Shown here: positions 1 through 64,000 of the stretch, one piece after another
How the letters are laid out: every line of letters begins with the position of its first letter
How positions within the stretch are numbered: position 1 is the first letter of the stretch
Source: a phage
DNA length: 64,000 nucleotides
Sequence record: PZ445442.1
Direction: 5' to 3' (one strand)
Translations under genes and position numbers: made by a program
Notes under the pieces: generated by a model
What the model was told of the DNA's origin: nothing
What the model saw: only the letters and a program-made list of their open reading frames with translations
Databases searched by the model: none

Positions 1-1
1 A

Positions 2-1435
2 ATCGTTGAAACTAAGCAAAGCCTGATCCGTGCTTTTGGCGAAAACTTCAACGTACAGAGTAACTCCGTTGCAGATAAGCTGACCACTATCTTCAACGAG
101 CGAGAGTATCAACTTATTCTTATGGCAGCATCTGTATACGCATCACAGACGCTGTACGGGGCAGAAGGTATTTACCTGGATGAGCTTCTTGGAAGACAGG
201 GTATTTACCGAAGAGGCCGTTCTAAATCATCAGGTACTTGCCAGTTGACAATCAACACAACTGTGCCGTACAATATGATTTATGATTCCAAAACTTATAC
301 GCTGGACAGTGGCAACTTTGTTCTTAGCAACGATGTGCAAGTAGCAGGGAATCTTATTGCTCACAGAATAAATGCTCCAGACCTAAGGATTGGGAAATAC
401 AACTTCCAAATTACCAACCAGACAGATGGAAGTATCAAAACAAAAAGCCTGGTTTTAACAGATAAGTCTCTGGACTCTTCTGATTTGCCAAGCTTTTACG
501 GAGAGATTAAGCAATTCATTGTCGATAATACAACCCTGTTGAACGACGATTTGATTCAGATCGATATGTTGACAGGAACGTTGTGGATAGGGTACAATTC
601 GAATCTTGATCAAGTTGGACTTAACAGCAGGGTAGATTTCAGAGTATCCCCGATTGTAGGGGAAAGAACTATCACACTGGATGTTATCGCTAACGAGGCT
701 GGTGAGCTGTCAAGAGAGGCAGAAACCGTGACAACAATGTCACCTACTCCCAGTGGATTTATCAAGCTTACCAACCGAGAAAGATTCAATGAGGGCAGGG
801 ATGTTGAGAAAGACTCAGAGTATCGCTTAAGAGCTTCCAGCACAAAACAGTTAACATCGAAGGCTACCCGTCCTGCAATCCTTAGCGCTGTAAGCGAGGT
901 GAAAGGTGTTGAGAAAGTGAGAGTGTTTTCCAACAACACTGATAAAACTGATGCTAAAGGTATACCTCCTTACAAGTTCCAAGTGGTTGTGTTTGGTGGT
1001 GCAACGGAGGACATTTGCCAAGCACTTTACCAAACTATAGCCTGTACGAACAGGACTTATGGTAATATTTTCTACGATGTCACTACATCTGACGGTCAAA
1101 CTGAAAGAATTTATTACTCCAAGGCAAATACCTACCGCTTGGATGTGAGAATTACCTACTCCGGTGCTGCGCTTTCCACAACCGAAAAAGATGCCATTGT
1201 AGAGGCTCTTTTGCAGGTTGTTAACGGACTGGATGTTGCAGATACGTTATACAATATCCAATTGGTCGGTGCTGCATCCGCTGCTGTGTCAATAGGCAGA
1301 TTTAATAGACTGGTAATTCAAGTTAAATCCGTAGGAGCTTCTGATGAAGCTTACACTACAAACGATATTGTTGCGAACATGACCGAGGTGTTTGACCTCG
1401 ACGAAAGTAATATAACTTTCCAACAAACTATTTAA
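2..1435 (+). CDS. virion structural protein, 5'-partial (ORF open to window start)
   Basis: Frame of the 122..1435 ORF stays open back to position 2 with no stop; sits in the late module upstream of the tail fibre genes. Confidence 0.55.
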   Translation: MVETKQSLIRAFGENFNVQSNSVADKLTTIFNEREYQLILMAASVYASQTLYGAEGIYLDELLGRQGIYRRGRSKSSGTCQLTINTTVPYNMIYDSKTYTLDSGNFVLSNDVQVAGNLIAHRINAPDLRIGKYNFQITNQTDGSIKTKSLVLTDKSLDSSDLPSFYGEIKQFIVDNTTLLNDDLIQIDMLTGTLWIGYNSNLDQVGLNSRVDFRVSPIVGERTITLDVIANEAGELSREAETVTTMSPTPSGFIKLTNRERFNEGRDVEKDSEYRLRASSTKQLTSKATRPAILSAVSEVKGVEKVRVFSNNTDKTDAKGIPPYKFQVVVFGGATEDICQALYQTIACTNRTYGNIFYDVTTSDGQTERIYYSKANTYRLDVRITYSGAALSTTEKDAIVEALLQVVNGLDVADTLYNIQLVGAASAAVSIGRFNRLVIQVKSVGASDEAYTTNDIVANMTEVFDLDESNITFQQTI

Positions 1436-1446
1436 GGCGGCGAGAT

Positions 1447-2133
1447 ATGGCAGAGATTAAGTCGGATGTTAACCACATCCACACTCTGCCAGATTTTGTT
1501 CAGGGAGGTCTTGACTACCTACCTGGAGATTTTCTGGCTGAGAAGGTTAATTTAGTCACATTCTTAACCGTATACCTTAAAAGGTTGGAGGATGTTGATA
1601 AGATGCTGGTAGGTTTGGCTGAAGGAAGATTGCTTAACAATGCCAGCGGAAGATACCTCGACGAAGTTGGTAATCAACTTGGTATTCTTAGGAATGGACT
1701 TTCAGATGCTGATTTTCGTGCCACACTAATTATTCAGCAGGCCGCAGCATCAAGGGGCGGGACTCGCGAAGATGTCATCTCCACCTTGCGACAATTGTTC
1801 GGAAGAGACAATTTCGATACGTGGAAAGGAGACAACTTCAGGTTTGACATAAATATTAGAAAAACTTGCTTTGACATATTGCAGTCTATCGATCAGATCT
1901 TAGATATGCTACCATTGCCTTGTCATTTGCGTCTTACAGAATCGCAAGGGCAAGCTTTTGGTTTTGAAGGAGACTCTACAGCTCTTGGCTTCGGATCAGT
2001 GTGGGAAGAAAACCAATTCGGAGTTGGTGGGCTGGCTACTTTGCTATATGTTCCTGACGTAAGACCTGATTGGGACACCACAACCATTTATTGTGAAAGT
2101 ATTACAGTAAACGCAACTAGACAGGAGGGTTAA
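1447..2133 (+). CDS. hypothetical structural protein (baseplate/tail module)
   Basis: 228-aa ORF tightly packed in the late operon, ATGA overlap with next gene. Confidence 0.5.
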   Translation: MAEIKSDVNHIHTLPDFVQGGLDYLPGDFLAEKVNLVTFLTVYLKRLEDVDKMLVGLAEGRLLNNASGRYLDEVGNQLGILRNGLSDADFRATLIIQQAAASRGGTREDVISTLRQLFGRDNFDTWKGDNFRFDINIRKTCFDILQSIDQILDMLPLPCHLRLTESQGQAFGFEGDSTALGFGSVWEENQFGVGGLATLLYVPDVRPDWDTTTIYCESITVNATRQEG

Positions 2134-4205
2134 TGGCAACAGCTGTTTTTAAACCTTACCGTGATTACTCTACAATGGCTGCACAGTTTCATTACCGAAC
2201 AGTTCAGGATACTGCCGTTCCTGGTAGAGATTATAATCATGTTGAGGGCGATGTAACTATCCCAATTGGGGCAACCAGTATTGAGATCCCAGTGGAAATT
2301 GTTGACAAATTACCCAACAGGTTACCAAGAAGCTTCTTTATGGAGTTTTCATCAAAATCTCAAGGGGTGATGATTGGGACACAAAGGGCGAAATGTACAA
2401 TAGTTTCAGATGAGAATCTTGACAGGATATCTTGGGATACTGTCGAGGAGAGAATGTTTCACCCAAGATATTGGGTTACAACTACTCAGCAGACTGAAAG
2501 TACTTGTATTGTTGCAGATAATAACTGTTGTATTAACCGTTTAGTGTCAAGAACATATGGAGGTATGGCTGGATGCATTTGGGAAACAGTTGACAAGTAT
2601 GACCATTTCGGTATTGGGTTTGATGATCACTATGAGATGAGAAACACCAAGCTTTGGTTCAGAATGTCAATAACCAACGCCAGCAACTTCTCCACTCCTG
2701 AAAAGATGATTATGACTGTAGACCTTGTTGATGGCACAATCATCTATGTTCCTTTAGCTCAATATGCTGTCAGCATCTCAGAGGATAAGAATGTTGCAGA
2801 AATTCATATTGATTTTGAGGACTGCGTCGGGATGGACCAGAACAACAACATGATGGGTGTTGATCCTCGGCAGGTGAGAAGGATTTTAATACCGCTCATG
2901 CCTAAAGACTGGGTAAGTAATAGCACAGACCCGAGAACGGAAAATGTAGAGTGTGAGTTGCGCCTAGATTTGCTTCAGCCAGACACAGGCTGGAAAATGA
3001 TGCAACTTAACAATATTCAGGTGAGAGAGCACGACGTTGGGATCTGCACCGCATATGACGATATGTGGAACGTATCTCCTTTAAGGGTGTTGAACAATAT
3101 CAAGCGTCTGGGCTATACCGGAACCATAAACCATTATGTTGGTATGAGTCATTATTATGACTACACATGGTCAGGAACCCAATGGTCTATAAACAGAACA
3201 GGAGCGCTAAACGCTGCAGCTTATAAATGGCATGATGATTTTATGTACAATGCCAAACGACATAACTTCGACGTTATGCAATCTGTAAGTTTTGAGCTTT
3301 TCAGCGATGCCTGCCCGTTGGAATGGACCCAAAGAGACTGGAACGATAACTACGCTAAAACAGGGTATACACCTTGTAGCTACCTCCTGTCTCCAACCAT
3401 TGAAGAGGGTATGAATTTCCTTACTGCAGTATTTAAGAATTTTGCATCAGCCGCTATGAGAAACAACCTGCCAGTGATTATGCAGGTTGGTGAACCGTGG
3501 TGGTGGTACAATACCGATACTCGTAAACCTTGTATTTATGATTACCCTACAAAACAGGCGTTTTATGATGAGACAGGCGAGTATGCATTAGATATTGGGA
3601 CTATTGACGATCCTAAAACTGGCGGTGTTTACGACAAGTATGTAGCATTTTGTCGTGGTAAGCTTGGCGCTCGTATTGCGGCTATTTCAAAGGCAATAAA
3701 GGCACACGCTGCATCAGCTCAGATGACAGCTTTGCTATTTTTCCCAACTATTATGGAAACCGAGCTTACGCAAAAGCTGAACCTTGCTGACCAATATAAA
3801 AAGGAAGCCGGAGCTCTTGATTTCTTCTGCACTGAGTGCTACGATTGGGTGATGCAGGGAGGTATTGAAAAGGCAAAAGAGTCTGTAAACATACCTATCG
3901 TTAAGTTAGGTTGGCAACCGTCTGAAATACAATACCTTGCAGGGTTCGTTCCTAGTAAAGAGCTTGCTCCGGTATATGGCTACGACCCAACTAGGAATTA
4001 CCAAGAATTTTTATGGAGATGTATTTGCGGAAACATGGCAACTATAGAGTATAGATACCCTGAGGTAAAACAGTATGTGTGGGCATACCCGCAAGTAATG
4101 TCTGACAGCATCACTGTTACCGCTAGAGATTCTACCGTGCTTCATATGGGGCAGGTTGCTCTGAAAGGGTATGTAGAAGATGTTGTCCCGCCAGACTTCT
4201 CATAA
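2133..4205 (+). CDS. hypothetical large structural protein (baseplate/tail)
   Basis: 690-aa ORF, translationally coupled to upstream gene, immediately upstream of tail fibre. Confidence 0.5.
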   Translation: MATAVFKPYRDYSTMAAQFHYRTVQDTAVPGRDYNHVEGDVTIPIGATSIEIPVEIVDKLPNRLPRSFFMEFSSKSQGVMIGTQRAKCTIVSDENLDRISWDTVEERMFHPRYWVTTTQQTESTCIVADNNCCINRLVSRTYGGMAGCIWETVDKYDHFGIGFDDHYEMRNTKLWFRMSITNASNFSTPEKMIMTVDLVDGTIIYVPLAQYAVSISEDKNVAEIHIDFEDCVGMDQNNNMMGVDPRQVRRILIPLMPKDWVSNSTDPRTENVECELRLDLLQPDTGWKMMQLNNIQVREHDVGICTAYDDMWNVSPLRVLNNIKRLGYTGTINHYVGMSHYYDYTWSGTQWSINRTGALNAAAYKWHDDFMYNAKRHNFDVMQSVSFELFSDACPLEWTQRDWNDNYAKTGYTPCSYLLSPTIEEGMNFLTAVFKNFASAAMRNNLPVIMQVGEPWWWYNTDTRKPCIYDYPTKQAFYDETGEYALDIGTIDDPKTGGVYDKYVAFCRGKLGARIAAISKAIKAHAASAQMTALLFFPTIMETELTQKLNLADQYKKEAGALDFFCTECYDWVMQGGIEKAKESVNIPIVKLGWQPSEIQYLAGFVPSKELAPVYGYDPTRNYQEFLWRCICGNMATIEYRYPEVKQYVWAYPQVMSDSITVTARDSTVLHMGQVALKGYVEDVVPPDFS

Positions 4206-4217
4206 TCAGGAGATAAA

Positions 4218-5258
4218 ATGTCAAAACCTAGTTTTCCATTAGAGATTTGGGCAGAGGAGGATCAGGTTCTGCCTAACACCCACAGACAGAACAGGCTACG
4301 CCCGATTGATGATTTGTGGAGAAAAGGTTGGGATCTTGGTCAAAAGCCCTCATGTGAAGAGCTTAACTATATTTTCAATATGCTCGGAACTTGGGCAAAA
4401 TACATTGCTGACGAGCAGATCCCCGCTCAAGAAGGCCGTTATCTGGTACGTGATAATAACTTGAGTGATCTTTTGAACATTCCTGTTGCCCGTAGAAACC
4501 TTGGGATTATTACTAAGGAAGAGGCAGACGACAGGTATGTAAAAGTTACAGGTGATACAATGACAGGCCCATTGGGTTTGCAACGTATCAACTTTAAAGC
4601 TGCCGAGACAGATAAGGCTTGGATAGAGACAACTGTTGGCCCGGATAAGACAACTCTCGACTTTGGGTTAAGTGATAATATTGGGTCGTTTGATGATGGT
4701 GGTACATCTACAGTAGATGCGTTTCGTTGGAGATTCCAGCCAACTCAGCCGGATATTAATCCAGAGTTCACTTTGATGTACCTTAACGCGATCACGGCTA
4801 ACCGTGCGCTGTTGAAAGTGGTAGGCAATGTTGAAGTTGTCGATAACATGAGGTGTAATAACCTTACTATCAGTAATACAGCAACATTCACCAACTGTAA
4901 TGTGGCTAGTCAGTTGACGGCTGGGTCAGTATATGTTAATGATGGTGCAAGTTGTGACAGTATGGTTGTAAGAAGCCAGCACTGTGTTGTCGGTAACAGA
5001 AATGTGGTGCGCTCCGTGAATGGAGTGACGGCTAACGGTAACGGTGATGTAACGATCACTATCCCTCAGACAGGTGTGCAAGACATCAGAATCGGTGCAA
5101 GACTTGTGGACGGCGTTTCTGAATCTCCAATCCGCAACGGCTACGTTGTCACAGGCTGGCATTTCGGTGACAAAAAAGAGATGCGTGGTTCAACCTACTG
5201 GGCAGGACCTTTACAAAAACTTGTAAATGGTCAATGGATCACTGTTAATTATGCATAG
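4218..5258 (+). CDS. tail fibre / receptor-binding protein, paralog 1
   Basis: 346 aa; N-terminus (PLEIWAEEDQVL..GWD) and C-terminus (LQKLVNGQWITVNYA) shared with 6270..7316; followed by Tfa-like chaperone; RBS AGGAGA. Confidence 0.6.
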   Translation: MSKPSFPLEIWAEEDQVLPNTHRQNRLRPIDDLWRKGWDLGQKPSCEELNYIFNMLGTWAKYIADEQIPAQEGRYLVRDNNLSDLLNIPVARRNLGIITKEEADDRYVKVTGDTMTGPLGLQRINFKAAETDKAWIETTVGPDKTTLDFGLSDNIGSFDDGGTSTVDAFRWRFQPTQPDINPEFTLMYLNAITANRALLKVVGNVEVVDNMRCNNLTISNTATFTNCNVASQLTAGSVYVNDGASCDSMVVRSQHCVVGNRNVVRSVNGVTANGNGDVTITIPQTGVQDIRIGARLVDGVSESPIRNGYVVTGWHFGDKKEMRGSTYWAGPLQKLVNGQWITVNYA

Positions 5259-5272
5259 ATCGGAGGACTAGC

Positions 5273-5857
5273 ATGAAAATACTTCAAGAGTTTAAACTTT
5301 ACCAACCGGGATCTGGCGAATACCACGCCAACAAGGAAACCAAGGAGCTGACCCCTCAAGAGGTTGAGGATTACACCGCATACACTGGGTATTTTTTACG
5401 TAATGATGATGGCGATTGGTATGTGCAGTCACGAACATTACGACAAGAAAATCCGGGTTGTATCTTCCTACTTGTTGACGAGAAGGGAATTCTTAAGACA
5501 TCTACAGAAGAACCTGATGCCTTATGGCCTGCTCCAGGTCTTCGTGTGGTTATCGCCAAAAAAGAAGAGGTACCAGAAAACATTATGCTTCACCACGACG
5601 CTTTGCGTTTAGTTGGTGATGAATTTGTCACAGATAATGAATTCTTTGTTCAACAGGCAGAGGGTGTCATAGAGACAGAACTTGCTTGGGCTACTGCTAG
5701 AATTGGTGCCTATCAAGACATGATTGACCTTGAATATGATCTTACTGATGACCAGAAACGTAACATCAGAGATTTGAAAATGTACAGGGTAAAACTTCTT
5801 GAAATAGATACATCTAAAGCCCCTGACATTTTCTTCCCGGAGCGACCTACCCTCTAA
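5273..5857 (+). CDS. tail fibre assembly chaperone (Tfa-like)
   Basis: 194 aa; C-terminal LLEIDTSKAPDIFFPERP resembles the DTS.APDI.WP motif of phage tail fibre assembly proteins; directly downstream of fibre gene. Confidence 0.55.
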   Translation: MKILQEFKLYQPGSGEYHANKETKELTPQEVEDYTAYTGYFLRNDDGDWYVQSRTLRQENPGCIFLLVDEKGILKTSTEEPDALWPAPGLRVVIAKKEEVPENIMLHHDALRLVGDEFVTDNEFFVQQAEGVIETELAWATARIGAYQDMIDLEYDLTDDQKRNIRDLKMYRVKLLEIDTSKAPDIFFPERPTL

Positions 5858-5868
5858 GAGGAGGTGTT

Positions 5869-6183
5869 GTGGAGTTGGATTTGGCGGCATTGTACGGTAT
5901 CTGCATGGGTACCGTTGTCCCGATCTGTGTATGGGCTTTCAACCAGTGGCACACCAAATGGAAAGGCATTTCCAAGAGGTTGGATGAACTGGAGAAAGAC
6001 CTCATCTTAGTGAAAAACAGTATGGTTACAAAAGATAAACTTGATTCCGTTATCGAGACCCGGTTAAGCAAGCTAGAGGCCGATATTAACGACCTTAAGC
6101 AGGATGTCAGGACAGATGTCTCCGGTATCCGAGCTGATGTACAAAAGATTTTGCACATGCTCGTAGAGCATAGTAAAAGGTAA
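5869..6183 (+). CDS. hypothetical membrane-anchored coiled-coil protein
   Basis: 104 aa; N-terminal hydrophobic segment then charged coiled-coil-like region; RBS AGGAGG. Confidence 0.4.
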   Translation: MELDLAALYGICMGTVVPICVWAFNQWHTKWKGISKRLDELEKDLILVKNSMVTKDKLDSVIETRLSKLEADINDLKQDVRTDVSGIRADVQKILHMLVEHSKR

Positions 6184-6192
6184 ACAAAGGTC

Positions 6193-6225
6193 AGAACGGA
6201 AAGGACTCCGTTCTTGCATTTTGTT
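6193..6225 (+). terminator. Rho-independent terminator
   Basis: Perfect 8-bp stem AGAACGGA/TCCGTTCT followed by T-rich tract, just after stop of 5869..6183. Confidence 0.55.
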
Positions 6226-6269
6226 CTCTAAAGTGTTAAAATAGTCCTAAGGAATTTTCTCAGGAGAAC

Positions 6270-7316
6270 GTGATGACTAAACCAGTTATCCCTCTTGATA
6301 TTTGGGCCAATCAGGATGTTGTGCTTGAAAATACGGGAGAGTTGAATAAGTCTCAACCAAAAAAAGAAGATAGATTGAAAGGTTGGGATATGACACAAAG
6401 AATGGCATGTGAAGTTGTTAACTTTGAACTTCACATGCTTTCTGCGTGGTTAAAGCATCTAACAGAAGATGTTGTCCCAGGATGGGATAATAGATTCTTA
6501 AGGGTCACTAATAATCTAGCAGACGTTCCAGACAAAGCTGCTGCACGTCAAGTTCTCAATGTATACTCGCCTGAAGAAATGGACGATCTGTATGTTGACA
6601 AGTCTGGAGACATAATGACTCAGACTCAAACTTTAGGTCTTCAAAGAATCGAGTTTGCATCTGCGTCAACAGACAATGCGGCAATATATACCACCATAAC
6701 TCCAGACAAGACGACGATGGATTTCTGGATTATGGACAACATCGGTGGTGCTGACGGCACAGACCTTGATGATCCTTCCCACCAAATAGACGGGTTCCGT
6801 TGGAGATTTCAACCTTCTGGTGGGCAGCCTGTGTTTTCGGCTATGAAGCTCAATGCTATAACTGCCAATCGTGCAAGACTGGCCATCCAAGGAAATCTTG
6901 AATGCAACGATGCAAAAAGTTCCTCTGCAAATGCCAATGCGGTCACGATACCAAGAGCCACTGTTAATGGACAACAATCCTGCGGAAGCGCTCAAATAGG
7001 TGGAAGAGTTGATTGTAACGATGAAACCGTCAGGGGCCAATATGCAACAGTTGGTGGAAGAAACGTGGTCCGCAGGGTAAATGGTAACAGCGCAGACAGT
7101 AGCGGTAACCTTACTATCCCTATTCCTAGCAGAGGGGTTGATGATGTAAGGATAGCAAACCGTTTTAAAACCACCTACAGAGAGTCAAGAGTCTACCCTG
7201 GACATGTGATGTGCTCTGGCAACTACGCTTATAAACACCCTTATCAAGGTGATTACTGGACAGGTGCTATCCAAAAACTTGTAAATGGTCAATGGATCAC
7301 TATATCTTATGCTTAA
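6270..7316 (+). CDS. tail fibre / receptor-binding protein, paralog 2
   Basis: 348 aa; conserved N-terminus (PLDIWANQDVVL..GWD), central FRWRFQP block and C-terminus IQKLVNGQWITISYA shared with 4218..5258. Confidence 0.6.
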   Translation: MMTKPVIPLDIWANQDVVLENTGELNKSQPKKEDRLKGWDMTQRMACEVVNFELHMLSAWLKHLTEDVVPGWDNRFLRVTNNLADVPDKAAARQVLNVYSPEEMDDLYVDKSGDIMTQTQTLGLQRIEFASASTDNAAIYTTITPDKTTMDFWIMDNIGGADGTDLDDPSHQIDGFRWRFQPSGGQPVFSAMKLNAITANRARLAIQGNLECNDAKSSSANANAVTIPRATVNGQQSCGSAQIGGRVDCNDETVRGQYATVGGRNVVRRVNGNSADSSGNLTIPIPSRGVDDVRIANRFKTTYRESRVYPGHVMCSGNYAYKHPYQGDYWTGAIQKLVNGQWITISYA

Positions 7317-7327
7317 AAAGAGGGTAA

Positions 7328-7594
7328 ATGAAACTAACTCAGTTTTTATGGGGACTGGTTGCGGCATCTGATGACCCTACGAAAGTGTCCCAATCTAAGC
7401 TATGGTCGAACATAGGCATGGCGGTGATGACTGGGGTGTTTATTCATATGGGGTATAATGATACGCTTCCTGAATGGTATGCGTGGATATACGCGCCTTC
7501 AGTAGCTTGCCCCCAGCTTATTAGCAAATTCATCTCGCTCCGGTGGGGTTGCCAGCACCCTGACCACGTTAAAAACGAAGAGCAAAAAGCTTAA
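7328..7594 (+). CDS. hypothetical small membrane protein
   Basis: 88 aa with hydrophobic segments; RBS-like AGAGGG upstream. Confidence 0.35.
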   Translation: MKLTQFLWGLVAASDDPTKVSQSKLWSNIGMAVMTGVFIHMGYNDTLPEWYAWIYAPSVACPQLISKFISLRWGCQHPDHVKNEEQKA

Positions 7595-7603
7595 GGAGAA
7601 ATC

Positions 7604-9349
7604 ATGGCGCAAGACATGACAAGCTTTGAGCAGGCGGTAGATCAAGTAATTGTTGATTCTGAACGTTTGCACCTGATTGTCAACGGTAACGCTGTGGATG
7701 AAGTTGTCGTAGAGGATGGGACCACCATCCCTACGGTACGAAAAGCCATGCTTGACACCCTTTATTTTAAAACGCCACCGATCCCTTGGGCGTATGGTGC
7801 ATCCACAACAGTTTTTAACCAGCTGTACGAGTTTAAAGGGGACACAGGCCCTCAGTGGTGGTACGCTCCCGCAGCATCAAAATCTAACCCGGTTAGAATG
7901 CCAGCAGATCCTTCACAATCTCCAAACTGGAGATTATATACCGATTCTGCAGTAATGGCAAAATACTACGCAAAACTTAACAGTCCGAGGTTTGAAGGTG
8001 ACCCGCGAGTACCTACGCCTCCAATGGACGACAAATCAGAGTCTATAGCAAACACAGAGTTTGTTGTTGACTATGTGGATAGCATATTTGAAGCCATGGA
8101 GGGAATGAAAGTTACTGTAGGGTCTTTGGTGGTAAAAGGTCTTACAGAACTTGCTAACACCATAGTTGGTGGCACACTCACCTTACATGGGCCTGTTAAT
8201 GGAGCAGATTCTACTGCACGCTTCAGGAACCTAATCCTCACGGCAAATACTTCTACACTTACTTTTGCGTGGAGTGATCCTAAGCATGCAGACTGGAGAA
8301 GCACAGAGCTGCAACCTTATGAAGTGTCCACCCACAGGGTTATAGCTGACACTATAACTTCTGGGAAACCAGTGGCTAATAATAACGATGTGCATTTTGA
8401 TGGTCTAGGTAATAACTTTTTTGACTACGTGTACATTCGTGGTAATGCCATGAAGGCAGCAACCGAACCGACATTGCAGGTAGATGGGACCACCAGGGTT
8501 AAGAACCTTGAGGTGACAGGTACTGTTACAGGGATAACCTACTCTGTCGATGGCACCATGATCTACCCTAGCTATATTGAAAGCACGGGGGACGCATTAA
8601 TAAATGGTGATTTAGAAGTTGGCGGATCTGTAGTTATTCGAGGTACAGCCTCTATCCAAAACATAGCTCTGAATACCTTAAGAGTCAATGAACGTGCAAC
8701 TTTTGAAGGAGAAGGACTTACAGCCAACAAAGGTGTAATTACCGAGCTGACAACCACCACTTTAACTGCAACAACTGCAAACTCTGAAAACTGCAACGTT
8801 ACCAGAAACTTGCAGGTAAATGGAGATGTTAGTTTAAACGCAGCAGGTACGGGCACCACCTACCTTCACAACCTTGAAATATCCGGCACAGTGACTGGGT
8901 GGCTGCCAGACTTCTCTAATGTCAACTTTGTTTGTAATGGCATTAACTCCAGTGGTAAGATAACTACCTCTCAAGAAATTGAGGCGGGTAAAACCATTAC
9001 TGCCCCTACTTTCCACGCAGGAAAGGTAGATTTTGATTTAGAGGAGGTTGACGCGTCCAGTGGGACATGGACACCCAACGGGCAGGCCAGCATGTATGTT
9101 GTCCACGCGAAAGGGGATTTTACAATAGGACAATGGCCTGGTACATCAGCGGAAGATAAACCTTATCCATTTACTGCAGTTATCTATGTCATTCAGGATG
9201 CTGTAGGTCACAACGTGACTTTGCACGATAAGTATGCTATCCTGTCGGCAACACCTGTTATTAACAACAAGGCTAACAGTGTTACCCTGCTGCAATTAAC
9301 ATATTGTGGTGTTGGTGATATCGTAGACGTAGTAATTGCACAACGTTAA
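7604..9349 (+). CDS. tail fibre / tailspike-like protein
   Basis: 581 aa, Thr/Gly/Asn/Val-rich repetitive beta-type sequence typical of fibre shafts; RBS AAGGAGA. Confidence 0.5.
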   Translation: MAQDMTSFEQAVDQVIVDSERLHLIVNGNAVDEVVVEDGTTIPTVRKAMLDTLYFKTPPIPWAYGASTTVFNQLYEFKGDTGPQWWYAPAASKSNPVRMPADPSQSPNWRLYTDSAVMAKYYAKLNSPRFEGDPRVPTPPMDDKSESIANTEFVVDYVDSIFEAMEGMKVTVGSLVVKGLTELANTIVGGTLTLHGPVNGADSTARFRNLILTANTSTLTFAWSDPKHADWRSTELQPYEVSTHRVIADTITSGKPVANNNDVHFDGLGNNFFDYVYIRGNAMKAATEPTLQVDGTTRVKNLEVTGTVTGITYSVDGTMIYPSYIESTGDALINGDLEVGGSVVIRGTASIQNIALNTLRVNERATFEGEGLTANKGVITELTTTTLTATTANSENCNVTRNLQVNGDVSLNAAGTGTTYLHNLEISGTVTGWLPDFSNVNFVCNGINSSGKITTSQEIEAGKTITAPTFHAGKVDFDLEEVDASSGTWTPNGQASMYVVHAKGDFTIGQWPGTSAEDKPYPFTAVIYVIQDAVGHNVTLHDKYAILSATPVINNKANSVTLLQLTYCGVGDIVDVVIAQR

Positions 9350-9356
9350 TATATCT

Positions 9357-9385
9357 AACCGCTCCTGACGGGGCGGTTTTCTTAT
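9357..9385 (+). terminator. Rho-independent terminator
   Basis: GC stem (AACCGCTCC..GGGGCGGTT) followed by TTTTCTT after stop of 7604..9349. Confidence 0.5.
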
Positions 9386-9397
9386 CTGGAGAACACA

Positions 9398-12300
9398 ATG
9401 CTTCCAATCCCTTTGCTAAAACTTGGTCGTCATTTCCTCGATAAGAGGGGTGGAATTAAGGAACTTGCTGTTCTGTCATACCCAATAGACAACAGTGATG
9501 GTACAAGCAACACAGTATCCTATGTAAATAGCTTAGCTATACTTTTTGATGATGGTCAACTTAATATCACGGGCTATAACAGGTTCGGAGAGTGCCGCAC
9601 TGGGGATCTTGACACGATAAACTATCCCAACGAGGCTGCCTGGAACGTTGATCATGTGTGGAGAGCAGACCGTGCGTTTGTGATCCGAACTTTTGATAAC
9701 CAGTTTTTCTACATCGGCTGCACTGCAGGGCTTATTGGGTCTGATGCTGCAGGCGGTAATGATGTTTGTGTAAGAGAGTGGACACCTCTTCCTGAACAGA
9801 TCGTTAAAGGATTGCACCTTGACACCCACCCAGAGCGCCTTATTGAGGTGATGGGTGGTATTAACAACACTGTCTGGGTTATTGCAGAGGCAGAAGGCAC
9901 TGGCATACTTAACCTGTATGGGTCTGGTAACAACACCTACGGATCTTTGCATGTAGATAAAAATCAGCATGCAACCCCTGTAAAGATTGGTGAGACATCG
10001 GAAAATCCTGAAACAGGCCCTTGGAAAAACCCAAGCATCAACTGCGAGGTGCATGACAACTCTGTTATTTTCGGTGGTCCTAGGGGTTTCTGGATTGCTG
10101 GATACGACTTTCTGAGAAATAACAGTAGAAACGACCTTGTTTGGCCTCCTGTGCAGATCACTCGTAACGATTTGAGGGGCATTCCTGCAGATGAGGAGTG
10201 GAAAGGGTTTATGTGTGGTCCTAACGGGGCAATAATTGCCACACAGAGGATGCATAGACCCGATGACCAGCAGCTTGTTAACGTATTCTACGGGCAAGAC
10301 GTTTGGGGAGATGACACATGGCGTTCCTTAAATATCACCTACACCCATGAGGTAATAATGGCTCGTGGGTACGGCACAAGTGGCATTTTCTTCAATAATG
10401 GCACTAAGCAGTATCGTGGATTCTCTCGCAACTTGTGTAATGATATTGGCGCACAATCTGCAAACAATAGCCCTAGGGCCAATTTTATCCACTATCAAGC
10501 TCTTGCTACAGCTAAATATGTTGAGCAACGCCTGCCAGTTAGCTGGACAGAGAGTGTTTATTTCCAAGGCATCCACAGGGAAGGTTTCTTAGGAACCTTT
10601 ACTGTTGTTAATGGTAAACTTTGGTGGTCAGGCATCCCAAGGGGGAGTTTTGCAGGCTCTAACAACCTGTTTGGCGGCAGACTTAATAGTCAGGGGTTCA
10701 CAGAGGTTCCTGAGAATTGGTATAAAAATGTCCCAGTAGACAGTTGGGGTGTTGATGATATTTTCGACGTTAACGGTGTTAGCAGCGTTAGCAATATTTA
10801 CATTGGTGACACGGTCAAGATGAAATTGAAGCCTCAGCCAGAAGGGGCTACGTTCATTATTGACAAGATTGAACTGGTAAATGCTGCAGGCACGGTTGTT
10901 ACAGATGCAAATTACCAATTCTCCACCAACTGGAACCACGGCGGGGCCAATGAAGTTGTTGTTACCCAGTATAACAGAAATGTTAACAGACGTGGCCTGT
11001 ACTCTGTAAAAATAACTTATCATGACAAGCATGGCACAGGCAGAACCCATACGACAAGGACTTTGAACTGGAACACCATAGTTCCTGCGTATCCGTCTAA
11101 CGGCAAGTGGCATACCGTTGGTAGAAACAAGCAGTTCCATGTTAACGATACTGTATACTTTGGGCTGAATGGTACTCAGCCTGCAGTAGAAGGTGATACA
11201 TCATATATGGTCCGACTCCACAGAATGGATGCTGGATCAGTCACTTACGATGTTACCCAAGAGATTTATGATCAGAGAAGAAATACCTACAACAACTTGG
11301 TGCAGACACAGGCCGTATGGGAGTTCAACCCTAACGGCAGAGGTGGTAAAATGTTGCAGGTTAACGAGCAAAACGGAACGTCGTTAACTGTCCACGAACA
11401 CCCAGACCCTTGGCCTGATCCTGGAAAACCTCACCCAGGCGCTCGTACGCTGAAAATTGTCAGCCATGATGTAGGATATTTCGGAATACGCTGGGAAGCT
11501 ACAGTAAGGTATGCCGACGGGACAACAAACAACATAGGGATTACACTTGGGGGCACCAGTGAGGATAACTCGCTGAAAATTGCCTACACTCCTAGAGGTA
11601 TTTCTATTGATAATATGGATGTTGTTCGCAACGGTTACGGGGATGTGAACATCAAAGTTACTCTTGGTGAACATCTTGGCGGGGAAAGGATCATCATGTA
11701 CGCCTTTGATCACGACCCACGCACTGACGGAACCTATGCAGACCAAGCGTGGAGCTACCTGATAAGCGCACCTGAGCCAAATACCAAAGAATTCTACTAC
11801 GGTATGAAACGGGATGTGTGCAAGAAAACAGGGACACATGACTGGATTGCAATCTGCGTTAAAGATGAACGTACCGCTTGGGACGAGCCTGTTAACAGAT
11901 GGTTCATAGGAATTCCCACTCGAAGTGATAAATACGTTGAAGAATATATTGTATGCATGGGCGGCACCAACCTCAACATGTGTTGGAACGAGGATGCAAA
12001 CAAATACTCTGATTATGATTATATGAGGGATTACTCTTGCAATCAATGGTTTAACCAAACCGGGTATGCTAATCGACAGTCAAGAGTAAACCCTGCAATC
12101 TTTACAGATACGCAGGTTTTCTTGACAAAACAGGCCAACGAGGTTCAGACCTTCAAGAACAAATACGACCCTAACAAGTGGTTTTATAACTGTTATGGCG
12201 CATTTTTCTGGGGGCCAGGGGAACTGCCTAACGGGGGATCTTGCTTCGAGGCTGCAACTTACGCCAGTGATTACATCATGGGGCAGGTTAAGAAGTATAA

Positions 12301-15031
12301 GATAATTCCAGGGCCTGAAACTCTTGGTAATGCCGTTGATCCTTATATCATCATGACTGCGCTGAGATCAAACATGGACGGGACATCTATGTCTATGCAG
12401 ATCCCAGTAACAAATGGGTACAAACGTGTTGTGATGATTATTAAGTGTGACTTAATAGGTAAACAAGTCCTTGCAGAAAACGGGACCTCCACACATCCTT
12501 TTGAAATTGCTCTGTACTATCAGTTTGCTGACTCACCTTTTTCAGGAGATAAGAGAATATCTGATACAGATGCGCAGCGTTGTAAGAAGGTATTGTTGGG
12601 TGCAGGTTGGTGGTGGTATGAATTTGATTTAACAGACAAATTCACCGACACGTCAAAAGTTGTAACAGGACTTCGTCTAGACCTTGGCGAGAACATGCAC
12701 AAAGCTGTTTGTGATGGCACCTATGGTGACCCTACAGTATATCTGAAGTATGTCTCTTTTGAGCATCCGGAAGATGTTGTTTACGGTCCAAAACTGAGAT
12801 TGTTTGGCAGTTGGATTGCAAAAGACAGGGTAGGCATGGGTAAAAAGGTAAGAGGGTTCTTGGTTGATGCAGGAACAGAAGACATGCTGGTTAATGCAGT
12901 GTGGCCTGAATTACCTGGGACTCAGTGGGATAACTCAGCCAAGTCTATAAACTGGTTCAACATTCACAGAGCTATGTGGACCACTAACTGCTATTTGTGG
13001 AGAGAGCTTAACGATCAGGCTTTTGGCTTCAGTAACGGCAGAAGGATGGCGATCATTTGCTGGACAACGCTGCAAAGATGTTATGACCATGACTACGAGA
13101 TTGGGGGCAGGGCATGGAAAAACATCAGGGATAGAATCATAACCAATTTTGCAGACGACAACGGCGGTGGAGCACATAACTTCGGCACAAGTAGACTTAT
13201 TCACTTGAATGGGTCATCCGCGTATAAGAAAGAGGGTTACTCCGGATCCATGATCGAGTGGGGTCTGGTGAAAGATGCTCGCGTATTGATGGGTCAACAA
13301 CTTGCTGCTGCAATAGGCCCTAACGCAGTGCAGTCTGTTAAGCCAGCGTGGTTCGATATACCAATATGGTCATCTGGAACACCGGGAACTGCGGCAATCA
13401 ACCCTACCACGGGGGATTTGGAAATCTCTTGGGAGGACTTAAAGCAGGTTGGTGGCTGGGATAAGACAGGGTACCAGGTACAATGGTGGAGATCTGACGG
13501 ATCGTTAGCAGCTGATGAGTTTGTTAAGGACAATTTCTACACTATGTCCTCTGCAAAAGCCCAGCAATTGTTTGGTCAGGCCACTCCGTCAACAATCACC
13601 ATGTCTATGTGTTGTAAAGACAACAGAACTGGAGCTTTGGGACCAAGGGTTGCTAAAGTTTTCTCAGGTATTAAATGGAATCTCCCTGTTCAAAGTGTTT
13701 CATGGAAGCAAATAGGTGATAACAAGCTACTGGTTACTCCTGCCTGCCAGTTCAACGCAACCCTCAACGTTGATCCGGCTGTTGCAGCAAACTCAGCTAA
13801 AGCTTCTGACTTCTCTGTGTCTAACACTGCCATGGCAGATGTGAGAAAGATTGATACACTGAATGCCAGAATTACCTGTAAAAACACTTATGGCACATTC
13901 CAGATCATCAACAACTTCACAGATGCTGATTCTAAGGTAGTGAGAACAGCAAGCCAGACTATGCAGTTGGGAACTCTGGCATACTCTGCCTTGATCACTG
14001 AACAATCTCCTACCCTTCAGGGTGGGGGTGTTGGTAAGTTGATCACAACACCTGTGTGGAAGCCAAATGAGTGGGTTGTGTTTGATTTGACTGTAGACTT
14101 CTCCAGTGACAATAACTGGACATGGGTAAGGAATTGCTTGTCACAGTTGATGGGTGGTCCAAGCTCTGTTAGTGATAGCCACGACTCTACTGACCCGAGC
14201 GTGTTCCAGGTGGGTAAAACTCACCCAGAAACTGGGGCACAGTTGCCTGACAGGAAGTATGCTTTGGTTTGCATCTCCAACGGCAAGGCAGATGTAACCT
14301 TCTCAGGGACACACGCATATAACGGCACTTACAACTTCTCTAAAAAGTACAGCCTCAAGGCAGGTAACATTGTAGATGAAGTTGGTGCGTTGTATAATCC
14401 AGGTAACGGCATAGGGATTGTGGGCGGTAAACTGCAGATGCAGGAACCTTCTATTACCCCTTCCAATGTGCCAGGGATTAGAAAGACTTGGGAAAGTAGT
14501 AATACTAACATTGCAACAGTGGATGCTACCACAGGATTGGTAACATTTAAAGCCCCTGGTAATGTCACTATAAAGTTTGTAGTTACGGATGATGCAGGCC
14601 GCAAAACGTCTTCAACATCTTTCACTGTCAGACAGATGGCACCTCAGTGGAGAATGTGGATAGGCACAGCAACAAACGGGGCATACCCTAATCCGGCAGG
14701 GACTTCTGGTATGAAGACTTTCTCTACAAGCAAGCCGATGGAGTACGGCAGCGGTCCTAAGGTAGGGCAGATGGTGTACTTTGGTGCATATATTCCTGAA
14801 ATTATAGGGCTTCCGAGAAGTCAGCTTCAGTTGCTGTTTGGAGCTGGTGTTGACGAGCTTGCCACTTTTGGGTATAGCGACAACATCGAGGCTGCAAGGA
14901 GTTCCGGATGGGTAGGGTTCAGAATGGAGTCTGGAAAGGAAGGCAGGATTCTAGGGACAGCCTCTATAGGTGTTATGTTCCCTGGTGACCAGCAGTATCG
15001 TCTGGGAGCCTACGCGACTTTCTCTCTTTAA
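9398..15031 (+). CDS. giant virion protein (1877 aa) with BIG2-like Ig domain, probable adhesin/tail protein
   Basis: Single uninterrupted 5.6-kb ORF; C-terminal region around 14430-14640 resembles a bacterial Ig-like group 2 domain (ATVDATTGLVTFKAPGNVTI); RBS GGAG. Confidence 0.6.
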   Translation: MLPIPLLKLGRHFLDKRGGIKELAVLSYPIDNSDGTSNTVSYVNSLAILFDDGQLNITGYNRFGECRTGDLDTINYPNEAAWNVDHVWRADRAFVIRTFDNQFFYIGCTAGLIGSDAAGGNDVCVREWTPLPEQIVKGLHLDTHPERLIEVMGGINNTVWVIAEAEGTGILNLYGSGNNTYGSLHVDKNQHATPVKIGETSENPETGPWKNPSINCEVHDNSVIFGGPRGFWIAGYDFLRNNSRNDLVWPPVQITRNDLRGIPADEEWKGFMCGPNGAIIATQRMHRPDDQQLVNVFYGQDVWGDDTWRSLNITYTHEVIMARGYGTSGIFFNNGTKQYRGFSRNLCNDIGAQSANNSPRANFIHYQALATAKYVEQRLPVSWTESVYFQGIHREGFLGTFTVVNGKLWWSGIPRGSFAGSNNLFGGRLNSQGFTEVPENWYKNVPVDSWGVDDIFDVNGVSSVSNIYIGDTVKMKLKPQPEGATFIIDKIELVNAAGTVVTDANYQFSTNWNHGGANEVVVTQYNRNVNRRGLYSVKITYHDKHGTGRTHTTRTLNWNTIVPAYPSNGKWHTVGRNKQFHVNDTVYFGLNGTQPAVEGDTSYMVRLHRMDAGSVTYDVTQEIYDQRRNTYNNLVQTQAVWEFNPNGRGGKMLQVNEQNGTSLTVHEHPDPWPDPGKPHPGARTLKIVSHDVGYFGIRWEATVRYADGTTNNIGITLGGTSEDNSLKIAYTPRGISIDNMDVVRNGYGDVNIKVTLGEHLGGERIIMYAFDHDPRTDGTYADQAWSYLISAPEPNTKEFYYGMKRDVCKKTGTHDWIAICVKDERTAWDEPVNRWFIGIPTRSDKYVEEYIVCMGGTNLNMCWNEDANKYSDYDYMRDYSCNQWFNQTGYANRQSRVNPAIFTDTQVFLTKQANEVQTFKNKYDPNKWFYNCYGAFFWGPGELPNGGSCFEAATYASDYIMGQVKKYKIIPGPETLGNAVDPYIIMTALRSNMDGTSMSMQIPVTNGYKRVVMIIKCDLIGKQVLAENGTSTHPFEIALYYQFADSPFSGDKRISDTDAQRCKKVLLGAGWWWYEFDLTDKFTDTSKVVTGLRLDLGENMHKAVCDGTYGDPTVYLKYVSFEHPEDVVYGPKLRLFGSWIAKDRVGMGKKVRGFLVDAGTEDMLVNAVWPELPGTQWDNSAKSINWFNIHRAMWTTNCYLWRELNDQAFGFSNGRRMAIICWTTLQRCYDHDYEIGGRAWKNIRDRIITNFADDNGGGAHNFGTSRLIHLNGSSAYKKEGYSGSMIEWGLVKDARVLMGQQLAAAIGPNAVQSVKPAWFDIPIWSSGTPGTAAINPTTGDLEISWEDLKQVGGWDKTGYQVQWWRSDGSLAADEFVKDNFYTMSSAKAQQLFGQATPSTITMSMCCKDNRTGALGPRVAKVFSGIKWNLPVQSVSWKQIGDNKLLVTPACQFNATLNVDPAVAANSAKASDFSVSNTAMADVRKIDTLNARITCKNTYGTFQIINNFTDADSKVVRTASQTMQLGTLAYSALITEQSPTLQGGGVGKLITTPVWKPNEWVVFDLTVDFSSDNNWTWVRNCLSQLMGGPSSVSDSHDSTDPSVFQVGKTHPETGAQLPDRKYALVCISNGKADVTFSGTHAYNGTYNFSKKYSLKAGNIVDEVGALYNPGNGIGIVGGKLQMQEPSITPSNVPGIRKTWESSNTNIATVDATTGLVTFKAPGNVTIKFVVTDDAGRKTSSTSFTVRQMAPQWRMWIGTATNGAYPNPAGTSGMKTFSTSKPMEYGSGPKVGQMVYFGAYIPEIIGLPRSQLQLLFGAGVDELATFGYSDNIEAARSSGWVGFRMESGKEGRILGTASIGVMFPGDQQYRLGAYATFSL

Positions 15032-15044
15032 CAAGTAGTAGATA

Positions 15045-15075
15045 AAAAAGGGCCATTTGGCCCCTTTCTTTTTAT
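15045..15075. terminator. bidirectional Rho-independent terminator between convergent genes
   Basis: AAAAAGGGCC-ATTT-GGCCCCTTTCTTTTT: GC stem flanked by A-run and T-run, between + gene end 15031 and - gene end 15078. Confidence 0.65.
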
Positions 15076-15077
15076 AG

Positions 15078-15278
15078 TTAGTAATACTCCCAACATGCCC
15101 CATCTTCAGACGGCTTGACGCGCTTACCTTTATGGTCAACATAGGTATAGCCACAACCTTCACAAATAACAGGTGCCGCATAACCTTCCTTCCACTGGTC
15201 TTCTGTGATCAGTCCTTCCAGATCTCTGCAGTCAAAACCAAACAACTCTTCAGAACAATCTTTGCAAAAATCAGCCAT
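15078..15278 (-). CDS. zinc-ribbon protein
   Basis: 66 aa with CxxC...CxxC pairs (CKDC, CEGC). Confidence 0.45.
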   Translation of the reverse strand: MADFCKDCSEELFGFDCRDLEGLITEDQWKEGYAAPVICEGCGYTYVDHKGKRVKPSEDGACWEYY

Positions 15279-15281
15279 TTC

Positions 15282-15746
15282 TCAGTCCTCGCATTTAACA
15301 AATTTTTCTACAGATCCACCAAGCACAGCTTGTTGTTTGATGGCACTTACTTCATCATAGTGGATAGACTTATGTTCCGTACCTCCGAACTTACCTGTGT
15401 GGAAGGTGTGCACCCAAATCTCTTTAGGAAGGGATTTATTCTCTTCCTCCACCAACTCCCACATACCCCACAAGTGATCTGTGATATCTCTGATGAAATA
15501 TCCCTCGCCGAGGTTTGTATTCACACTGTAAGCTGATTCGTGATCTCCGCAAATATAACGGAAGGCAGTGTACTCTTTACCTGGTGTGAAGTGAGTATCC
15601 ATTAGTATGGCTGTTAAAGAATAAGGGTCTCGAAAGCCCAAGAACTTTAGTTTAACAATTTCGACATTTACATCTGCAAGATTATCCATGACGATCTCCT
15701 CTGTTTGGTTGGTGAGAATTATATATAGATCTGGTGGTGGTGTCAA
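15282..15746 (-). CDS. hypothetical protein (weak phosphoesterase-like GDHE motif)
   Basis: 154-aa ORF; only a GDHE and a later His-rich patch, so function is unassigned. Confidence 0.4.
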   Translation of the reverse strand: MTPPPDLYIILTNQTEEIVMDNLADVNVEIVKLKFLGFRDPYSLTAILMDTHFTPGKEYTAFRYICGDHESAYSVNTNLGEGYFIRDITDHLWGMWELVEEENKSLPKEIWVHTFHTGKFGGTEHKSIHYDEVSAIKQQAVLGGSVEKFVKCED

Positions 15747-15850
15747 GCTTAATTTTAAGAGATCTGAGAGGGTATTTTATTCAGGAAGGCAATCGCACAG
15801 GGTGGGGAAATTTATGAAGGCACAGGCCTCGTTTGAGGCCTTAAATTCTA

Positions 15851-16231
15851 TTATGACACTTTGACATAGCGCTCTGACAAAGCTGGGAAGCCAAAAGTAG
15901 TGCCTATACTACCGTACGCTATCCACCATTGAAGTTCATCGTGACACCATTTTCCGATCAGAAAGGTGCTGGGGTAGCGGGTCAGTATTTTGGCATAAGC
16001 TTTAGGATCTGCATCTTCTGGGATAATGATGCTTGGAATATCTTTGTTATGACCACAGCAGCAGTTTAGCGTTTTCAAACCTGCTGCCCACAAACTCATG
16101 ATAGGCTTAGCCATACACTTATCAAGGCACACACGTTTTTTGCCGTCACGAAGATTTTTAGGCACATCAACGATAACATTTGGATGCTTGGCACCTTTCA
16201 CTTTCCAATTATAGGATTTACACTTGCACAT
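15851..16231 (-). CDS. hypothetical Cys-rich protein
   Basis: 126 aa with many Cys (CKCK, CCCGH, WCH); likely metal-binding. Confidence 0.4.
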   Translation of the reverse strand: MCKCKSYNWKVKGAKHPNVIVDVPKNLRDGKKRVCLDKCMAKPIMSLWAAGLKTLNCCCGHNKDIPSIIIPEDADPKAYAKILTRYPSTFLIGKWCHDELQWWIAYGSIGTTFGFPALSERYVKVS

Positions 16232-16457
16232 TTAATCAGTCTCCGTCTAGAAAGCCGCACTATACGTTTTTGAGGTATACTTTACTTAAAGTCTTTATCA
16301 CCTGCCACGATTGCATGAATCCACTCATTGTGATGCTCAATAGCGGTGAGATGTAACATGATGTAGTGATCGTCATTGCCAAACATGGTATGATAGGCTT
16401 TGGCAGCATTTTGATATAACTTCCACATCAGGTAGTGATATCTTCGCCTCATGGCTC

Positions 16458-16928
16458 TTACTCCGGTTCAGGATCTGGGTAATCTTCAATAATAAAGGGC
16501 CATCCGTTCCGCTTAGCCTCAGACTTATACTCAATCTCCTTCATTGCAAACTCTAACTGATTCTTAGCCGGAATACATGCCGGAGAATCATCAATCCAGA
16601 TATCTGGGTAGATATCAAACTGCGCCAGGTAGGCTGCCTTCTGAACACCACCTGTGTAGAACACACCAACATCGAGCTCCTTGCGCCAATACTCAATGTC
16701 TACATTGTCTTGAGTAATGAATCGGAAAGTCACAAGGTAGACTGTCCACCCCTCCTTCTTCAGATCCCTGATCAGGCGGGAGAAGATGAAAGGGCTCGCA
16801 TTAAACGTTCCATCAAAGTCGATGGCAATGATGTGCGTGCCGTGGCGAGTCTCATATGGATTGCTCGTGGTAAGATTGCTGTAATTAAAAGGGACTTCTT
16901 CCCCGCAGTAGCTGTAGTCCATATTCAC
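16458..16928 (-). CDS. HAD-superfamily phosphatase (nucleotidase-like)
   Basis: 156 aa with HAD motif I IIAIDFDGTF, conserved Thr (YLVTF), Lys and terminal IWIDD. Confidence 0.55.
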   Translation of the reverse strand: MNMDYSYCGEEVPFNYSNLTTSNPYETRHGTHIIAIDFDGTFNASPFIFSRLIRDLKKEGWTVYLVTFRFITQDNVDIEYWRKELDVGVFYTGGVQKAAYLAQFDIYPDIWIDDSPACIPAKNQLEFAMKEIEYKSEAKRNGWPFIIEDYPDPEPE

Positions 16929-17200
16929 ACCTTCTCGTTGATAAATTTACGGGCGGTTTGGTGAGTTGTTTCTGCTGTCTTCAGAATGATATTAATTTTA
17001 TCGTCAAGATCATTCATCTCGGCAGTTAATTCAGGAATCTCTCCGGCATGCATGGTGAAATCATACATAGACATGCCCAAGATCTCATTGATGCGGCGGT
17101 TGCATTCTGCAGCACGCTGGTTCATTTTCCAAGCTAACACCAAAGCCTCCTGCGTAGCCTCTAGTGCAAAATCTAATACGTCGGCCTCTTCTTTCGTCAT
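16925..17200 (-). CDS. hypothetical protein
   Basis: 91-aa ORF, 4-nt overlap with downstream gene (coupled). Confidence 0.4.
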   Translation of the reverse strand: MTKEEADVLDFALEATQEALVLAWKMNQRAAECNRRINEILGMSMYDFTMHAGEIPELTAEMNDLDDKINIILKTAETTHQTARKFINEKV

Positions 17201-17257
17201 CTTAGTCTCTCCTGTTGTATTGTTGGTAGGTGTATGAATACCTTATAACTCACCTTT

Positions 17258-17824
17258 TTATTCAAACTGCAATAGTAAGTCCACCACCGCGCTAGGTCTG
17301 TCAACAAATTCCCCAGGTCCACATGCCCACAGAGGGTATCCGTCTACATACCGCCAAATCCAACCTGCAGTGTGGAGTTCGAGCAGGGCAGTACCGTCCT
17401 TACTGTCAACCACTCTTTCCCACAGTGTCGGGCAGCGAAGCTTGAGGATCGGATCCCCTCCCTTATACCCATCCATGTAGATACCCATTGCAAAGTTCAG
17501 TATCATCTTTTTGTGCACTGATCTTTTACTGAGGGTACTCATCACTTCCTCTTTGTGAATGTTTGTAAGCTTCTCCTTGGCTACCCGCAGATCGTTGCAA
17601 CCATTGTTCAGCAGATCTTCCAGACACTTGATCCGAAGGTCGTGAATGTCTTTGTCGTGTACCGTTGGCACAGGGTCGTAGCGGTATAGCACTGTTGATA
17701 CAAGGTTGCTCGGGTGTGGGTCTGACAGCAACCCATAACCCCAATACTCTTCTGTATCTGAAAGGACAAGACACCCAATGTCTCTGTCAAGCTTTCCTGT
17801 GTTGTAAGCCACATTGACCGCCAT
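17258..17824 (-). CDS. hypothetical protein
   Basis: 188-aa ORF in minus-strand accessory block. Confidence 0.45.
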   Translation of the reverse strand: MAVNVAYNTGKLDRDIGCLVLSDTEEYWGYGLLSDPHPSNLVSTVLYRYDPVPTVHDKDIHDLRIKCLEDLLNNGCNDLRVAKEKLTNIHKEEVMSTLSKRSVHKKMILNFAMGIYMDGYKGGDPILKLRCPTLWERVVDSKDGTALLELHTAGWIWRYVDGYPLWACGPGEFVDRPSAVVDLLLQFE

Positions 17825-17826
17825 GA

Positions 17827-18072
17827 CTATAGCTCCACTAGCAAAGTGCTTTCAAAGTGACGTTCATGCAGACCGTTGTAAGGGACCACTTCCACAACGC
17901 CATCACGGACATATGGGGCCATCATGGTGGTATAATCTCCAAACGGGTTGGTATTGTCACTAACCACAACCACCTTCTGCCCTTCCTTGGCAGAGTGCCA
18001 AATAGATCTGCACTTCATCAGGTGTTCGAGAGCCCCAGGTAAAATTTTGTTACGTTCTTTACGGGTCTTCAT
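17827..18072 (-). CDS. hypothetical protein
   Basis: 81-aa ORF, tightly packed. Confidence 0.4.
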   Translation of the reverse strand: MKTRKERNKILPGALEHLMKCRSIWHSAKEGQKVVVVSDNTNPFGDYTTMMAPYVRDGVVEVVPYNGLHERHFESTLLVEL

Positions 18073-18518
18073 AACAGGTATAGCTCCTTATGAAAGTGAT
18101 CTTTTAATTTCTCACTGAGAAACTTCTTGATACCTTCCTCTAAAGTGTTTTCGATGTAGTCCAGCTTAACTGCTTCGATGGACATATCATAGATCGCCAG
18201 CTCTAAGCTGTCAAGTCCCATCATAGCATGAACCATAAGATTTTCATCTTCAGATACATTCAGGGGACTTCCTATAACATCTGGAGGCAGAATAGTTTCC
18301 CAATTATTCTGGGTGGTAGTTCTCCCTCCCTCTACTTTACGGCGCAGTTCGAATGTGTTCTTAGTGTAGAACACTTCATAAGAAACGATACGACTGTCGC
18401 TCTCGTAATAAACGAAGTTCAGGTAGGAGCCTAGCCGCAGTCGGCAAACTTCTACCCCAAACCATTGTTTCTTATAAGAATTCAGGCTAATGCTGTCGCA
18501 TTCACGTTTGCTCAACAC
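18069..18518 (-). CDS. hypothetical protein
   Basis: 149-aa ORF, 4-nt overlap with downstream gene. Confidence 0.45.
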   Translation of the reverse strand: MLSKRECDSISLNSYKKQWFGVEVCRLRLGSYLNFVYYESDSRIVSYEVFYTKNTFELRRKVEGGRTTTQNNWETILPPDVIGSPLNVSEDENLMVHAMMGLDSLELAIYDMSIEAVKLDYIENTLEEGIKKFLSEKLKDHFHKELYLL

Positions 18519-18534
18519 GGCTCTCTCCTTTTTG

Positions 18535-18771
18535 TTAATCTTCGTAAATCAGGATTTCTGCTTTAGGTTTTCGTGCTTTCATGTCCAGCTCTATCCAGTG
18601 CACCATAGCTGTTTCAAGAAAAACAGCCTGGATGCATCCGTCCTCAGCAGCGTGTCCTAGCAGCATAACAAGATCTTCTCCTTCGTCATCTGCATCACGA
18701 ACATACAGAATCTCCCCGGGTTCAAAATCTTTAACAACCTGATTGTTGGATAATTTACGAATTTTCGCCAT
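18535..18771 (-). CDS. small protein, member of tandem paralog family A
   Basis: 78 aa; shares the PGE/GTVV...hydrophobic core...E.D pattern with the three upstream 87-aa paralogs. Confidence 0.45.
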   Translation of the reverse strand: MAKIRKLSNNQVVKDFEPGEILYVRDADDEGEDLVMLLGHAAEDGCIQAVFLETAMVHWIELDMKARKPKAEILIYED

Positions 18772-18772
18772 A

Positions 18773-19036
18773 TCAGAAACCCTCTAAAAAGCTCTTGTAG
18801 AAAACAATCTCAGTATCCACACCAGTCACAATCTTGTCGTTCCTGATTTCATCGGTAAGATAGGTGTCAAAACGCAGAACCTGTGTGGTGTTGTCACACA
18901 TCCACTCAGCTGTGACCATTGCGAAAATCTTAGCATCTTCATTATCTGGTGTGAATGTTACCACCTCACCGCACTTAAACTTTTCGATAGGCTGAGTGTT
19001 AGCTTTCGGTTCTGCGATAGTGATTTTTGTGGTCAT
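18773..19036 (-). CDS. small protein, tandem paralog family A
   Basis: 87 aa; CGEVVTF...VTGVDTEIVF resembles neighbours. Confidence 0.5.
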   Translation of the reverse strand: MTTKITIAEPKANTQPIEKFKCGEVVTFTPDNEDAKIFAMVTAEWMCDNTTQVLRFDTYLTDEIRNDKIVTGVDTEIVFYKSFLEGF

Positions 19037-19299
19037 TATTCTCCTCCTTCTTTTGAATAGCTTGTCTCTCCAAGGATGGTAATTTTGGTGTCAAGCTCTG
19101 TAACTTTCATGTTTGGCGGCAGATCGTACAACTCATTATTTTCTAAATCGAACCCCCACACACAATGTTCTCCTGTTTTGACAATCATAACTATGTTTTG
19201 AATGCCGTCTCCGTCGCAACTTACCACGGTCCCACACGGAAAACTGTCTGCACGCTTTTTGTTCTTCACCTTAGAATTGAATACAATGCTGGTAGCCAT
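19036..19299 (-). CDS. small protein, tandem paralog family A
   Basis: 87 aa; PCGTVVSC...VTELDTKITILGE resembles neighbours. Confidence 0.5.
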   Translation of the reverse strand: MATSIVFNSKVKNKKRADSFPCGTVVSCDGDGIQNIVMIVKTGEHCVWGFDLENNELYDLPPNMKVTELDTKITILGETSYSKEGGE

Positions 19300-19562
19300 T
19301 ATTGTTCCTCCACCATAACTTCGCCAAGAATTTCTATGCAGGCATCCATTTCTGTAACAACCAAACTGTGAGGCAGTTCTACAAACACCTTTCTGAACAG
19401 GTCAAATACCCCAACATATATGTTTGCAGGATGTGATTTTACAACAAGTGCTGTATTCACATCCCCAAGTTCATCAACAAACATCACCACAGTGCCTGGA
19501 GCTACTGAGGACAGATACTTCTTAGTTTTACGGTTTGATGCAAATTTTAACTCTGTTGCCAT
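19299..19562 (-). CDS. small protein, tandem paralog family A
   Basis: 87 aa; APGTVVMF...VTEMDACIEILGE resembles neighbours; start and stop overlap neighbours. Confidence 0.5.
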   Translation of the reverse strand: MATELKFASNRKTKKYLSSVAPGTVVMFVDELGDVNTALVVKSHPANIYVGVFDLFRKVFVELPHSLVVTEMDACIEILGEVMVEEQ

Positions 19563-19577
19563 AAATAACCTCCTCTC

Positions 19578-21059
19578 TTACTTAGCGTACTCGATTAATT
19601 CCACAGTTTTCCCAAAGCTCGGGATATAATTTTTATTATACCCCTCAGTGAGGACCCATAGAGTATCGTACTTTTTCCACTTGTTGTCAACAACCTTTTG
19701 TTCAAAGTTATGCTCAAAGTATAGGTCGGTCAGGACGATGACATCTTTTGCATTAGGTATGTTGGCATCCAGATACTCGAACACGCAAGCAGCTGTTGTG
19801 CCCCATGTTGAGTGGACCTCATAGTTGACCATCTCGTCTATGTTGCCGCGAGTGTATACTTTAACCTCTCCAACCTCAGTTGACCAACAGAACATTGTAA
19901 CCTTAAACTCTTTATACAGATTGCACAATCCGGTGATTTCATTGAACATTTTCTTTAAAGTTCTTTGAGAGATCGAGCCAGAAACGTCTAAAGCCACCAC
20001 AATATCTATAGTGTTTTCCGGATTACGACCAGGAACAATAACGTGCTGGTTCTTGTTTATAGTCCCAACTTTTCGCATTGTGCTGGTCAAAGACCCAGAT
20101 CGGCGACCAGGTTTTCTGTAGGTCAGTTCGGCCTTTCTTTTAGACAACATACGTTGCTTAATGATGTCTATATAGTTGATTACAGGCCTACCTCTGTTCT
20201 TGACAAACTCACGCACCGCCTCAGGGCAACGGCCTCCGGACGCTTGCATTGCTGCCTCCAGCATATCACCAGAGTCCTGCATGGCCTGATCTTTATCAGA
20301 TTGGCTGATTACAGGTTGTGGCTGATCATACCCCATAGCCTTTCCAAGATTATCACTGGTGCCACCGTTCCCACTCATGTGATCATCGGTTTGTCGCTTA
20401 TCACTTTGAGAGTTCTCACCTTTACCGTTCTTACTTTTACCGTTATTCTGATCTCTTTGCTTATCAAGAACTGCATAAACGTTCTCAGCAATCCATCCAT
20501 GAAACTTCATGTCGCAGTAGCAGCTGGCTAAGAAGCCAAAAGGCTTACCTTTCATGAACGTAGTGCTTTTCCCCTTCGGGAAGAAAACACAAGGAGGTTT
20601 GCTAAAGTCAACCACAAGGCCTGTGTTGATAACGTGATCACAAGCAATATTGAACAGTTCCGGCTCAAAGCTTTTACCACGGACTAGGTGATCACAGATA
20701 ATATGCCCCACCTCATGTGACAGAAGAAAGGCCACCTCTTTCACAGATTTTGGGGAATAGAAAACCTCAGCCATCTCAAACTGCTTGTCAGTCAGAGATG
20801 CTTTAAGAATGGTTTTACGCTCATCTGCCAACCCCATAATGAACTCAGGGCTGTAGTAGATGCGTTTATGGTCTGTTGCCATAGTGGAGCACCATGTGTG
20901 GTTTTCTACGAACTGCAACCCTGACAACAGTGTGCCATAAAACGGCAGCTTTTCAAGAAGGTACATGCGAGCGGCCTGCAGCATTCGCAAGGCATCATCT
21001 TTTTGTGCGGTAATGATTTCTGAACTTCTGCTATCCATTAAAACTCCAGAAGGGGCCAT
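19578..21059 (-). CDS. vWA-domain protein with HExxH metallopeptidase-like N-terminal domain
   Basis: 493 aa; HEVGHIICDH (HExxH) in N-terminal half and MIDAS-like VVALDVSGSIS (DxSxS) in C-terminal half; start may be the downstream Met (MDSRSS) because the first ATG lies within a GC hairpin. Confidence 0.6.
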   Translation of the reverse strand: MAPSGVLMDSRSSEIITAQKDDALRMLQAARMYLLEKLPFYGTLLSGLQFVENHTWCSTMATDHKRIYYSPEFIMGLADERKTILKASLTDKQFEMAEVFYSPKSVKEVAFLLSHEVGHIICDHLVRGKSFEPELFNIACDHVINTGLVVDFSKPPCVFFPKGKSTTFMKGKPFGFLASCYCDMKFHGWIAENVYAVLDKQRDQNNGKSKNGKGENSQSDKRQTDDHMSGNGGTSDNLGKAMGYDQPQPVISQSDKDQAMQDSGDMLEAAMQASGGRCPEAVREFVKNRGRPVINYIDIIKQRMLSKRKAELTYRKPGRRSGSLTSTMRKVGTINKNQHVIVPGRNPENTIDIVVALDVSGSISQRTLKKMFNEITGLCNLYKEFKVTMFCWSTEVGEVKVYTRGNIDEMVNYEVHSTWGTTAACVFEYLDANIPNAKDVIVLTDLYFEHNFEQKVVDNKWKKYDTLWVLTEGYNKNYIPSFGKTVELIEYAK

Positions 21060-21066
21060 TGGCCCC
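21046..21066 (-). terminator. GC stem-loop between tandem minus-strand genes
   Basis: GGGGCC-loop-GGCCCC hairpin immediately downstream of stop of 21072..22061. Confidence 0.4.
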
Positions 21067-21071
21067 TGTCA

Positions 21072-22061
21072 TTATTTAACGTGCTTGAAAATACCAGCCA
21101 CCTCGGTCATTGTCATGCGAGTGGTCTTCATAAGGTCTGTCATAGCCTTCTCCATGATTGGAGATACTACCATGAAGTTACCTTTGGTGAAACCTTTGTT
21201 CCAGTCGGTAACTAATAGGGGTTTAAGTCCGGCACCGAGACGTTCACCAGTTAAAGCACAACATTTTCGAATGTATGTGCTCTTAAACTGGCTGAATGAC
21301 AGATCAACTTTCATACCTGCATCGTAGAACGTCTGGCAATAGAAAGTGTAAGCTTTGGCAATCTCAACATCGTCAGGCAGTGCAGGAACCTCTTCTGTAA
21401 GCTCTTCTTCGACTCCTTGAGGCTCTTTTTCCTCTTCGTAAGCCTGTTGCGTCATCTCTTCAATCTCCTCTACTACAGGCTCGTTTACAATGTCAGAAAT
21501 GTGCTTGTTGGCTCCACGATTAGCCATGAAGTTTTTAAAATCCTGCATTGGTGACATATCTTCCTCCCATTCTTCGTCAAAGAGTGCTAGTTTATCCTCT
21601 TCCGTTCCATATTGCAAGATGAAATCTTCAAAAGTGTAATCACCTTTCAATTTCTCCATACGCTCTTCGCTCAGGTGGAGCATCATCTGCTGGACAATTT
21701 TTCGATCAGTTTTGTCTTTAATCAAGACTGCGGTCTTTTTATCTACCAGACAGTCCTTTAGAGAGTTGCATCTCAATCCCACCACACAACAGTTATCAAC
21801 CGCATAAGGACCTTCATCATCTATCCGCTCTAGAGATGGGTAGAAAGGATTTCCCAGTCCGTTTTCATCTGTGTGCATGTCGAAAGGTATAAGGGTATAG
21901 TCGCATACTCCCTCTCCTAAAAGTTTTTTACCAAATAGGAGATATTCTTCCCATGACAGGTTGAACTCTATATCTCGTTTCCGTGCATTATTCTGTTTGC
22001 GTCTGTATTTTTTGAGCAAGCGCTCTAACTCTTCTGGTGCATAATATTTTTCAAGATTCAT
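21072..22061 (-). CDS. hypothetical protein with HNH-like N-terminal motif
   Basis: N-terminal SLERIDDEGPY..DN..VV resembles the DRID..GY..N motif of the HNH ORF at 45972; start moved to Met23 because a TTGACA-17-TAAGAT promoter lies inside the track's longer ORF. Confidence 0.45.
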   Translation of the reverse strand: MNLEKYYAPEELERLLKKYRRKQNNARKRDIEFNLSWEEYLLFGKKLLGEGVCDYTLIPFDMHTDENGLGNPFYPSLERIDDEGPYAVDNCCVVGLRCNSLKDCLVDKKTAVLIKDKTDRKIVQQMMLHLSEERMEKLKGDYTFEDFILQYGTEEDKLALFDEEWEEDMSPMQDFKNFMANRGANKHISDIVNEPVVEEIEEMTQQAYEEEKEPQGVEEELTEEVPALPDDVEIAKAYTFYCQTFYDAGMKVDLSFSQFKSTYIRKCCALTGERLGAGLKPLLVTDWNKGFTKGNFMVVSPIMEKAMTDLMKTTRMTMTEVAGIFKHVK

Positions 22062-22092
22062 GAGTTGTCTCTTGTTCTCTGTGGGTGGAGAA

Positions 22093-22121
22093 ATCTTACC
22101 AAGCGCCTGGGGAGATGTCAA
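22093..22121 (-). promoter_or_regulatory. sigma70-like promoter for minus-strand accessory block
   Basis: On minus strand TTGACA-17nt-TAAGAT, upstream of ATG at 22061. Confidence 0.45.
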
Positions 22122-22134
22122 CCTCAAAAACGCG

Positions 22135-22163
22135 TTGACTTTACTTTAAATCTCCGATATAGT
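22135..22163 (+). promoter_or_regulatory. sigma70-like promoter for plus-strand gene block
   Basis: TTGACT-17nt-TATAGT about 40 nt upstream of the 22204 start; back-to-back with the minus promoter. Confidence 0.45.
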
Positions 22164-22203
22164 GCACCCATTCGAAAGAAAACTAACATAGGAGCACTTA
22201 TTC

Positions 22204-23103
22204 ATGGCAAATCTTAACAGTTTTAGCACCAGGTGGCAACAGGATATAACAACCAATCTTTCAGCTGGAGATATCCTTTCTGCAATTTACGAGGCTTTGG
22301 ATGATAAAGCTACTTCAAGATCGGTTTGTACTAATCCGCTAATTCCTATGGTGATGAAGGTAATTGAGCGGAGGTTGGTATCCGGGTCTGATAAGTGGAC
22401 ATACCTTGATAATGGAGGGCATACTTACTCCAACGGATACGTTGATATAAAAGTAGAATACGCAGTATCATACCGCCGGAGCGGTTCTGTAACTTTCAAC
22501 TTCTCTGGAGGTTTTCGATCTCTGGCTACTTCACCTTTTGTTTCCTCAGAGGAGAAGTATGAGCTGCCATTTCTTTGGATGATGGCTAACGCGACAGGAA
22601 AAACCCCCGTTAGCATCCGAGTAAAATACAACTACAACGGATCTAGTAAGATCTATGCCGAAAGTGTTTCAGCAAGTTTTTATTTTGTGATGGGGGATGG
22701 AATCCTCAAACATATAAAGATGTGCGATATGCATGATGTTATAAATGAAGTGACTGATAAGAATGTTCTAGTGAAAGACCTCAATAATTTTTATACACCT
22801 GGAGACTATTACGTCAACCGTCCACTGTGCATCTTTAATGCCGCACACCCTTTGGGTGAGTATTTGATCGCTAATAGCGATATTGCCAATAACCGCTTCG
22901 AGGTGGCAAGAGTACAGAATGAGGTATTGACATCTTGCAAGAGCGGTGATAAGTTTACCGAAGAAGAGATGGGTGTTTTAGAGATGATGGGATATAAGTG
23001 TAGCCTTTGGGTAGATGAGGTGTTTAATGACTGCATCTATGGACAGGATATTTACCCGTTAAAGAAGTATACTGATTCCAGTTTAATTTACGCGGAGATT
23101 TGA
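22204..23103 (+). CDS. hypothetical protein
   Basis: 299-aa ORF with RBS AGGAG upstream. Confidence 0.5.
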   Translation: MANLNSFSTRWQQDITTNLSAGDILSAIYEALDDKATSRSVCTNPLIPMVMKVIERRLVSGSDKWTYLDNGGHTYSNGYVDIKVEYAVSYRRSGSVTFNFSGGFRSLATSPFVSSEEKYELPFLWMMANATGKTPVSIRVKYNYNGSSKIYAESVSASFYFVMGDGILKHIKMCDMHDVINEVTDKNVLVKDLNNFYTPGDYYVNRPLCIFNAAHPLGEYLIANSDIANNRFEVARVQNEVLTSCKSGDKFTEEEMGVLEMMGYKCSLWVDEVFNDCIYGQDIYPLKKYTDSSLIYAEI

Positions 23104-23378
23104 CTATGATGAAGTCATGTGGTAGTGTATATTATGTTGGTGAGAATGTTCAGGCAGATAGTGTGTGGAAATCCATTAAGTCCACCACCGATGATGCCTT
23201 CTTGAGCGGGTTATGTTTCCCCAATCCAGGGGACATCCTCCCTCACCCTGGAGATTTTGTTGTTAACAAGATGGACGGTTATACCGTGTGCCTGATGGTT
23301 GAAAAAATCTTTTTAGACACTAGACACAATCACCGTCTTGTGTTAAAATTTCAAGAATGTAAAATGACAATTGCCTAA
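23100..23378 (+). CDS. hypothetical protein
   Basis: 92-aa ORF overlapping upstream stop. Confidence 0.4.
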   Translation: MTMMKSCGSVYYVGENVQADSVWKSIKSTTDDAFLSGLCFPNPGDILPHPGDFVVNKMDGYTVCLMVEKIFLDTRHNHRLVLKFQECKMTIA

Positions 23379-23748
23379 GGAGGCCTTACCGATGTCTAAA
23401 GCTACTTATCGTGCAGCTATTTACTGCAATGAACACCCCATCAATAATGATGGTCACTGCCTTTTTAAAGAAAATCAGTTGGGCTGTATTGTCCTACCTG
23501 ATGAAGGGAAAGGTTATCTGATTGCATTGACAGGGTTCGAGCCTGAAGCTTTGGAAGCCAATCTGGACTATCTGGTAGAAGAGGGTGCTGCAGACCTGGT
23601 TTCCAATGGCCTCGCCATAAGCCTTGACGAGGTGGAGCGCTTCATGGGCAATTACCGTGTAGTGCGTGAGTTTACTATCGAGGTGGAAACTCCAGAGTGG
23701 GGTAGCACTGAAACTAACGCCGAAGAAAAAGAAGAGGAGGCAGAATAA
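23371..23748 (+). CDS. hypothetical protein
   Basis: 125-aa ORF, RBS AAGGAGG. Confidence 0.45.
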   Translation: MPKEALPMSKATYRAAIYCNEHPINNDGHCLFKENQLGCIVLPDEGKGYLIALTGFEPEALEANLDYLVEEGAADLVSNGLAISLDEVERFMGNYRVVREFTIEVETPEWGSTETNAEEKEEEAE

Positions 23749-24005
23749 TGAAAGTGCAGATCTTGACTAATGCCGAGAAGATGTTTATTGAAGATACACC
23801 TTTTGAAGCTGGTGAGCTACAGTTCGTTTATTTTGTTGACTTAGATAAGGTGTTCCCTGCACTGAATCTGGGTCTGGATGAAGTCCCTCATAAAGTTTTG
23901 TGCCAAGTTGTTCGTGCCTTAGCGGCAGATGGGGATTTCCACACCCTTGAAGATATCCAGACCTACGGGTATCTTGAACTGCAACGAGAAGAAGAGGTGG
24001 ACTGA
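23748..24005 (+). CDS. hypothetical protein
   Basis: 85-aa ORF, ATGA-type overlap. Confidence 0.45.
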   Translation: MKVQILTNAEKMFIEDTPFEAGELQFVYFVDLDKVFPALNLGLDEVPHKVLCQVVRALAADGDFHTLEDIQTYGYLELQREEEVD

Positions 24006-24007
24006 TA

Positions 24008-24388
24008 ATGGCCCGGTGGAAGACAACAGTTGACCTTCATGATCAGTGGTTAGGACGCATCGCTGAAGACGGGAAACTAGTAGAGTGGGACAATAAGCAT
24101 GTTAGCGAGTTGGCAAGCATTGTGGCTGGCAAGTTACGCTCCAAGTTCCCTGAACAACTGGATCCTGATAATTCAAAGTTCGATCCTGAGTTGGAGGATG
24201 TTGTATACTACTTCGATACCGTGGATGACTACGATGCGTGGCTTGCAGCACGGGAGCTTTACCCACAAGGCTCTGCTATGCGCCAGATGGAAGAAGATTA
24301 TCCTCCGTGTGAGCAATTCAATAGCGCAATGACTTGCCTCTATGATTGGGCAGATAAGAACCTTGTCTGGATTCGGACTGCATTTTAG
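24008..24388 (+). CDS. hypothetical protein
   Basis: 126-aa ORF. Confidence 0.45.
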   Translation: MARWKTTVDLHDQWLGRIAEDGKLVEWDNKHVSELASIVAGKLRSKFPEQLDPDNSKFDPELEDVVYYFDTVDDYDAWLAARELYPQGSAMRQMEEDYPPCEQFNSAMTCLYDWADKNLVWIRTAF

Positions 24389-24432
24389 TGGGCAGGAATG
24401 GCGGCAAGGATGCCGCTTAAGGAGTAGTAGAG

Positions 24433-24702
24433 ATGTTATACCAGCAATATGAACTTCGTGCAGAAAAAGAGTTAAATTTTGACAAAGATATTCACAGATA
24501 TTATTATGGGAAAGTTAGAGGGCAAGCAAGAAAGTGTACTCCAACACTCTTTTATGCCAGCAGACGACTAGCGCCAGAAGAGGCAACAGCAGAAAGGGTT
24601 GCGTACAACTGGAGAGTCACGTATGATATTGACAGATTCGATGTGATATCTGTTTTGGAAAACTTTGAAAACACTTACACACAAGTAGAGGACTTTTACT
24701 AA
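24433..24702 (+). CDS. hypothetical protein
   Basis: 89-aa ORF, RBS AAGGAG. Confidence 0.45.
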   Translation: MLYQQYELRAEKELNFDKDIHRYYYGKVRGQARKCTPTLFYASRRLAPEEATAERVAYNWRVTYDIDRFDVISVLENFENTYTQVEDFY

Positions 24703-25886
24703 TGTCAAGAAACGTATTCGAAAGTGGTCAAATCACTGTCCGTGAGTTGCCAGCTATTATTCAGTTTGCCCAACGTCATAGCCGATCTGTCCTAATTTTG
24801 GGACCAATGGGTGTGGGTAAAAGCCAGGTGATGAAGCAGATCGCTGATAATATGTTCGGTGAGCGAGATGACAACCTTGTTGACGTGCGACTGTCAGATA
24901 AAGATCCTGCCGACTTATCTGGGCTACCTATCCCTGTAGAAGCGGATGGAACTACACGTACAGTGTTTGCAATTCCAGAATTTTGGCCTGCGGATCCTGA
25001 CTGGAGCGGAATTATCTTTCTGGATGAGCTCACTCATGCAGATAACTACCTGCAAAAGGTTGCAATGCAAATTATGCTTGACCACAAGTGCGGCACCTAT
25101 GCATTCCCTAAGGGTTCTGTTTTTGTGGCTGCGGGTAACCGTTCTACAGATGGTGCGGTTCTTTCGGCGCTCGAAGCCCCTCTGGCTAACCGTTTTATCA
25201 TTGTAGAGGTTACAAGCAATGCAGAGGTGTTTATTGAGGACTACGCATTCCTCAACGGGGTTCACTCCTCTGTAATTGGGTATCTGAAAAGAGTTCCATC
25301 AGCTATTGATAATTATGAGGCTATGGCTGAGATTAATTGTCCATCTTTTGCCACACCACGATCTTGGGTTGCTGCATCTGACATCTTGCACGATTTTGAC
25401 AGCGGTATTATTTCTGACGCTATGGCCCGTGTTCTTCTGCAAGGTGCTATTGGTCACACTGCAGCGGTAGAGATCTGGACATACCACACCAAGAAACGCA
25501 ATTTACCGGAAATCGGTCGGATTATGGCAGGTGGCTGCAAAGAATACGTAGGTCCTAAGCAGCCAGACATTTTGTGGATTCTTGGATCTGAAGGTTGTAT
25601 CGCTATTCGTAATATGATGGAAAATGCAAGTATCTCAGACGAAGATCTTGTCAGCTGTGTGGCAAACTTCCTCGATTTCCTTTGGGAAAACTTCAAGGAC
25701 GAGAACCGAGATTTTGTATTCTCAGTCTTTATGGCGATGATGAAACCTAATGCCTTAGGAAATGCCTTGCTTATCGGTAAAGGGCGTGACAAGATTGTTG
25801 CTCAGCTGATCAAAGCATACCCAAACCTGATGAAGATTGTAAAAGAGTTTGGTGAAGAGTTTAGCGCCATTTTGGCTAAAGCTTAA
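24702..25886 (+). CDS. MoxR-like AAA ATPase
   Basis: 394 aa; Walker A LILGPMGVGKSQ and Walker B IIFLDELTHAD. Confidence 0.6.
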   Translation: MSRNVFESGQITVRELPAIIQFAQRHSRSVLILGPMGVGKSQVMKQIADNMFGERDDNLVDVRLSDKDPADLSGLPIPVEADGTTRTVFAIPEFWPADPDWSGIIFLDELTHADNYLQKVAMQIMLDHKCGTYAFPKGSVFVAAGNRSTDGAVLSALEAPLANRFIIVEVTSNAEVFIEDYAFLNGVHSSVIGYLKRVPSAIDNYEAMAEINCPSFATPRSWVAASDILHDFDSGIISDAMARVLLQGAIGHTAAVEIWTYHTKKRNLPEIGRIMAGGCKEYVGPKQPDILWILGSEGCIAIRNMMENASISDEDLVSCVANFLDFLWENFKDENRDFVFSVFMAMMKPNALGNALLIGKGRDKIVAQLIKAYPNLMKIVKEFGEEFSAILAKA

Positions 25887-25896
25887 GGGGGGTTGT

Positions 25897-26277
25897 ATGG
25901 CTAAAGTAGGTAAGCGGGGAAACTACCTGGTGGTATTGACCGAGGAGCCGGAGAAGGAGTACGAATGCAGCTCCACTTGCGTGATCGATATCCGAGAAAA
26001 AGATGTAGATGAAATCTGGTTTAAAATATTGGACGCTTGCGATAGCAGTGATTATTTCTTCATTTATGTCAACGATAAGGCTGGATTCTTCCATGACGAC
26101 GGAGAGTTGCCGTATGAAATCTATGAACTTGTAGAGGCTTGCCATCGTGGAGATGCGGAGTTGTTTGGCCTACGGCTGAAAAGCGGTAAATTCTTCTATC
26201 AAGATGAGTGCATGAATCTTCATAACTTTGTAGAGGGAACTTGCAACGATGGAGAGATTTTGGCACACTACGATTAA
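25897..26277 (+). CDS. hypothetical protein
   Basis: 126 aa from ATG at 25897 (RBS AAGGGGGG); the track's longer ORF begins inside the previous gene. Confidence 0.45.
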   Translation: MAKVGKRGNYLVVLTEEPEKEYECSSTCVIDIREKDVDEIWFKILDACDSSDYFFIYVNDKAGFFHDDGELPYEIYELVEACHRGDAELFGLRLKSGKFFYQDECMNLHNFVEGTCNDGEILAHYD

Positions 26278-26288
26278 TTTCTAAGACC

Positions 26289-26317
26289 TCCCCCGCTTCG
26301 GCGGGGATTTTCTATTT
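26289..26317 (+). terminator. Rho-independent terminator
   Basis: CCCCGC-TTCG-GCGGGG stem-loop followed by ATTTTCTATTT. Confidence 0.6.
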
Positions 26318-26326
26318 GGAGTCATT

Positions 26327-26827
26327 GTGAAAATTAAGATCTTTGCTATTATTTTGAGCGCACTTTTATCGCTGCCTGTTGTTGCAGCACCAAAACAAAA
26401 AGTATATCATACTTGCAAGCCCTCAGATACTAAGGAAAACATTCTGGCATGCAATATCTACAGGGAGGCTAGAGGGGATGGCACGATGGGTATGCTGGCA
26501 TCAGGGTTTGCCACACTAAACAGGAAATCTCACCCCAAATACCCAGACACTATAAGAAAGATTGTCTACCAACCTAACCAGTTTTCGTGGACAAACCACG
26601 GCAAAACTTTTAAGGTGACAGAAAAAGATTCATGGGATCACGCTAAAAGTCTTGCAAAGATGCTTCTAAAGGTCTATAATAACAACCATGTTGCATACAT
26701 GGCTATGGACATAACAGGTGGAGCAACACACTACCATACAACCAAAGTACGACCGAAATGGGCAAAAAAGATGCAGAGGACAGCTCAATTCGGGAGTCAT
26801 ATCTACTACAAGGAGCGCAATAAATGA
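26327..26827 (+). CDS. secreted cell-wall hydrolase (SleB-like), candidate endolysin
   Basis: 166 aa; N-terminal signal peptide (ILSALLSLPVVAAP); CNIYREARGDG...ATLNR resembles the SleB/Hydrolase_2 family; GTG start. Confidence 0.55.
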   Translation: MKIKIFAIILSALLSLPVVAAPKQKVYHTCKPSDTKENILACNIYREARGDGTMGMLASGFATLNRKSHPKYPDTIRKIVYQPNQFSWTNHGKTFKVTEKDSWDHAKSLAKMLLKVYNNNHVAYMAMDITGGATHYHTTKVRPKWAKKMQRTAQFGSHIYYKERNK

Positions 26828-28806
26828 TTGTAAACAGTAATGAAACTAAAGCAGTACTAACCGGAAATATGGAGGTCACCAGGGGCTCAATTTCTCTGAA
26901 CAAAGAGACTTTTGGGCTAATCATTAAAGGGATTTACGAAGATAAGGTGCTGGCAAGCTGCCGTGAACCAATCTTCAATGCTGTGGACTCCCATGTTGAG
27001 TCTGGACGGGGTGATGTACCTATCATCATTCACTCTCCTACAGACCTTGAACCATACTTCTTTGTGCAGGACGTTGGATTGGGCATGTCAGAAGAGATGG
27101 TCCGCAACACTTTCATGAATCTCGGGGAGTCAACCAAGCGCAACAGCAACGCTCTGGTAGGTAATAAAGGTGTTGGTTCAAAGGCTCCGTTCAGTATGGT
27201 GGACACTTTCGATGTTATCAGTGTGCACAATGGTGTTGAAAGCACATATCTATTGTTCTTGGATCAGGGTATCCCAAACGTTACCAAGATCCGCGAGCGA
27301 AAGACTGAAGAGCACAACGGGGTAAAAGTTCAGTTCCATGTTAAGAAAGAGCATGTTCTGAAATATCGCACTGCTATTGCGTCATGCCTACGCTATGCAA
27401 AGTTTCCGTTTACCGTTACCGACCCTATGACCAGTAAGATGCTGGAAGGTGACAAGGTTGAGGCGCAGTATCGCTACGAGAAAGATGGTTGGAAAATGAC
27501 TATCCTGAAAGGTTATACCAGCTCTGATGAGAGCCGTGTGGTGATGGGACACCAACCTTACCGCTCTAAGTTTCTGGAAACATTGACAGACTACCCTGCA
27601 ATCTGTGTAGAGATCCCTATCGGGGATTGCAATATTAACCCTGGGCGCGAATGGACCATAGAGGGGCACGACGATGGTGGATTCCAGGATCGCCTGGAGG
27701 CCTTTGTCAAAGAAGGTATACGTCTTCGTGGGGCAGAAGTTGTTGCGGAATTGGAGACAGCAAAAACATCCTCAGAAGCACGTGAGATGATGAAGAACAG
27801 TGGAGTGTTCGGACACATCTTCGGCAAAAACTTTATGTGGAACCGTTGGGAAGAAACAGGGCTTGGCGACTTAGGCGATTGTGAAATTTTCGCTGGCGGC
27901 TTAAATAAAGGCCGCATAGGCTATGCTCGTTACGGAAAGTCGGAGTTCTTACGAGGTGTATACCTTGTATTTAACGACGGAGACGGCAAATATAACCGAA
28001 ATAAGTGTAACTACTTAAGCGAGATCACCGGACGCAACGTTTTCTATTGCCGTAACACGGATCTGATGGAAGAGTTTAAAGAAGCGGCACACCACCCGTT
28101 CTTTGCAGATACGGTCAAATTGTTATCAGAGCTCCCTCGCCGTCCTGTAAAGAAAGGTGAAACAAAAACTCACTATGAGCCAGGGTATTGGGTTAAAAAA
28201 CTTGAGAAAGATGGTTACTTCCGTCGTGAGCGTATTACTAAGGCAGAGTTCAAGAAGATTAAGCACTGCATTCCTTATGAGGGTGATATCCAACGTGGAA
28301 GTTGTTGGCTGGGACAGCTAAGTAACATCTACCAGCAAAATTATGACCGTGTGCGTGCGGCACTCAAGATTCCTGAAGGGGAAGATCTGTACCTGGTATC
28401 AGAATCTCGTCTGCTTTGGACTGATCCTGATTGCCAGTATGTTACAGAGAAAAATGTGGAACATTTGTTGAAAGAGGACGCCTGGAAATTCTTACTGACT
28501 CGCGCAGCAAATGAAACTTCATATGACAGCCTGTATAGACAATTAGGGAAAATTATCCCCATGCAAGATTTTGGAAATTATCGGCCACATTTCCACAAGT
28601 GGGAAGGTAACACCGCGTGGAAGCACAGTGAGCTAAATCATCGTGCCAAAATCTTAATCGCCAACCGAGTCAAGTGCGGGAAGGCCTATATTGCAAGATT
28701 GGAAAAGAAATATCCACTTTTGAAGCATGTGGGCTTGAAATATTGGGACACTCCTGCTATGATTGAATACCGTGAACTGATCGACGCAAAGAATAACACC
28801 AAATAA
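26824..28806 (+). CDS. GHKL-type ATPase (Bergerat fold) protein
   Basis: 660 aa; N-box EPIFNAVDS, G1 box VQDVGLGMS, G2 box GNKGVGSKAPF in the N-terminal 150 aa. Confidence 0.5.
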   Translation: MIVNSNETKAVLTGNMEVTRGSISLNKETFGLIIKGIYEDKVLASCREPIFNAVDSHVESGRGDVPIIIHSPTDLEPYFFVQDVGLGMSEEMVRNTFMNLGESTKRNSNALVGNKGVGSKAPFSMVDTFDVISVHNGVESTYLLFLDQGIPNVTKIRERKTEEHNGVKVQFHVKKEHVLKYRTAIASCLRYAKFPFTVTDPMTSKMLEGDKVEAQYRYEKDGWKMTILKGYTSSDESRVVMGHQPYRSKFLETLTDYPAICVEIPIGDCNINPGREWTIEGHDDGGFQDRLEAFVKEGIRLRGAEVVAELETAKTSSEAREMMKNSGVFGHIFGKNFMWNRWEETGLGDLGDCEIFAGGLNKGRIGYARYGKSEFLRGVYLVFNDGDGKYNRNKCNYLSEITGRNVFYCRNTDLMEEFKEAAHHPFFADTVKLLSELPRRPVKKGETKTHYEPGYWVKKLEKDGYFRRERITKAEFKKIKHCIPYEGDIQRGSCWLGQLSNIYQQNYDRVRAALKIPEGEDLYLVSESRLLWTDPDCQYVTEKNVEHLLKEDAWKFLLTRAANETSYDSLYRQLGKIIPMQDFGNYRPHFHKWEGNTAWKHSELNHRAKILIANRVKCGKAYIARLEKKYPLLKHVGLKYWDTPAMIEYRELIDAKNNTK

Positions 28807-28816
28807 GGAGACAGCT

Positions 28817-30022
28817 ATGATTTTCATCTACGAACATTTCAAAACTCGTAAAGAAGCACGCGACCGCCGTGCAGAACTTGAGAAGAAGGGTTTCACATGT
28901 GCTATTGAGAAAGGTACTACAACATGGACACTGGCAGTAGGTGCCCCAGAGCTGTTTGATCCTGACCGAGACAGTGTCTGCTATACCCGTGAGGATTTTG
29001 AAACCCGCGAAGAGGCCCGTTTATTCCGCTACGGACTGGAAGACAACGGTAAGTACGCCATGATCTTAGATTCAGGTGAAGGTTCCGTTAAACGTTGGGG
29101 CGTGGTATACCCACTGTGTGTTGTTCACGGTGTGGGGGTCACTGGGGTAGCAATCAAGTCAGAAGAACCTTTAGTAGAAGTCAAAGATCCGGTGCTGGAA
29201 GTGGTGAGCAGTGTGTCTCAGCAACAGTCTCGAAGCATCGAGCCTTTGGTAGTTATTTGCGGGGAACTCCTCCAGATCACCTGCAACGAAGGCATTTTTG
29301 AAATTCGCCGCAGCGAAAGTGAGGAAGTTTACCAGAAAGTCTTCGACCATATTTCTGTTCAGGAATATGATGAGGCAATTGGTGAAATCCTTGTCTGGCT
29401 GGAACGCAAGAATGAGTTCACCACACTTGCAGACAACCTGATCATGAAAGATGGTAAGCTCTACTACTACGGTGTAGAGATGCGATCCACCATTGCAAAG
29501 AAAATTGAGGAAGATTATGTAGATGGAACACTGGACGACCGATATGTTAAATTCCTTGTCCGTCTGCTACGCAACCCGTCTGCAAAATCTGTGAACATGC
29601 TCTACGATTTCATGCAGGCTAATGACATCCAGGTTGCAGAAGATGGTCGAATCATTTGCTATAAGGGGGTTCAGTTTAACGGGAGCAGGTGGGTGGATTG
29701 GCACAGTGGTAAAGTTCCACAATACCAGGGTGCTTTTGTGTCCATGCCTCGTGACTTTGTAGAAGATGATCCGGAAGCTGCGTGTTCTTATGGCCTGCAC
29801 TGCGCCAGCAAAGAGTATGCAGCGGGCTATGGCACTGTAATGATGGTTATGGTTGACCCTGCGGATGTGGTTAGTGTGCCATACCAACACAACAGTGCTA
29901 AGTGCCGTGCATGCCGCTACGAAATCGTAGCAGCACCGGAATCACGCAAAGATGGCGATCCGATTGAATACGTAGTTGACCGTGATGGTAACATCATCGA
30001 CATTATCTACGAGGAGGCGTAA
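28817..30022 (+). CDS. hypothetical protein (between GHKL ATPase and helicase)
   Basis: 401-aa ORF with two N-terminal repeats (FKTRKEARDRRAELEKKGF / FETREEARLFRYGLEDNGKY). Confidence 0.5.
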   Translation: MIFIYEHFKTRKEARDRRAELEKKGFTCAIEKGTTTWTLAVGAPELFDPDRDSVCYTREDFETREEARLFRYGLEDNGKYAMILDSGEGSVKRWGVVYPLCVVHGVGVTGVAIKSEEPLVEVKDPVLEVVSSVSQQQSRSIEPLVVICGELLQITCNEGIFEIRRSESEEVYQKVFDHISVQEYDEAIGEILVWLERKNEFTTLADNLIMKDGKLYYYGVEMRSTIAKKIEEDYVDGTLDDRYVKFLVRLLRNPSAKSVNMLYDFMQANDIQVAEDGRIICYKGVQFNGSRWVDWHSGKVPQYQGAFVSMPRDFVEDDPEAACSYGLHCASKEYAAGYGTVMMVMVDPADVVSVPYQHNSAKCRACRYEIVAAPESRKDGDPIEYVVDRDGNIIDIIYEEA

Positions 30023-31392
30023 TGGAAAAAGGGCAGTATGACGTAGGCACAGATGCTGCCCTCATTGCAATCATGAGTGGTGAGAATGTCTTCGTTTCAG
30101 GACCTGCAGGTTGTGGGAAGACGTATCTCATCAACATGATCCAGTCAATGTATGGAGACTCTTGCATAACGGTTGCCCCGACAGGGGTAGCCGCTTTAAA
30201 CGTTAATGGAGCAACAGCACACCGAACATTCGATCTTGCAGCAGGTGTGAGCATGGAGTCGGACTGGACCGCAATAAGGGCAAAAACAGCAAAGCCTTTG
30301 AAAAGCAAGGCATTTACCATCCTAATTATCGATGAAATCTCTATGATCCGTGCTGATAAGTTTATAGAGATGGATAGGAAACTCCGCTTCCTTCGAAAAA
30401 ATGACAAACCTTTCGGAGGCATACAGGTCATATTGTTTGGCGATTTTTACCAGGCACCTCCTGTTGTCTCTTCTATGGAGAAGGAAGCCTACTTCAACTT
30501 CTACCATACGGACCTGTGTTGCTACACCGAATCTTGGAAAGAGCTTGACCTCCACAACATAGCCCTAATAGATCAGTTCCGACAGGAGTCTATTCGATTT
30601 GCCACAATGCTCAACTGTGTTCGTGAGGGTCGTCGCATAAAAGAGGTTGTAGCAGAACTTAATGCTCGCTGTTACAAAGGCGGTGTACCAACAGACGCTC
30701 TCACAATTTGCGCCACCAACAAACAAGCAGAGGAAGTGAACAGAAGGTTCTATGATGCCATCAACGCCCCAGAGAAGGTATACACTGGTGAAATGAAGGG
30801 TAAGTTTCCCTCCACCCTGCCAGTTGAGCAGGAGATGAAGTTGAAAATTGGCATGAAAGTTATGATAACTGCCAACGATGTTGACCCGACGCACAAAGTA
30901 CCTTATTATGTTAACGGAACACGTGCCACAATTGTTAAATTTAAGAACAAGGCGGTGGTGGTAGAGCTTGAAGATGGAACACAGGTTGACATAGAGCAGA
31001 GGTTGTGGGAAAATAACGAGTATAAGCCCTCTCAGAGATACAACATTGCAGAAAGGAAGATGGAGAAGTTTATAGAGAGGGTAGTGATTGGGTCATACAA
31101 GCAACTTCCTCTGAAATCTGGGTACGCCGTAACATCTCATAAAAGTCAAGGACTTACGCTAGATTGTTACAACCTAGACCTTGGAAAGAACGGAGCTTTC
31201 TCTCCTGGGATGACGTATGTCGCTTTGAGTAGAGTTAAGACAATACAAGGAATAAACTTGTTGCGTCCCCTAAGAGAAGTTGACATTATTGTTGACCCGC
31301 GAGTAGTAGAGTTTTACAATACAACATTCCCTGACTTAGACAAAATTGTCAGGAAAGATTTTGAAACCAGAGCAGAAGAGGGGGACGTATGA
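30022..31392 (+). CDS. Dda/RecD/Pif1-like SF1 DNA helicase
   Basis: 456 aa; Walker A VSGPAGCGKT, Walker B IIDEISM, motif III GDFYQAPPV, motif TSHKSQGLT. Confidence 0.7.
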   Translation: MEKGQYDVGTDAALIAIMSGENVFVSGPAGCGKTYLINMIQSMYGDSCITVAPTGVAALNVNGATAHRTFDLAAGVSMESDWTAIRAKTAKPLKSKAFTILIIDEISMIRADKFIEMDRKLRFLRKNDKPFGGIQVILFGDFYQAPPVVSSMEKEAYFNFYHTDLCCYTESWKELDLHNIALIDQFRQESIRFATMLNCVREGRRIKEVVAELNARCYKGGVPTDALTICATNKQAEEVNRRFYDAINAPEKVYTGEMKGKFPSTLPVEQEMKLKIGMKVMITANDVDPTHKVPYYVNGTRATIVKFKNKAVVVELEDGTQVDIEQRLWENNEYKPSQRYNIAERKMEKFIERVVIGSYKQLPLKSGYAVTSHKSQGLTLDCYNLDLGKNGAFSPGMTYVALSRVKTIQGINLLRPLREVDIIVDPRVVEFYNTTFPDLDKIVRKDFETRAEEGDV

Positions 31393-31730
31393 GTTTGTGG
31401 AGAAATATCGTTAACTACGTGTGTGGCAATCCGACTCCTGAAGAGAAGGATGTTGTGATTCACGATTTTACTAAAAGATCTCGTGAAAAAGATCTACTGC
31501 TAACAAAGGTGACTGATAAAGATCCTGCAGTAGGGGACTGGGCAGGTTTTGCGTTTACATCGGACAAATACACCTTTAACAAAGGTGACTACCTTGTTGT
31601 GGATTTTAACGAAGACATTGAGGGTGCTGAACCTTACTATCAAACCCTTATTGTTGCAGGGTGTGTTAATCTCTCTGCAGGTATGCACAGTTTGATTCTT
31701 TTTGAGCTTGACTCTGAAGACCTTGAGTAG
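31389..31730 (+). CDS. hypothetical protein
   Basis: 113-aa ORF overlapping helicase stop. Confidence 0.4.
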   Translation: MSLWRNIVNYVCGNPTPEEKDVVIHDFTKRSREKDLLLTKVTDKDPAVGDWAGFAFTSDKYTFNKGDYLVVDFNEDIEGAEPYYQTLIVAGCVNLSAGMHSLILFELDSEDLE

Positions 31731-31736
31731 TAAGAT
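31708..31736 (+). promoter_or_regulatory. sigma70-like promoter upstream of methyltransferase gene
   Basis: TTGACT-17nt-TAAGAT, followed by 5' stem-loop GGGGAGG-CACT-CCTCCCC (31748-31765) and RBS AAGGAGA. Confidence 0.45.
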
Positions 31737-31791
31737 GTGAGTATAAAGGGGAGGCACTCCTCCCCACAAAAACTAAGGAGAGCACCAAACG

Positions 31792-33118
31792 ATGAGTAAA
31801 ACCAAATTAGAACTAACCTGGATAGGTAAAAACGAGCGCAAAAAGTTAGAGCCACACATTTTGTTAGAAGATTCTAGCAAGTCTTACCACAGCCAGAAAG
31901 TGACCGAAAACGATATTTTTTGATAATAAACTGATTTTTGGAGATAACTTATTAGCATTGAAGGCGCTAGAGCAAGAGTATGCAGGCAAAGTGAAGTGTG
32001 TTTACATAGACCCACCATTCAATACTGGAAGGGCTTTTGAGCACTACGATGATAGCCTTGAGCATTCCATTTGGCTGGGCTTAATGAGGGATAGGTTAGA
32101 AATAATTCGTAATCTTCTAAGTGATGATGGGGTAATATTCGTTCACTTAGATGATTGCGAAATGGCGTATTTAAAAGTTTTGATGGACGAGATTTTTGGT
32201 CGTGCAAATCAGTTAAATACCATATCGATGACCACAAATTCCCCTTCGGGATTTAAGGCAACAGGAGCCACAGTTTTCTCCACAGCAAACTTTTTGCTTG
32301 TATATGCAAAAGATCACACCCAGAAACCGCTTAACAAAATCTATATACCTAAAGGGTACGATACAGGATATAACAAATACCTATTAAACCCGGATGACCA
32401 TTATAAAAATTGGACGTGGTGCAGTATTGCCGATGCGTTTGCAAAGGCCAATGGCTATAAGGATGCAAAAGAAGCCAAGAAAAAACTACCTGACACATTC
32501 GATGATGAATTAGCACAATTCGCAATTGATAATGCAGAACGTGTATTTCAATCTGTTGCAATTGGTGGTGGTGCTAAAATAAAGAGAAAAGAAACTATCG
32601 AGAAGTCAAAGAAAGATAGGGATAAGGTTTATGTACATCCAAATGAGGATGTTGAAGGATTTTATATCGCAAATGGTAGGCAAATGGTCTTTTACTCCAA
32701 TAGGCTTTTGGAAATTGACGGTGAGATGCAACCTGCGGAACTAATAACTGATGTTTGGACAGACATTGGTTGGAATGGAATAGCAAATGAAGGCGGCGTT
32801 AGTTTCAAAAATGGGAAAAAACCAGAAGCGCTTTTGAAGCGGATTTTCGAAATGTGCACGCGAGAAGGCGATTTGGTATTGGATTCATTCGGTGGTTCGG
32901 GAACTACTGCTGCTGTAGCTCATAAGATGAAAAGACGCTGGATCTCAATCGAGCTAGGTGATCATTGTCATACCCATATTATTCCGCGCTTGGAAAAAGT
33001 GATCGATGGCGAAGATCAAGGTGGTATTTCTAAGTCTGTAAACTGGCAAGGTGGTGGTGGCTTCCGTTATTACAAACTTGCCCCGGCCTTAGTTGCGAAA
33101 GATAAGTCTGATCAATAA
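31792..33118 (+). CDS. N6-adenine DNA methyltransferase (Mod-like), interrupted by +1 frameshift at T6 tract 31916-31921
   Basis: N-terminal 43 codons (MSKTKLELTWIGK..ENDIF) stop at TGA 31921; the +1 frame continues FFDNKLIFGDNLLALKALEQ..VKCVYIDPPFNTG (DPPF motif IV) to 33118; removing one T restores a single ORF. Confidence 0.6.
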
Positions 33119-33131
33119 AGAGTACAATCAA

Positions 33132-33437
33132 ATGATGAAACGTTATAAACCATACACTTTTGAAATCGATTTTGAACTTGACGATATGTTCACTGTGGAA
33201 GCTCAGGCAGTTGTCCAGTTGCCAGACCCAGAGTGTCGTGATTCTGATGTTGACTATTATGGATTTAGACAGATCACTGATGTGCATGTTTACCACAACG
33301 GTGAAGAGGTGGACTTCCACAAACTGCCAAACGATATGCGCCACTCAATTTACAAACGTGCAGCCCGTGAACTAGAGTCCTATCTTGATGCAGCGACGAC
33401 AGCAGCTGCATTTGCCGAAGAAGTGGGAGGTTTCTGA
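33132..33437 (+). CDS. hypothetical protein
   Basis: 101 aa from ATG 33132; upstream part of the track ORF overlaps the methyltransferase. Confidence 0.4.
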   Translation: MMKRYKPYTFEIDFELDDMFTVEAQAVVQLPDPECRDSDVDYYGFRQITDVHVYHNGEEVDFHKLPNDMRHSIYKRAARELESYLDAATTAAAFAEEVGGF

Positions 33438-33832
33438 TGATTACAGATGTGAAGATTGTCCAATACCACTTAACCAAGTTGGAAGATGCTGAGAAAGAGC
33501 TTGCAGAAGTTCTGAATAGTGGATATACTTTGCTATCATGCGCCTGCTCAGACACCTACGCTGTGTGGACACTTATCAGGAAGGAAGAGCCTGCAGGGAT
33601 CTTGGTGCCAAACCCTAAGATTATTAGTGAGGTGGATGACTACCCCCAGGACGGCCTGCCAGAAGGCTGGGAAGTATGGGAAGGTGGTGAAAACCCTGCA
33701 CCAGGTAAGTGGGTAAAATACAAACTACGTAGTGGTGCACAGTACGCTGACTACTCTGATGACCTAGACTGGAGTCATTCTTCACCAGGATCATCTGCAA
33801 GTTCATATGATATCGTTGCTTTTCAGGAATAA
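33437..33832 (+). CDS. hypothetical protein
   Basis: 131-aa ORF, ATGA overlap. Confidence 0.45.
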   Translation: MITDVKIVQYHLTKLEDAEKELAEVLNSGYTLLSCACSDTYAVWTLIRKEEPAGILVPNPKIISEVDDYPQDGLPEGWEVWEGGENPAPGKWVKYKLRSGAQYADYSDDLDWSHSSPGSSASSYDIVAFQE

Positions 33833-33844
33833 GGAGAGGGTGTT

Positions 33845-34327
33845 ATGTCAGATTTTATGTGGAAAGTAGGCTATGCCACTCCTGAAATGTGCGAGGCTTG
33901 CTTTGTGAAAATAGGCCGCGAGGATATCGACAAAGTGATCCTTAAGTTTCGTGATGTGGCTGTGATCGGCAACCGAGTGCTTAAGCACTTAAAGAATCTG
34001 AAGCTCACCAAAAAGAAGTTCTTCGGGCTTTTCGAAGAGAAAGTTGATGCTTGGACCCATTGCATTCAGGAAGCTAAATCTCACTACAGTGCTATCGTTA
34101 CTCCAGAACGGGTAGCTAAGATGGAAGGATTCATTAACAGCACAGAATTTGAGTGTCTGAAAGCTGCACTCGATAGTTATCCGAAATGCCTTAAGCACTT
34201 GGACAAGTATGCAGAAAAGGATGGGGAAATGTATCTAACCCTGGACGCATATTATGAGATGCAAGAAATTTTAAATTTAGATTTGACATTGGTATCCACC
34301 GAGTATACAATAGGTATCCGGGTTTAA
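33845..34327 (+). CDS. hypothetical protein
   Basis: 160-aa ORF, RBS AAGGAGAGGG. Confidence 0.45.
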   Translation: MSDFMWKVGYATPEMCEACFVKIGREDIDKVILKFRDVAVIGNRVLKHLKNLKLTKKKFFGLFEEKVDAWTHCIQEAKSHYSAIVTPERVAKMEGFINSTEFECLKAALDSYPKCLKHLDKYAEKDGEMYLTLDAYYEMQEILNLDLTLVSTEYTIGIRV

Positions 34328-34333
34328 CACTAG

Positions 34334-34360
34334 GCCCTGCCCGAAAGGGTGGGGCTTTTT
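34334..34360 (+). terminator. Rho-independent terminator (copy 1 of a duplicated terminator)
   Basis: GCCCTGCCC-GAAA-GGGTGGGGC then TTTTT; same hairpin recurs at 46611. Confidence 0.6.
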
Positions 34361-34378
34361 GCATTAGGAGACAGCAAA

Positions 34379-35140
34379 TTGAAATTTATCTACAAAGAAC
34401 ACTACCACAAAGGTGTTGTGTGGAGTCTATTTGACGGGTCTGGTGGTGCAGTCATTGACTGGGCAAAAGCTGGGTACCTGTGCCTGTGCTTTAATGCAGA
34501 AGGCGCTGATCACGGCAGTTATGCAGAGGTGATCACCGATCATCCCAACATTCACTATGTGGACTATTGGATTGACCCGTGGTTCCCTCAGGAAACTTTT
34601 TGCATGTATCCGGCTCCAGATTTTATTCTTGCATTTCCTCCGTGCACGCATTTAGCGGTATCAGGTGCTGCACATTTTAAGAAAAAGCTGGCTAAGGACC
34701 CCATGATCCAAATTAATGCTGTAAAGGATGCTCGGGTTGCGGAAGAGCTGGGAGAGATTTACGATTGCCCGTGGCATGTAGAGAATCCTGTGGGTGTTAT
34801 GTCCACACTGTGGCGCAAACCTGATTACCGTTTTCACCCTTCGGATTATGGCGGGTATTTACCGGAAGATGATGTAAACCCATGGTTTCCTGAATTTATA
34901 GCTCCACGTGATGCCTATCCAAAAATAACTTGCGGCTGGATAGGTAATGGATTTATAATCCCAGCCACAAAACCTGTCCCGCAAATAGTTGACGCGGTTA
35001 GTGGGTACTCCATGCAACACGCTAAGCTGGGTGGAAAGAGTGCAAGAACGAAGATGATCCGAAGCCTCACACCACGTGGCTGGGCAAAAGCTGTATTCTT
35101 AGCAAACGAGCCTGTAGTAAGGAGAAGGGCCAATGGTTGA
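34379..35140 (+). CDS. DNA (cytosine-5)-methyltransferase-like protein
   Basis: Motif I SLFDGSGG, motif IV-like FPPCTHLAVSG (PC dipeptide), motif VI-like HVENPVG; probable TTG start at 34379 after RBS AGGAG (track ORF starts 34349). Confidence 0.5.
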   Translation: MKFIYKEHYHKGVVWSLFDGSGGAVIDWAKAGYLCLCFNAEGADHGSYAEVITDHPNIHYVDYWIDPWFPQETFCMYPAPDFILAFPPCTHLAVSGAAHFKKKLAKDPMIQINAVKDARVAEELGEIYDCPWHVENPVGVMSTLWRKPDYRFHPSDYGGYLPEDDVNPWFPEFIAPRDAYPKITCGWIGNGFIIPATKPVPQIVDAVSGYSMQHAKLGGKSARTKMIRSLTPRGWAKAVFLANEPVVRRRANG

Positions 35141-35804
35141 CTGGAGCAAGTATTTCACCTACAGTGACGGCAAACTGTTCTGGGCGTACACTGCAAAAGC
35201 CGGAAGGGGCAGGGTTATACATTACGCAGGTGAGGAGGCCACAGGCACAGATAAAAATGGCTATAGAGTGATATATGTGTCAGGTGTTGGGAGTGTTCGT
35301 AGGCATAGAATAGTTTGGGAGATGCATTACGGGGAGATACCTGAGGGACTTGTTGTGCGGCACAAGAACGACATAGCGGGCGATGATAGGGTAGAGAACT
35401 TAGTCCTAGGTACACAGGGCGATAATGCACGAGACATGATCTACAGTGACAAACTGAGCATTAACAATACCTCAGGGTGTAGAGGTGTACGCTACCATAG
35501 AGGCATAAAAAGATGGATTGCATCTGTTGGAGATATATACTTAGGGTGTTTTAAGACAAAAGAGGCTGCAATTGAATGCAGAAAGTTATGGGAGAAGGGA
35601 AAATTCGTCCCGCAAGAGTTGGATGTTAGAAACACTAGCGGTGTAACAGGGGTGTTCTATGTGCCGAGCTCTGGAAGGTGGAGAGTCAGAGTGCAAAGCG
35701 GCAAAAAGAGAAAGAGCTATGGCACTTACAATACTTTAGAAGAAGCAAAAACTGTAAGGGATAGAGTGATGAAAGAGATTGAGGAGTTTAAAGATGGGGA
35801 ATAA
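35133..35804 (+). CDS. HNH homing endonuclease with AP2-type DNA-binding repeats
   Basis: 223 aa; HNH region RHRIVWEMHYGEIPEGLVVRHKNDIAGDDRVENL; two AP2-like repeats (GCRGVRYHRGIKRWIASV, SGVTGVFYVPSSGRWRVRV). Confidence 0.6.
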   Translation: MVDWSKYFTYSDGKLFWAYTAKAGRGRVIHYAGEEATGTDKNGYRVIYVSGVGSVRRHRIVWEMHYGEIPEGLVVRHKNDIAGDDRVENLVLGTQGDNARDMIYSDKLSINNTSGCRGVRYHRGIKRWIASVGDIYLGCFKTKEAAIECRKLWEKGKFVPQELDVRNTSGVTGVFYVPSSGRWRVRVQSGKKRKSYGTYNTLEEAKTVRDRVMKEIEEFKDGE

Positions 35805-37872
35805 GTTTATATCCTCTGCATATAGCCGCTATGGAGAACCTAACCCAGTTGCAACAAGATACAAAAGTGGGGGTAGTATGAAACGAGACTATCGTGATGA
35901 AAAAGAGGTTGAAACTGTAGAGACTGTTTTAGAAAATACTAAAATTGTCCCTGTCCCACAACAAAATATCGGTCTGATGGCTGCACAATATTTTGGTGTG
36001 CGATCAGCATTGTCCCAAGAAGACGGTGTGACAGTCACTGCAACATATTTCCCATATTACGACCGATACGGAAATCTGTCCGGTTTCAAAAAGCGTGACT
36101 GGTCTAAGCCGAAAGAGCAGAAAGGGCACTGGTCTGTAGTAGGCATCGTAAAGGCCAACTCCCAGATGTTTGGTCAAAAGCTGTGTGCATCTTCCAACAA
36201 CCGTAAGCAGATCAACGTTTGTGAGGGAGAAGGTGATGTTATTGCAGCATGGCAGGCTGCATATCAGATACAAGTAAAAGGGATTCTCACCAATGCTAAA
36301 GCCCCGGCAAAGGTGAAGCAGTGGGCTAAAGAGGTCCAGGACGGGATCGATGCAGTTATCAACGGCGGTGATCTGGCAGGAAAACCCTGCCTGCCTTTTG
36401 TTGGAATTAACTGTGGATGTGCAAACGCAGTAGATACTTTTGCAAACAATGAGAAGTTTATCCGTAGCTATGGAACAGTTGTGCTGGCAATGGATAACGA
36501 TGCAGCTAACGAGGTAGAGAAGCAAAAACACGTCATTAAAGGTGTTGAGGCCACGCACAATATCGCAGCATTTTTAATGGCTGATAACGTTTACCACGTA
36601 GAATACCCTGGTGAAGTAAACGACCCTGACGGTGTAAAAGATATCCGAGACATGCTGAAGGCTAAAAAGCTGGAAGATATTGTCAACATGTTCCGGCATC
36701 CTGTTAAATATGTGCCTGATGCTGTGTCGGATTTAGAAGACTTCTCTATCGAGTCTTTGCGGAAAAAGACTTCCAACGGGGTAGATATCAGTGCAGAGTT
36801 CCCAAAACTGCAAAAAATGCTAAAAGGCTTGCACAAAGGGACACTCGTAATGCTTACAGGTCCATCAGGCGGCGGTAAAACAACCGTGGCTAAAAAACTG
36901 GAACACTGTATTGCAAGATACCTAATGGATCCGACATGCCAGAAGGCTGATGACTATGAAGAGGATGATCGTCTATGTATGATCCATCTTGAGGAGGACC
37001 CAGAGGAAGCAATTAACTCCTTGTATGCAAACCAGTTAGGGTTTGATGTTAAAGAGTTTGTTGAAGATCCTAGCCAGTTTTTAACTGATCAAGAACACGC
37101 AGAGATTCACCAATCATGGGCAAAAGCTGGAAAAATCAAAGTGTTCAAACATTTCGGGTCTATTCCGGTGGACGAGTTGATTACCAAGCTTAAGCAAATG
37201 GTTTGCCTGTACCATTGTCGTTATATTGTGCTGGATCACCTATCCATGGTAATTTCAGGGCTTAATGTTAAGGATGAGCGAAAAGAACTGGACATAGCTA
37301 TGACTCAGCTGGCTGCGTTTTGTAAGCAGTTTAATGTGTTTATCTTGGTGATCGCTCACCTCAAACGTACAGAGATTGTGCCTCCTAAGGACAAGGATGG
37401 TAACCCGTTACCTTTCTGGTATCCTGTGCGAAAAGAGAATTTGCGAGGATCGGCTGGGCTTGAGCAGTTGAGTTGGGTAGTCATAGGTGTCGAGGCCGAA
37501 GAAATGGTGGATCGTTCTCGTGGGCGTGTCCGTCTGGTAGGTCTTAAAAACCGTCCAGCAAAAACTTTAGGTATTGCTGACACTTTAGTTATGGACCCAC
37601 ACACAGGTAAGTTCCATGATGCCAGTAATTGGTACTGGGACAAAGAAATGCAAATGTTTACAGACGGAGAAGGTGGGGAGGTTGTTTGGAGACCTCAGGC
37701 TATGTTTGAGGATCAGGAGCATGCAGTTGTAGAAACACCTATGGGCAAGGTTGTGGCTGATAAGGTTGTAACTCCTACTGTTAAGTCTGTTGACACGCAG
37801 GAAGACCTCCAGTACGATGATCCATCCTCTGACCCGGTCCCCGGTTTTGAGGATGATGAAACGCCTTTTTAA
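35794..37872 (+). CDS. primase-helicase (T7 gp4-like: Toprim primase + DnaB-family helicase)
   Basis: Toprim-like CEGEGDVIAAW; Walker A LTGPSGGGKTT; Walker B YIVLDHLSMV; start ATG 35794 after RBS GAGGAG. Confidence 0.65.
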   Translation: MGNKFISSAYSRYGEPNPVATRYKSGGSMKRDYRDEKEVETVETVLENTKIVPVPQQNIGLMAAQYFGVRSALSQEDGVTVTATYFPYYDRYGNLSGFKKRDWSKPKEQKGHWSVVGIVKANSQMFGQKLCASSNNRKQINVCEGEGDVIAAWQAAYQIQVKGILTNAKAPAKVKQWAKEVQDGIDAVINGGDLAGKPCLPFVGINCGCANAVDTFANNEKFIRSYGTVVLAMDNDAANEVEKQKHVIKGVEATHNIAAFLMADNVYHVEYPGEVNDPDGVKDIRDMLKAKKLEDIVNMFRHPVKYVPDAVSDLEDFSIESLRKKTSNGVDISAEFPKLQKMLKGLHKGTLVMLTGPSGGGKTTVAKKLEHCIARYLMDPTCQKADDYEEDDRLCMIHLEEDPEEAINSLYANQLGFDVKEFVEDPSQFLTDQEHAEIHQSWAKAGKIKVFKHFGSIPVDELITKLKQMVCLYHCRYIVLDHLSMVISGLNVKDERKELDIAMTQLAAFCKQFNVFILVIAHLKRTEIVPPKDKDGNPLPFWYPVRKENLRGSAGLEQLSWVVIGVEAEEMVDRSRGRVRLVGLKNRPAKTLGIADTLVMDPHTGKFHDASNWYWDKEMQMFTDGEGGEVVWRPQAMFEDQEHAVVETPMGKVVADKVVTPTVKSVDTQEDLQYDDPSSDPVPGFEDDETPF

Positions 37873-37930
37873 TGTTTAACAAAGAGTGGGAGGGGTAGTA
37901 CAACCGCCTCCCCTTTAAGGAGAACTGTAT

Positions 37931-40321
37931 ATGAGTATGTGGTCGTTCGATTTTGAGTCATCCGGTTTGCTGGAAGACCCAGATCTTTATTATCACTGCG
38001 GTCTGTTTAAAGAGCTGAATAAGAACCGTTTTATGCTGTTCCTTCCTCTAAATGACCGCACACACTACTCCGAGGAGGATATAGAAAAGGCTAAGAACTT
38101 CATTCTGGCAAAGAAAACTCTTTATAAAGATTTTGAAGTTCGCATAGCAGATTTTTCGGAGTTGGAAGGTTGGCTTACAGGCAATTCTGACTGGTCACCA
38201 ACAGCTTTGAACTGCCATAACTGCTACAGTTATGACTTTATGCTGATGGAAAGATTATCCGGTATTCATTTTGATATGTTCCGTGATCCTAAATGCATGG
38301 GGACTATCAACGATCACCAGGTTAACCTGTTTGATACGTTGGCGATGAGCCGAATCTTGTGGCCTGATCGCCCTTTACCAAAAGGTTGTCCGGACTCTGT
38401 ATTCAACCCGGTTACTAAGAAAATGCAGCCTGTTGGTCCCCACGGCCTTATGGCATGGGGCTACGCCCTTGGTAACCAGAAAGTTCAAATTGATGACTGG
38501 CGCGATCTTCCGTTGTGGAAGTATGTGGATCGTGTATTCGAGGACGTTATCATCCAGGAGCTGCTCTGGAAAGAGCTGGTAGCGGAATCAAAAGGTGTAT
38601 TCTACGGCAAATCTGACATGCAGAACTTTATGTACGATCCTGCCAAAGAGAAGCCGAAAGGGTTCAAGAAGATCACCTGGAAGAACGCATTACGCCGAGG
38701 CATGCTGCAGCACTTCCTGATGGAGCTGCAGGCCCGTCAGGGTGTGTATTTTGACATAGATGGAGCTATTGCTTTACGTGACCGTTGCGATGCGTGGATG
38801 AAAGAAATCGCTGATCGTGTTGAACCACAACTACCTTTAAAAGAGTTGTCAATGTCTCAGCGGCCCAAGTTCCCTGAAAAGCCGTTTAACCAAGATGGGA
38901 CAATCTCCAATAATGGTTGGAAATGGTTAAAAGATAAGCTTGGCTATCCTGTAGATATGAGCGCTTTAGAGTTCAAAGCCCCGCCTAAGCGAGCATTTAC
39001 CTCCACAGGGGATGTCAGCAAGATGGGGATAAAATGGTGTGAAGAGATGGGCTGCAAAGACCCTGATAAGATGGCTGATTTCTTGAGAGGCTATATTAAG
39101 GGCACTTCCACACCACAACCTTTACCTAAAGAGCTGATGGATCAGGCAATAAGTGATCTGCAGCAGAAGCGAATGCCTGACTGCAAGATACCTATGAAAA
39201 TCAGCAATCAGGACGACATTAAGCGGTATCTGATCAGTGCTGGCTGGCTCCCGACGATGTGGAGAACTAAGGATGTAACTAAAGACAGCAAGAAGAAAGC
39301 CCTACCTGATGCAGATGTTGATGCACGAGTATATGCATATATGGACGAGCTTTTAGAGTCAGAGTATTGTGATCTGATTATCAACTTCTGGAACAAAACT
39401 GATGCTAAGTTCCAGACAACCGTGCACAAGTTCCGAAGCTTTCCTAACTCCGAAAGGATTAAAAAGGAAGTATTCGGGAAAATACGTAGAAAAGCTAGGG
39501 CACTTATTACTTCTCCGCAACTGAAAGATACGTTTGGACACCTATGCCCGAATCTTGAAAAATTGAACGGAGAGATGGCTAAAGATATCGTCTTGTGGTT
39601 ATCTTTGCGAAACCGCAGATCGGTACTTGATCCAATCAAGGAGGATAAGGTTGATACTGGTCTTCTTAATCACCCACGTTTGAAGATTGACCATAAGCTT
39701 CCTGCTAAAAGCTCTGGATTAACAAACACTTCCAGACAGAAACACAGTATTTGTGCAAACATGCCTAAACCATCTCCTAAAGTGGTCATGGGTAAAGAGA
39801 TGCGTAGTCTGTGGGGTGTTCCTCCAGGATACTTTGAGATCGGTATTGACGGGTCCAACTTAGAGCAGCTTATCGGGGCTTGGGGTGCCTTTGAGTTCGA
39901 CAACGGATTGTATTATGATGTTGTAAGTAACGGGGACGCACACCAAAACAATGCTGAAGCATATACAAAAGTGGCAGGCAGAGAGGTGTCTCGTAACGAC
40001 GGTAAACCTATCACGTATGGGGTTATGTATGGGGCACAAAAAGATAAAGTTGCAGATATGCTGGACATCTCTCCAGAACTGGGGCAGAGAGTAATTGATG
40101 CTCTCTGGGATGCCAACCCAGGTCTTAAGGGGCGCAAAGAGGATCTGGAGAAATTCTGGGAAGCAACAGGTAAGAAATTTATCTACTCTTTTGACGGGCA
40201 TGCCATTTGGACCCGCTCTAAACACTCTTTGCTTAATGCATATCAGCAAAATGGCGGTGCATCGTTGTGCGACTTGGTCGGAATCCTCATGCACCACCAA
40301 ATGGTGAAGCGTGGATGGTAT
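37931..40321 (+). CDS. family A DNA polymerase, exon 1 (3'-5' exo + polymerase motifs A and B)
   Basis: Exo I FDFESSGL; motif A GIDGSNLEQLIGAW; motif B KPITYGVMYGAQ; track ORF runs 12 codons further into the intron to a stop at 40360. Confidence 0.65.
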
Positions 40322-41196
40322 GATGAAGGTGTTCGTCGTATTATTTATTACCATAAATAACATTGTGGCTTCGTGCAGTGATGCACGTCGAAAACCTCTT
40401 TAATTGACGGGAAGGCTAAGTTGACTTTTACACCTAAACATGGTAAAAGCTCAATATGCTAATCCGCAGCGAAGACTAAAGGGGTGTAGTTAAAATGGCT
40501 AGATCAGTTGATTATCACGGATATACCGTGTTTGATGATGGAACAATACCTTTATCGAAACGTGATCATACAACAATGTTCTGTTTTGATAATGGTCGAG
40601 GTTACCTTTGCGTAACCATGTTCATCGAGGGGAAGCAGTGCACAAAAGGTGTCCACCACTTGGTTGCTGAATGCTTTGTATCAAACCCTGATCCTGAAAG
40701 GCTCACATGGGTGAACCATAAGGACGGAAACAAATACAACAATGCATACTGGAACCTTGAATGGACCACCCCTGGTGGAAATATCAAACACGCTTATGAT
40801 AATGACCTCAGAGTAAGGCCAGTCGGTGAGTATAATGCCAACGCTGTACTGACCGAGGATGAGGTAACGGAGATTTGCGAACTGTTACAAAGTGGTTTAC
40901 GACAATGCGAGATTAGGGATCTTGGGTATCCTTATGAGACGGTCAGAGCCATAAAGCAAAGAAGACAGTGGAAACATATCTCTAAAAACTACACCTGGTA
41001 GTAACGTTCAGAGACTATCGAAAGCATAGCGCCAACATAAATTGGTGCGAAGAAGCGAGTAGAGTAGGCCAGCAAGTGCGGTCGAAATGGGAGGTGCCTT
41101 GGTAACAAGGTAGTGAGATAGTCCGATCCATACAGGAAACTGTATGGCTGTGCACGTAATGGTGCGGGGTAGCTTAACGACCTACCTGAACTATTG
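40322..41196 (+). mobile_element. group I intron with HNH homing endonuclease ORF, inside the DNA polymerase gene
   Basis: Elements matching the conserved P (AATTGACGGGAA, 40402-40413), Q (AATCCGCAGC, 40461-40470), R (GTTCAGAGACTATC, 41006-41019) and S (GAGATAGTCC, 41115-41124) sequences; P9-like hairpin CCATACAG-GAAA-CTGTATGG (41128-41147); U at -1 (40321) and terminal G (41196); boundaries inferred. Confidence 0.6.
40495..41001 (+). CDS. intron-encoded HNH homing endonuclease
   Basis: 168 aa; HNH region GVHHLVAECFVSNPDPERLTWVNHKDGNKYNNAYWNLEW; lies between intron Q and R elements. Confidence 0.65.
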   Translation: MARSVDYHGYTVFDDGTIPLSKRDHTTMFCFDNGRGYLCVTMFIEGKQCTKGVHHLVAECFVSNPDPERLTWVNHKDGNKYNNAYWNLEWTTPGGNIKHAYDNDLRVRPVGEYNANAVLTEDEVTEICELLQSGLRQCEIRDLGYPYETVRAIKQRRQWKHISKNYTW

Positions 41197-41550
41197 GATG
41201 AGTACCAACTTCAAGTGCCTGACACACCTAAGTATAAAACCGTATACACCTTCGACACAATTGAAGAGCTGGAAACATTTAAGGCCAAGCAGGAGGCTAA
41301 ACTTCATGTGTTCGACGGTCATAAGTACAAAAAGGCACGCAAGGATGAGGATGGAAACGAAGTGGTTGACAAGGACGGAAATACGGTGTACGATCCTATC
41401 CTGAACGATGACGGAAAGCTTGAACTTATCTGGAGCCCTGTGGGTGAAATGGTGGTGCATTGCTTCTGGCAAGCTTCTAAAATGATGGGAGTCCCGTTCC
41501 AGATCACAGGTGAATACTTGTGTGGTCGTAATTGGGGTGATTGTCACTAA
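41197..41550 (+). CDS. family A DNA polymerase, exon 2 (C-terminal region)
   Basis: Begins DEYQLQV, which joined to exon 1 gives GWY|DEYQLQV (motif C-like); ends GRNWGDCH with terminal His, as I recall for T7 gp5 and E. coli Pol I. Confidence 0.55.
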   Translation, partial: DEYQLQVPDTPKYKTVYTFDTIEELETFKAKQEAKLHVFDGHKYKKARKDEDGNEVVDKDGNTVYDPILNDDGKLELIWSPVGEMVVHCFWQASKMMGVPFQITGEYLCGRNWGDCH

Positions 41551-41599
41551 TGTAAACTATCAACACATGGAAGTGTTGTTGAGCAAAGAGGAGACTTTT

Positions 41600-41884
41600 A
41601 TGGTAGTAGAACCAACAAAAACATTTACATCCATGACTATCCCTGTTATTATGCAGGTGGAGTGTGTTCAGGTATCTCAAGTGTGGCCTGGCACCAAAAT
41701 CCCAACAGGGCCTGATTTCTTTCAGGTTGGGAAAGTGTACAATGTCTGGAAGGCACCAGATTGTTACCCTTTCATTAAAGATGACCGTGGGATGCTGTGG
41801 TACCTTGGAAATGACTTGACACTGCACCTTGGGAATACTATTATTGCAGTATTCAGACTTAACAAGAAGGAGACCGATCAATGA
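41600..41884 (+). CDS. small protein, tandem paralog family B
   Basis: 94 aa from ATG 41600 (RBS AGAGGAG); shares GK.Y.V......D..G..W core with neighbours. Confidence 0.4.
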   Translation: MVVEPTKTFTSMTIPVIMQVECVQVSQVWPGTKIPTGPDFFQVGKVYNVWKAPDCYPFIKDDRGMLWYLGNDLTLHLGNTIIAVFRLNKKETDQ

Positions 41885-42108
41885 CGACTTTGGTTAAAGC
41901 TACCTTTGTAGAAGAAAAGATGACAGACCTGTCATTCTTTAAAGAAGGAAAGACCTACGAGGTTTATTACGATAAAGCTCGTGCAAACAAAATGATTAAA
42001 GACGAGGAAGGGGTTGCCTGGTATATCTCTCACCTGGCAAACGGTGAGTATCATATCTACGGAACCACTTTGCTTGCCAAGTTTGTAGTTGTTGAAGAGG
42101 ACCTATGA
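41881..42108 (+). CDS. small protein, tandem paralog family B
   Basis: 75 aa; GKTYEVYYDK..DEEGVAWYISHLANGEYHIYG. Confidence 0.45.
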   Translation: MTTLVKATFVEEKMTDLSFFKEGKTYEVYYDKARANKMIKDEEGVAWYISHLANGEYHIYGTTLLAKFVVVEEDL

Positions 42109-42299
42109 AAGTAAAGTATCTTGCTGAAGGTATGAATAGGTATTTTACCCTTGGTGAAGAATATTGGCCCTTTACAAACAACGGCGATGTCTACGTGAAA
42201 GATAATTTCGGCACGCCGTGGTTTCTGCACTCTAATGGGCTGGGATACTCCATTTACTGCGGTGCAGTGAACAACACAACTCTTGCAGAGTTCGTTTAG
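42105..42299 (+). CDS. small protein, tandem paralog family B
   Basis: 64 aa; GEEYWPFTNNGDVYVKDNFGTPWFLHSNG. Confidence 0.45.
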   Translation: MKVKYLAEGMNRYFTLGEEYWPFTNNGDVYVKDNFGTPWFLHSNGLGYSIYCGAVNNTTLAEFV

Positions 42300-42309
42300 A
42301 GGAGGTAGG

Positions 42310-42681
42310 ATGTTAGTAAAAGGTACCCACACAGTCAAACAACGTATTGAAGTTGAGATTGATGATTGTGAGCTGAAGCATATTTTACGGTCATGCTCCA
42401 ACGTTTTGCTCCTTAGTATTCTTCAGGAGCGAGCGGAGAAAGAGTTCTTAAATGCATTGGCAGGCCGTCCCGGTGACTTCTGTGTGCGTAAGCGTGGTGA
42501 CAACAAGTCGTGGTTGTGGGAGATCGATGCCGACTGGGATTACCACAAAAATGAGGGTATAGATGAGCCTATTCGTGAACTGACGGACAAAGAGATTCAG
42601 ATGTACAATGAAGTTTGTCATTGGGCAACACGCCAACAAATTTACCTAGACCCTGTGTGGCTGATTGAAAATAGTCGTTGA
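42310..42681 (+). CDS. hypothetical protein
   Basis: 123 aa from ATG 42310 (RBS GAGGAGG). Confidence 0.45.
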   Translation: MLVKGTHTVKQRIEVEIDDCELKHILRSCSNVLLLSILQERAEKEFLNALAGRPGDFCVRKRGDNKSWLWEIDADWDYHKNEGIDEPIRELTDKEIQMYNEVCHWATRQQIYLDPVWLIENSR

Positions 42682-42757
42682 CAAGAAGTAAGGCTAGATG
42701 TAAGATACTCCCCACAAACAGAGTATTGATTGTTAAATAATTAAGGAGACCTCTAAG

Positions 42758-43012
42758 ATGAAAATCATGTTGAAACCAGAATGCGTTGCAAACGACCGAG
42801 CTTTTAAAGATTGCACACTTGGCGCTACTTATGAAGCAGAGTTTTGTGAGAACCCTTTGGTAAAAGCCCTTTTGGAAGAAGGGGCCCCTCTATCACAAGA
42901 AGAGCTTGATGAGCTGGAAAACTCAGCACAGTGCCTTACCTTTAAAGATGATGAAGGAGACTCTGTCTGGTGCACTGTTAATGAAGTAGTTTTTGTAAAA
43001 CCTGAACATTAA
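42758..43012 (+). CDS. small protein (paralog of 43076..43336)
   Basis: 84 aa; DRAFKDCTLGATYEA..DDEGDSVWCTVNEVVFV; RBS AAGGAGA. Confidence 0.45.
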   Translation: MKIMLKPECVANDRAFKDCTLGATYEAEFCENPLVKALLEEGAPLSQEELDELENSAQCLTFKDDEGDSVWCTVNEVVFVKPEH

Positions 43013-43075
43013 TACTTGACAACAGTGATGGGGCCTAATATAATGGCCCTATCAAAACGAAAGGGGACCACAGCA

Positions 43076-43336
43076 ATGACCAAACAATATCAACGAATTA
43101 AAGCCAAGGTTAAGCCAGACTATCTGGAGAAAGACTCTGCTTTTCGGGACTGCACAGCCGACAAAGTTTACACAGGGGCTGTCCTGTTGAACGATAAACT
43201 TGAAGTAGATGTGCTGGGTAAAGAGGCCGTTATCGAGGATGACAACGGTGACTGTGTTTTCTGCACCACACGAGAGCTAGAAGTCTTAGAATATTTCGGT
43301 GAAATCTTCAACTCCTTAGACGACGAGGAAGCGTGA
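43076..43336 (+). CDS. small protein (paralog of 42758..43012)
   Basis: 86 aa from ATG 43076; DSAFRDCTADKVYTGA..DDNGDCVFCTTRELEVL. Confidence 0.45.
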   Translation: MTKQYQRIKAKVKPDYLEKDSAFRDCTADKVYTGAVLLNDKLEVDVLGKEAVIEDDNGDCVFCTTRELEVLEYFGEIFNSLDDEEA

Positions 43337-43725
43337 TGAAAAATATTTGGGATATCGATATCTTTGAAGCCTCTAAGCTTGACGGTGCTGATGGAGTGAT
43401 TATGGTGTCTGATGGCAAGGCAACACTAACTTCCGGAGATATCATCTATGCCTTGGACGAGCTGGCGCTTCTGAAATCTACCGGTAACACTTTGGAGGAG
43501 CGTCTTCAAGGATTCTCTTTCAAAGAAGGTACAAATACAGCCATGATGTGCACCACACGGACAGTTCAGGTTGGTAACGGTGTCTATATGATTATTGCTG
43601 TGTGTCCTAAATTCAGCAACGTCAACAAAGATGATGCTGACGCGGTCAACGATGTGGTTGTTCTCTTCGTGGGTGACGCTATGGCAGATCTGATGAATGC
43701 AGGAGAAGCAGCAAATGAAGACTGA
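43333..43725 (+). CDS. hypothetical protein
   Basis: 130-aa ORF, ATGA overlap. Confidence 0.45.
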   Translation: MMKNIWDIDIFEASKLDGADGVIMVSDGKATLTSGDIIYALDELALLKSTGNTLEERLQGFSFKEGTNTAMMCTTRTVQVGNGVYMIIAVCPKFSNVNKDDADAVNDVVVLFVGDAMADLMNAGEAANED

Positions 43726-44017
43726 AAACATCACCCCAGCAGGGTTCTTAAAAGTATACCGTGAACTGCTATATACTACAGAGGACAGTGTTCTAGAGTA
43801 TCCAGAATATCTTTTGCTGTATAAGTATCTGCAGGAGGCTGGTGAAAATCTGCCAGTTAGTGCAGAAGGTGGTCCAAACTGGATATACAGCGCATGGAGA
43901 AAGGTTGACATTCTCCCAGACCCAGGTAAAGATATGGTAGTTTGGCAGCTTATCAACAACATCGGGATTCCAATCTTTGATGAAGCTGTTAAAATCTATT
44001 TTGAACTTGACGATTAA
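43715..44017 (+). CDS. hypothetical protein
   Basis: 100 aa from ATG 43715 (RBS AGGAGA); the track ORF starts 18 nt earlier. Confidence 0.4.
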   Translation: MKTENITPAGFLKVYRELLYTTEDSVLEYPEYLLLYKYLQEAGENLPVSAEGGPNWIYSAWRKVDILPDPGKDMVVWQLINNIGIPIFDEAVKIYFELDD

Positions 44018-44034
44018 TATCAGGAGACCTTAAG

Positions 44035-44280
44035 ATGACTGAAGCAGTTGCTCGCGCAGGACAGAAAGTACGTTGTGTTGAAGTAGGTTTTGGTGGCAAA
44101 GGGTGTCAAAACTTGACTCAAGGTAAGGAATACGCTGTTATCTCTGGGGGTGGAGACGAAAGTATTGTGTTCGAGGGCCACATCCTGGGTGCTGAAAACT
44201 TTGAAATCTTTGACGACGATGGGGACCCGATCACCTGCCTGCTGGACGGGAATTGGGGAACTTTCGAAGTGATTGGCTAA
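44035..44280 (+). CDS. small protein, family B-like
   Basis: 81 aa; QGKEYAVISGGGDESIVFEGHILG; RBS AGGAGA. Confidence 0.45.
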   Translation: MTEAVARAGQKVRCVEVGFGGKGCQNLTQGKEYAVISGGGDESIVFEGHILGAENFEIFDDDGDPITCLLDGNWGTFEVIG

Positions 44281-44363
44281 CAAATACCTATTGTAATTTA
44301 CAGAAGGGGATGCTAAAATAGTGTCTCCTTCTATGTTGTTCAAATAAAATCGGAGATTCCATA

Positions 44364-44729
44364 ATGGAACAAATGAACGATCAAGCGTCGGTTGCGATGA
44401 ACGAGCAAGAACAACCTCAAGAATTTTTCTTAGGGTTAAGTAAAGATCAAGTGTCTCTTCTGCTAGTGCTTTCTTCTTTCATGGGAAGACTTCAGGAGCT
44501 TACACAACAGCCAGAGGCTGAACAATTATTCCAGGCTCTGCGTGAAGAAGAAAAATATCGTCGTTTGGACTATGCCTTAGGTTGGGTAGCTCAACAACGA
44601 GATATGCTGATGGCCCTCTCTGGGACCACAAGTTTTGCAATGGGCCTGTTGGCTCAAGTTCAGGACAAATTAATTCAAGCAGGGTTTGCACACACGGCAA
44701 ACACTAACGAAGAACAAGGAGATAAATAA
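44364..44729 (+). CDS. hypothetical protein
   Basis: 121-aa ORF, RBS GGAGA. Confidence 0.45.
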   Translation: MEQMNDQASVAMNEQEQPQEFFLGLSKDQVSLLLVLSSFMGRLQELTQQPEAEQLFQALREEEKYRRLDYALGWVAQQRDMLMALSGTTSFAMGLLAQVQDKLIQAGFAHTANTNEEQGDK

Positions 44730-46000
44730 TGAGCGTTATTCAACAATTCGCTAACCCGATGAATCCGCGTGAAACTGTTTTACTAGCTCACGGCATGATT
44801 AAACGTGTCAGCATCAAGCCTATCAAAGGTGCTGATCCTACAACAGGTATTAAAACCACTGTGTGGCAAGGTAAGAAAATTGAATCCAGCCACACCATCT
44901 CTTTACTGATTTCTGAACTGGATTCCTCTGATAACCTACTTCAAGGTGGTGAAGAAGTTTGGATCAGTATGGGCGATAAGCTGCTTAAACCAGGTCATCA
45001 AGACTCTGTCTCTGTTAAAATTGATGACAAGTGGGAAACCGTAACGCCAGGATGGATCGTAAATATCCCTTTGAAGGCAAACGAGCATAACGGTAAGACC
45101 TACTACAAAGGCTCACTGGCTAAGATGGTTAAGCTGGGTGCAGGAGAGGCTCCAGCAGCGACTCAGCAGCAAAAACAGCAACAAGGTGCACAATCACAAG
45201 GCCAGAAGCAGAAACCTCAGCAGAATGCCAATCAGGGCGTTTTACGCATCTATGGTGATGTGACTCAGATTGTTGGCAACGTGGTTACTGTTAATGACCA
45301 CAAGATTGGCGAAGGTGCTATGGTTGTAACTGATGAGCAGCTTAAAGACCTAGTGGTAGGTGGTCGTGTTGCAGCCATTGTTGACAAAGACACCGGAAAC
45401 ATTATCAGTGGTTTCAAGGCCTATCCTCCTAAGGCAGAGAACGGTACTCAAGGCTCCGGTGGCAAGCGTAAATCCTCTTACGACCCTATTGGTGTGGAGA
45501 CGGGGCATAGCATCAATGCGTTGCAGATCATCCTGGATCGCGGGTTTAAGGTGGACGACCCACTAGGTGTGGCTAAAACACTGCACGTAGTCACCATTGA
45601 GCTTAAGAAAGAGTATGCTCAAGCCACCAACCGAACTGAAGATGAAGTAGGTGCCAGTGTCGGTAATGCGGTGTTGAACGCTTGTCGCCGTATTGACAAG
45701 AAAACGAAAGTTGATGATTTTGCAGCGGCAATTACTGCAGAAGCAAAAGATGTCTTGACTAATCTGGCTGAGCCGTTGTACGATTGGATCAAGAACGGTG
45801 CTGAGTCCACTGACCATCAAGAACCTCAAGCTGCCAAACAGGAAGCCGCTCCACAGCAAAACACTGTAGACGCACCTCCTGTAAATGATGAGGAAGATGA
45901 CCCGATGGGTCAGAATCCGGCGCAGTATGACTTCTGTGATGACATACCTTTCGCTCCGGTAGGTTTGCAATATGGCAAAAGTAGAATCCACGCATTGTAA
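44729..46000 (+). CDS. putative ssDNA-binding protein (SSB-like acidic tail with DDIPF)
   Basis: 423 aa; Gln-rich linker and acidic C-terminal region ending ..[22 protein letters not shown] plus a 17-aa extension that overlaps the next gene. Confidence 0.45.
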
Positions 46001-46595
46001 GAGGTGCATCAAGTGCGGAGAGGTGAAAGACATCTCCGAGTTCTACAAACACCCAAAGATGTCTGACGGTCATCTTAATAAGTGCAAAGAGTGTTGCAAG
46101 AAGGCCAGCAGGGAGGCTGACCAATTTTCCCACGACTCTTCAGAAAAAGGTGTAATACGCGTGCTGTACAAGGCTCAAAAGTGCAACAGCAAGCAAAGAG
46201 GTCACCCGCCTCCGACTTACACCAAAAAAGAGTTTAAGGAGTGGCTATACCTAAACGGTTACAAAGAGTTGTATGATCAGTGGGTAGCCAGCGGATACGA
46301 CAAAAGGAAAAAGCCTTCTTGTGACAGGATAGATGATTTCAAAGGGTACTCTTTTGATAATATCCGTTTAACGACTTGGGGAGAAAATAAAGACAAGCAG
46401 ACAGAGGATATTCTGTTGCATAGAAGCACCAGCGGTAGACGGTGTAAAAATGTAAGGAGGCTGGACATGAATGGCAACGTTCTTAAAGAATGGGTATCCC
46501 ACAATTCTTGTAGAAGAGAAACCGGAATATGTGTTGATTACTACATTCATGAAAAAATTCCAGCCCCAGATGGATACCTCTACGAATACTTTTAG
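45972..46595 (+). CDS. HNH-type homing endonuclease with N-terminal zinc finger
   Basis: 207 aa; CKRCIKCG...CKECCKK zinc-finger-like; [23 protein letters not shown] nuclease motif; overlaps the 3' end of the SSB-like gene. Confidence 0.5.
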
Positions 46596-46610
46596 CACCT
46601 AACTAACATA

Positions 46611-46638
46611 GCCCTGCCCGAAAGGGTGGGGCATTTTT
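46611..46638 (+). terminator. Rho-independent terminator (copy 2 of duplicated terminator)
   Basis: Same GCCCTGCCC-GAAA-GGGTGGGGC hairpin as at 34334, followed by ATTTTT. Confidence 0.6.
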
Positions 46639-46657
46639 GTATAAGGAGATCTGAAAA

Positions 46658-47074
46658 ATGACATTAGAAGATATCATTGTTAAACCTGAGAACTATGACC
46701 AATACAACCTGTCAACTCAATCTGTAGACCTTGGATGCGCCACAGTTAGTGCGTGGCTGGTTAACGGAAAAGAGCTGGACAAGTGCTTAGAAGCTCACAT
46801 GTCTGTTAACAAGTTTCTGGATGAAAATACTCACTGGCTGGAAGGTGCAGGCGTATATGCTTCATGGTTGGAGAGCATGGGCTTTGACTATCAATCTGAT
46901 GAAGGGTGGTGGAGCTATCTAGCTATCTGTCCAGAAACACTGCAATGCTTCATGAAATACTCTGAAGATCTTGAGTACCGAGCGGTGGTTGATAGTGCTA
47001 TTGCCCGTTATAGCCGTAAACCTTTTTCCCACGACATTAAAACTGTGGAAGAGTTTGTTGAAGTTTTCTGTTGA
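46658..47074 (+). CDS. hypothetical protein
   Basis: 138-aa ORF, RBS AAGGAGA. Confidence 0.45.
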   Translation: MTLEDIIVKPENYDQYNLSTQSVDLGCATVSAWLVNGKELDKCLEAHMSVNKFLDENTHWLEGAGVYASWLESMGFDYQSDEGWWSYLAICPETLQCFMKYSEDLEYRAVVDSAIARYSRKPFSHDIKTVEEFVEVFC

Positions 47075-47169
47075 CACAGGTTGAAAGGTGTGCAATTATA
47101 ACTTCATAGACGGGAGGACGTGATGAACGAAGAAAACTGGGATGTATAACTAACAGGAGGCCACTGCCC

Positions 47170-47367
47170 ATGATTTATCGAATCCGTGTAAGAGAAGATG
47201 CACCAGGCTGTTACTTTGACTGGCGTGGGTGGTGGTTTCTCCACCCAATGGATGGACTCACAGATAGAATGCTGGATGCTGCCCTTTATACAGATACCGA
47301 TATAGAATATAATCTCTATCTGAAGGACGGTATAGATAACGGCCTGTTTGAAGCAATTCCTGTGTAA
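47170..47367 (+). CDS. hypothetical protein
   Basis: 65-aa ORF, RBS AGGAGG. Confidence 0.4.
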   Translation: MIYRIRVREDAPGCYFDWRGWWFLHPMDGLTDRMLDAALYTDTDIEYNLYLKDGIDNGLFEAIPV

Positions 47368-47435
47368 GAGGCTGTGATAGCTATGTTTTATGATCTTCCT
47401 GTAGCACCACCACCTGTTGAACCCGGAGAACTAAG

Positions 47436-47861
47436 ATGATCTATGAAATGCCAAAACTGATTCGCGACGATGCCCAAAACGCTCACACCATTATTATGGG
47501 CAAACGCATGGATATTATTTGTCATAGAGATTTCTGGGAAGGAAGTTACTTCACAGAGTATTTTGGTAAACTGGACAATGGTCTGCTGATCCAGTTCTAC
47601 ACCGATGCGGAAAACAACATTCCCTGGGAGTTCGAAACTGAAGATGTCCATAAACTTTTCACCTTCCTCGGTATTAAGGTTAAGGCCAAGTTTGAAGAAG
47701 GTGAGTGCGACGATTGTGGATTTTATGAGGTAACAGATTTCTACCTTCCTAGCGGTAAGAACCTTTACTATGAAAGCCACTTCGGTAACTCCAATATGCC
47801 ACAGTGCTGGACTGAGTTTTTTGAAATTGCGGAAGAGGAGCTGGCTTACCGTGATTATTGA
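47436..47861 (+). CDS. hypothetical protein
   Basis: 141-aa ORF directly upstream of and overlapping the macro-domain gene. Confidence 0.45.
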   Translation: MIYEMPKLIRDDAQNAHTIIMGKRMDIICHRDFWEGSYFTEYFGKLDNGLLIQFYTDAENNIPWEFETEDVHKLFTFLGIKVKAKFEEGECDDCGFYEVTDFYLPSGKNLYYESHFGNSNMPQCWTEFFEIAEEELAYRDY

Positions 47862-48309
47862 TACTGTAGAGGGAGATTTAATCTCCCTTTTTAAGGGCGG
47901 TGCTGGTCACCTGATCCACGGTTGTAACTGCTTCCACACAATGGGCAAGGGTATAGCAAAACAGATTGCCCGTGAGTTTCCTCAAGCACTGTCAGCCGAC
48001 AAAGAGACTAGATACGGTTGCCTAAGTAAACTGGGTGCGTTCTCCCGATGGGAGCACTTATCTCCGATAGGTATTGTCTACGGAATCAATCTATATACCC
48101 AGTTCTACCCAGGACCTAATGCTGAGTATTTCTCAATCCTGAAAGGCTTTGAGCTAGTCAATGAAGTATTCAGCGGATCGACTTTACCATTCTACATCCC
48201 TAAGATCGGGTGCGGCATAGGCGGTTTGAAGTGGGAACACGTAGAGGACGTTATTAACCTTGCCACTTTCGACATAGATATTGTCGTGGTGGAGTACAAA
48301 AAGTGTTGA
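47851..48309 (+). CDS. macro-domain protein (ADP-ribose binding/hydrolase-like)
   Basis: GGAGHLIHGCNCFHTMGKGIAKQI and later IPKIGCGIGGL resemble the two glycine-rich macro-domain motifs; probable GTG start 47851 after RBS GAGGAG. Confidence 0.5.
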   Translation: MIIDTVEGDLISLFKGGAGHLIHGCNCFHTMGKGIAKQIAREFPQALSADKETRYGCLSKLGAFSRWEHLSPIGIVYGINLYTQFYPGPNAEYFSILKGFELVNEVFSGSTLPFYIPKIGCGIGGLKWEHVEDVINLATFDIDIVVVEYKKC

Positions 48310-48560
48310 CGACCATCTTCTGAGGTGATATAGTTTCCACGACAACTAAGAGAGGAGAGCACTGTGGAGACTAAAATCTTAATTCTTGCTGTGGTAGATA
48401 CAACCGAAGGAGCTATATTCGAATCTGCAGGAGGGTATTTCTACCTACCATACGGAAAAAGAACTTCCGAGCCAAGTAAAGATTCAATCCTCAAAGTGTT
48501 CCCGTGTGCTTTCTGGCTGGAGATTTTGGTATAAGATTGCAGAGGATTTGGGAGAGAATT

Positions 48561-48755
48561 ATGAGAAACAAGAAAGAACTTTACTCCGGTGAGTGGATCA
48601 ACGATCAACAGGTGGGAGAGGTAACCTGCTTCCGATGTTTTACCAGGTACAATCTTAAAACTGCACCAAAAAGTGTTCCAAAGACTGACGGTTACTACAT
48701 AAAAGAACCTCATTGCCCAAAATGTAAATGCCGATTGTACTGGAGCAATCTGTAA
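48561..48755 (+). CDS. zinc-ribbon protein
   Basis: 64 aa from ATG 48561 (RBS GGGAGAG); CFRC...CPKCKC. Confidence 0.4.
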   Translation: MRNKKELYSGEWINDQQVGEVTCFRCFTRYNLKTAPKSVPKTDGYYIKEPHCPKCKCRLYWSNL

Positions 48756-48818
48756 GAGGTTGACATCTGAAAACTGCAGTGTATAATATACGCATAAACT
48801 AACAGAGGGTGATGTATT

Positions 48819-49010
48819 ATGGTAATTTTTAACCGGGATGGTATCATAGTTAGACAGCACCCGTTCCTTGAATACTATCAAATTGAGCAATGGTGCTACG
48901 GGGATTGCAGTCACTCCTATGGGCAAAGTTGGGGATATCGTACAGTTTTTGAATCCACAGACCTTGACAAAGTAAAACAGAAAGTTTTAGAACTTCTTAA
49001 CAACAAGTGA
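48819..49010 (+). CDS. hypothetical protein
   Basis: 63-aa ORF. Confidence 0.35.
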   Translation: MVIFNRDGIIVRQHPFLEYYQIEQWCYGDCSHSYGQSWGYRTVFESTDLDKVKQKVLELLNNK

Positions 49011-49020
49011 GTATCGTGCC

Positions 49021-49353
49021 ATGGTAACATTGGAAAGACGTAAAGCTATTGCCGCCACACTGGCAGACATCTTTTGGGATTGTAATTTAAAATCTACCCG
49101 AAATTGTGGTGCATCTGTAGATGTATTATTCCCACGGCCTACTATTGTTGCAATGGGCAACCTGCTCGATGTGGTATATGGAGCATGGGACAAGGAAGGT
49201 GGATTCTATATCTGGCAACCTGACTACGGGACTTGGAAAGAGGTTAGTGGTTCTTCGGACTTCACTCCTGCAGTGGCTAAAATGGATGGCTGGAAAATCT
49301 ATGTCGGTAACGACATGGAACTGAAAGGCGAAATTGTTTACTGGTTACCTTAA
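49021..49353 (+). CDS. hypothetical protein
   Basis: 110-aa ORF. Confidence 0.4.
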   Translation: MVTLERRKAIAATLADIFWDCNLKSTRNCGASVDVLFPRPTIVAMGNLLDVVYGAWDKEGGFYIWQPDYGTWKEVSGSSDFTPAVAKMDGWKIYVGNDMELKGEIVYWLP

Positions 49354-49374
49354 GAAAGTCCAGGAGATAAAGTT

Positions 49375-49620
49375 ATGAACAAAGGGTGGACATTTGTAGA
49401 CGGCGTTAAAAACATGCCTCTAGGAAAGTATATTGTAGCCATGGCAGATGAGAATGGCAAGGTTGATTTCGGAGTTTGCGAGGTTGTTCTTGCAGGATCT
49501 GGTGACTATGCTCACAAAACTGGGATAATTAACGGTCATTTCTACTTTGATTACAACCCTGTTGTGGCGTATATGGCTATGCCAGAGTTCGAGCTCCCAA
49601 AGGAAGGTGCAGATGTTTAA
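49375..49620 (+). CDS. hypothetical protein
   Basis: 81-aa ORF, RBS AGGAGA. Confidence 0.45.
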   Translation: MNKGWTFVDGVKNMPLGKYIVAMADENGKVDFGVCEVVLAGSGDYAHKTGIINGHFYFDYNPVVAYMAMPEFELPKEGADV

Positions 49621-49810
49621 GCTTAAATCTGCATGGAACATCGCTGTGGGGGACGAGATCCGTATCCCAGGTGGAAAGACCATTATGAAAATATCTCGTA
49701 TCGAGTACGAAGGTGATCGTGTATTTCATATCTTTGCAGAAGATGGTCGAGAAATTTATATACAGGCAGGCTCTCACATCTATATTCGTAAGAAAGGGGA
49801 GGACAAATGA
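49613..49810 (+). CDS. hypothetical protein
   Basis: 65 aa from ATG 49613 (RBS AAGGAAGG), start overlaps upstream stop. Confidence 0.4.
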   Translation: MFKLKSAWNIAVGDEIRIPGGKTIMKISRIEYEGDRVFHIFAEDGREIYIQAGSHIYIRKKGEDK

Positions 49811-50136
49811 CAGAGATCATCATTTCAACTGCAGGGTATGTATTCCTGACAATCATTGCGCTGACTATTCTGGTGGCGGTGTATGGATTTGTTATCCTTC
49901 CTATTCTTGAGACATTTAGTTTGTGTCGGTGTTGGAGAAAAGCTTACGGTCCACAACCATGGAAGGACTGGCCCCACCTGGTGCGCTTAGCGTTCTCTTA
50001 TGCTTACGATCACTCCAGTAGTGCATGCATAACCGGATACCACGCCCACAACTGGAGCTGGGAAGGGTTGAGGAAATGGAATGTTACAAAGACCATACCT
50101 CTGCGCATGTACAAACCTAAAAACAAAGACAACTGA
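49807..50136 (+). CDS. hypothetical membrane protein
   Basis: 109 aa with N-terminal hydrophobic segments; ATGA overlap with upstream gene. Confidence 0.45.
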   Translation: MTEIIISTAGYVFLTIIALTILVAVYGFVILPILETFSLCRCWRKAYGPQPWKDWPHLVRLAFSYAYDHSSSACITGYHAHNWSWEGLRKWNVTKTIPLRMYKPKNKDN

Positions 50137-50439
50137 TACTTGAAAATTCCTGGCATATCAAGTATAAGGGGGATTTCTAAAATGGATTTCCTCCTTTTGA
50201 TATTTCACCGGGCTGGATATTTTAAAATTCTTAGAAAATCAGAAAATGGATCGAAAACTAAAATGGATTTTTCAGAGTAGGCGCGACAAGCTGAATAGCT
50301 CATCCTATCGTTTGCACCATATTCCAGACCACCATTATAGATTTCCCACACATGCTAACCTCCCTCTACTAGAACTTCCTCCACTTACCCTTGACCTTCT
50401 ATGGTAACAATCTAACCACTATCTTGAAGTTGCGGTGCA

Positions 50440-50640
50440 GCTTTCCAGGTACTCGATCTACTTTTCATTTCAGGGCTTGGATTTTCTGAAAATTTTTCTC
50501 GATAAATTTCTCAGTACTCGATCTGTTTTTCGTTTTCTGAATCGGATTTTCTGGAAATCGTTCCGGATCTCGACCTGAAATTTTTGGGGACGAAATCTAT
50601 TTTTCGTTTTCAGAAATGGATTTTTAAAATTTCTATATGG
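50440..50640. repeat. iteron-like imperfect tandem direct repeats in non-coding region
   Basis: Three units of roughly 55-65 bp each containing GTACTCGATCT / TTTTCGTTTTC / GGATTTTCTG; AAAATGGAT recurs at about 50180, 50243, 50260, 50613. Confidence 0.5.
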
Positions 50641-50770
50641 GAATATTTTATGGGGCACTGTTTTATAGGAAATTGTTACGGAGGGTAATTAGCATGCTAA
50701 TTAAATTTATTAAATGCGAGGGATTCTTATTTAGAATTTTGAATGATAATTATTCTCGTTTGCAGAATAA

Positions 50771-50812
50771 CGGGCAGGCCCGGTGATTGTCTCCCGGCCC
50801 CTGCTGCCCCGG
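50771..50812. repeat. GC-rich palindromic element (copy 1)
   Basis: GGCAGGCCCGGTGATTGTCTCC core; inverted copy at 60344-60389. Confidence 0.45.
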
Positions 50813-50908
50813 CTTGTTATTATAGTATCACACAGGACAAAGAAGGCAAGGATTTTTTGCATAAATTTTTAAATGATAATGATAACCGTTCTCATTTTAT
50901 GAAGCGCC

Positions 50909-50950
50909 CATCCCCGGTGGTTGTCTCCCCCGTCACCGGTGCCTGCCGTC
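50909..50950. repeat. GC-rich palindromic element (copy 2, divergent)
   Basis: CCCCGGTGGTTGTCTCCCCCGTCACCGGTGCCTGCC, related to copy 1. Confidence 0.4.
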
Positions 50951-51101
50951 CTTTCGATAGGTATATTATGCCGCCTGGCGGGGCCGCTGTCAACACTTTT
51001 CAAAAAATTTTTCTAACCTGATGCGCTAACCGTTGCAACCTGGCGGGGCCAGCCTGGCAGGTCCGCACTATAAAGTAAACAGCTACAGAAGAGGTACAAA
51101 A

Positions 51102-51227
51102 ATGAAAGGTAATGCTACTCGCCTGGGAAATGTAGTGATTAATGATACGGAAGCTATCGCCCTGGTTGAAAAGGTTATGGCGGGAGCGTTGGAACATAAA
51201 GAAGAGTACGAAAAAAATGGTGGTTAA
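51102..51227 (+). CDS. small early protein
   Basis: 41 aa from ATG 51102 with RBS AGAGG; the track ORF upstream overlaps repeats. Confidence 0.35.
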   Translation: MKGNATRLGNVVINDTEAIALVEKVMAGALEHKEEYEKNGG

Positions 51228-51280
51228 CCTGGCGGGGGGCGGCAGGTGGATTCTATCATAAAAATAATTTAAAATAGTCG

Positions 51281-51308
51281 TTGACAACAAGGTTAATCAT
51301 GGTATTAT
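51281..51308 (+). promoter_or_regulatory. sigma70-like promoter
   Basis: TTGACA-16nt-TATTAT upstream of 51359 gene. Confidence 0.5.
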
Positions 51309-51358
51309 TACCCTACAAGGTGAACAACACCGCACTAACCAGTAAAGAGGATAAATTT

Positions 51359-51556
51359 ATGAACGCATACGGGATCAAAGTACGTCGCAACACTCGCCAG
51401 GTGGTCACCAATCAAGTGATTTGCCGGGTGGATGTAACCATCAACAACGGGCAAGGCCTTTATAAATTTCGTCGCGGCCATAGCTATACCCTGCAACAGC
51501 TTAATCGTTGCGCCCTGACAAAAGGTCAGATCAACCACTGGTTTAATAAAAAATAA
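51359..51556 (+). CDS. small early protein
   Basis: 65 aa from ATG 51359 (RBS AAAGAGGA); the track ORF start coincides with the promoter -35. Confidence 0.45.
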   Translation: MNAYGIKVRRNTRQVVTNQVICRVDVTINNGQGLYKFRRGHSYTLQQLNRCALTKGQINHWFNKK

Positions 51557-51559
51557 GTA

Positions 51560-51588
51560 TTGACATACAGTCCGACACCAAATACACT
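51560..51588 (+). promoter_or_regulatory. sigma70-like promoter
   Basis: TTGACA-17nt-TACACT upstream of 51621 gene. Confidence 0.5.
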
Positions 51589-51620
51589 AAAAGCACAAAA
51601 GACACTAAGAGGATAAAATC

Positions 51621-52019
51621 ATGAAAACCACTACCTTTAATTTTGATAATGCAGACTTTTCTTTTTCTGATGTCAAGAACTGCCGCCGTGATCGTGGATT
51701 TTACAAGGCTTATAATCTGGTGGGCCTGGACGATGACAATAATTTGCACGAAGTAGCTGAGATCCGGTATTATGCCGCCGCCAGCGGGAACACTCACTAC
51801 TGCGTGTTTTGGATTCACGACAACAAGAACAATAAGTACGGTTATACTGGCGGCAAGGCGAGCGGTCACGGTTACGATAAAGCTAACGCAGCACTTGAGA
51901 GCGCATTAAATGCTATGGGGATCACTGCCGACGGCTGGATCTACGAAGAAGAGTTTTTGTCGGCACTTGCTGACCACCTGGGCTATAAAAAACACATTGT
52001 AACATGCGCCCACGAATAA
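51621..52019 (+). CDS. hypothetical early protein
   Basis: 132-aa ORF, RBS AAGAGGA. Confidence 0.5.
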   Translation: MKTTTFNFDNADFSFSDVKNCRRDRGFYKAYNLVGLDDDNNLHEVAEIRYYAAASGNTHYCVFWIHDNKNNKYGYTGGKASGHGYDKANAALESALNAMGITADGWIYEEEFLSALADHLGYKKHIVTCAHE

Positions 52020-52025
52020 AAATCA

Positions 52026-52053
52026 TTGACACGCTGCAAAATTTAAGTAAACT
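52026..52053 (+). promoter_or_regulatory. sigma70-like promoter
   Basis: TTGACA-16nt-TAAACT; followed by stem-loop 52064-52082. Confidence 0.45.
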
Positions 52054-52063
52054 AGACACAAAA

Positions 52064-52082
52064 GGCGGGAATGTTTCCCGCC
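52064..52082 (+). other. 5'-UTR GC stem-loop (GGCGGGAA-TGT-TTCCCGCC)
   Basis: Perfect 8-bp stem, 3-nt loop, no downstream T-tract; between promoter and RBS of 52102 gene. Confidence 0.5.
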
Positions 52083-52101
52083 AGCACAAAGGAAAAAGAT
52101 C

Positions 52102-52497
52102 ATGAATAAGAACGTACGCCGCATCATGAACGAACTGGCAAACGATGAAAAAATTATTGATATGCATTTGGTCAACATTTGCCGCCGTTGTGTAACATAT
52201 AACAACCGCGCCGCAAAAGCGCGTGAGATGAACGCAAAAGGCACCTTAAAGCCCTTTCAGGTGGTTGTAAAATCTATAACTAGCGCAGCAGGCCAGGCGC
52301 AGGACCACAACAACGAGAGCGCTAATATTGATCCGTCTTACGTAATGAAACGGATCCGGACTTGCAAGAATAAAGAGCAGGTATATAACGTCATAGATTG
52401 GCTGGACTCCCTGGGCGATGTGGTTTACAATAGGTTTTCTGCAGCTATCGAGATCCAGCTTGACAGATTGGACGGGAAAGTACTAAAAACTTATTGA
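52102..52497 (+). CDS. hypothetical early protein
   Basis: 131-aa ORF, RBS AAAGGAAAAAG. Confidence 0.5.
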   Translation: MNKNVRRIMNELANDEKIIDMHLVNICRRCVTYNNRAAKAREMNAKGTLKPFQVVVKSITSAAGQAQDHNNESANIDPSYVMKRIRTCKNKEQVYNVIDWLDSLGDVVYNRFSAAIEIQLDRLDGKVLKTY

Positions 52498-52499
52498 GT

Positions 52500-52545
52500 T
52501 TATTTTTAGATGGCCTTGACACCAGGGCCATCAATAAAGTAAACT
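52500..52545 (+). promoter_or_regulatory. repeated palindrome-containing promoter cassette, copy 1
   Basis: TTATTTTTAGATGGCCTTGACACCAGGGCCATCAATAAAGTAAACT; TTGACA flanked by inverted repeat GATGGCC/GGCCATC; near-identical copies at 53120 and 56853. Confidence 0.5.
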
Positions 52546-52576
52546 AACCACAGTTGAGCGGAAAGGGGGCTTAAAG

Positions 52577-52696
52577 ATGAGCACTACACGCCAGCACACA
52601 AAGGTAACCATCATCGTTTGCATCATTGGGTACATCCTGGCGCAAATGTTGATGGGTAGCGCCAACGGTGTCGCAAAATTTTTCTTAAACTTTTAA
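52577..52696 (+). CDS. small hydrophobic peptide (39 aa)
   Basis: MSTTRQHTKVTIIVCIIGYILAQMLMGSANGVAKFFLNF; RBS AAAGGGGG; below the 60-aa track cutoff. Confidence 0.4.
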   Translation: MSTTRQHTKVTIIVCIIGYILAQMLMGSANGVAKFFLNF

Positions 52697-52724
52697 TTGA
52701 CAAGCTAACTTAAATCGATATAAT
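52697..52724 (+). promoter_or_regulatory. sigma70-like promoter
   Basis: TTGACA-16nt-TATAAT; followed by stem-loop GGGAA-AAC-TTCCC (52737-52749). Confidence 0.55.
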
Positions 52725-52775
52725 AAGCACATAAACGGGAAAACTTCCCAGAACACACAAAAGGAGAAAAACACC

Positions 52776-53117
52776 ATGACTACTATGACCGCCTCAGAAA
52801 AAGCTATGCAGATCGCTGAACTGAAAAAACAGATCGCAGACCTTGAGAATAAGATCGATAACTTTGAAATCGACGAGGACAAGTACGACGAAAACTATGA
52901 TGAATGGTTAGACGAGATCTACGGCGAAATTATGATCGGAAACATTTCTTTTCTTCCGTCGCGTATCCTCAAGGAGCTAGATCCTATCGCTTACCGCTGC
53001 GGATTTAGCGACTACATCGACAGCCTGGATATTGAGGACGATGAAGAATACCAGGAATTACAGACAGAGTTAGAAGAAGCAAAAGAAGAGCTTGCGGAGC
53101 TGGAAGAAAACGAGTAA
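52776..53117 (+). CDS. highly acidic early protein
   Basis: 113 aa, very Asp/Glu-rich with coiled-coil-like N-terminus; RBS AAAGGAGAAA. Confidence 0.5.
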   Translation: MTTMTASEKAMQIAELKKQIADLENKIDNFEIDEDKYDENYDEWLDEIYGEIMIGNISFLPSRILKELDPIAYRCGFSDYIDSLDIEDDEEYQELQTELEEAKEELAELEENE

Positions 53118-53119
53118 GC

Positions 53120-53165
53120 TTATTTTTAGATGGCCTTGACACCAGGGCCATCAATAAAGTAAACT
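53120..53165 (+). promoter_or_regulatory. repeated palindrome-containing promoter cassette, copy 2
   Basis: Identical 46-bp element to 52500-52545. Confidence 0.5.
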
Positions 53166-53206
53166 TTATACTGTTAACACTGAACTAATGCATAGGAGTT
53201 AAAACC

Positions 53207-53452
53207 ATGGCAGCACTAATCACCAAATATTATGCCCCTACCAACACCAAAAGCGCCCGTATCATGGTAAAAGGCTTCGGACGTAAAAAGGTGTACACCT
53301 GGGATTATGCCTTAGACACGGAAGACAACTACACCAACGCAATGACCGATTTTATTAATGAACTAAATAAGCAGATCTTGACAAGTTATAAAGTGACCGA
53401 TATTGCTTATATAGGTGAAGGCGGGATCTGTTTTGTAGGCATTGTGAAATAG
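53207..53452 (+). CDS. hypothetical early protein
   Basis: 81-aa ORF, RBS AGGAG. Confidence 0.45.
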   Translation: MAALITKYYAPTNTKSARIMVKGFGRKKVYTWDYALDTEDNYTNAMTDFINELNKQILTSYKVTDIAYIGEGGICFVGIVK

Positions 53453-53500
53453 TTATTTTTTCGGTGGTCCTGGTTGCAGGGCCATCTATAAAGATAATTT
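53453..53500 (+). promoter_or_regulatory. degenerate copy of the repeated promoter cassette
   Basis: TTATTTTTTCGGTGGTCCTGGTTGCAGGGCCATCTATAAAGATAAT: same layout with substitutions. Confidence 0.4.
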
Positions 53501-53526
53501 ATTAACACCATGAAAGGAGAAAGTAC

Positions 53527-54066
53527 ATGATCAGCGGGGCAAGTTTTATTATTGGCGCTATTGCTACGGCTTTAATTGTAAATAAGATCCAGGATAAAAA
53601 GGAAAGAGGAAGTACCGCCCTTGCAGAATATCCATTTTGGGCATTCAACGATAACGAAGATTATATTATAAAGTATAAAAATAAAGAAGGTGACCAAGTA
53701 ACACCGCGACCGATCCCGGCTTACAAAATGCAGGAAACACTATACCGCCTGGAGGCGGGAGGCGCAAAAATTGTAGACTTTTGGGGATACGACCACACAG
53801 ATCAGGAAGTTATAAAGCGCCGTATCCGGGCTATTCAGGCCAATATTGAAGTTAGCAAGGGGGAATATATGAAAATTAATTTCGAGAAAATTGTAAAGCG
53901 CCCTCATGATTCCGAAGAGCTGCCAGAACGCCGCCAGCGTAACAATAAACTGAATAAGCCAAAAAGGTTTGGGAAGATCTGGCGTAATCATTATGATCGT
54001 AAATTGCCCGGCCTACTTTTGGAACGTGAACGACAGGCAGAACGATACCGCCATAAAGACAAATAA
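53527..54066 (+). CDS. hypothetical membrane-anchored early protein
   Basis: 179 aa; N-terminal hydrophobic helix then basic C-terminus; RBS AAAGGAGAAAG. Confidence 0.5.
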   Translation: MISGASFIIGAIATALIVNKIQDKKERGSTALAEYPFWAFNDNEDYIIKYKNKEGDQVTPRPIPAYKMQETLYRLEAGGAKIVDFWGYDHTDQEVIKRRIRAIQANIEVSKGEYMKINFEKIVKRPHDSEELPERRQRNNKLNKPKRFGKIWRNHYDRKLPGLLLERERQAERYRHKDK

Positions 54067-54074
54067 CAACCAAC

Positions 54075-54100
54075 GCCCCGCCATTGTGCGGGGCTTTTTA
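54075..54100 (+). terminator. Rho-independent terminator
   Basis: GCCCCGC-CATTGT-GCGGGGC followed by TTTTTATTT. Confidence 0.65.
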
Positions 54101-54307
54101 TTTCTATCCTACGAATAGCGCCCCTGGTTGGCCCCACAAACGCCACAAAAGCCCCTACCTATGCAATCCCCTTTCTTGACCTGAAAACAACGTCTAGGGC
54201 CGTTTTATGGCGTTAAAAATATTATTGACAGTGATTTTATTCAAAGCTTGACACCTTGGAATAGTCCGGATATACTAACCACATCAAAGCAAGAAGGAGT
54301 AAACGCC

Positions 54308-54568
54308 ATGCGTAAATTAAAAAATTTTGATAAAGTAGATGTTGTCCTGAATAATTTTTACTACTGCAATAATAAAGCCGTTTGGTGGCGTGATAGCTCC
54401 ACCGATAAAGTTAAAGCGCGCTTTCTCCAGGGGCACTGGCAAGGCCGCCCAGTGATTAAAATCTTAGGGCAATTGGTAGCGTTTAAAAATTGCCACCGTG
54501 TTGACGACGTTGAAGATATTTTGAACATTTTACGCCACAATAATTTAAAAAATAGTGTTGACAAGTAA
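54308..54568 (+). CDS. hypothetical early protein
   Basis: 86 aa from ATG 54308 (RBS AAGGAG); promoter TTGACA-17-TATACT upstream at about 54208-54236. Confidence 0.45.
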   Translation: MRKLKNFDKVDVVLNNFYYCNNKAVWWRDSSTDKVKARFLQGHWQGRPVIKILGQLVAFKNCHRVDDVEDILNILRHNNLKNSVDK

Positions 54569-54585
54569 GCCTCAATAAGTATACT
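54558..54585 (+). promoter_or_regulatory. sigma70-like promoter
   Basis: TTGACA-16nt-TATACT; followed by stem-loop GGCGGGAA-AAC-TTCCCGCC (54596-54614). Confidence 0.55.
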
Positions 54586-54642
54586 TAAACACACAGGCGG
54601 GAAAACTTCCCGCCACTAACAAAGAAAATAGGAGAAAATATC

Positions 54643-55266
54643 ATGACCACCGTTAACATTACTACAGGTTACAATTTATCTTTCGACGTGCTGACCGACG
54701 AACAAAAAGAAAAAGCCGTTGAAATGGTCCGCGAAAGAGAAGAACACAGCGGGGATAATTTTTTTGCAGAAAGTGTAATTGAATACTATAAAGAATATGT
54801 TTTTCCAGAGTATGGCCTTGAAGATACCGAAGTACATTGGTCAGGCTTTTGGTGCCAGGGTGACGGCGCGTCAATCAGTGCGGAAAACGTGGATTTAGAA
54901 AAATTCTTGCGTAAAGTAAAGGCCCTGACCAAGTTCCGATCAATTCGTCACTTGTTCGGCACAATGCACGATGGCGAGCTATCCGCAAGTGTTGAGCGTG
55001 ATCCATATAGCCGCTATAGTCACGAAAACACTGTAAGCGGGTACATCGATACTACATGGCTAGACCTGACCGCCAAACAAGAAAATAAAGTGGAAGATCT
55101 GGAAGAGCTGATCACCGAGACGGTACGGGAGCTATCCCGCAAGGTTTACGTAGACCTGGAGGAGGCCTATCTTGAGCAATTTACCGCCGAAAACTTGATC
55201 GGCCTTATCGAGGCAAATGATTGGCGGTTTGATGTGGATGAGCATGGCGAGATGAGTTTTTCATAA
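54643..55266 (+). CDS. hypothetical acidic early protein
   Basis: 207-aa ORF, RBS AGGAGAAAA. Confidence 0.5.
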   Translation: MTTVNITTGYNLSFDVLTDEQKEKAVEMVREREEHSGDNFFAESVIEYYKEYVFPEYGLEDTEVHWSGFWCQGDGASISAENVDLEKFLRKVKALTKFRSIRHLFGTMHDGELSASVERDPYSRYSHENTVSGYIDTTWLDLTAKQENKVEDLEELITETVRELSRKVYVDLEEAYLEQFTAENLIGLIEANDWRFDVDEHGEMSFS

Positions 55267-55311
55267 ATAAAGTGTTGCAATAATCTAAAAACCTGCTATA
55301 TTAAAACTCAA

Positions 55312-55330
55312 GGGGCAAGACGTTTGCCCC
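55312..55330 (+). other. 5'-UTR GC stem-loop
   Basis: GGGGCAA-GACG-TTGCCCC between a TTGCAA/TATATT promoter-like element and the RBS of 55356. Confidence 0.45.
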
Positions 55331-55355
55331 CACACAAAACAAAGAGGAAAACATC

Positions 55356-55736
55356 ATGAAAAACACTACTAAAGCTATTGACACCGTCATGTTTAACCTG
55401 GTTACATTCCGTGAAGATATGAAAGATCTTCCTCGTGAAACAGTGTGCGACCATATCGAAAACTATCGCAAACTAATCAAAGAGTTGCCTTTAAAACGTG
55501 ATCAATATGCGGCTAACGCCATGCTTAATGCCATGATCAAAAAGATGATCCAGTGTGATTTAACCCTGGCCTATGATTATGCAGGCGGTCGTTTTGCAGT
55601 ATACAATCAGCCCGTGCCCGGTATGAGCACCACCGAAGAATTGCACGCGCTCAATCTAAAACAAGACGTGTGGGATAGTATGCCTCGCGTGGTGGTATGG
55701 GTAGAAAGCGGAAAGATTTACGGCGATAATTTTTAA
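55356..55736 (+). CDS. hypothetical early protein
   Basis: 126-aa ORF, RBS AAGAGGAAAA. Confidence 0.5.
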   Translation: MKNTTKAIDTVMFNLVTFREDMKDLPRETVCDHIENYRKLIKELPLKRDQYAANAMLNAMIKKMIQCDLTLAYDYAGGRFAVYNQPVPGMSTTEELHALNLKQDVWDSMPRVVVWVESGKIYGDNF

Positions 55737-55743
55737 TCAGGTA

Positions 55744-55770
55744 GCAGGCGGCATATTTGCCGCCTTATTG
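55744..55770 (+). terminator. Rho-independent terminator
   Basis: AGGCGGCA-TATT-TGCCGCCT followed by TATTGTT. Confidence 0.5.
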
Positions 55771-55800
55771 TTAATCAGAACTGTAAAAGAGGTACATAGA

Positions 55801-56172
55801 ATGGAATTTATTATTTTGGCTGTATTTGTTGCCTTGTTCAACGCCTGGATCGCTGGCAAGATGGGTAGATCCGCCTTTTTATGGTTTATTATATCTATTT
55901 TCCTGGGGGTGGTTGCAACTATTGTACTTGTTATCCTTGCAATTGTTGACAAGGGGAATAATAGAAAGGGTAAAGTATTTTCAGACCTGTACGACGCTCA
56001 AACGTTTGTCAACGCCTATTATAGTGATCTTCCAGTCTCCCTACGCTGCAGCCTGGCACAACAAGTTTTCGATGAGGCTAAAACCAGAGATCAAGCCCAT
56101 GAGATATGTTTAACTGAGGCGGATCGCCTATTTGAGAGGAATAGAAAATATGTGGGCCAACCGTTTAAATAA
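55801..56172 (+). CDS. small membrane protein
   Basis: 123 aa from ATG 55801 (RBS AAGAGG); two predicted TM helices in the N-terminal half. Confidence 0.45.
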   Translation: MEFIILAVFVALFNAWIAGKMGRSAFLWFIISIFLGVVATIVLVILAIVDKGNNRKGKVFSDLYDAQTFVNAYYSDLPVSLRCSLAQQVFDEAKTRDQAHEICLTEADRLFERNRKYVGQPFK

Positions 56173-56371
56173 TGCCACATTAATTAATCCCTTTAGTGAA
56201 GATTTGAAGCCAGCCGCCTGGCGTGATGGATTCAATAACGAACGCTTTATTTTCAAGCCTGATCTTGAGGAATTTTATAACAATGGATCGAACAACGACA
56301 GAGATAATTTTTCTTGTGGTGTGCGTAGTGATGGTACTCCTGGGGGCCATTGTAAACCACGTCACTACTAA
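56150..56371 (+). CDS. hypothetical early protein
   Basis: 73 aa from ATG 56150 (RBS GAGAGGAA). Confidence 0.4.
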   Translation: MWANRLNNATLINPFSEDLKPAAWRDGFNNERFIFKPDLEEFYNNGSNNDRDNFSCGVRSDGTPGGHCKPRHY

Positions 56372-56391
56372 CAGGGGGAAAGGGGGAGACG

Positions 56392-56511
56392 ATGACACCC
56401 AAGGATAAGCCCCGCACCGATAAGGCGCGCCGTGTTATGGTATGGCTTGAGATCATCGCCCTTGAAATATTGTTAGGGGTAGGGATGTACTTTATCGCTG
56501 TAAGTAACTAA
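56392..56511 (+). CDS. small hydrophobic peptide (39 aa)
   Basis: MTPKDKPRTDKARRVMVWLEIIALEILLGVGMYFIAVSN; RBS AAGGGGGAG; followed by terminator. Confidence 0.4.
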   Translation: MTPKDKPRTDKARRVMVWLEIIALEILLGVGMYFIAVSN

Positions 56512-56514
56512 GAA

Positions 56515-56545
56515 CGGCCCCCCGATCATGGGGGCCTATCTTTTA
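56515..56545 (+). terminator. Rho-independent terminator
   Basis: GGCCCCC-CGATCAT-GGGGGCC followed by TATCTTTT. Confidence 0.55.
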
Positions 56546-56602
56546 AAAAAATTCTTCCGGGGTGTTGCAATCCGGTCCGGAATGTGGATAATAACAATCA
56601 AC

Positions 56603-56617
56603 GGGGAGCTAATCCCC
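56603..56617 (+). other. 5'-UTR GC stem-loop
   Basis: GGGGA-GCTAA-TCCCC downstream of a TTGCAA...GATAAT promoter-like element, upstream of RBS of 56649. Confidence 0.4.
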
Positions 56618-56648
56618 ACCACCACAAAAACCAGAAAGGAGAAACAAA

Positions 56649-56849
56649 ATGAGCAACAATATCCGCGTTATTAACTTCAAAAAAGAAGAAAAAATTGCCG
56701 TGCTGATTGACGGTCAAGAAATCTTCAAGGGCGACTATGAAGATCATCAAACGGCGATTAGTATCACTCGCGTGATTGGTTACCATAATTTTTACCCCCA
56801 AGGCGCTGAGGCAGCGGTTAAACGAATCAAAGAGATTGTAGGCCTGTAA
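56649..56849 (+). CDS. hypothetical early protein
   Basis: 66-aa ORF, RBS AAAGGAGAAA. Confidence 0.45.
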   Translation: MSNNIRVINFKKEEKIAVLIDGQEIFKGDYEDHQTAISITRVIGYHNFYPQGAEAAVKRIKEIVGL

Positions 56850-56852
56850 AAT

Positions 56853-56897
56853 TTATTTTTAGATGGCCTTGACTCCAGGGCCATCAATAAAGTAAAT
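56853..56897 (+). promoter_or_regulatory. repeated palindrome-containing promoter cassette, copy 3
   Basis: TTATTTTTAGATGGCCTTGACTCCAGGGCCATCAATAAAGTAAAT, two substitutions relative to copies 1-2. Confidence 0.5.
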
Positions 56898-56943
56898 TTA
56901 AACCCTGTTAAAAATACCACGCAGTTAACAAGGAGTGATAGAC

Positions 56944-57243
56944 ATGTTTATCCAGGCTAATAATCTTTATTTCTTTGATGGTCAGATCGTAGACGGCGTG
57001 GAGGTGGAAATCACCGGGTGCCCTAGCGGTCAGGTTATGACTTTTCGGAATAATGCCTTTGATGATTCTCATATCGTTATGAGAATGGAAGTTAGTAAGC
57101 TGGATGACAAGAAAACACTTATCGACTATTCCGTCAAAGATCATCCAGACTACCACATGATCTATGGTGATTTGTGCATTGTTGACCGTGACAAGGTTGG
57201 CGGCATTGTGATCGCTATTGTGAACGATGTTTTCTCAAACTAA
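56944..57243 (+). CDS. hypothetical early protein
   Basis: 99 aa from ATG 56944 (RBS AAGGAG). Confidence 0.45.
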   Translation: MFIQANNLYFFDGQIVDGVEVEITGCPSGQVMTFRNNAFDDSHIVMRMEVSKLDDKKTLIDYSVKDHPDYHMIYGDLCIVDRDKVGGIVIAIVNDVFSN

Positions 57244-57260
57244 TTTCAGCAGGTAATTTT

Positions 57261-57611
57261 ATGAAAGTAAAACTATATTACCTTAATGAGCTTAACCCCC
57301 TTGCCCAGGTCCGCGCCCTGGCTAATACCTTGATTTGTGAGAAATCTGTATATTGTGTTGAGCTTAACGCCATGCGTGAACGTCTCAAAGGTGGTTACTT
57401 TGACATCCATGCTGCAATCAACGGCCTGAATATAGAATTTATCCGCTTACGTAACAGCCGCCAGAATCTGGCAAGAATGGAACAAGATCCGGCCCACCTT
57501 CGTAAGCTGGTTATTGAAAATCATCTGATGTTTAATGCCGATGGTGATTATTACCATTTTCACCGTAAACGCTGGTACCGTAGCGGCAATATAGGAAAGA
57601 ATGCAAAATAA
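57261..57611 (+). CDS. hypothetical early protein
   Basis: 116-aa ORF. Confidence 0.45.
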   Translation: MKVKLYYLNELNPLAQVRALANTLICEKSVYCVELNAMRERLKGGYFDIHAAINGLNIEFIRLRNSRQNLARMEQDPAHLRKLVIENHLMFNADGDYYHFHRKRWYRSGNIGKNAK

Positions 57612-57647
57612 GGCCCCTGGCAGGGCCTGCAGCGATATAATCACATA

Positions 57648-57680
57648 AAGGCTATGCGGTTGCATAGCCTTTATTATTTT
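57648..57680 (+). terminator. Rho-independent terminator
   Basis: AAAGGCTATGC-GGT-TGCATAGCCTTT followed by ATTATTTT. Confidence 0.6.
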
Positions 57681-57820
57681 GGCGTTACAGCGGCCCCCAA
57701 GGCGCTTAAAAAATTTTTAAAGAAGTACTTGCATCAAGTCCTACAATATGGATAATAAAGGGTGTCGGGGGGGGGCGGTGAGGCCTCCAATCATTAACCG
57801 GATAGATAGGAGTTAAAACC

Positions 57821-58105
57821 ATGGCTATTGTTACCGTTGGCGATGTAGTGGAAATGGAAGCAAAATACTTAAAAGCGGGTATGCATATCCTACGCAACGA
57901 TCTTGAACTAGTCCTGACAATGGTTGACTATAACCCAGGGCAAGATTATCCAAGCATCGACTACTTTTTTGAGTATGTTGATGAAGAGTTGAAAGAGGAT
58001 GAGGCCTATTGCGGTGAGTTCTGCAATTTCTTTTGTCCTGATGAGGTTGTAAAGGTTATCTATCAACCTGGCGTACCTTTCCCGCTGCACGCTATCAATA
58101 AATAA
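57821..58105 (+). CDS. hypothetical early protein
   Basis: 94-aa ORF, RBS AGGAG. Confidence 0.45.
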   Translation: MAIVTVGDVVEMEAKYLKAGMHILRNDLELVLTMVDYNPGQDYPSIDYFFEYVDEELKEDEAYCGEFCNFFCPDEVVKVIYQPGVPFPLHAINK

Positions 58106-58168
58106 ACCTGGTGGGGCCGAAAAGGCCCCCTCCTGAAACTATGAAAAAATAAAGAGAGGTAAATCATC

Positions 58169-58402
58169 ATGATGGAACAAATTAAACGCGCTGAGTCTAT
58201 TAATGGCAATGTGATCTATTTTGTCAGCAAAAACGAAAAAGGCGTACCATATGCGGCGGTAATAGTACAACCTGACGGCGATTATTGGTTTACTGTATAC
58301 GGATCTTATTCTTTCGGGCGTCCGGTTCATGATAGAATTTTGAAAGTAGCAAATCCGACCGGGAAAAATATCACAGCAGAAAAATTTTTTGAAAATAGTT
58401 GA
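58169..58402 (+). CDS. hypothetical early protein
   Basis: 77-aa ORF, RBS AAGAGAGG. Confidence 0.45.
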   Translation: MMEQIKRAESINGNVIYFVSKNEKGVPYAAVIVQPDGDYWFTVYGSYSFGRPVHDRILKVANPTGKNITAEKFFENS

Positions 58403-58426
58403 CATGACCATATAAGACTGTAATAT
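58399..58426 (+). promoter_or_regulatory. sigma70-like promoter
   Basis: TTGACA-16nt-TAATAT; followed by stem-loop about 58437-58453. Confidence 0.5.
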
Positions 58427-58478
58427 ATAAATCAAAGGGGGGCAACAAGCCCCACCAACCACAAAGAGGATAAAAATC

Positions 58479-58658
58479 ATGGCTATTATTGCAAAGACTG
58501 AGATCGTAGGCTTAGATTCTATTCTCCTCGCATATGAGGAAGCTATAGAAATGTATGTGGTTTCCTATGGTGAGTATATTCGTGAATATAAATCTATTGA
58601 TCTGGCTTTTGAATGTTATATTCGCCAGGTAAATAAAGCATATGATGATTATCGTTAA
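58479..58658 (+). CDS. small early protein (59 aa)
   Basis: MAIIAKTEIVGLDSILLAYEEAIEMYVVSYGEY...; RBS AAAGAGGA; just below the track cutoff. Confidence 0.4.
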   Translation: MAIIAKTEIVGLDSILLAYEEAIEMYVVSYGEYIREYKSIDLAFECYIRQVNKAYDDYR

Positions 58659-58664
58659 AATAGT

Positions 58665-58692
58665 TTGACAACAATTACAAATCGGGTAGAAT
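58665..58692 (+). promoter_or_regulatory. sigma70-like promoter
   Basis: TTGACA-16nt-TAGAAT; followed by conserved GTATTTCGTAGGGCGG and stem-loop 58705-58720. Confidence 0.5.
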
Positions 58693-58743
58693 GTATTTCG
58701 TAGGGCGGCAATGATGCCGCTCACAACTAAAAGAGAGATCATC

Positions 58744-58938
58744 ATGGCGCTTAAAAAACTAACAAGCAATACTCGTTGGGATGAAATCGACGGGGAAGTT
58801 TACATTTTTGCCCGTAAACCAGGGGATCAAAAATGGTCAAAGGCTTTTACTTGCCATCCTGCAACAATAGATCTGATAAAAAGTCAAGGACTACGTGAAG
58901 CAGTAGCAAGAAGTTTACTGATCCCTTGTAAAAATTAG
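58744..58938 (+). CDS. small early protein
   Basis: 64 aa from ATG 58744 (RBS AAAAGAGAG). Confidence 0.4.
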   Translation: MALKKLTSNTRWDEIDGEVYIFARKPGDQKWSKAFTCHPATIDLIKSQGLREAVARSLLIPCKN

Positions 58939-58939
58939 T

Positions 58940-58967
58940 TTGACAACAGTCAACAATCTGGTAAAGT
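58940..58967 (+). promoter_or_regulatory. sigma70-like promoter
   Basis: TTGACA-16nt-TAAAGT; followed by stem-loop GCGGGAA-TAC-TTCCCGC (58980-58996). Confidence 0.45.
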
Positions 58968-59015
58968 GTACTACATAGCGCGGGAATACTTCCCGCCATT
59001 AATGAGGGTAATTTA

Positions 59016-59153
59016 ATGAAAACTTTCAACGCAACAGCCTCGACAATTGGTTATATTATTACAGTACAAGCCGTGGATCTGGTAGCAGCAGCAAACAAGA
59101 TTAAAAAGATGATTCCGCCAGGTAGTGAATTTTCCGTTTGGGAAGTAAAATAA
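59016..59153 (+). CDS. small early protein (45 aa)
   Basis: MKTFNATASTIGYIITVQAVDLVAAANKIKKMIPPGSEFSVWEVK; RBS-like GAGGG upstream. Confidence 0.35.
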   Translation: MKTFNATASTIGYIITVQAVDLVAAANKIKKMIPPGSEFSVWEVK

Positions 59154-59236
59154 ATCTTGACAATAGTTTATTACTTGATAGACTGTATTTCGTAGGGCGG
59201 GGCAATAAGGCAACGCCCATTAATGAGGGTAGAATC

Positions 59237-59341
59237 ATGTTAGAGAAAATTTTCACGGTTGTAGTAGTTGGCCTGGCATTATCGGTTGGAGTGGTTGCAA
59301 CTATGGCTAACATGATCCTATCTTCCCACGGTATCGGTTAA
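59237..59341 (+). CDS. small hydrophobic peptide (34 aa)
   Basis: MLEKIFTVVVVGLALSVGVVATMANMILSSHGIG: single TM helix; RBS GAGGG; the track's longer ORF spans the promoter. Confidence 0.35.
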   Translation: MLEKIFTVVVVGLALSVGVVATMANMILSSHGIG

Positions 59342-59342
59342 G

Positions 59343-59567
59343 GTGAATCAAATGATCACGAATAAGACAGGTAAAACAGAATTTTTACGCGGCTTGCAAA
59401 TAGGTAAGCCTGAGATCTGGCATTGCACTAAAACACCACGTGACGAAATGAAAGACTTCACCGCCACGCTGCAACGGGTAAAGATATCCATCACGCAGAA
59501 AAAGGCCTTGATAGTGGTGGAAGGTGAGATCCCTCAAACCGTTGTTATAGTTGAGCGTACAGCATAG
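59343..59567 (+). CDS. hypothetical early protein
   Basis: 74-aa ORF. Confidence 0.4.
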   Translation: MNQMITNKTGKTEFLRGLQIGKPEIWHCTKTPRDEMKDFTATLQRVKISITQKKALIVVEGEIPQTVVIVERTA

Positions 59568-59658
59568 TTTAATTTATAGCGATACCTGAAAATTAACCAA
59601 TAAATCATAAACAGGCGGTTACCGCCGCCTTAAACGTAGCAGAAAGAGGCTAGACACA

Positions 59659-59943
59659 ATGAAAAAGATGATCGCAGTAGTTGCCCTGGTTGTTGGACTT
59701 AATGCGCCTGTAATGGCTAAAGAGCTGGCAAAAGAGGTTAATCTAACGGATATCCATGCCGTCAATCAAATCGGGGTTACTTATCGCTTATGCCTTGCCG
59801 CTAAAACTTTTAATGACGGCACAACAGAGTACTACGGATTCGAGGGTATCCGGTGCGGTAAGCTTGCTCGCGACCTTAAGGAAGATCCAGACCTGGAAGA
59901 TCTGCCCATCACCGTAAACGGTAAAGCTTACGTAAACCGTTAA
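59659..59943 (+). CDS. small secreted/periplasmic protein
   Basis: 94 aa with signal peptide MKKMIAVVALVVGLNAPVMA; RBS AAAGAGG. Confidence 0.45.
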   Translation: MKKMIAVVALVVGLNAPVMAKELAKEVNLTDIHAVNQIGVTYRLCLAAKTFNDGTTEYYGFEGIRCGKLARDLKEDPDLEDLPITVNGKAYVNR

Positions 59944-59945
59944 CC

Positions 59946-60080
59946 ATGAGAAAGATAATCATCACCTTGGGGATTGTGGCTGGATCGCTGGCGCTCTTTC
60001 CCCTTATGGTTAGGTATGTGCTGATCAGTATTGTCCTGGTAGTCAGTGATCTATTGGGAACGGTTGGCACCTTGTTTTAA
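59946..60080 (+). CDS. small hydrophobic peptide (44 aa)
   Basis: MRKIIITLGIVAGSLALFPLMVRYVLISIVLVVSDLLGTVGTLF; start 3 nt after upstream stop. Confidence 0.35.
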   Translation: MRKIIITLGIVAGSLALFPLMVRYVLISIVLVVSDLLGTVGTLF

Positions 60081-60092
60081 AGAGCGATAAAA

Positions 60093-60284
60093 ATGAATAT
60101 CGAACAAGTTAGAAAGGTATTGGCGGTACTGCGTTATCATAATCATAGAAAGGTTATAGACGATCCTGATTATGTTGATTCAAGTCTGGAAGGGGATACA
60201 CTGCAAGCCATAAGCAACATGCAAGAATTGCTCAAGCGCATGACAGAGAAAAACCGACCGGACTACATAGGCGAAAAAATATAA
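60093..60284 (+). CDS. hypothetical early protein
   Basis: 63-aa ORF. Confidence 0.4.
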   Translation: MNIEQVRKVLAVLRYHNHRKVIDDPDYVDSSLEGDTLQAISNMQELLKRMTEKNRPDYIGEKI

Positions 60285-60300
60285 TCCTTATAAACTACAA

Positions 60301-60330
60301 AACAGGGCTTGCAATGGTCCTGTTTTTTGT
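60301..60330 (+). terminator. Rho-independent terminator
   Basis: AACAGG...CCTGTT stem followed by TTTTTG. Confidence 0.45.
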
Positions 60331-60343
60331 TATACTTGTTTCA

Positions 60344-60389
60344 CGGCAGGCACCTGGCGACGGGTGGAGACAATCACCGGGCCTGCCTG
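60344..60389. repeat. GC-rich palindromic element (inverted copy)
   Basis: GGCAGGCACCTGGCGACGGGTGGAGACAATCACCGGGCCTGCC; reverse complement matches the 50771 core. Confidence 0.45.
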
Positions 60390-60412
60390 TCATATAAGAA
60401 CTATAAAAACCG

Positions 60413-60441
60413 TTGACATCTGCCAGGTGGTGGGGTAACAT
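60413..60441 (+). promoter_or_regulatory. sigma70-like promoter
   Basis: TTGACA-17nt-TAACAT; followed by stem-loop GGGCA-AAAG-TGCCC (60453-60466). Confidence 0.5.
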
Positions 60442-60495
60442 TTATCTTGAAGGGGCAAAAGTGCCCACACAACAACCAGAAGAGAGGAAAACATT

Positions 60496-60768
60496 ATGTC
60501 AAGCTGGATTAATCAAGAAGTCGAATCACGTTTTAATGCTATTTGGGATCTCATCGAAAAAGAGGACGGAACATCAAGCCCTTATCTCAATAATCTTGAA
60601 TTCCATTTCGTGGAAGCGATGAACGCAGAACATGATCACGAAGGTGGTGCGGATGAGTTCGCTAAAGGGTATGGCTTCAACAATGCCAACGAAATGATCG
60701 AGGCGGTTGTACTCCAGGCTGAGGAAGATTATCAATTAAAAACGCTTGAATTCTGCCGCCGTAAGTAA
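60496..60768 (+). CDS. hypothetical acidic early protein
   Basis: 90-aa ORF, RBS AGAGAGGAAAA. Confidence 0.45.
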   Translation: MSSWINQEVESRFNAIWDLIEKEDGTSSPYLNNLEFHFVEAMNAEHDHEGGADEFAKGYGFNNANEMIEAVVLQAEEDYQLKTLEFCRRK

Positions 60769-60782
60769 TAAGATAATGACAC

Positions 60783-60796
60783 GGGCCAAAAGGCCC
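60783..60796 (+). other. 5'-UTR GC stem-loop
   Basis: GGGCC-AAAA-GGCCC upstream of RBS of 60829 gene. Confidence 0.4.
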
Positions 60797-60828
60797 ACTA
60801 ATCAGAACCACACAAAGAGAGAAAGAAA

Positions 60829-61047
60829 ATGACAACCCGTAAAATTAAAGTTGTTTGCATTGAATCGACTGGGGGCGCTTTTGTAGTTGGTCAGGAATAT
60901 AATGCGGTTTTAATGGGTACGGATTGGAAGGTTAAAGGCCTTAATGGTTACGAGTACGGCACTACTTGCGGCTTGCGTGGTCGAATCGGATACGTGAGTT
61001 TAGACAACAAAGAAAAATTTGTTTTCGACACCGTTGTGAGTAAATAG
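60829..61047 (+). CDS. hypothetical early protein
   Basis: 72-aa ORF, RBS AAAGAGAGAAAG. Confidence 0.45.
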   Translation: MTTRKIKVVCIESTGGAFVVGQEYNAVLMGTDWKVKGLNGYEYGTTCGLRGRIGYVSLDNKEKFVFDTVVSK

Positions 61048-61125
61048 CATGAATTGCTAAAGACTGATCTGCGAACTGCTGTATTATCAACTAATCAAAA
61101 CGAACCGCATAAAGAGGAAAACATC

Positions 61126-61389
61126 ATGAAACGTCTGGATCAGCTTAAATTAGTTCAGTACATGGCCTACAGAATTCTTGAAGTCCAAAAAGGTAGCAAA
61201 AAAGAGGTTTGCGAGAAAGCTTATAAGATCTTTACTCGCAAAAAAGATGACTGGATGCTACGCCAGACCAAAAAATCCGATATCCTGGGGTACCTGGAAG
61301 AAGAGATCCGGCTTGAAGAACAAGAAGAGATCCGCCGCAGTGAGGCAGATTATCAGGCAGCTTGGGAAAACTGGATGAGCAACAAATAA
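61126..61389 (+). CDS. hypothetical early protein
   Basis: 87 aa from ATG 61126 (RBS AAAGAGGAAAA). Confidence 0.45.
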   Translation: MKRLDQLKLVQYMAYRILEVQKGSKKEVCEKAYKIFTRKKDDWMLRQTKKSDILGYLEEEIRLEEQEEIRRSEADYQAAWENWMSNK

Positions 61390-61533
61390 TACAACAAGTT
61401 ACGGTCAGGGGGGTAATAAAGCCCCTTGATCACATAAAAATTATGCTATCCCTGGTTGACAGGGATCGGCAGTTTTGCTATATTCTTTTTTGAAGGGGAG
61501 TTGTAAGAAAATTAACTAAGAGGTAAAAACACC

Positions 61534-61953
61534 ATGAACATTAAATCTAATAATCCGGCATATAGCTTTGATAACGCTTTTTGTCACGGTCCGGCGGCGA
61601 AAGGATTCGAAATCGATGGTAAACTAATTATTGTCAATGTTGACGGGGAAGAGGTTGCAGTATATCCGGTGGCAGACGTTAAAAGCCGTCTACAATGCCG
61701 CATGGATGTTACCGCCTATCAGCTTGATCCGGTCCGCATAGTTGCCCTGGTCCTGGAAGAAGAAATTAAAGCCATGCACCATAGCAACAGATTTATTGGT
61801 GACGCGCAGGATAATATGAAAGTATGCCGCCATAAAGTTAATGAAGTGCTTAAAGAGTACGGCTATAAAGATCTTATGATCAAACGCGAGGAAAAATTCC
61901 GCTACCGTAACGACCTGGCAAATCGGATTTTTGAAATATACGAATCATTATAA
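61534..61953 (+). CDS. hypothetical early protein
   Basis: 139-aa ORF, RBS AAGAGG; TTGACA-17-TATATT promoter at about 61449-61477. Confidence 0.5.
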   Translation: MNIKSNNPAYSFDNAFCHGPAAKGFEIDGKLIIVNVDGEEVAVYPVADVKSRLQCRMDVTAYQLDPVRIVALVLEEEIKAMHHSNRFIGDAQDNMKVCRHKVNEVLKEYGYKDLMIKREEKFRYRNDLANRIFEIYESL

Positions 61954-61971
61954 TTTTTTAACTGAATTATC

Positions 61972-61996
61972 AAGGGGCTTAGGCCCCTTTCTTTTT
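61972..61996 (+). terminator. Rho-independent terminator
   Basis: AAGGGGC-TTAG-GCCCCTT followed by TCTTTTT; last clear signal before the non-coding repeat region. Confidence 0.65.
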
Positions 61997-62599
61997 GTCT
62001 GCTCTTCCCCCTACCATAAACGGCCCTACCTGGCAAGTGGAATAATTGACGAGCCATCAATCCCACACACTGTACAAACATACATATAAAATAACTATTG
62101 CATAATTTTTCATTGTGTGGTAGCAGGGCCATTTTTACACATTTTTCCTTCCAAAATTGCACGTAATGCAGCATTTGCACAAAATTTAACCTGATGCATA
62201 TATTCAATAGCTTGTCAACAACTAAAAATCTTTATAAGTCATACACTTACATAACTACAAAAGCGTTTTCTACGTGAAAAATCGAGTATAACTATAGCCG
62301 CCAGATCTCAGAATTTACGTACGCTCGCCATTCTATAGCCTGCTAAGCATTTATTCCAACCATAGAATAACGGAATAGTCAATACCTGCATAAAATAATT
62401 ATTCGTGTAAACTGCATAACATAAATCGGCCCAGGTGTCAACATTTTTCGTAAACAGTCTGGAATTGTCACGTTAGGTTACCATAAGCAGAGAAATCTTT
62501 AGTCGTCTAATGTTTACTGTACGTTACTATATTAACTGAAATCATTAGATGACTAATAGAAAGATAAGAAATAATTAACAATACAATTATTTTATCTGT

Positions 62600-62835
62600 A
62601 ACAATAAGGCAACTATGCAAACGAATGGCATGGCGCGACGGAGTCGCGACATAATATAAAAGCAGTAACCATCACCCCCGTGATAGTTTGTCTGCAAACT
62701 ATTAATCAGATCATAGTTGCCTTGTATTTAGTTAATCATGACATAACAAGCAAGGCAACTATAGATCTTCTAATAGTTGCCCTGCTTTTATATTATGTCA
62801 TAAATTATTAACATGCAAACGAATGGCATGGCTTA
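62600..62835. repeat. cluster of direct and inverted repeats in AT-rich non-coding DNA
   Basis: GGCAACTAT/ATAGTTGCC four times in alternating orientation (about 62608, 62713, 62754, 62774); 20-bp direct repeat ATGCAAACGAATGGCATGGC at about 62615 and 62812; 18-bp inverted repeat GACATAATATAAAAGCAG at about 62648 and 62782. Confidence 0.5.
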
Positions 62836-63542
62836 TAATTTTTGAGAAAATAGTCTATACGTGAACAGTAAGGCATGCAATAGTAACAATTGTTATTGTA
62901 TCCAGTGTGTTGAGTATGCCCAGTATGTCACCATTGTGTCCAGTATGTCAGACAAGTTTTCCTCCTCTTTGTCAAGTGCTGCATGAAAAATTTACAAACT
63001 GGTATGGTAGCATTTTTGCGGCCCTGTTTACATTCAGTAATGTATGTATAATCCTTGTTGTGTGGGCGTTTAGACGTCTAGACGGTTGGAAGTCTACAGG
63101 TCAATATCTAATCTATTGGCTGCTAACTATATCCCACACAAATAGTAAGAAATATGATTGTTATATGCGTAAACTGTAACTCATGTTATCAATCCCTGTA
63201 TGTATCACCAGTGGTGCGCATAATGGGTATTATGTTAAATTGCCCGTAATGATAACTATTCTCACAATGATAGGTATTCTCATTCACCCCAACAAAATAG
63301 GTTGCAAATGTTGTGCCACTGTGTGAACGGCCTCACCTATTAATTTGCCTCACTGCCTCGATATTTGAGAATTATTATAAAAATGAGAAGTATTCCCATT
63401 CCGTCCGCCTGGCAGCACTCCAGTCGCTACGGCTCCTGACAGGGCAGCACTCCTGTAGGTCAGGTCAAAATCGGGGTAGAACTGGACCTGTTCAGATATT
63501 TCTGGCTGACTCTTCAGGTCTGTGTGGGAAAAGCCAACCTCT

Positions 63543-63703
63543 CCGGCGGGGCAGGGGAGGTAAATTAAAAAATTTACGTGGTGTATGAAGAGCCCTTCAG
63601 GTAAGGCATGTATTATAGGATGAAACCCTCTTCAGGCATGATATTTGTGGGTGTGATATTTGCTGGAAAGCCAGATATGACGGGACTCCCGGCGGGGCAG
63701 GGG
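63543..63703. repeat. direct repeats CCGGCGGGGCAGGGG about 145 bp apart
   Basis: CTCCGGCGGGGCAGGGGAGG at about 63541 and ACTCCCGGCGGGGCAGGGGTAG at about 63686, with CTTCAGG.ATG repeats between. Confidence 0.4.
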
Positions 63704-64000
63704 TAGTACAGACGGGGAAATATGGGGATGTAGTTGGGGAAATTGATCAGGCAGGTGGGGTATAGGATATGTTACAAGTATGTTAAATATGGAGGTTGAA
63801 TATCTGTAGGATTTGTGTGTAAAATCAAAGACTTAAGTGGTGTTGTGGTATTTTCTATAAATAATTCAAGTTTAATAGGTAATATTTGCCTCTATCCACT
63901 TTGTGTGGTAAACAGATTCAGATGAGATTAGTTTACAAGTGTATACATAATATACAAATTAAAGATACAGGAAACCCCCCTCCCCCTTCGGCTACCATTC

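Follow-up and report, generated by a model that had tools for sequence, protein, structure and literature searches.

In phage T4, the IA2 group I introns of td, nrdB and sunY have P7.1/P7.2 and P9.1/P9.2 elements, a stop codon a short way past the 5' splice site and, in the loop of a peripheral helix, an ORF. The polymerase intron of Escherichia phage EmilHeitz analysed here resembles them in all these features, while the T4 introns lie in other host genes and encode endonucleases of GIY-YIG or other families, not HNH. The mark of subgroup IA2 is a pair of additional helices, P7.1 and P7.2, which lie between P7 and P3' and are connected by G-U-A, and the T7-like phages ΦI and W31 are reported to have introns of this subgroup with an HNH ORF in P6a at polymerase 'site 881' in the E. 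coli Pol I numbering (PMC3428280). Phage SPO1, like EmilHeitz, has its family A polymerase gene interrupted by a group I intron, which encodes an HNH enzyme, the nicking endonuclease I-HmuI (PDB 1U3E), but it occupies site 674 in the E. coli numbering, in the fingers subdomain, whereas that of EmilHeitz is at 881, in motif C (PMC3428280); the introns of Bastille and Pf-WMP3 are at site 674 like that of SPO1, again a different place from EmilHeitz. In Pectobacterium phage vB_PatM_CB7 (CB7), the HNH gene CB7_50 lies between the polymerase ORFs CB7_49 and CB7_51, and splicing of this polymerase intron in infected cells has been demonstrated by RT-PCR and Sanger sequencing (PMC7344957).

In this study, we analysed the polymerase locus of a 64-kb stretch of phage DNA (the window, to which all coordinates refer; all features are on the plus strand). 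Megablast showed that positions 37931-41550 are 100% identical over their full length to EmilHeitz (Bas49, MZ501062.1, a Vequintavirus of the BASEL collection), with matches also in about 120 rV5-like phage records. The DNA polymerase of MZ501062.1, bas49_0077, is annotated as a two-piece joined CDS corresponding exactly to window 37931-41550, and bas49_0078, a 'putative homing endonuclease', lies inside it at 40495-41001. The EmilHeitz polymerase intron is thus already known, annotated in GenBank and of an ordinary, well-described kind: it is a real group I intron with an HNH homing endonuclease ORF. The BASEL authors set the intron boundaries by comparative genomics (PMC8594841); the boundaries derived here, for the same sequence, reproduce the deposited protein exactly, while neither the record nor the paper gives an RNA structure, subgroup or covariation analysis. 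The first-pass annotation of the window had also proposed that a group I intron with an HNH endonuclease splits a family A DNA polymerase gene, which holds, and had started the intron at 40322, which does not.

Exon 1 (37931-40354) comprises 808 codons and ends in GVRRIIYYH. Without splicing, the reading continues as AAA TAA, so that the polymerase ORF 37931-40360 closes with a stop codon at 40358-40360; the family A signatures reported for this ORF in the first pass (FDFESSGL, GIDGSNLEQLIGAW and KPITYGVMYGAQ) are all present, as is the stop it gave at 40360. Exon 2 (41197-41550) comprises 117 codons and a stop, begins with the DE of motif C and, as described before, runs in frame to GRNWGDCH. 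While the protein of exon 1 gave a weak Pfam DNA_pol_A match under the cut-off, a phmmer comparison with solved structures aligned the joined exons with residues 473-658 of T7 DNA polymerase (E=1.9e-12). Motif A (GIDGS), motif B (KPITYGVMYGA) and motif C (YYHDEYQL) all fall within this alignment, though only with the exons joined at 40354/41197; the joined product has motifs A, B and C of a family A, T7 gp5-like DNA polymerase together with the catalytic Asp residues.

The intron extends over 842 nt, 40355-41196, as delimited by intron-less alleles, and is supported by covariation and a match to the Rfam family RF00028; it opens with A40355, after exon U40354, and closes with G41196 (omega-G). 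For a 5' splice site at 40354/40355 there are four independent lines of evidence. A tblastn search with the joined C-terminus found the region as one unbroken 705-nt match in phages slur16, JohannBauhin, HdK5 and C15, which are about 98% identical, and the proteins of slur16, JohannBauhin and HdK5, also about 98% identical, are colinear with the spliced product. These three intron-less alleles read ATTATCTATTACCAT/GACGAATAT across the site, and the slur16 DNA at the empty site, GGTGTTCGTCGTATTATCTATTACCAT/GACGAATATCAGCTT, is continuous through CAT/GAC. The joined exon DNA is predicted to read TATTACCAT/GATGAGTACC, giving the junction peptide IIYYHDEYQLQVPDTPK, which spans IIYYH-DEYQLQVPDTPK. 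Precise removal of 40355-41196 restores an uninterrupted host gene, and comparison with the intron-less alleles leaves no sliding ambiguity at the boundaries. The 925-aa protein joined at 40354/41197 is exactly GenBank QXV77979.1. In the phmmer alignment, KRGWYDEGVRRIIYYHDEYQL pairs with KHGW-DGDFAYMAWVHDEIQV of T7 DNA polymerase, and the junction aligns with AYMAWVH/DEIQV, the canonical YYH/DEYQLQV standing against T7 VHDEIQV; the true junction falls between His and Asp of the canonical HDE in motif C. P1, finally, was located at 40351-40356/40363-40368 both by the Rfam alignment and by an independent RNAalifold prediction.

The RNA structure was evaluated on nine distinct orthologous introns. 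MAFFT alignment of uncut ORF-containing and ORF-less introns misplaced the deletion, so the ORF loop was cut out of the ORF-bearing copies and the cores were aligned instead. Over the structure scored (P1, P2, P3, P4, the pseudoknot helix P7, P7.2, P8, P9, P9.1 and P9.2), 98.9% of 537 cells are standard pairs, against 36-42% in controls slid by 1-3 columns; 24 of the 60 pairs show compensatory changes on both sides, and not one of 500 shuffles came up to the real alignment in percentage paired or in covariation score. In the P1 hairpin (40351-40368), exon CCAU and intron AA (40351-40356) pair with UUGUGG (40363-40368); all six pairs are invariant in the nine sequences, and the splice-site wobble U40354·G40365 is U-G in every one. 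P10 joins the guide CAUU (40361-40364) to the 3' exon GAUG (41197-41200), its pairs being kept in 9/9 with one G-C to G-U change, and the terminal G41196 is likewise G in all nine orthologues. The conserved elements P (AATTGACGGGAA at 40402), Q (AATCCGCAGC at 40461), R (GTTCAGAGACTATC at 41006) and S (GAGATAGTCC at 41115) are each found a single time in the 64-kb window, and they follow one another in the correct order, as claimed in the first pass.

Covariation supports the P3-P8 core with its P3/P7 pseudoknot. The P3 5' strand (40395-40400) pairs with 41089-41094 in a long-range helix found by RNAalifold, with 100% of cells paired and two of six pairs compensatory; the P7 5' strand (41011-41017, part of R) pairs with 41119-41124 in S, again 100% paired, with two compensatory pairs that include the outermost (G-C to A-U), G41013-C41123 at the usual guanosine-binding position and A41012 bulged. 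RNAalifold, which cannot draw the P3/P7 pseudoknot, instead paired GUCCGAU with the 3' splice site, a helix rejected as an artefact of this limit. The P2 hairpin CGUGCA-GUGA-UGCACG (40372-40387) has all six pairs changed on both sides among orthologues, and the P8 hairpin (41095-41112) five of seven compensatory. The P4-P5 domain (40405-40468) follows the Rfam alignment, with the P4 strands at 40405-40411 (P element) and 40463-40468 (Q element) and a P5 extension hairpin at 40425-40449; P4 is 94% paired, a hand-made 1-nt register shift being needed in the Klebsiella/Certrevirus group, where CUG/CAG replaces CGG/CCG. Between P7 and P3', P7.1 (41029-41048, from the regional fold) varies in length among orthologues, and P7.2 (41067-41083) is 100% paired with one compensatory pair and preceded by GUAG in all nine sequences, the two together spanning 41029-41083. 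P9 (41128-41147, the GAAA-tetraloop hairpin noted before), P9.1 (41150-41166) and P9.2 (41167-41187) fill 41128-41187; all are 100% paired, with four, one and three compensatory pairs, respectively. The intron thus shows the IA2 pattern, with P7.1/P7.2 joined by the conserved GUA together with P9.1/P9.2.

P6/P6a (40475-41002) holds the ORF in its loop. Its 5' strand (40475-40489, ACUAAAGGGGUGUAG) and 3' strand (40989-41002, CUACACCUGGUAGU) form a predicted duplex of -17.7 kcal/mol and contain a likely Shine-Dalgarno sequence, AGGGG, and the ORF stop codon. In K54_rec6, LTH01 and PBES02 too, the loop with the ORF is closed by an equivalent helix of two parts, with different sequences, and the duplexes of the ORF-bearing lineages range from -15.6 to -23.7 kcal/mol; in ORF-less introns a short hairpin occupies this place. 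P5 and P6 lie outside the common alignment, their support coming from the Rfam alignment, from pairing by hand and from predicted duplexes. The ORF itself, bas49_0078, encodes 168 aa at 40495-41001, between Q and R as the first-pass annotation had placed it, and belongs to the HNH endonucleases of PHROG 59 (E=9e-38). Its closest solved relative is I-HmuI (1U3E, E=4.5e-6), in a match that covers only residues 12-100 and aligns the HNH motif VNHKDGNKYNNAYWNLEW with VDHKDGNKDNNLSTNLRW of I-HmuI, while the Pfam HNH_3 score is 17.7 bits, under the 24.8 cut-off; the C-terminal part is probably DNA-binding.

The covariance-model search proposed in the first pass gave a split outcome. Searched by E-value, the full RF00028 model (Intron_gpI) matched 40345-41146 with 38.9 bits (E=3.4e-8 locally, 2.1e-6 for the whole window), whereas at the Rfam gathering threshold of 50 bits the window has no match. 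In this alignment the ORF appears as an insertion of 510 nt in P6, and the low score of this copy is due to the penalty on that insert; ORF-less orthologous introns at the same site reach 64.7-91.2 bits. An Rfam E-value scan and local blastn with three orthologous introns found no further group I intron or copy in the 64-kb window. The insertion site CAU/AAR UAAC ... UUG/GAUGA (in DNA, TACCAT/AARTAAC...TTG/GATGA) is occupied in 13 sampled phages, including EmilHeitz, VB-EcoM-WM, JEP1, JLBYU08, rV5 and RudolfGeigy in Vequintavirus, 24-2-1 in Avunavirus, SSE121 in Seunavirus, CB7 and PBES02 in Certrevirus, as well as Klebsiella phage K54_rec6 and Escherichia phage LTH01. The ORF-less forms measure 276, 317, 328 and 329 nt, and empty, ORF-less and ORF-bearing states coexist among phages that are about 98% identical.

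The intron of the Certrevirus CB7, the one relative whose splicing is backed by RT-PCR, has the same insertion site, TACCAT/AAGTAAC ... TTTTG/GATGAATAC, and sequences homologous to those of EmilHeitz in P1, P2 and P7-P9.2; it differs in its 5' half, in the P4-P6 region and in its 127-aa HNH ORF, and a further intron interrupts the CB7 polymerase upstream, with no counterpart in EmilHeitz. The introns of ΦI and W31 are likened to that of EmilHeitz by their published description (IA2, HNH ORF in P6a, family A polymerase, enterobacterial phage) and by their site, 881 being, through the T7 polymerase alignment, the His of the motif C HDE; their hosts are podoviruses, whereas EmilHeitz is a large myovirus (Vequintavirus). 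Salmonella phage S.Kent 1-2-1 was considered as a candidate of the ΦI type and rejected, as its intron lies at a different polymerase site.

We therefore propose that 40355-41196 is, with high probability, a mobile IA2 group I intron between the motif C His and Asp codons of the EmilHeitz family A polymerase. The steps of splicing are inferred here by analogy with other group I introns. P1 would form in the pre-mRNA between CCAU, at the end of the 5' exon, and the internal guide UUGUGG, so that the pair U40354·G40365 marks the splice site. An external guanosine, putatively bound at the P7 pair G41013-C41123, would attack after U40354. The 3' exon GAUG would then pair with CAUU as P10, with the terminal G41196 entering the G-binding site, and exon ligation would yield the 925-aa polymerase reading IIYYH-DEYQLQV. 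A working polymerase, and with it a viable phage, needs this splicing, because the unspliced 809-aa protein is without the Asp and Glu that make up the carboxylates of motif C. The HNH product, for its part, presumably acts on polymerase alleles that lack the intron, in relatives infecting the same cell, by nicking or cutting them, and their repair would copy the intron in (homing).

That the intron might instead begin at 40322, with exons joined at 40321/41197 into a 914-aa polymerase reading WY/DEYQLQV with Tyr in motif C, was the proposal of the first-pass annotation. U40321 and G41196 do fit the rule of U at -1 and a terminal G, and drawing by hand even yields a plausible-looking P1 (GAUGGUAU with GUAUUAUU, 40338-40345) together with a P10, but this construct was rejected: JLBYU08 has C at -1, most relatives having C rather than U at the position of 40321 (TAC versus TAT), and the Rfam alignment and RNAalifold put P1 at 40351-40368. 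The 33 nt 40322-40354, encoding DEGVRRIIYYH, are exon because intron-less alleles contain them, which puts the proposed 5' site 33 nt too far upstream, and the T7 polymerase alignment needs these 11 residues. Their deletion by the 40321/41197 junction is what produced the apparent Tyr, so the unusual motif is an artefact, the real junction giving YYH/DE; the 'shared GATGA context' cited for that junction is a coincidence, GATGA occurring 148 times in the window. The 914-aa product is absent from a collection of 15 billion protein sequences, while the deposited product has 925 aa. We give this placement practically no credence, although its 3' boundary, 41196/41197, was correct.

The gene product could also be imagined as two assembling polypeptides of 809 aa and about 117 aa, the insertion staying unspliced. 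The NrdA gene of Aeromonas phage Aeh1, split by mobE, is said to be expressed as two assembling polypeptides, and many GenBank records list two separate 'DNA polymerase' ORFs. An HNH-associated insertion in another CB7 gene did not splice, but the CB7 intron at the polymerase site does (PMC7344957). The split would moreover sit between His and Asp of the catalytic HDE, and the downstream frame has no ATG in this phage (TTG at 41194) and lies within P9.2-3' intron sequence; the strongly covarying RNA of 276-329 nt that ORF-less introns retain would not be explained by selection other than for splicing. Two polypeptides are thus highly improbable. An intein was rejected, the insert being out of frame with a stop codon at 40358. 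Less far-fetched, but still unlikely, is a decayed element or inactive endonuclease, with splicing kept and homing lost: the ORF-less derivatives of 276, 317, 328 and 329 nt imply that the endonuclease gene has been lost repeatedly, and Pfam HNH_3 stays under threshold. However, the 168-aa ORF is intact, its HNH residues align with I-HmuI, it occurs at at least 90% identity in 31 phage records, and the presence/absence polymorphism at about 98% identity, like the occupation of the site in several genera, seems, indirectly, to fit ongoing mobility of the intron.

The first 12 nt of exon 2 occur in two linked synonymous versions, GATGAGTACCAA and GACGAATATCAG. It is conceivable, though rather doubtful, that the intron lineage at the H/DE site moved between unrelated phages, the T7-like podoviruses ΦI/W31 and several Vequintavirinae genera, and that the two versions represent endonuclease-sensitive and endonuclease-resistant targets. 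If this reading were true, P10 pairing would constrain which version intron-bearing alleles carry, and the locus would illustrate, on a modest scale, how intron, endonuclease and target evolve together, without being an element of a new kind.

In the rV5 genome paper, terminase introns are the only ones mentioned and the polymerase has a stated length of 775 aa, and in the rV5 RefSeq record the polymerase is still split, with two hypothetical ORFs inside the intron. Many public Vequintavirus records likewise break the polymerase up into two or three ORFs and list spurious 'hypothetical proteins' within the intron, annotations that the boundaries CAU/AAAUAAC ... UUG/GAUGA and the structural alignment would allow to be corrected. 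The EmilHeitz intron opens no new question; it is another homing intron to be found where an essential phage gene encodes its most conserved catalytic motif, and its residual value lies in annotation and in its allele series, the close relatives showing the full range of ORF-bearing, several ORF-less and empty-site forms, which is usable for studying homing.

At the start of exon 2, across the window and the related sequences L002, L004, L015 and L016, the opening 12 nt (41197-41208 of the window) come in two versions, GATGAGTACCAA and GACGAATATCAG, whose differences are linked and synonymous. Either version is present in intron-less alleles, and JLBYU08, which carries an ORF-less intron, has a hybrid start of exon 2, GATGAATATCAG, in which the GAUG needed for P10 is retained. 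This could reflect a variable target site of the endonuclease, or the stretch could be a tract of co-conversion.

The polymerase genes of two close relatives, VB-EcoM-WM (L003, 3014-3979) and JEP1, carry a 322-aa in-frame insertion in exon 1, directly after ...SNGDAH, at a site corresponding to about 39941-39946 of the window (polymerase codons 671/672), where the window polymerase has no such insertion. The inserted segment starts with CYSGDTQILTEKGW, ends with ...VAVCGN followed by Cys, and includes a LAGLIDADG-like stretch, LLIAIHDDGNL. The insertion resembles an intein that carries a homing endonuclease, although a Pfam search of it returned no match.

In the rV5 RefSeq record (NC_011041, L011) the polymerase is annotated as separate ORFs 228 and 225, and two ORFs labelled 'hypothetical protein' (226 and 227) fall within the 276-nt ORF-less intron (L011 151-426) or extend across it; many other Vequintavirus records are annotated in this way. 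In addition, about 20 'Campylobacter phage' records (MG0656xx; in the phage collection, for example, MG065635, MG065654 and MG065658), labelled with C. jejuni as host, share 86-98% identity with the E. coli Vequintavirus polymerase region of the window, and probably their host labels are wrong or the samples were mixed.

A further group I intron, likewise containing an HNH ORF, interrupts the family A polymerase gene of Salmonella phage S.Kent 1-2-1 (L014, 944-1575), but at ...RLSASNP|NMQQLP rather than H|DE; its 3' terminal part (P9.1-P9.2) shares 79% identity over 74 nt with the window intron. The intron of Pectobacterium phage CB7 (L008, 934-1620), on the other hand, occupies the H|DE site and has P1, P2 and P7-P9.2 in common with the window intron family, while its P4-P6 region is different and its 127-aa HNH ORF is unrelated to that of the window. 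CB7, K54_rec6 and relatives have a second HNH-containing insertion upstream of this site in the polymerase gene. The unrelated ORF and different P4-P6 beside common P1, P2 and P7-P9.2 suggest that the endonuclease module was replaced.

Follow-up and report, generated by a model that had tools for sequence, protein, structure and literature searches.

Large lytic coliphages, such as those of the rV5 group, each carry well over 100 genes without known function, and a run of such genes just past the DNA polymerase gene of one of these phages raises the question of whether its small products form a single family and, if so, what kind of protein that family comprises. The DNA considered here, a window of 64,000 nucleotides, is 100% identical to Escherichia phage EmilHeitz (Bas49), an rV5-like coliphage of the genus Vequintavirus. 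The array is located in the replication module, with the DNA polymerase gene on one side and an SSB-like essential gene on the other, and includes six small motif-bearing genes (g79, g80, g81, g83, g84, and g87). Our preferred explanation, which we hold with moderate confidence, is that tandem duplication specific to this lineage gave rise to a set of standalone proteins of 64–94 residues with an SH3-like five-stranded barrel. With respect to earlier work, neither "paralog" nor "duplicat" occurs in the text of the rV5 genome paper, and the subject of the KpAvs2 paper is the terminase, not the array region.

Organization of the array and its promoters

All genes of the array are encoded on the forward strand. 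The first subfamily consists of g79 (bas49_0079, rV5 gp219; 41600..41884; 94 aa), an annotated CDS with a good Shine–Dalgarno sequence and an extra N-terminal segment of ~35 aa, together with g80 (bas49_0080, gp218; 41881..42108; 75 aa) and g81 (bas49_0081, gp217; 42105..42299; 64 aa). The second is made up of g83 (gp215; 42758..43012; 84 aa, pI 4.2) and g84 (gp214; 43076..43336; 86 aa from the 43076 start, pI 4.3). The last member, g87 (gp211; 44035..44280; 81 aa, pI 4.2), is one of a broader family of ~70–100-aa phage proteins and is followed by a terminator-like stem-loop (44302..44332, forward strand) with a 14-pair stem and a weak T tail, identified by a consensus scan only. The first-pass annotation had described six small genes with characteristic peptides, and all six, peptides included, were recovered where it had placed them. 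Its description of these genes as consecutive did not hold, as the unrelated genes g82 (gp216; 42310..42681; 123 aa), g85 (gp213; 43336..43725; 129 aa), and g86 (gp212; 43715..44017; 100 aa) lie in between.

Overlaps of 1–4 nt, also described previously, were observed at g79/g80 and g80/g81 (4 nt each, ATGA) and at g84/g85 (1 nt between stop and start, TGATG), but not at the remaining junctions. Specifically, g85 and g86 overlap by 11 nt, and gaps of 76 and 63 nt separate g82 from g83 and g83 from g84, respectively. The proposed translational coupling thus probably holds for only some of the genes.

Each of the two gaps holds one sigma-70 consensus promoter. The promoter upstream of g83 (42678..42706, forward strand; TTGACA-N17-TAAGAT) corresponds to the site of rV5 promoter P220, is annotated in the rV5 record, and is conserved across the genus. 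The one upstream of g84 (43016..43044, forward strand; TTGACA-N17-TATAAT) matches the sigma-70 consensus perfectly (12/12) and is present in all Vequintavirus loci examined, as well as in four of five scanned loci from a sister clade, among them a locus without g84. The conservation of these consensus promoters suggests that transcription of the array genes probably relies on the host RNA polymerase in its unmodified form. With respect to the start of g84, the ATG at the GenBank start (43043) falls within the −10 box of the 43016–43044 promoter, and for this reason the start at 43076 given in the first-pass annotation is preferred.

Homology within and between subgroups

On the basis of sequence comparison, the six genes fall into three subgroups (g79/g80/g81, g83/g84, and g87), with clear homology inside each multi-gene subgroup. 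In the first of these, g79 and g80 match at 28.9 bits by blastp and 87% by hhalign, a second blastp value is 21.9 bits, g81 pairs with g80 at an hhalign value of 54%, and HMM E values against the 867 ORFs of the window range from 3e-5 to 2e-3 (0.0022 for g81). The genes at 42758 and 43076 (g83 and g84) had been called clear paralogues, and they are, with a blastp score of 37 bits, an hhalign value of 94%, and HMM E values of 1e-6 to 2e-7.

The two other subfamilies appear to be bridged at the sequence level by g87. The g79–81 and g87 family profiles align from strand 1 through strand 5, across 56 columns, at an hhalign value of 91.0% (E 1.1e-6; 91.7% in a local hhalign run). The match between the g83/84 and g87 family profiles is weak (39%, E 3.2e-4), and there is no direct hhalign signal between the g79–81 and g83/84 profiles (0.3%). 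We infer a common ancestry of g83/84 with the other array genes, the link to g79–81 running by transitivity through g87 and drawing on the likeness of the predicted folds and on matching motif positions. Significant profile–profile similarity was found within g79–81, between g83 and g84, and between g79–81 and g87, and the idea of one expanded family therefore survives as a superfamily of three subfamilies, not as one uniform family of six members.

The low hhalign values for g83/84 count against this reading. Alternatively, the array could comprise two or three unrelated families (g79–81 with g87; g83/84), with the likeness arising in part through convergence, since any small SH3-like barrel would tend toward a G-K-x-Y strand and a D-D-x-G hairpin. 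Fold likeness is indeed no proof of common ancestry because the SH3-like barrel is so widespread. Nonetheless, we consider convergence unlikely, though not negligibly so, in light of several observations. The alignment of g83/84 with the g87 family is colinear across 45–69 columns, brings three motifs and two cysteines into matching positions, and scores 25.9 against a shuffled maximum of 14.4. Real profile scores in the column-shuffled controls were 31 and 26, compared with a null of ~10 ± 2 and null maxima of 19 and 14, and four neighboring control gene families gave hhalign values of 0.4% or less and E values of 0.29–0.92 against the family profiles. Moreover, an HMM made solely from g87-family sequences ranked g84 first and g81 second among the non-g87 matches in the 867 ORFs, the models of g84 and g87 both have a helix between strands 1 and 2, and the genes are neighbors in one array.

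The interspersed genes stand apart from this superfamily. Values of 0.4% or less were obtained by hhalign for g82 against every family profile; this gene is conserved in other Vequintavirinae genera, with orthologues in Seunavirus and Klebsiella phages (E 1e-15 to 1e-20). The product of g86 belongs to Pfam DUF7238 (E 5.5e-7; 30.2 bits against a cutoff of 27) and reached at most 0.6% against the family profiles. A weak blastp match to g83 (19 bits) made g85 a candidate seventh member, which was rejected because the hhalign probability was 2.4% or less: 2.4% was reached in one shallow g83–g85 pairing, and against deeper family profiles the value was 0.3% or less.

Shared pattern and predicted fold

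The pattern common to the six genes exceeds chance: the regular expression [GD][KEA].Y.{8,50}D[DEN].G, although composed after the fact, matches exactly 6 of the 867 six-frame ORFs of the window, and these are the six array genes. The pattern marks the predicted fold: "h-T/F-x-G-K-x-Y-x-V" corresponds to strand 2 and "h-x-D-D-x-G-D-x-h-h" to the hairpin that joins strands 3 and 4, and the loop linking strands 2 and 3, where the long insertion of g83 is located, is of variable length (~5 to 28 residues). The D-D-x-G-D hairpin was also considered as a DxDxDG calcium-binding loop, and this reading was rejected because the spacing is wrong and g79–81 lack the motif.

Structure prediction had been suggested as a check for a shared fold, and for g87 and g84, the two proteins modeled, it yielded an SH3-like five-stranded barrel that superposes on solved SH3, KOW, and Tudor domains. 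The strand order, b1-(loop)-b2-(loop)-b3-hairpin-b4-b5, is that by which SH3-like small beta-barrels are recognized. None of the six array proteins gave a Pfam match above threshold, and a search of PDB sequences with the g87 family profile returned nothing significant (best E 0.055). Structural neighbors of g87 were identified in BFVD by Foldseek (E 5e-5 to 1e-2, TM-score 0.6–0.76, identity 15–31%), and these include uncharacterized small SH3-like proteins of Erwinia phage Y2 (gp12/gp14), Escherichia phage ST32, Proteus phage Myduc, and Pectobacterium phage PP101, with several phages contributing two matches each. Eukaryotic SH3 peptide-binding domains, in contrast, share just 2–18% identity with the array proteins, which match none of Pfam SH3_1, SH3_2, or SH3_9 and show no sign of the proline-peptide binding groove of those domains.

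Conservation and possible roles

The array was found in 116–118 Vequintavirus records, with all six genes intact in about 116 genomes. The g79–81 and g83/84 subgroups are confined to Vequintavirus and an uncultured sister clade, in which gene order is kept but two g79–81-type genes are present instead of three, one locus is without g84, and the counterparts of g80 and g83 are 33% and 53% identical, respectively. The history of the array is therefore one of duplication and loss, with copy number differing between sister clades. Orthologues of g80 at 75% identity or above occur in Vequintavirus only. When the array and g80 served as queries against 50,697 phage records (DNA and tblastn), every match belonged to Vequintavirus. 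Word-indexed searching of 5.8 billion proteins yielded, for both g80 and g87, nothing beyond orthologues with 75% identity or more, and just two contigs, both Vequintavirus-like, were recovered when IMG/VR was scanned with the g83/84 and g79–81 alignments. Per-gene HMMs identified no family members downstream of the polymerase in Klebsiella, Cronobacter, Salmonella, and Pectobacterium phages or in ICP1, the only orthologues there being those of g82, g86, and g88. The g87 family, on the other hand, is scattered over many phages, where its members have strings of small early or replication-region genes as neighbors.

In terms of selection, dN/dS is 0.01–0.22 for every gene (g79, 0.01; g81, 0.12–0.14; g83, 0.08–0.09), with dS reaching 0.3–0.8, and the array genes are real, conserved, and under purifying selection. 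Nonetheless, orthologues of all six are non-essential when singly disrupted in the close relative Bas54 (10.1101/2025.11.20.689424). Transposon data for that phage class bas54_0077–0082 and bas54_0085 as non-essential in K-12 and show no conditional essentiality for them in a clinical isolate, whereas both the neighboring polymerase gene and the orthologue of g89 are essential and disruption of the g85 orthologue reduces fitness (10.1101/2025.11.20.689424). The lack of a phenotype for single disruptions in both hosts fits redundancy and equally fits a marginal role.

With respect to function, the array proteins are probably accessory protein binders. We envisage them as cytoplasmic, mostly acidic binding modules, expressed by unmodified host RNA polymerase from the sigma-70 promoters and in part through translational coupling, that would engage partner proteins of the host or the phage at an early stage of infection and might thereby serve host takeover, replication, or counter-defense, with paralogues that may be partly redundant. 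A more specific proposal is that the array consists of diversifying acidic SH3-like decoys or inhibitors, each paralogue being adapted to its own host target, for instance a defense-system sensor, RNA polymerase or a Rho/NusG-type partner, or an SSB-interacting protein. Specificities would then have been gained by tandem duplication beside the polymerase gene, and redundancy would mask single-gene phenotypes. We treat this version as tentative and on balance unlikely.

Another conceivable role is nucleic-acid binding in the manner of KOW, Tudor, OapB, or the Hpy99I N-terminal domain, for example as an accessory of the adjacent polymerase or SSB in phage DNA replication or transcription, which we view as distinctly improbable. 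The likeness to KOW domains (NusG/Spt5/RfaH) and Tudor-like domains (e.g., the UvrD1 C-terminal domain) is structural only: there is no KOW sequence motif, and no Pfam KOW or Tudor match was found among ten proteins at E ≤ 1. Unlike these domains, the array proteins are strongly acidic and standalone, with a short helix between strands 1 and 2, and their strands 2 and 3 are joined by a loop that is long and variable. Specifically, g83, g84, and g87 have pI values of 4.2–4.3 and net charges of −9 to −12; the pI is 5 for g80 and g81. The dispensability of single array genes, as opposed to the essential polymerase and g89 orthologue, likewise argues against such a role.

A further comparison is with Pfam DUF7244 (PF23896), an SH3-clan family of standalone proteins from T1-like phages that have been proposed as lysis-module auxiliaries and whose genes adjoin the lysis cassette in Drexlerviridae (PMC13164509). 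These too are single-domain phage proteins of ~60–80 aa with an SH3-like barrel, one of them is among the BFVD neighbors of g87, and g87 itself gives a DUF7244 match (15.4 bits, E 0.02), albeit below the gathering score of 27 bits. Matches, and these weak, were obtained for only 5 of 16 g87-family members, and the other five array genes have none at E ≤ 1. An SH3b-type cell-wall-binding or lysis-auxiliary role for the array proteins is nevertheless very improbable. The array is a multi-copy tandem set in the replication module, away from holin and endolysin genes, whereas DUF7244 is a single gene beside the lysis cassette. No lysis genes lie near the array, no Pfam SH3_3, SH3_5, or SH3b match was obtained, and the N-termini carry no hydrophobic or signal segment, nor is there a membrane segment, by which the periplasm might be reached; the lysis role of DUF7244 is itself a proposal. 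Least probable of all is that the genes are decaying, functionless duplication remnants (junk or selfish filler), a reading in keeping with their individual dispensability and the narrow range of g79–81 and g83/84 but largely refuted by the purifying selection described above, along with intact copies in about 116 genomes, sister-clade orthologues kept at 33–53% identity, good ribosome-binding sites, and conserved promoters.

Six "hypothetical proteins," assigned to six separate PHROGs families, can thus be brought together as a probable SH3-like superfamily with a history of duplication and loss, and the whole set, not its single genes, becomes a concrete deletion target. As it stands, this is an ordinary but tidy expansion of small accessory genes; were the proteins to bind host factors or defense components, they would exemplify how a minimal binding domain, duplicated in tandem, can give phages new specificities. 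A probable additional, distant relative of the g87 family is encoded outside the array, on the reverse strand (15282..15746): in this ~135-aa protein the N-terminal half carries "HFTPGKEYTAF ... HLWGMWELVEE", and the match to the g87 family profile is 82% by hhalign (E 1e-5).

Gene content and relationships of the array

The 2.9-kb array region is 100% identical to that of Escherichia phage EmilHeitz (Bas49, MZ501062.1; Vequintavirus, rV5-like) and shares 88–99% identity with approximately 116 other Vequintavirus records. From the DNA polymerase to bas49_0088, GenBank lists nine 'hypothetical protein' genes, numbered here by bas49 locus tag as g79 to g87 and equivalent to rV5 gp219 to gp211. 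All are on the plus strand, and each is preceded by a plausible Shine–Dalgarno sequence. Specifically, the family genes are g79 (41600–41884), g80 (41881–42108) and g81 (42105–42299), which form the g79–81 subgroup; g83 (42758–43012) and g84 (43043 or 43076 to 43336), which form the g83/84 subgroup; and g87 (44035–44280), whose subgroup has homologs elsewhere. The interspersed genes g82 (42310–42681), g85 (43336–43725) and g86 (43715–44017) fall outside the family. For g84, the start at 43076, chosen by the first-pass annotation and several other annotators, is more likely than the GenBank ATG at 43043, because the latter falls inside the −10 box of a promoter. Judging from dN/dS values of 0.01–0.22 (dS 0.2–0.8) against FV3-type genomes, the nine array genes are real. 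In phage APECc02, the g79 ortholog (locus extract 601–918) has 105 residues versus 94, and its internal insertion of approximately 11 aa repeats the adjoining 'C-x-P-F-I-K'.

The first-pass annotation, made from the sequence alone, had described at least six consecutive, coupled paralogs here. All six genes and the quoted peptides are present. Among 867 six-frame ORFs from the window, a post hoc regular expression for their common motif matches these 6 alone. The genes are not consecutive, as g82, g85 and g86 intervene, and the proposed 1–4 nt overlaps hold for g79/g80, g80/g81 and g84/g85 but not for g85/g86 (11 nt) or for g82/g83 and g83/g84, which are separated by gaps of 76 and 63 nt. With these interspersed unrelated genes, a division into three subfamilies and an SH3-like fold as refinements, the earlier interpretation is right in outline.

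In terms of homology, the proposed paralogy of g83 and g84 is borne out by pairwise blastp in a small set (37 bits; g79–g80, 28.9 bits; g80–g81, 21.9 bits) and by hhalign with shallow ortholog profiles (94%; g79–g80, 87%; g80–g81, 54%; all other pairs <7%). Single-gene HMMs run against the 867 window ORFs recover the same within-subgroup links (E 2e-7 to 2e-3), and PHROGs assigns each of the six genes to a family of its own, although cross-hits link the members of each subgroup. A g87 profile searched against 1.84 billion representative proteins yielded roughly a dozen proteins from phages, 69–102 aa long, a set that grew to approximately 40 in a larger collection. One group of 86-aa matches lies on contigs (128–148 kb) from an uncultured sister clade of Vequintavirus, where gene order 3′ of the polymerase is the same as in the array. 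The sister clade has two g79–81-type genes versus three here, together with orthologs of g82 (42%), g83 (53%), g84 (47%), g87 (38%) and g88 (61%), and also of g85 and g86.

Once sister-clade sequences were added to deepen the profiles, hhalign joined the g87 family to g79–81 at 91% (E 1.1e-6, 56 columns across all five strands) and to g83/84 at 39% (E 3.2e-4), whereas g79–81 and g83/84 gave no direct signal (0.3%). A single paralogous family is supported within subgroups and between g79–81 and g87, but not by any direct link between g79–81 and g83/84. Control families g82, g85, g86 and g88 scored ≤0.4% against the family profiles, and real profile scores of 31 and 26 compare with approximately 10 ± 2 (maxima 19 and 14) after column shuffling. 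In the window, an HMM of the g87 family only gave g84 and g81 as its best two matches besides g87 itself.

Predicted fold and comparison with known families

AlphaFold2 models of g87 and g84 identify the predicted fold of the family proteins as SH3-like. The g87 model, built from a 38-sequence alignment (pLDDT 92.9, pTM 0.81), has strands at residues 11–17, 32–37, 56–59, 65–68 and 75–79 and a short helix at 19–24. The g84 model, built from 28 sequences of g83/84 type only (pLDDT 81.7, pTM 0.68), has strands at 4–12, 31–38, 50–54, 60–64 and 68–78 and a helix at 14–19, giving an identical order of elements. In both models, strand 2 starts with the T-x-G/D-K-x-Y motif, and D-D-x-G-D forms the hairpin joining strands 3 and 4. 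By their 91% profile match to the g87 family, g79–81 would share this fold. Across the alignment of all g83/84-type proteins, two cysteines are invariant ('DC' before strand 2 and 'x-C' ending strand 4), aligning with C24 and C68 among the g87 cysteines C14, C24 and C68; this pair in g83/84 and g87 may be a metal site or a structural pair. Sister-clade g84 orthologs carry seven cysteines in 85 aa.

Against predicted viral structures, the g87 model matched dozens of uncharacterized phage proteins of 60–130 aa, two each from several phages, and one match is a DUF7244 protein. DUF7244, which Pfam assigns to its SH3 clan, is a standalone SH3 protein of hypothesized role adjoining the lysis cassette of T1-like phages (PMC13164509), whereas the array genes lie in a replication module. 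Membership of DUF7244 is ruled out, since g87, at 15.4 bits, falls short of the threshold of 27 bits and the Pfam search returned nothing for the remaining five family genes. No KOW, SH3 or SH3b model matched the array proteins in a Pfam scan, and a PDB sequence search with the g87 family profile returned nothing significant. The array is a lineage-specific addition to a known class, the standalone SH3-like phage proteins without assigned function.

Transcription and possible function

Two sigma-70 promoters on the plus strand, both kept throughout the genus, lie within the array: TTGACA-N17-TAAGAT (42678–42706; the annotated P220 of rV5) in the g82–g83 gap, and a perfect TTGACA-N17-TATAAT (43016–43044) in the g83–g84 gap, with a counterpart in four of five scanned sister-clade loci. 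Being of the host consensus type, these promoters suggest that the host RNA polymerase transcribes the array in its unmodified form. One sister-clade locus lacking g84 (contig logan:ERR5086527_5892, extract 2015–2307) keeps the conserved promoter and approximately 55 nt downstream, beyond which come approximately 250 nt that are unrelated and contain no ORF.

With respect to function, the array belongs to the replication module and is flanked by the polymerase on one side and a 423-aa protein (44729–46000, plus strand) on the other. The latter protein combines a linker rich in Q and G with an acidic tip like that of SSB, 'DFCDDIPF'. Sixteen extra residues follow this tip where a second HNH endonuclease ORF (45972–46595, plus strand) overlaps the 3′ end; the sister-clade counterpart ends in '...DFEDVPF'. 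The ortholog in Bas54 (MaxBurger), where the DNA of the array region is 95% identical, is essential (preprint 10.1101/2025.11.20.689424). By transposon sequencing in Bas54, bas54_0077–0082 and bas54_0085 were non-essential and, in a clinical isolate, not conditionally essential, the six family genes giving log2 fold changes of −0.05 to +0.85 (adjusted p 0.9–1.0) (preprint 10.1101/2025.11.20.689424). In Extended Data Table 8 of that preprint, the sheet 'K-12_vs_CFE303' lists '311' input files and a later part of the file gives identical numbers again, so it is uncertain to which clinical isolate the values belong.

Strong acidity marks g83, g84 and g87 (pI 4.2–4.3), with mild acidity in g80 and g81 and near neutrality in g79; inspection of the six family sequences revealed no signal peptide or membrane segment. 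Such features argue against binding of nucleic acids, and likewise against a cell-wall role in the periplasm. In other phages, members of the g87 family are found within strings of small genes, close to genes for primase/helicase, Ead/Ea22-type proteins or an NMN transporter. Taken together, the best-supported reading is that the proteins are small accessory binding modules with partial redundancy; by the mechanism we infer, these would have diversified through tandem duplication and would act early in infection on host or phage proteins.

Other loci and records

Outside the array, a protein of approximately 135 aa (15282–15746, minus strand) is a probable additional family member, its N-terminal half ('HFTPGKEYTAF...HLWGMWELVEE') matching the profile of the g87 family (hhalign 82%, E 1e-5). 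A 72-aa ORF (60829–61047, plus strand; 'KIKVVCIES..FVVGQEYNAV') weakly resembles family strands 1 and 2 (hhalign 10–29%) and may be distantly related. The first array of the first-pass annotation is probably a set of four small genes (78, 87, 87 and 87 aa) at 18535–19562 on the minus strand; 19036–19299 and 19299–19562 are paralogous (39% identity, E 1e-11), and 18535–18771 and 18773–19036 are weakly similar.

The polymerase gene itself is split (37931–41550, plus strand), with a first part ending near 40357 and a second, with a T7-polymerase-like C-terminus, at 41550. The intervening sequence holds an HNH homing-endonuclease ORF (40495–41001). GenBank annotates a two-piece join, and the gene is uninterrupted in some relatives (Bas54, B9-1, YN3). 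On sister-clade contig logan:SRR32732856_5758 (extract 5446–6261), the SSB-like gene is followed closely by an IS200/IS605-type pair (Y1 transposase and OrfB/TnpB-like). Finally, sixteen MG0656xx records labeled 'Campylobacter phage', with stated host C. jejuni, match this rV5-like E. coli region at 95–97% identity and likely reflect contamination or mislabeling.

What the first reader, a model, noticed from the sequence alone, without database searches (positions are those of the whole stretch)
47851..48309. Phage-encoded macro-domain protein, a candidate counter to ADP-ribosylation-based defence
The protein carries sequences resembling the two glycine-rich macro-domain motifs (HGCNCFHTMGKGIAKQI and IPKIGCGIGGL). 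Macro domains bind or hydrolyse ADP-ribose and its derivatives. In a phage this could plausibly reverse ADP-ribosylation of DNA or protein by host toxins, or degrade ADP-ribose-derived signals. It overlaps and is probably co-translated with the unknown 141-aa gene at 47436..47861, which may be a functional partner.
Basis: partly seen in the sequence, partly recalled or inferred. Interest (0 to 1): 0.55.

Follow-up and report, generated by a model that had tools for sequence, protein, structure and literature searches.

The report
Phage macrodomain, likely anti-DarT enzyme
This E. coli phage gene encodes a small ADP-ribose-removing enzyme related to a phage T4 protein recently shown to defeat the bacterial DarTG2 defence, so it is a real but already understood kind of phage counter-defence gene.

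Summary
The window is Escherichia phage EmilHeitz (Bas49, Vequintavirus). The ORF at 47851..48309 is real. It matches GenBank CDS bas49_0094, annotated "hypothetical", and is under purifying selection (dN/dS 0.12-0.20).

It encodes a 152-aa stand-alone macrodomain. The AlphaFold2 model has pLDDT 96.3. The best solved-structure matches are TARG1, Poa1p, DarG and SCO6735.

It is a full-length homologue of T4 Tk.4 (39% identity, E 7e-41). A 2025 preprint named Tk.4 AdfM and showed it is needed to resist DarTG2.

The family has an invariant Gln (Q84) where DarG has its catalytic Lys80. SCO6735 has the same Gln and cleaves thymidine-linked ADP-ribose from DNA.

The most likely function is therefore removal of DarT2-placed ADP-ribose from phage DNA.

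The main rival is an ADPR-1''-phosphate phosphatase ("Adpp"), a function shown for members of the same PHROG that sit in NARP1 operons. It is disfavoured because EmilHeitz has no NARP1 genes.

The overlapping 141-aa upstream gene is not a conserved partner. It sits directly upstream only in Vequintavirus and has no recognisable fold.

No assay has been done on a Vequintavirus copy.

The parts
47851..48309 (+). Macrodomain CDS (152 aa plus stop), equal to bas49_0094. A stand-alone TARG1/DarG-class (ALC1-like) macrodomain of the T4 Tk.4/AdfM family.
   Evidence: ORF and annotation; Pfam Macro, phrog_335, weak DarG-model hits; 39% identity to T4 Tk.4, E 7e-41; model pLDDT 96.3, macro fold; dN/dS 0.12-0.20.
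47835..47840 (+). Shine-Dalgarno-like GAGGAG, 10 nt before the GTG start. It lies inside the end of the upstream gene.
   Evidence: Read directly from the sequence. The start position is conserved in relatives.
47917..47967 (+). Motif 1, HGCNCFHTMGKGIAKQI (residues 23-39). It contains H23, the invariant N26 (codon 47926-47928) and the first glycine-rich phosphate-binding loop G32-K33-G34-I35-A36.
   Evidence: N26, G24, G34 and A36 are invariant in 65 homologues. N26 aligns with DarG N22 and SCO6735 N27, and K33 with DarG K29 and SCO6735 K34. Mutating those residues cripples the enzymes (PMC5179494; PMC9411070).
48088..48102 (+). N80-L-Y-T83-Q84 strand end. Q84 (codon 48100-48102) occupies the position of the catalytic Lys80 of DarG and Lys84 of TARG1.
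   Evidence: N80 and Q84 are invariant, and Y82 and T83 are at least 90% conserved, in 65 homologues. HMMER alignments put Q84 opposite the K of DarG 'NFPTKKHW' and opposite the Q of SCO6735/BT1257 'NMIGQHG'. SCO6735 Q85A is inactive (PMC9411070).
48196..48228 (+). Motif 2, IPKIGCGIGGL (residues 116-126). This is the second glycine-rich (diphosphate-binding) loop, G120-C-G122-I-G124-G125.
   Evidence: P117 and G120 are invariant, and I119, G122 and G125 are at least 90% conserved. The loop aligns with DarG G117/G119/G121 and SCO6735 'IGCGLAGG'. DarG G119E is impaired (PMC5179494).
47436..47861 (+). Upstream 141-aa gene (bas49_0093, phrog_8157, unknown function). It overlaps the macrodomain start by 11 nt. 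It is probably co-transcribed and may be translationally coupled, but it is not a conserved partner.
   Evidence: ORF; restricted distribution, variable position; model pLDDT 78.8, no fold match in PDB or BFVD; no Pfam, NCBIfam or PADLOC hit.
47071..47313 (+). Two sigma-70-like promoter matches (47071-47099 and 47285-47313) upstream of the 65-aa, 141-aa and macrodomain genes. No terminator-like site lies between them and 48309. This suggests host-RNAP (early) transcription. The evidence is weak.
   Evidence: 10 of 12 matches each. The region holds 15 sites against 8.3 +/- 3.5 in shuffles, and the nearest upstream terminator-like hairpin is at 46611-46632.
48561..48755 (+). 64-aa CxxC...CxxC zinc-binding protein (bas49_0096, phrog_4864, Pfam PF23903 Phage_zn_bind_2). 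It is the window gene most often found near the macrodomain in other phages. Listed as context, not as a proven component.
   Evidence: sequence and family; within 4 kb in 16 of 80 viral macrodomain loci; downstream in all 12 whose coordinates were printed; directly downstream of the macrodomain in RB49.

Best explanation
The gene encodes a stand-alone macrodomain ADP-ribosyl hydrolase of the phage Tk.4/AdfM family. In effect it is an "orphan antitoxin".

Proposed mechanism: when a DarT2-type toxin of a DarTG2 defence system ADP-ribosylates thymidines in single-stranded phage DNA, the enzyme binds the ADP-ribose in its two glycine-rich loops. It then cleaves the bond between ribose C1'' and the base. 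This restores replicable DNA and releases free ADP-ribose.

Catalysis is probably lysine-independent, as in SCO6735. Q84, held in place by N26, positions the distal ribose for attack by water.

What is shown here: the gene is real and conserved; it has the macro fold and the binding-loop motifs; it is homologous to T4 Tk.4; and Gln sits at the catalytic position.

What is inferred: the substrate (dT-ADPr DNA), the DarTG2 target, early expression, and the catalytic mechanism.
For: 1. Full-length homology to T4 Tk.4: 39% identity, E 7e-41, with the shared motifs HGCNCFHTMG, NLYTQFxPGPNxEY and P[KR]IG[AC]GIG.

2. In a transposon screen, tk.4 was the single T4 gene depleted on a DarTG2 host. A clean knockout sensitised T4 to DarTG2, and the gene was named adfM (10.1101/2025.11.20.689424).

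3. A second, more distant phage macrodomain, PhiKZ gp104, removes DarT2 ADP-ribose from DNA in vitro and protects the phage (PMC13309987).

4. The DarG macrodomain alone is sufficient as an antitoxin (PMC5179494).

5. Of the residues that contact ADP-ribose in Taq DarG, L9, N22, Q34, T79, G117, G119 and G121 are identical here, and V31 is conservatively replaced by I35. K29 is also identical (alignments; residue list).

6. The one major difference from DarG, K80 to Q84, is invariant in the family. It is exactly the residue found in SCO6735, which cleaves thymidine-linked ADP-ribose from DNA, needs Q85 and N27, and protects against DarT (PMC9411070).

7. The only hits to defence-protein model libraries are DarG models: PADLOC 46 bits and NCBIfam 45 bits.

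8. The high-confidence model has TARG1, Poa1p, DarG and SCO6735 as its best solved neighbours.

9. EmilHeitz is closer to T4 Tk.4 (121 bits) than to NARP1-associated macrodomains (67-77 bits).

10. The gene appears to be core to Vequintavirus. About 117 phage records carry a copy at 80% or more amino-acid identity, close to the 120 records that match the locus DNA. It is under purifying selection.
Against: - No Vequintavirus macrodomain has been tested. The Bas54 screens in the HIDEN-SEQ preprint did not include DarTG2.
- For T4 Tk.4 only genetics is reported, not enzymology.
- At 39% identity, substrate preference can differ.
- The same PHROG (phrog_335) also holds the Adpp-type phosphatases and PhiKZ AdfM.
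- A neighbour-joining tree places EmilHeitz beside the T4 clade, but only 51 of 100 bootstraps exclude the Adpp orthologue.
- The rank order of single-sequence PDB hits does not separate the subtypes.
- The protein lacks the DarG catalytic lysine and the longer lysine-bearing mobile loop that SCO6735 uses for DNA.
- One public Vequintavirus contig carries a deletion that destroys the gene, so it is dispensable in at least some settings.
Confidence: 0.6

Rival explanations
1. It is an Adpp-like ADP-ribose-1''-phosphate phosphatase. When an aRES-type defence degrades NAD+ to nicotinamide and ADPR-1''-P, the macrodomain removes the 1''-phosphate. ADP-ribose can then be recycled to NAD+.
For: - Phage macrodomains associated with NARP1 operons are purified, active ADPR-1''-P phosphatases that overcome aRES (10.64898/2026.01.28.702374).
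- The orthologous operon protein of Vibrio phage Chester (gp175, between the Adps and Namat genes) is 34% identical to the EmilHeitz protein at E 9e-20.
- The NARP1-adjacent macrodomain of Acinetobacter phage Aci01-1 is 35% identical.
- Both share the N-x-Y-[TG]-Q motif and fall in phrog_335.
- Poa1p, the yeast phosphatase, is among the best structural matches.
- Relatives are widely annotated 'phosphatase'.
Against: - EmilHeitz has no Adps or Namat homologue anywhere in record positions 1-137,999 (tblastn with two query sets, E up to 0.1). The annotation lists none either. The product would have no phage pathway to feed.
- In the cited work the phosphatase was useless without both NARP1 enzymes.
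- EmilHeitz scores lower against the NARP1-associated proteins (67-77 bits) than against T4 Tk.4 (121 bits).
- It lacks their insertion of about 7 residues after the Gln.
- Only 2 of 80 related viral loci have a NARP1-like gene nearby.
Confidence: 0.15
2. It serves the phage's own NAD+-consuming enzymes or reverses protein ADP-ribosylation. For example, it could deacetylate O-acetyl-ADP-ribose made by the phage sirtuin-domain protein. Or it could remove ADP-ribose from proteins modified by host or phage transferases.
For: - EmilHeitz encodes a 'sirtuin domain NAD-dependent deacetylase' (bas49_0213).
- TARG1-class macrodomains, including SCO6735, also hydrolyse protein-linked ADP-ribose.
- Several database names for homologues read 'O-acetyl-ADP-ribose deacetylase'.
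- Sirtuin-macrodomain pairs are known in bacteria (own knowledge, not tested here).
Against: - The sirtuin gene is about 52 kb away on the other strand.
- No neighbour of the macrodomain is conserved across lineages: 28 upstream and 35 downstream neighbour families in 82 loci.
- The family is present in T4, where its knockout phenotype is DarTG2-specific.
- The database names are automatic transfers, not tests.
Confidence: 0.08
3. It acts on ADP-ribosylated RNA rather than DNA, for example uracil-linked ADP-ribose, protecting phage transcripts or tRNAs.
For: TARG1, DarG and especially SCO6735 hydrolyse uracil-linked ADP-ribose on ssRNA in vitro (PMC13036486). The EmilHeitz protein shares the SCO6735-type Gln.
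Against: No bacterial defence that ADP-ribosylates uracil in RNA came up in the papers read. DarT did not modify RNA. The T4 homologue's phenotype is against DarTG2.
Confidence: 0.05
4. It works only together with the overlapping 141-aa protein, as a two-component anti-defence module. The partner would supply targeting or toxin binding, like the C-terminal domain of DarG.
For: - The 11-nt overlap and the absence of an intervening terminator make co-expression likely.
- AdfN of T4 is reported to need an unknown phage factor (PMC11825919).
- The stand-alone macrodomain lacks DarG's toxin-binding domain.
Against: - The 141-aa gene is found in 177 phage records against 2769 for the macrodomain.
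- It is adjacent upstream only in Vequintavirus. It lies 1.2-1.4 kb downstream in L007/L008 and about 9 kb away in RB49.
- T4 has the vs gene at that position, with a similar 4-nt overlap.
- The 141-aa protein has no family, defence-model or fold match.
- Gene overlap is routine in phage genomes (own knowledge).
Confidence: 0.05

Closest known systems
T4 Tk.4 = AdfM (anti-DarT factor Macrodomain; HIDEN-SEQ preprint 10.1101/2025.11.20.689424)
   Same: - Same length (152 vs 155 aa) and collinear over the whole protein, at 39% identity and E 7e-41.
- Identical HGCNCFHTMG and NLYTQFxPGPNxEY motifs, including Gln at the DarG-Lys position.
- Both are stand-alone genes in clusters of small phage genes.
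- Both fall in phrog_335.
   Different: - Different phage family (Vequintavirus vs Tevenvirinae) and different neighbours. T4 has vs/tk.3, while EmilHeitz has phrog_8157 and phrog_15268 genes.
- K33 here vs Ser in T4 in loop 1; GCGIGG vs GAGIGK in loop 2.
- The anti-DarTG2 phenotype is shown only for T4.
Krischvirus RB49 macrodomain (uncharacterised)
   Same: The closest non-Vequintavirus relative, at about 70% identity. The downstream 64-aa zinc-binding gene is also shared.
   Different: It sits in a T4-like tk region. The 141-aa gene homologue lies about 9 kb away. There are no functional data.
PhiKZ gp104 = AdfM of chimalliviruses (PMC13309987)
   Same: A stand-alone phage macrodomain in phrog_335. 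Biochemically it removes DarT2 ADP-ribose from DNA. It has the conserved Asn (N23).
   Different: Only about 20% identity (pairwise E 1e-4), with no hit at E 1e-3 in the set search. It keeps the DarG-type catalytic Lys (K78, 'MFPTKDNW'), and it is imported into the phage nucleus.
DarG antitoxin macrodomain (Taq 5M31/5M3E, Mtb 5M3I)
   Same: Top solved-structure sequence match (E 1.2e-6; profile E 3.6e-18). Same fold (TM 0.75). Most ADP-ribose-contacting residues are conserved.
   Different: There is no C-terminal DarT-binding domain and no adjacent darT. It scores 45 bits against the 250-bit cutoff of the DarG equivalog model. Catalytic K80 is replaced by Q84.
SCO6735 of Streptomyces coelicolor (5E3B; PMC9411070) and BT1257 (2FG1/2AFC)
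   Same: A stand-alone ALC1-like macrodomain with Gln at the Lys position, and with the H-x-C-N motif, the loop-1 Lys and IGCG(L/I)(A/G)GG. SCO6735 cleaves dT-ADPr on DNA and protects against DarT without a catalytic lysine.
   Different: About 22% identity. It is bacterial and chromosomal. Its longer mobile loop after the Gln carries K89, which contributes to DNA activity. The phage protein has the short loop QFYPGPN.
Adpp, the NARP1-associated macrodomain phosphatase (Vibrio phage Gary; orthologue Chester gp175; Acinetobacter phage Aci01-1 gp129)
   Same: Same PHROG, similar size, 34-35% identity, and the same Asn and Gln.
   Different: Adpp is embedded between or next to the Adps and Namat genes, which EmilHeitz lacks. 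It has an insertion of about 7 residues after the Gln. It scores lower against EmilHeitz than T4 Tk.4 does.
Human TARG1 (4J5S) and yeast Poa1p (6LFR)
   Same: Best Foldseek matches (E 4e-9, TM 0.72-0.78). The C-terminal 'P[RK]IGCG...W[E]xV' segment is very similar to TARG1.
   Different: The TARG1 catalytic dyad K84/D125 is absent, replaced by Q84 and a Gly of the GCGIGG loop. Both are eukaryotic with different physiological substrates.

Membership tests
Macro domain superfamily (Pfam PF01661) | Score above the Pfam gathering threshold | tested here: met
   28 bits against a cutoff of 22, E 2.2e-6. Only profile positions 1-31 match.
Macro domain superfamily (Pfam PF01661) | Three-layer alpha/beta/alpha macro fold | tested here: met
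   AlphaFold2 model with pLDDT 96.3. 170 PDB matches at E <= 0.001; the best-listed are macrodomains or macrodomain-like folds, with TM 0.72-0.78 to TARG1, DarG and Poa1p.
Macro domain superfamily (Pfam PF01661) | ADP-ribose pocket formed by two glycine-rich loops and a conserved Asn | tested here: met
   G32-K-G34-I-A36 and G120-C-G122-I-G124-G125 are conserved, and N26 is invariant. They align with the ligand-contacting residues of DarG. This is tested at sequence level only; no ligand docking was possible.
ALC1-like (TARG1/DarG/SCO6735/Poa1p) macrodomain class | Closest solved relatives belong to this class rather than to the MacroD, PARG or viral X-domain classes | tested here: met
   A profile search of the PDB returns only DarG, BT1257, SCO6735, TARG1 and Poa1p at E 1e-10 to 1e-18. 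The top 18 Foldseek hits are the same set.
T4 Tk.4 / AdfM family | Full-length sequence homology to T4 Tk.4 with the same motifs | tested here: met
   39% identity over 153 columns, E 7e-41. Both fall in phrog_335. EmilHeitz groups next to the T4 clade in a neighbour-joining tree, with weak support.
T4 Tk.4 / AdfM family | Required for phage growth on a DarTG2-expressing host | not testable with these tools
   Shown for T4 only. No report was found for Vequintavirinae.
DarG antitoxin (NCBIfam NF048014 equivalog; PADLOC DarG) | Score at or above the curated cutoff | tested here: not met
   45.2 bits against a cutoff of 250. PADLOC DarG scores 46 bits.
DarG antitoxin (NCBIfam NF048014 equivalog; PADLOC DarG) | C-terminal DarT-binding domain | tested here: not met
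   The protein is 152 aa and matches only profile positions 3-141 of 338.
DarG antitoxin (NCBIfam NF048014 equivalog; PADLOC DarG) | Catalytic lysine (Taq K80) | tested here: not met
   Q84 aligns with K80 and is invariant in 65 homologues.
DarG antitoxin (NCBIfam NF048014 equivalog; PADLOC DarG) | Encoded next to a darT toxin gene | tested here: not met
   The neighbours are small phage ORFs of PHROGs with unknown function. The upstream gene has no PADLOC hit.
SCO6735-type lysine-independent dT-ADPr hydrolases | Gln at the catalytic-Lys position, held by the conserved Asn | tested here: met
   Q84 and N26 align with SCO6735 Q85 and N27. Both are invariant. Their roles are from PMC9411070.
SCO6735-type lysine-independent dT-ADPr hydrolases | Extended mobile loop with a DNA-binding lysine (K89) | tested here: not met
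   The loop after Q84 is short (FYPGPN), against 'HGMKTGSKGAP' in SCO6735.
SCO6735-type lysine-independent dT-ADPr hydrolases | Hydrolysis of thymidine-linked ADP-ribose on ssDNA | not testable with these tools
   This needs an enzyme assay.
Adpp / NARP1-AP phosphatase | Gene located in or beside an Adps-Namat (NARP1) operon | tested here: not met
   tblastn with the Aci01-1 and Chester proteins finds no Adps or Namat homologue in EmilHeitz record positions 1-137,999. None is annotated.
Adpp / NARP1-AP phosphatase | Sequence grouping with NARP1-associated macrodomains | tested here: inconclusive
   34-35% identity and 67-77 bits, lower than to T4 (121 bits). However, only 51 of 100 bootstraps separate them, and they share a PHROG.
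Adpp / NARP1-AP phosphatase | ADPR-1''-phosphate phosphatase activity | not testable with these tools
   This needs LC-MS with the purified protein.

The most novel reading that the evidence does not exclude
The Tk.4-type phage macrodomains, including this one, may be general "C1''-erasers". They would use a lysine-free, Gln-dependent active site to hydrolyse more than one 1''-substituent of ADP-ribose: the thymine N-glycoside made by DarT2, and the 1''-phosphate made by aRES-type NADases, and perhaps uracil-ADPr on RNA. One small gene would then blunt several NAD+-based defences. The AdfM/Adpp split inside phrog_335 would reflect genomic context rather than a change of chemistry.
Probability: 0.2. 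Interest if true: 0.55.

Novelty: new member of a known kind. Interest (0 to 1): 0.3.

Why it matters
The EmilHeitz gene, like most of its Vequintavirus orthologues, is still deposited as "hypothetical protein" or as a generic "phosphatase". It can now be annotated as a Tk.4/AdfM-family macrodomain.

That predicts rV5-like phages, which are of interest for therapy and biocontrol, are intrinsically resistant to DarTG2. It also predicts that deleting this gene would expose them to it.

The comparison shows that a single PHROG (phrog_335) mixes three kinds of protein with experimental support:
- the T4-type AdfM, with Gln at the catalytic position;
- the PhiKZ-type AdfM, with Lys there;
- the Adpp phosphatase.

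Automatic labels on the 2769 phage genome records with a homologue (about 5% of the collection) are therefore unreliable. Genomic context, meaning the presence of NARP1, is currently the best discriminator.

Tried and rejected
1. The 141-aa upstream gene as a partner.
- Family searches (Pfam, NCBIfam, PADLOC) gave nothing, and PHROG gave only an unknown-function family.
- The homologue search gave only 4 proteins.
- The AlphaFold2 model has pLDDT 78.8 and no significant match in the PDB or BFVD. The afdb50 library was unavailable.
- Synteny across 82 loci argues against a conserved pairing.

2. T4 Tk.3 as a homologue of the downstream 64-aa zinc-binding protein. There is no evident similarity.

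3. PDB hit ranking to separate the AdfM and Adpp types. The rank orders differ without any pattern.

4. Phylogeny to separate them. The topology favours the T4 side, but the bootstrap is only 51/100 on 150 columns. A first attempt timed out.

5. Literature on DarTG2 against Vequintavirinae or on other roles of Tk.4. Nothing was found beyond the HIDEN-SEQ preprint.

6. A search for NARP1 genes in EmilHeitz was negative.

7. The 179-aa in-frame ATG ORF (47770) was rejected. Homologues start at the GTG position, and that ORF would overlap the upstream gene by 92 nt.
Full report
Identity of the window and the observation.
Bases 46500-49500 are 100% identical to Escherichia phage EmilHeitz (Bas49, MZ501062.1). 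This is a Vequintavirus (rV5-like myovirus) of the BASEL collection. Window coordinate = record coordinate - 32682. The reported ORF 47851..48309 (+) is exactly GenBank CDS bas49_0094, "hypothetical protein". It starts with GTG, preceded at 10 nt by GAGGAG (47835-47840). It overlaps the TGA of the upstream 141-aa gene (47436..47861) by 11 nt. An in-frame ATG at 47770 gives a 179-aa ORF. Relatives in other phages start with ATG at the position of the GTG (MII/VxT), so the 152-aa form is the real one. Both quoted motifs are present, at residues 23-39 and 116-126. Nei-Gojobori dN/dS against four relatives is 0.12-0.20, so the gene is maintained by selection.

What the protein is.
Pfam Macro is passed, at 28 bits against a cutoff of 22, on the N-terminal motif only. 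phrog_335 ("phosphatase") matches over the full length at E 7e-59. The only hits in defence-oriented model libraries are DarG models, and they fall far below the family cutoff: NCBIfam 45 bits against 250, and PADLOC 46 bits. By sequence, the closest solved proteins are the DarG macrodomains (5M3I, 5M31), BT1257 (2FG1/2AFC), SCO6735 (5E3B), TARG1 (4J5Q) and Poa1p (6LFQ). An AlphaFold2 model built on 65 homologues has mean pLDDT 96.3 and pTM 0.91. Foldseek against the PDB returns the same proteins first, with probability 1.00 and TM 0.72-0.78. Viral X-domains and macroH2A follow further down. The protein is therefore a stand-alone macrodomain of the ALC1-like (TARG1/DarG) class.

Active site.
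In 65 homologues, G24, N26, G34, A36, N80, Q84, P117 and G120 are invariant. H23, C27, M31, Y82, T83, I119, G122 and G125 are at least 90% conserved. The HMMER alignments to Taq and Mtb DarG can be read against the residues that contact ADP-ribose in Taq DarG (PMC5179494).
- L9, N22, Q34, T79, G117, G119 and G121 are identical here (L10, N26, Q38, T83, G120, G122, G124).
- V31 is conservatively replaced by I35.
- K29, whose K29E mutant is impaired, is K33 here.
- The striking difference is that the catalytic K80 of DarG (K84 of TARG1) is Q84 here, within the invariant motif N-x-Y-T-Q.
- The same Gln occurs in SCO6735 and BT1257 ("NMIGQHG").

SCO6735 cleaves thymidine-linked ADP-ribose from DNA and protects Streptomyces from DarT. 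It loses all activity in Q85A and nearly all in N27S. The authors proposed a water-mediated, lysine-independent mechanism (PMC9411070). A Gln at this position is therefore compatible with DNA de-ADP-ribosylation.

Link to a phenotype.
The protein is collinear with T4 Tk.4 at 39% identity and E 7e-41. The two share HGCNCFHTMG, NLYTQFxPGPNxEY and P[KR]IG[AC]GIG. In the HIDEN-SEQ preprint, tk.4 was the single T4 gene depleted on a DarTG2 host. A clean knockout became DarTG2-sensitive, and the gene was named adfM (10.1101/2025.11.20.689424). Earlier work had shown that T4 lacking AdfA and AdfN stays DarTG2-resistant, and that DarT2 modifies thymidine (PMC11825919). Independently, PhiKZ gp104, also named AdfM, removes DarT2 ADP-ribose from DNA in vitro and protects chimalliviruses (PMC13309987). 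PhiKZ gp104 is only about 20% identical to the EmilHeitz protein and keeps the DarG-type Lys. The DarG macrodomain alone suffices as an antitoxin. The closest relative outside Vequintavirus is the RB49 (Krischvirus) protein at about 70% identity. The family is widespread: tblastn finds a homologue in 2769 of 50,697 phage records. About 117 of those are at 80% or more identity, which matches the roughly 120 Vequintavirus-like records.

A serious rival within the same family.
A 2026 preprint shows that macrodomain proteins inside NARP1 operons ("Adpp", from Vibrio phage Gary) are ADPR-1''-phosphate phosphatases. They let NARP1 rebuild NAD+ after attack by aRES (10.64898/2026.01.28.702374). I located the equivalent operon in the congeneric Vibrio phage Chester, in the order Adps, gp175, Namat. 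I also found a NARP1-adjacent macrodomain in Acinetobacter phage Aci01-1. Both proteins are 34-35% identical to the EmilHeitz protein, carry N-x-Y-[TG]-Q, and fall in phrog_335. T4 Tk.4 and PhiKZ gp104 fall in the same PHROG. The PHROG therefore mixes at least two demonstrated functions.

Three observations favour the AdfM side for EmilHeitz.
- The bit score to T4 is 121, against 67-77 to the NARP1-associated proteins. Those proteins score 88 with each other.
- The NARP1-associated proteins have an insertion of about 7 residues after the Gln that T4, RB49 and EmilHeitz lack.
- EmilHeitz has no Adps or Namat homologue in record positions 1-137,999, even at E 0.1, and none is annotated. In the cited work the phosphatase was useless without both NARP1 enzymes.

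The separation is not clean. A neighbour-joining tree puts EmilHeitz and RB49 beside the T4 clade, but only 51 of 100 bootstraps exclude the Chester protein. PDB hit order does not discriminate either. Both reactions break a bond at ribose C1'', so dual activity is chemically plausible. That is an inference.

The proposed partner.
The 141-aa gene is in phrog_8157 and has no Pfam, NCBIfam or PADLOC hit. It occurs in 177 phage records. Among 80 IMG/VR loci encoding a relative of the macrodomain, it lies within 4 kb in four. In two Vequintavirus loci it is directly upstream, and in the sister lineage (L007/L008) it lies 1.2-1.4 kb downstream. In RB49 it is about 9 kb from the macrodomain. Across 82 loci, the gene immediately upstream of the macrodomain belongs to 28 different families and the gene downstream to 35. 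T4 has vs at that position, with a 4-nt overlap. The 141-aa protein's model (pLDDT 78.8) has no significant match in the PDB or BFVD. Co-transcription is likely, because there are promoter-like sites at 47071-47099 and 47285-47313 and no terminator before 48309. A functional partnership is not supported. The window gene most often found near the macrodomain elsewhere is the 64-aa zinc-binding protein at 48561-48755 (PF23903, phrog_4864). It lies within 4 kb in 16 of 80 loci, downstream in all 12 printed, including RB49 and some T4-like phages. Shared ancestry of the tk region may explain this.

Other rivals.
EmilHeitz encodes a sirtuin-domain protein (bas49_0213). An O-acetyl-ADP-ribose or protein de-ADP-ribosylation role is therefore conceivable, but that gene is about 52 kb away and no such link is conserved. 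TARG1-class enzymes also remove uracil-linked ADP-ribose from RNA in vitro (PMC13036486), but the papers read describe no bacterial defence that makes that modification.

Verdict.
The gene is a previously unlabelled member of a known kind, the Tk.4/AdfM macrodomain counter-defence family. The most likely function is removal of DarT2-placed ADP-ribose from phage DNA through a Gln-dependent active site (confidence about 0.6). The main rival is an Adpp-like phosphatase role (about 0.15). No Vequintavirus copy has been tested, so the decisive experiments are a knockout on a DarTG2 host and substrate assays with the purified protein. Interest is modest (0.3). The finding improves annotation and predicts a phenotype, but it would not surprise a specialist in 2026.

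Noticed in passing
window 47591-47600 and 48099-48108; locus L091 2501-2866: A 10-bp direct repeat, CCAGTTCTAC, occurs once in the 141-aa gene and once in the macrodomain gene, encoding QFY in both. One public 135.5-kb Vequintavirus contig (Logan ERR11560567) carries the 508-bp deletion between the two copies. The result is an in-frame 121-aa fusion (P0017) that lacks the macrodomain's N-terminal half. This is either a natural loss-of-function variant or an assembly artefact. The retained upstream part is 98.8% identical to the window, but the macrodomain part only 80%, which suggests a recombination boundary.
   Followed up: yes
window 48561-48755 (+): A 64-aa CxxC...CxxC protein (Pfam PF23903 Phage_zn_bind_2, phrog_4864). 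It lies within 4 kb of the macrodomain in 16 of 80 related viral loci (downstream in the 12 whose coordinates were printed), including RB49 and some T4-like phages. T4 Tk.3 is not obviously related. The function is unknown.
   Followed up: partly
phrog_335 (window 47851-48309; L002, L004, L086, L090): A single PHROG labelled 'phosphatase' contains T4 AdfM (Gln type), PhiKZ AdfM (Lys type) and the NARP1-associated Adpp orthologues. The automatic 'phosphatase' label on more than 2700 phage genome records does not distinguish these functions.
   Followed up: yes
window 45972-46595 (+): A putative homing endonuclease (phrog_1035, EndoVII/HNH-like zinc-finger N-terminus) overlaps the end of the 423-aa gene at 44729-46000. 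A strong terminator-like hairpin follows at 46611-46632. Many close relatives align only from query base 91-105 onward, which suggests the endonuclease gene is a presence/absence insertion among Vequintaviruses.
   Followed up: partly
hit lists: About 16 GenBank records named 'Campylobacter phage' (host Campylobacter jejuni) are 90-99% identical to E. coli Vequintavirus genomes at this locus. The host labels look doubtful.
   Followed up: no
outside the window: MZ501062.1 132688-133449 (-), bas49_0213: The phage encodes a sirtuin-domain, NAD-dependent deacetylase-like protein. It is a second NAD+/ADP-ribose-related gene that might interact metabolically with the macrodomain.
   Followed up: no
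window about 61954-64000 (record 94636-97081): A stretch of about 2.4 kb without annotated genes separates the rightward and leftward gene blocks. The HIDEN-SEQ preprint reports that the equivalent region of about 2 kb in Bas54 tolerates no transposon insertions. ARAGORN finds no tRNA in window 50000-64000. Its nature (origin or regulatory RNA?) is open.
   Followed up: partly
window 48760-48787 (+): A perfect sigma-70 consensus promoter match, TTGACA-16-TATAAT (12 of 12), lies upstream of the 63-aa gene at 48819. Another good match (TTGACG-17-TATAGT with an extended-10 TG) lies at 48306-48334, directly after the macrodomain stop. The region looks like a string of early, host-RNAP-transcribed minigenes.
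   Followed up: no
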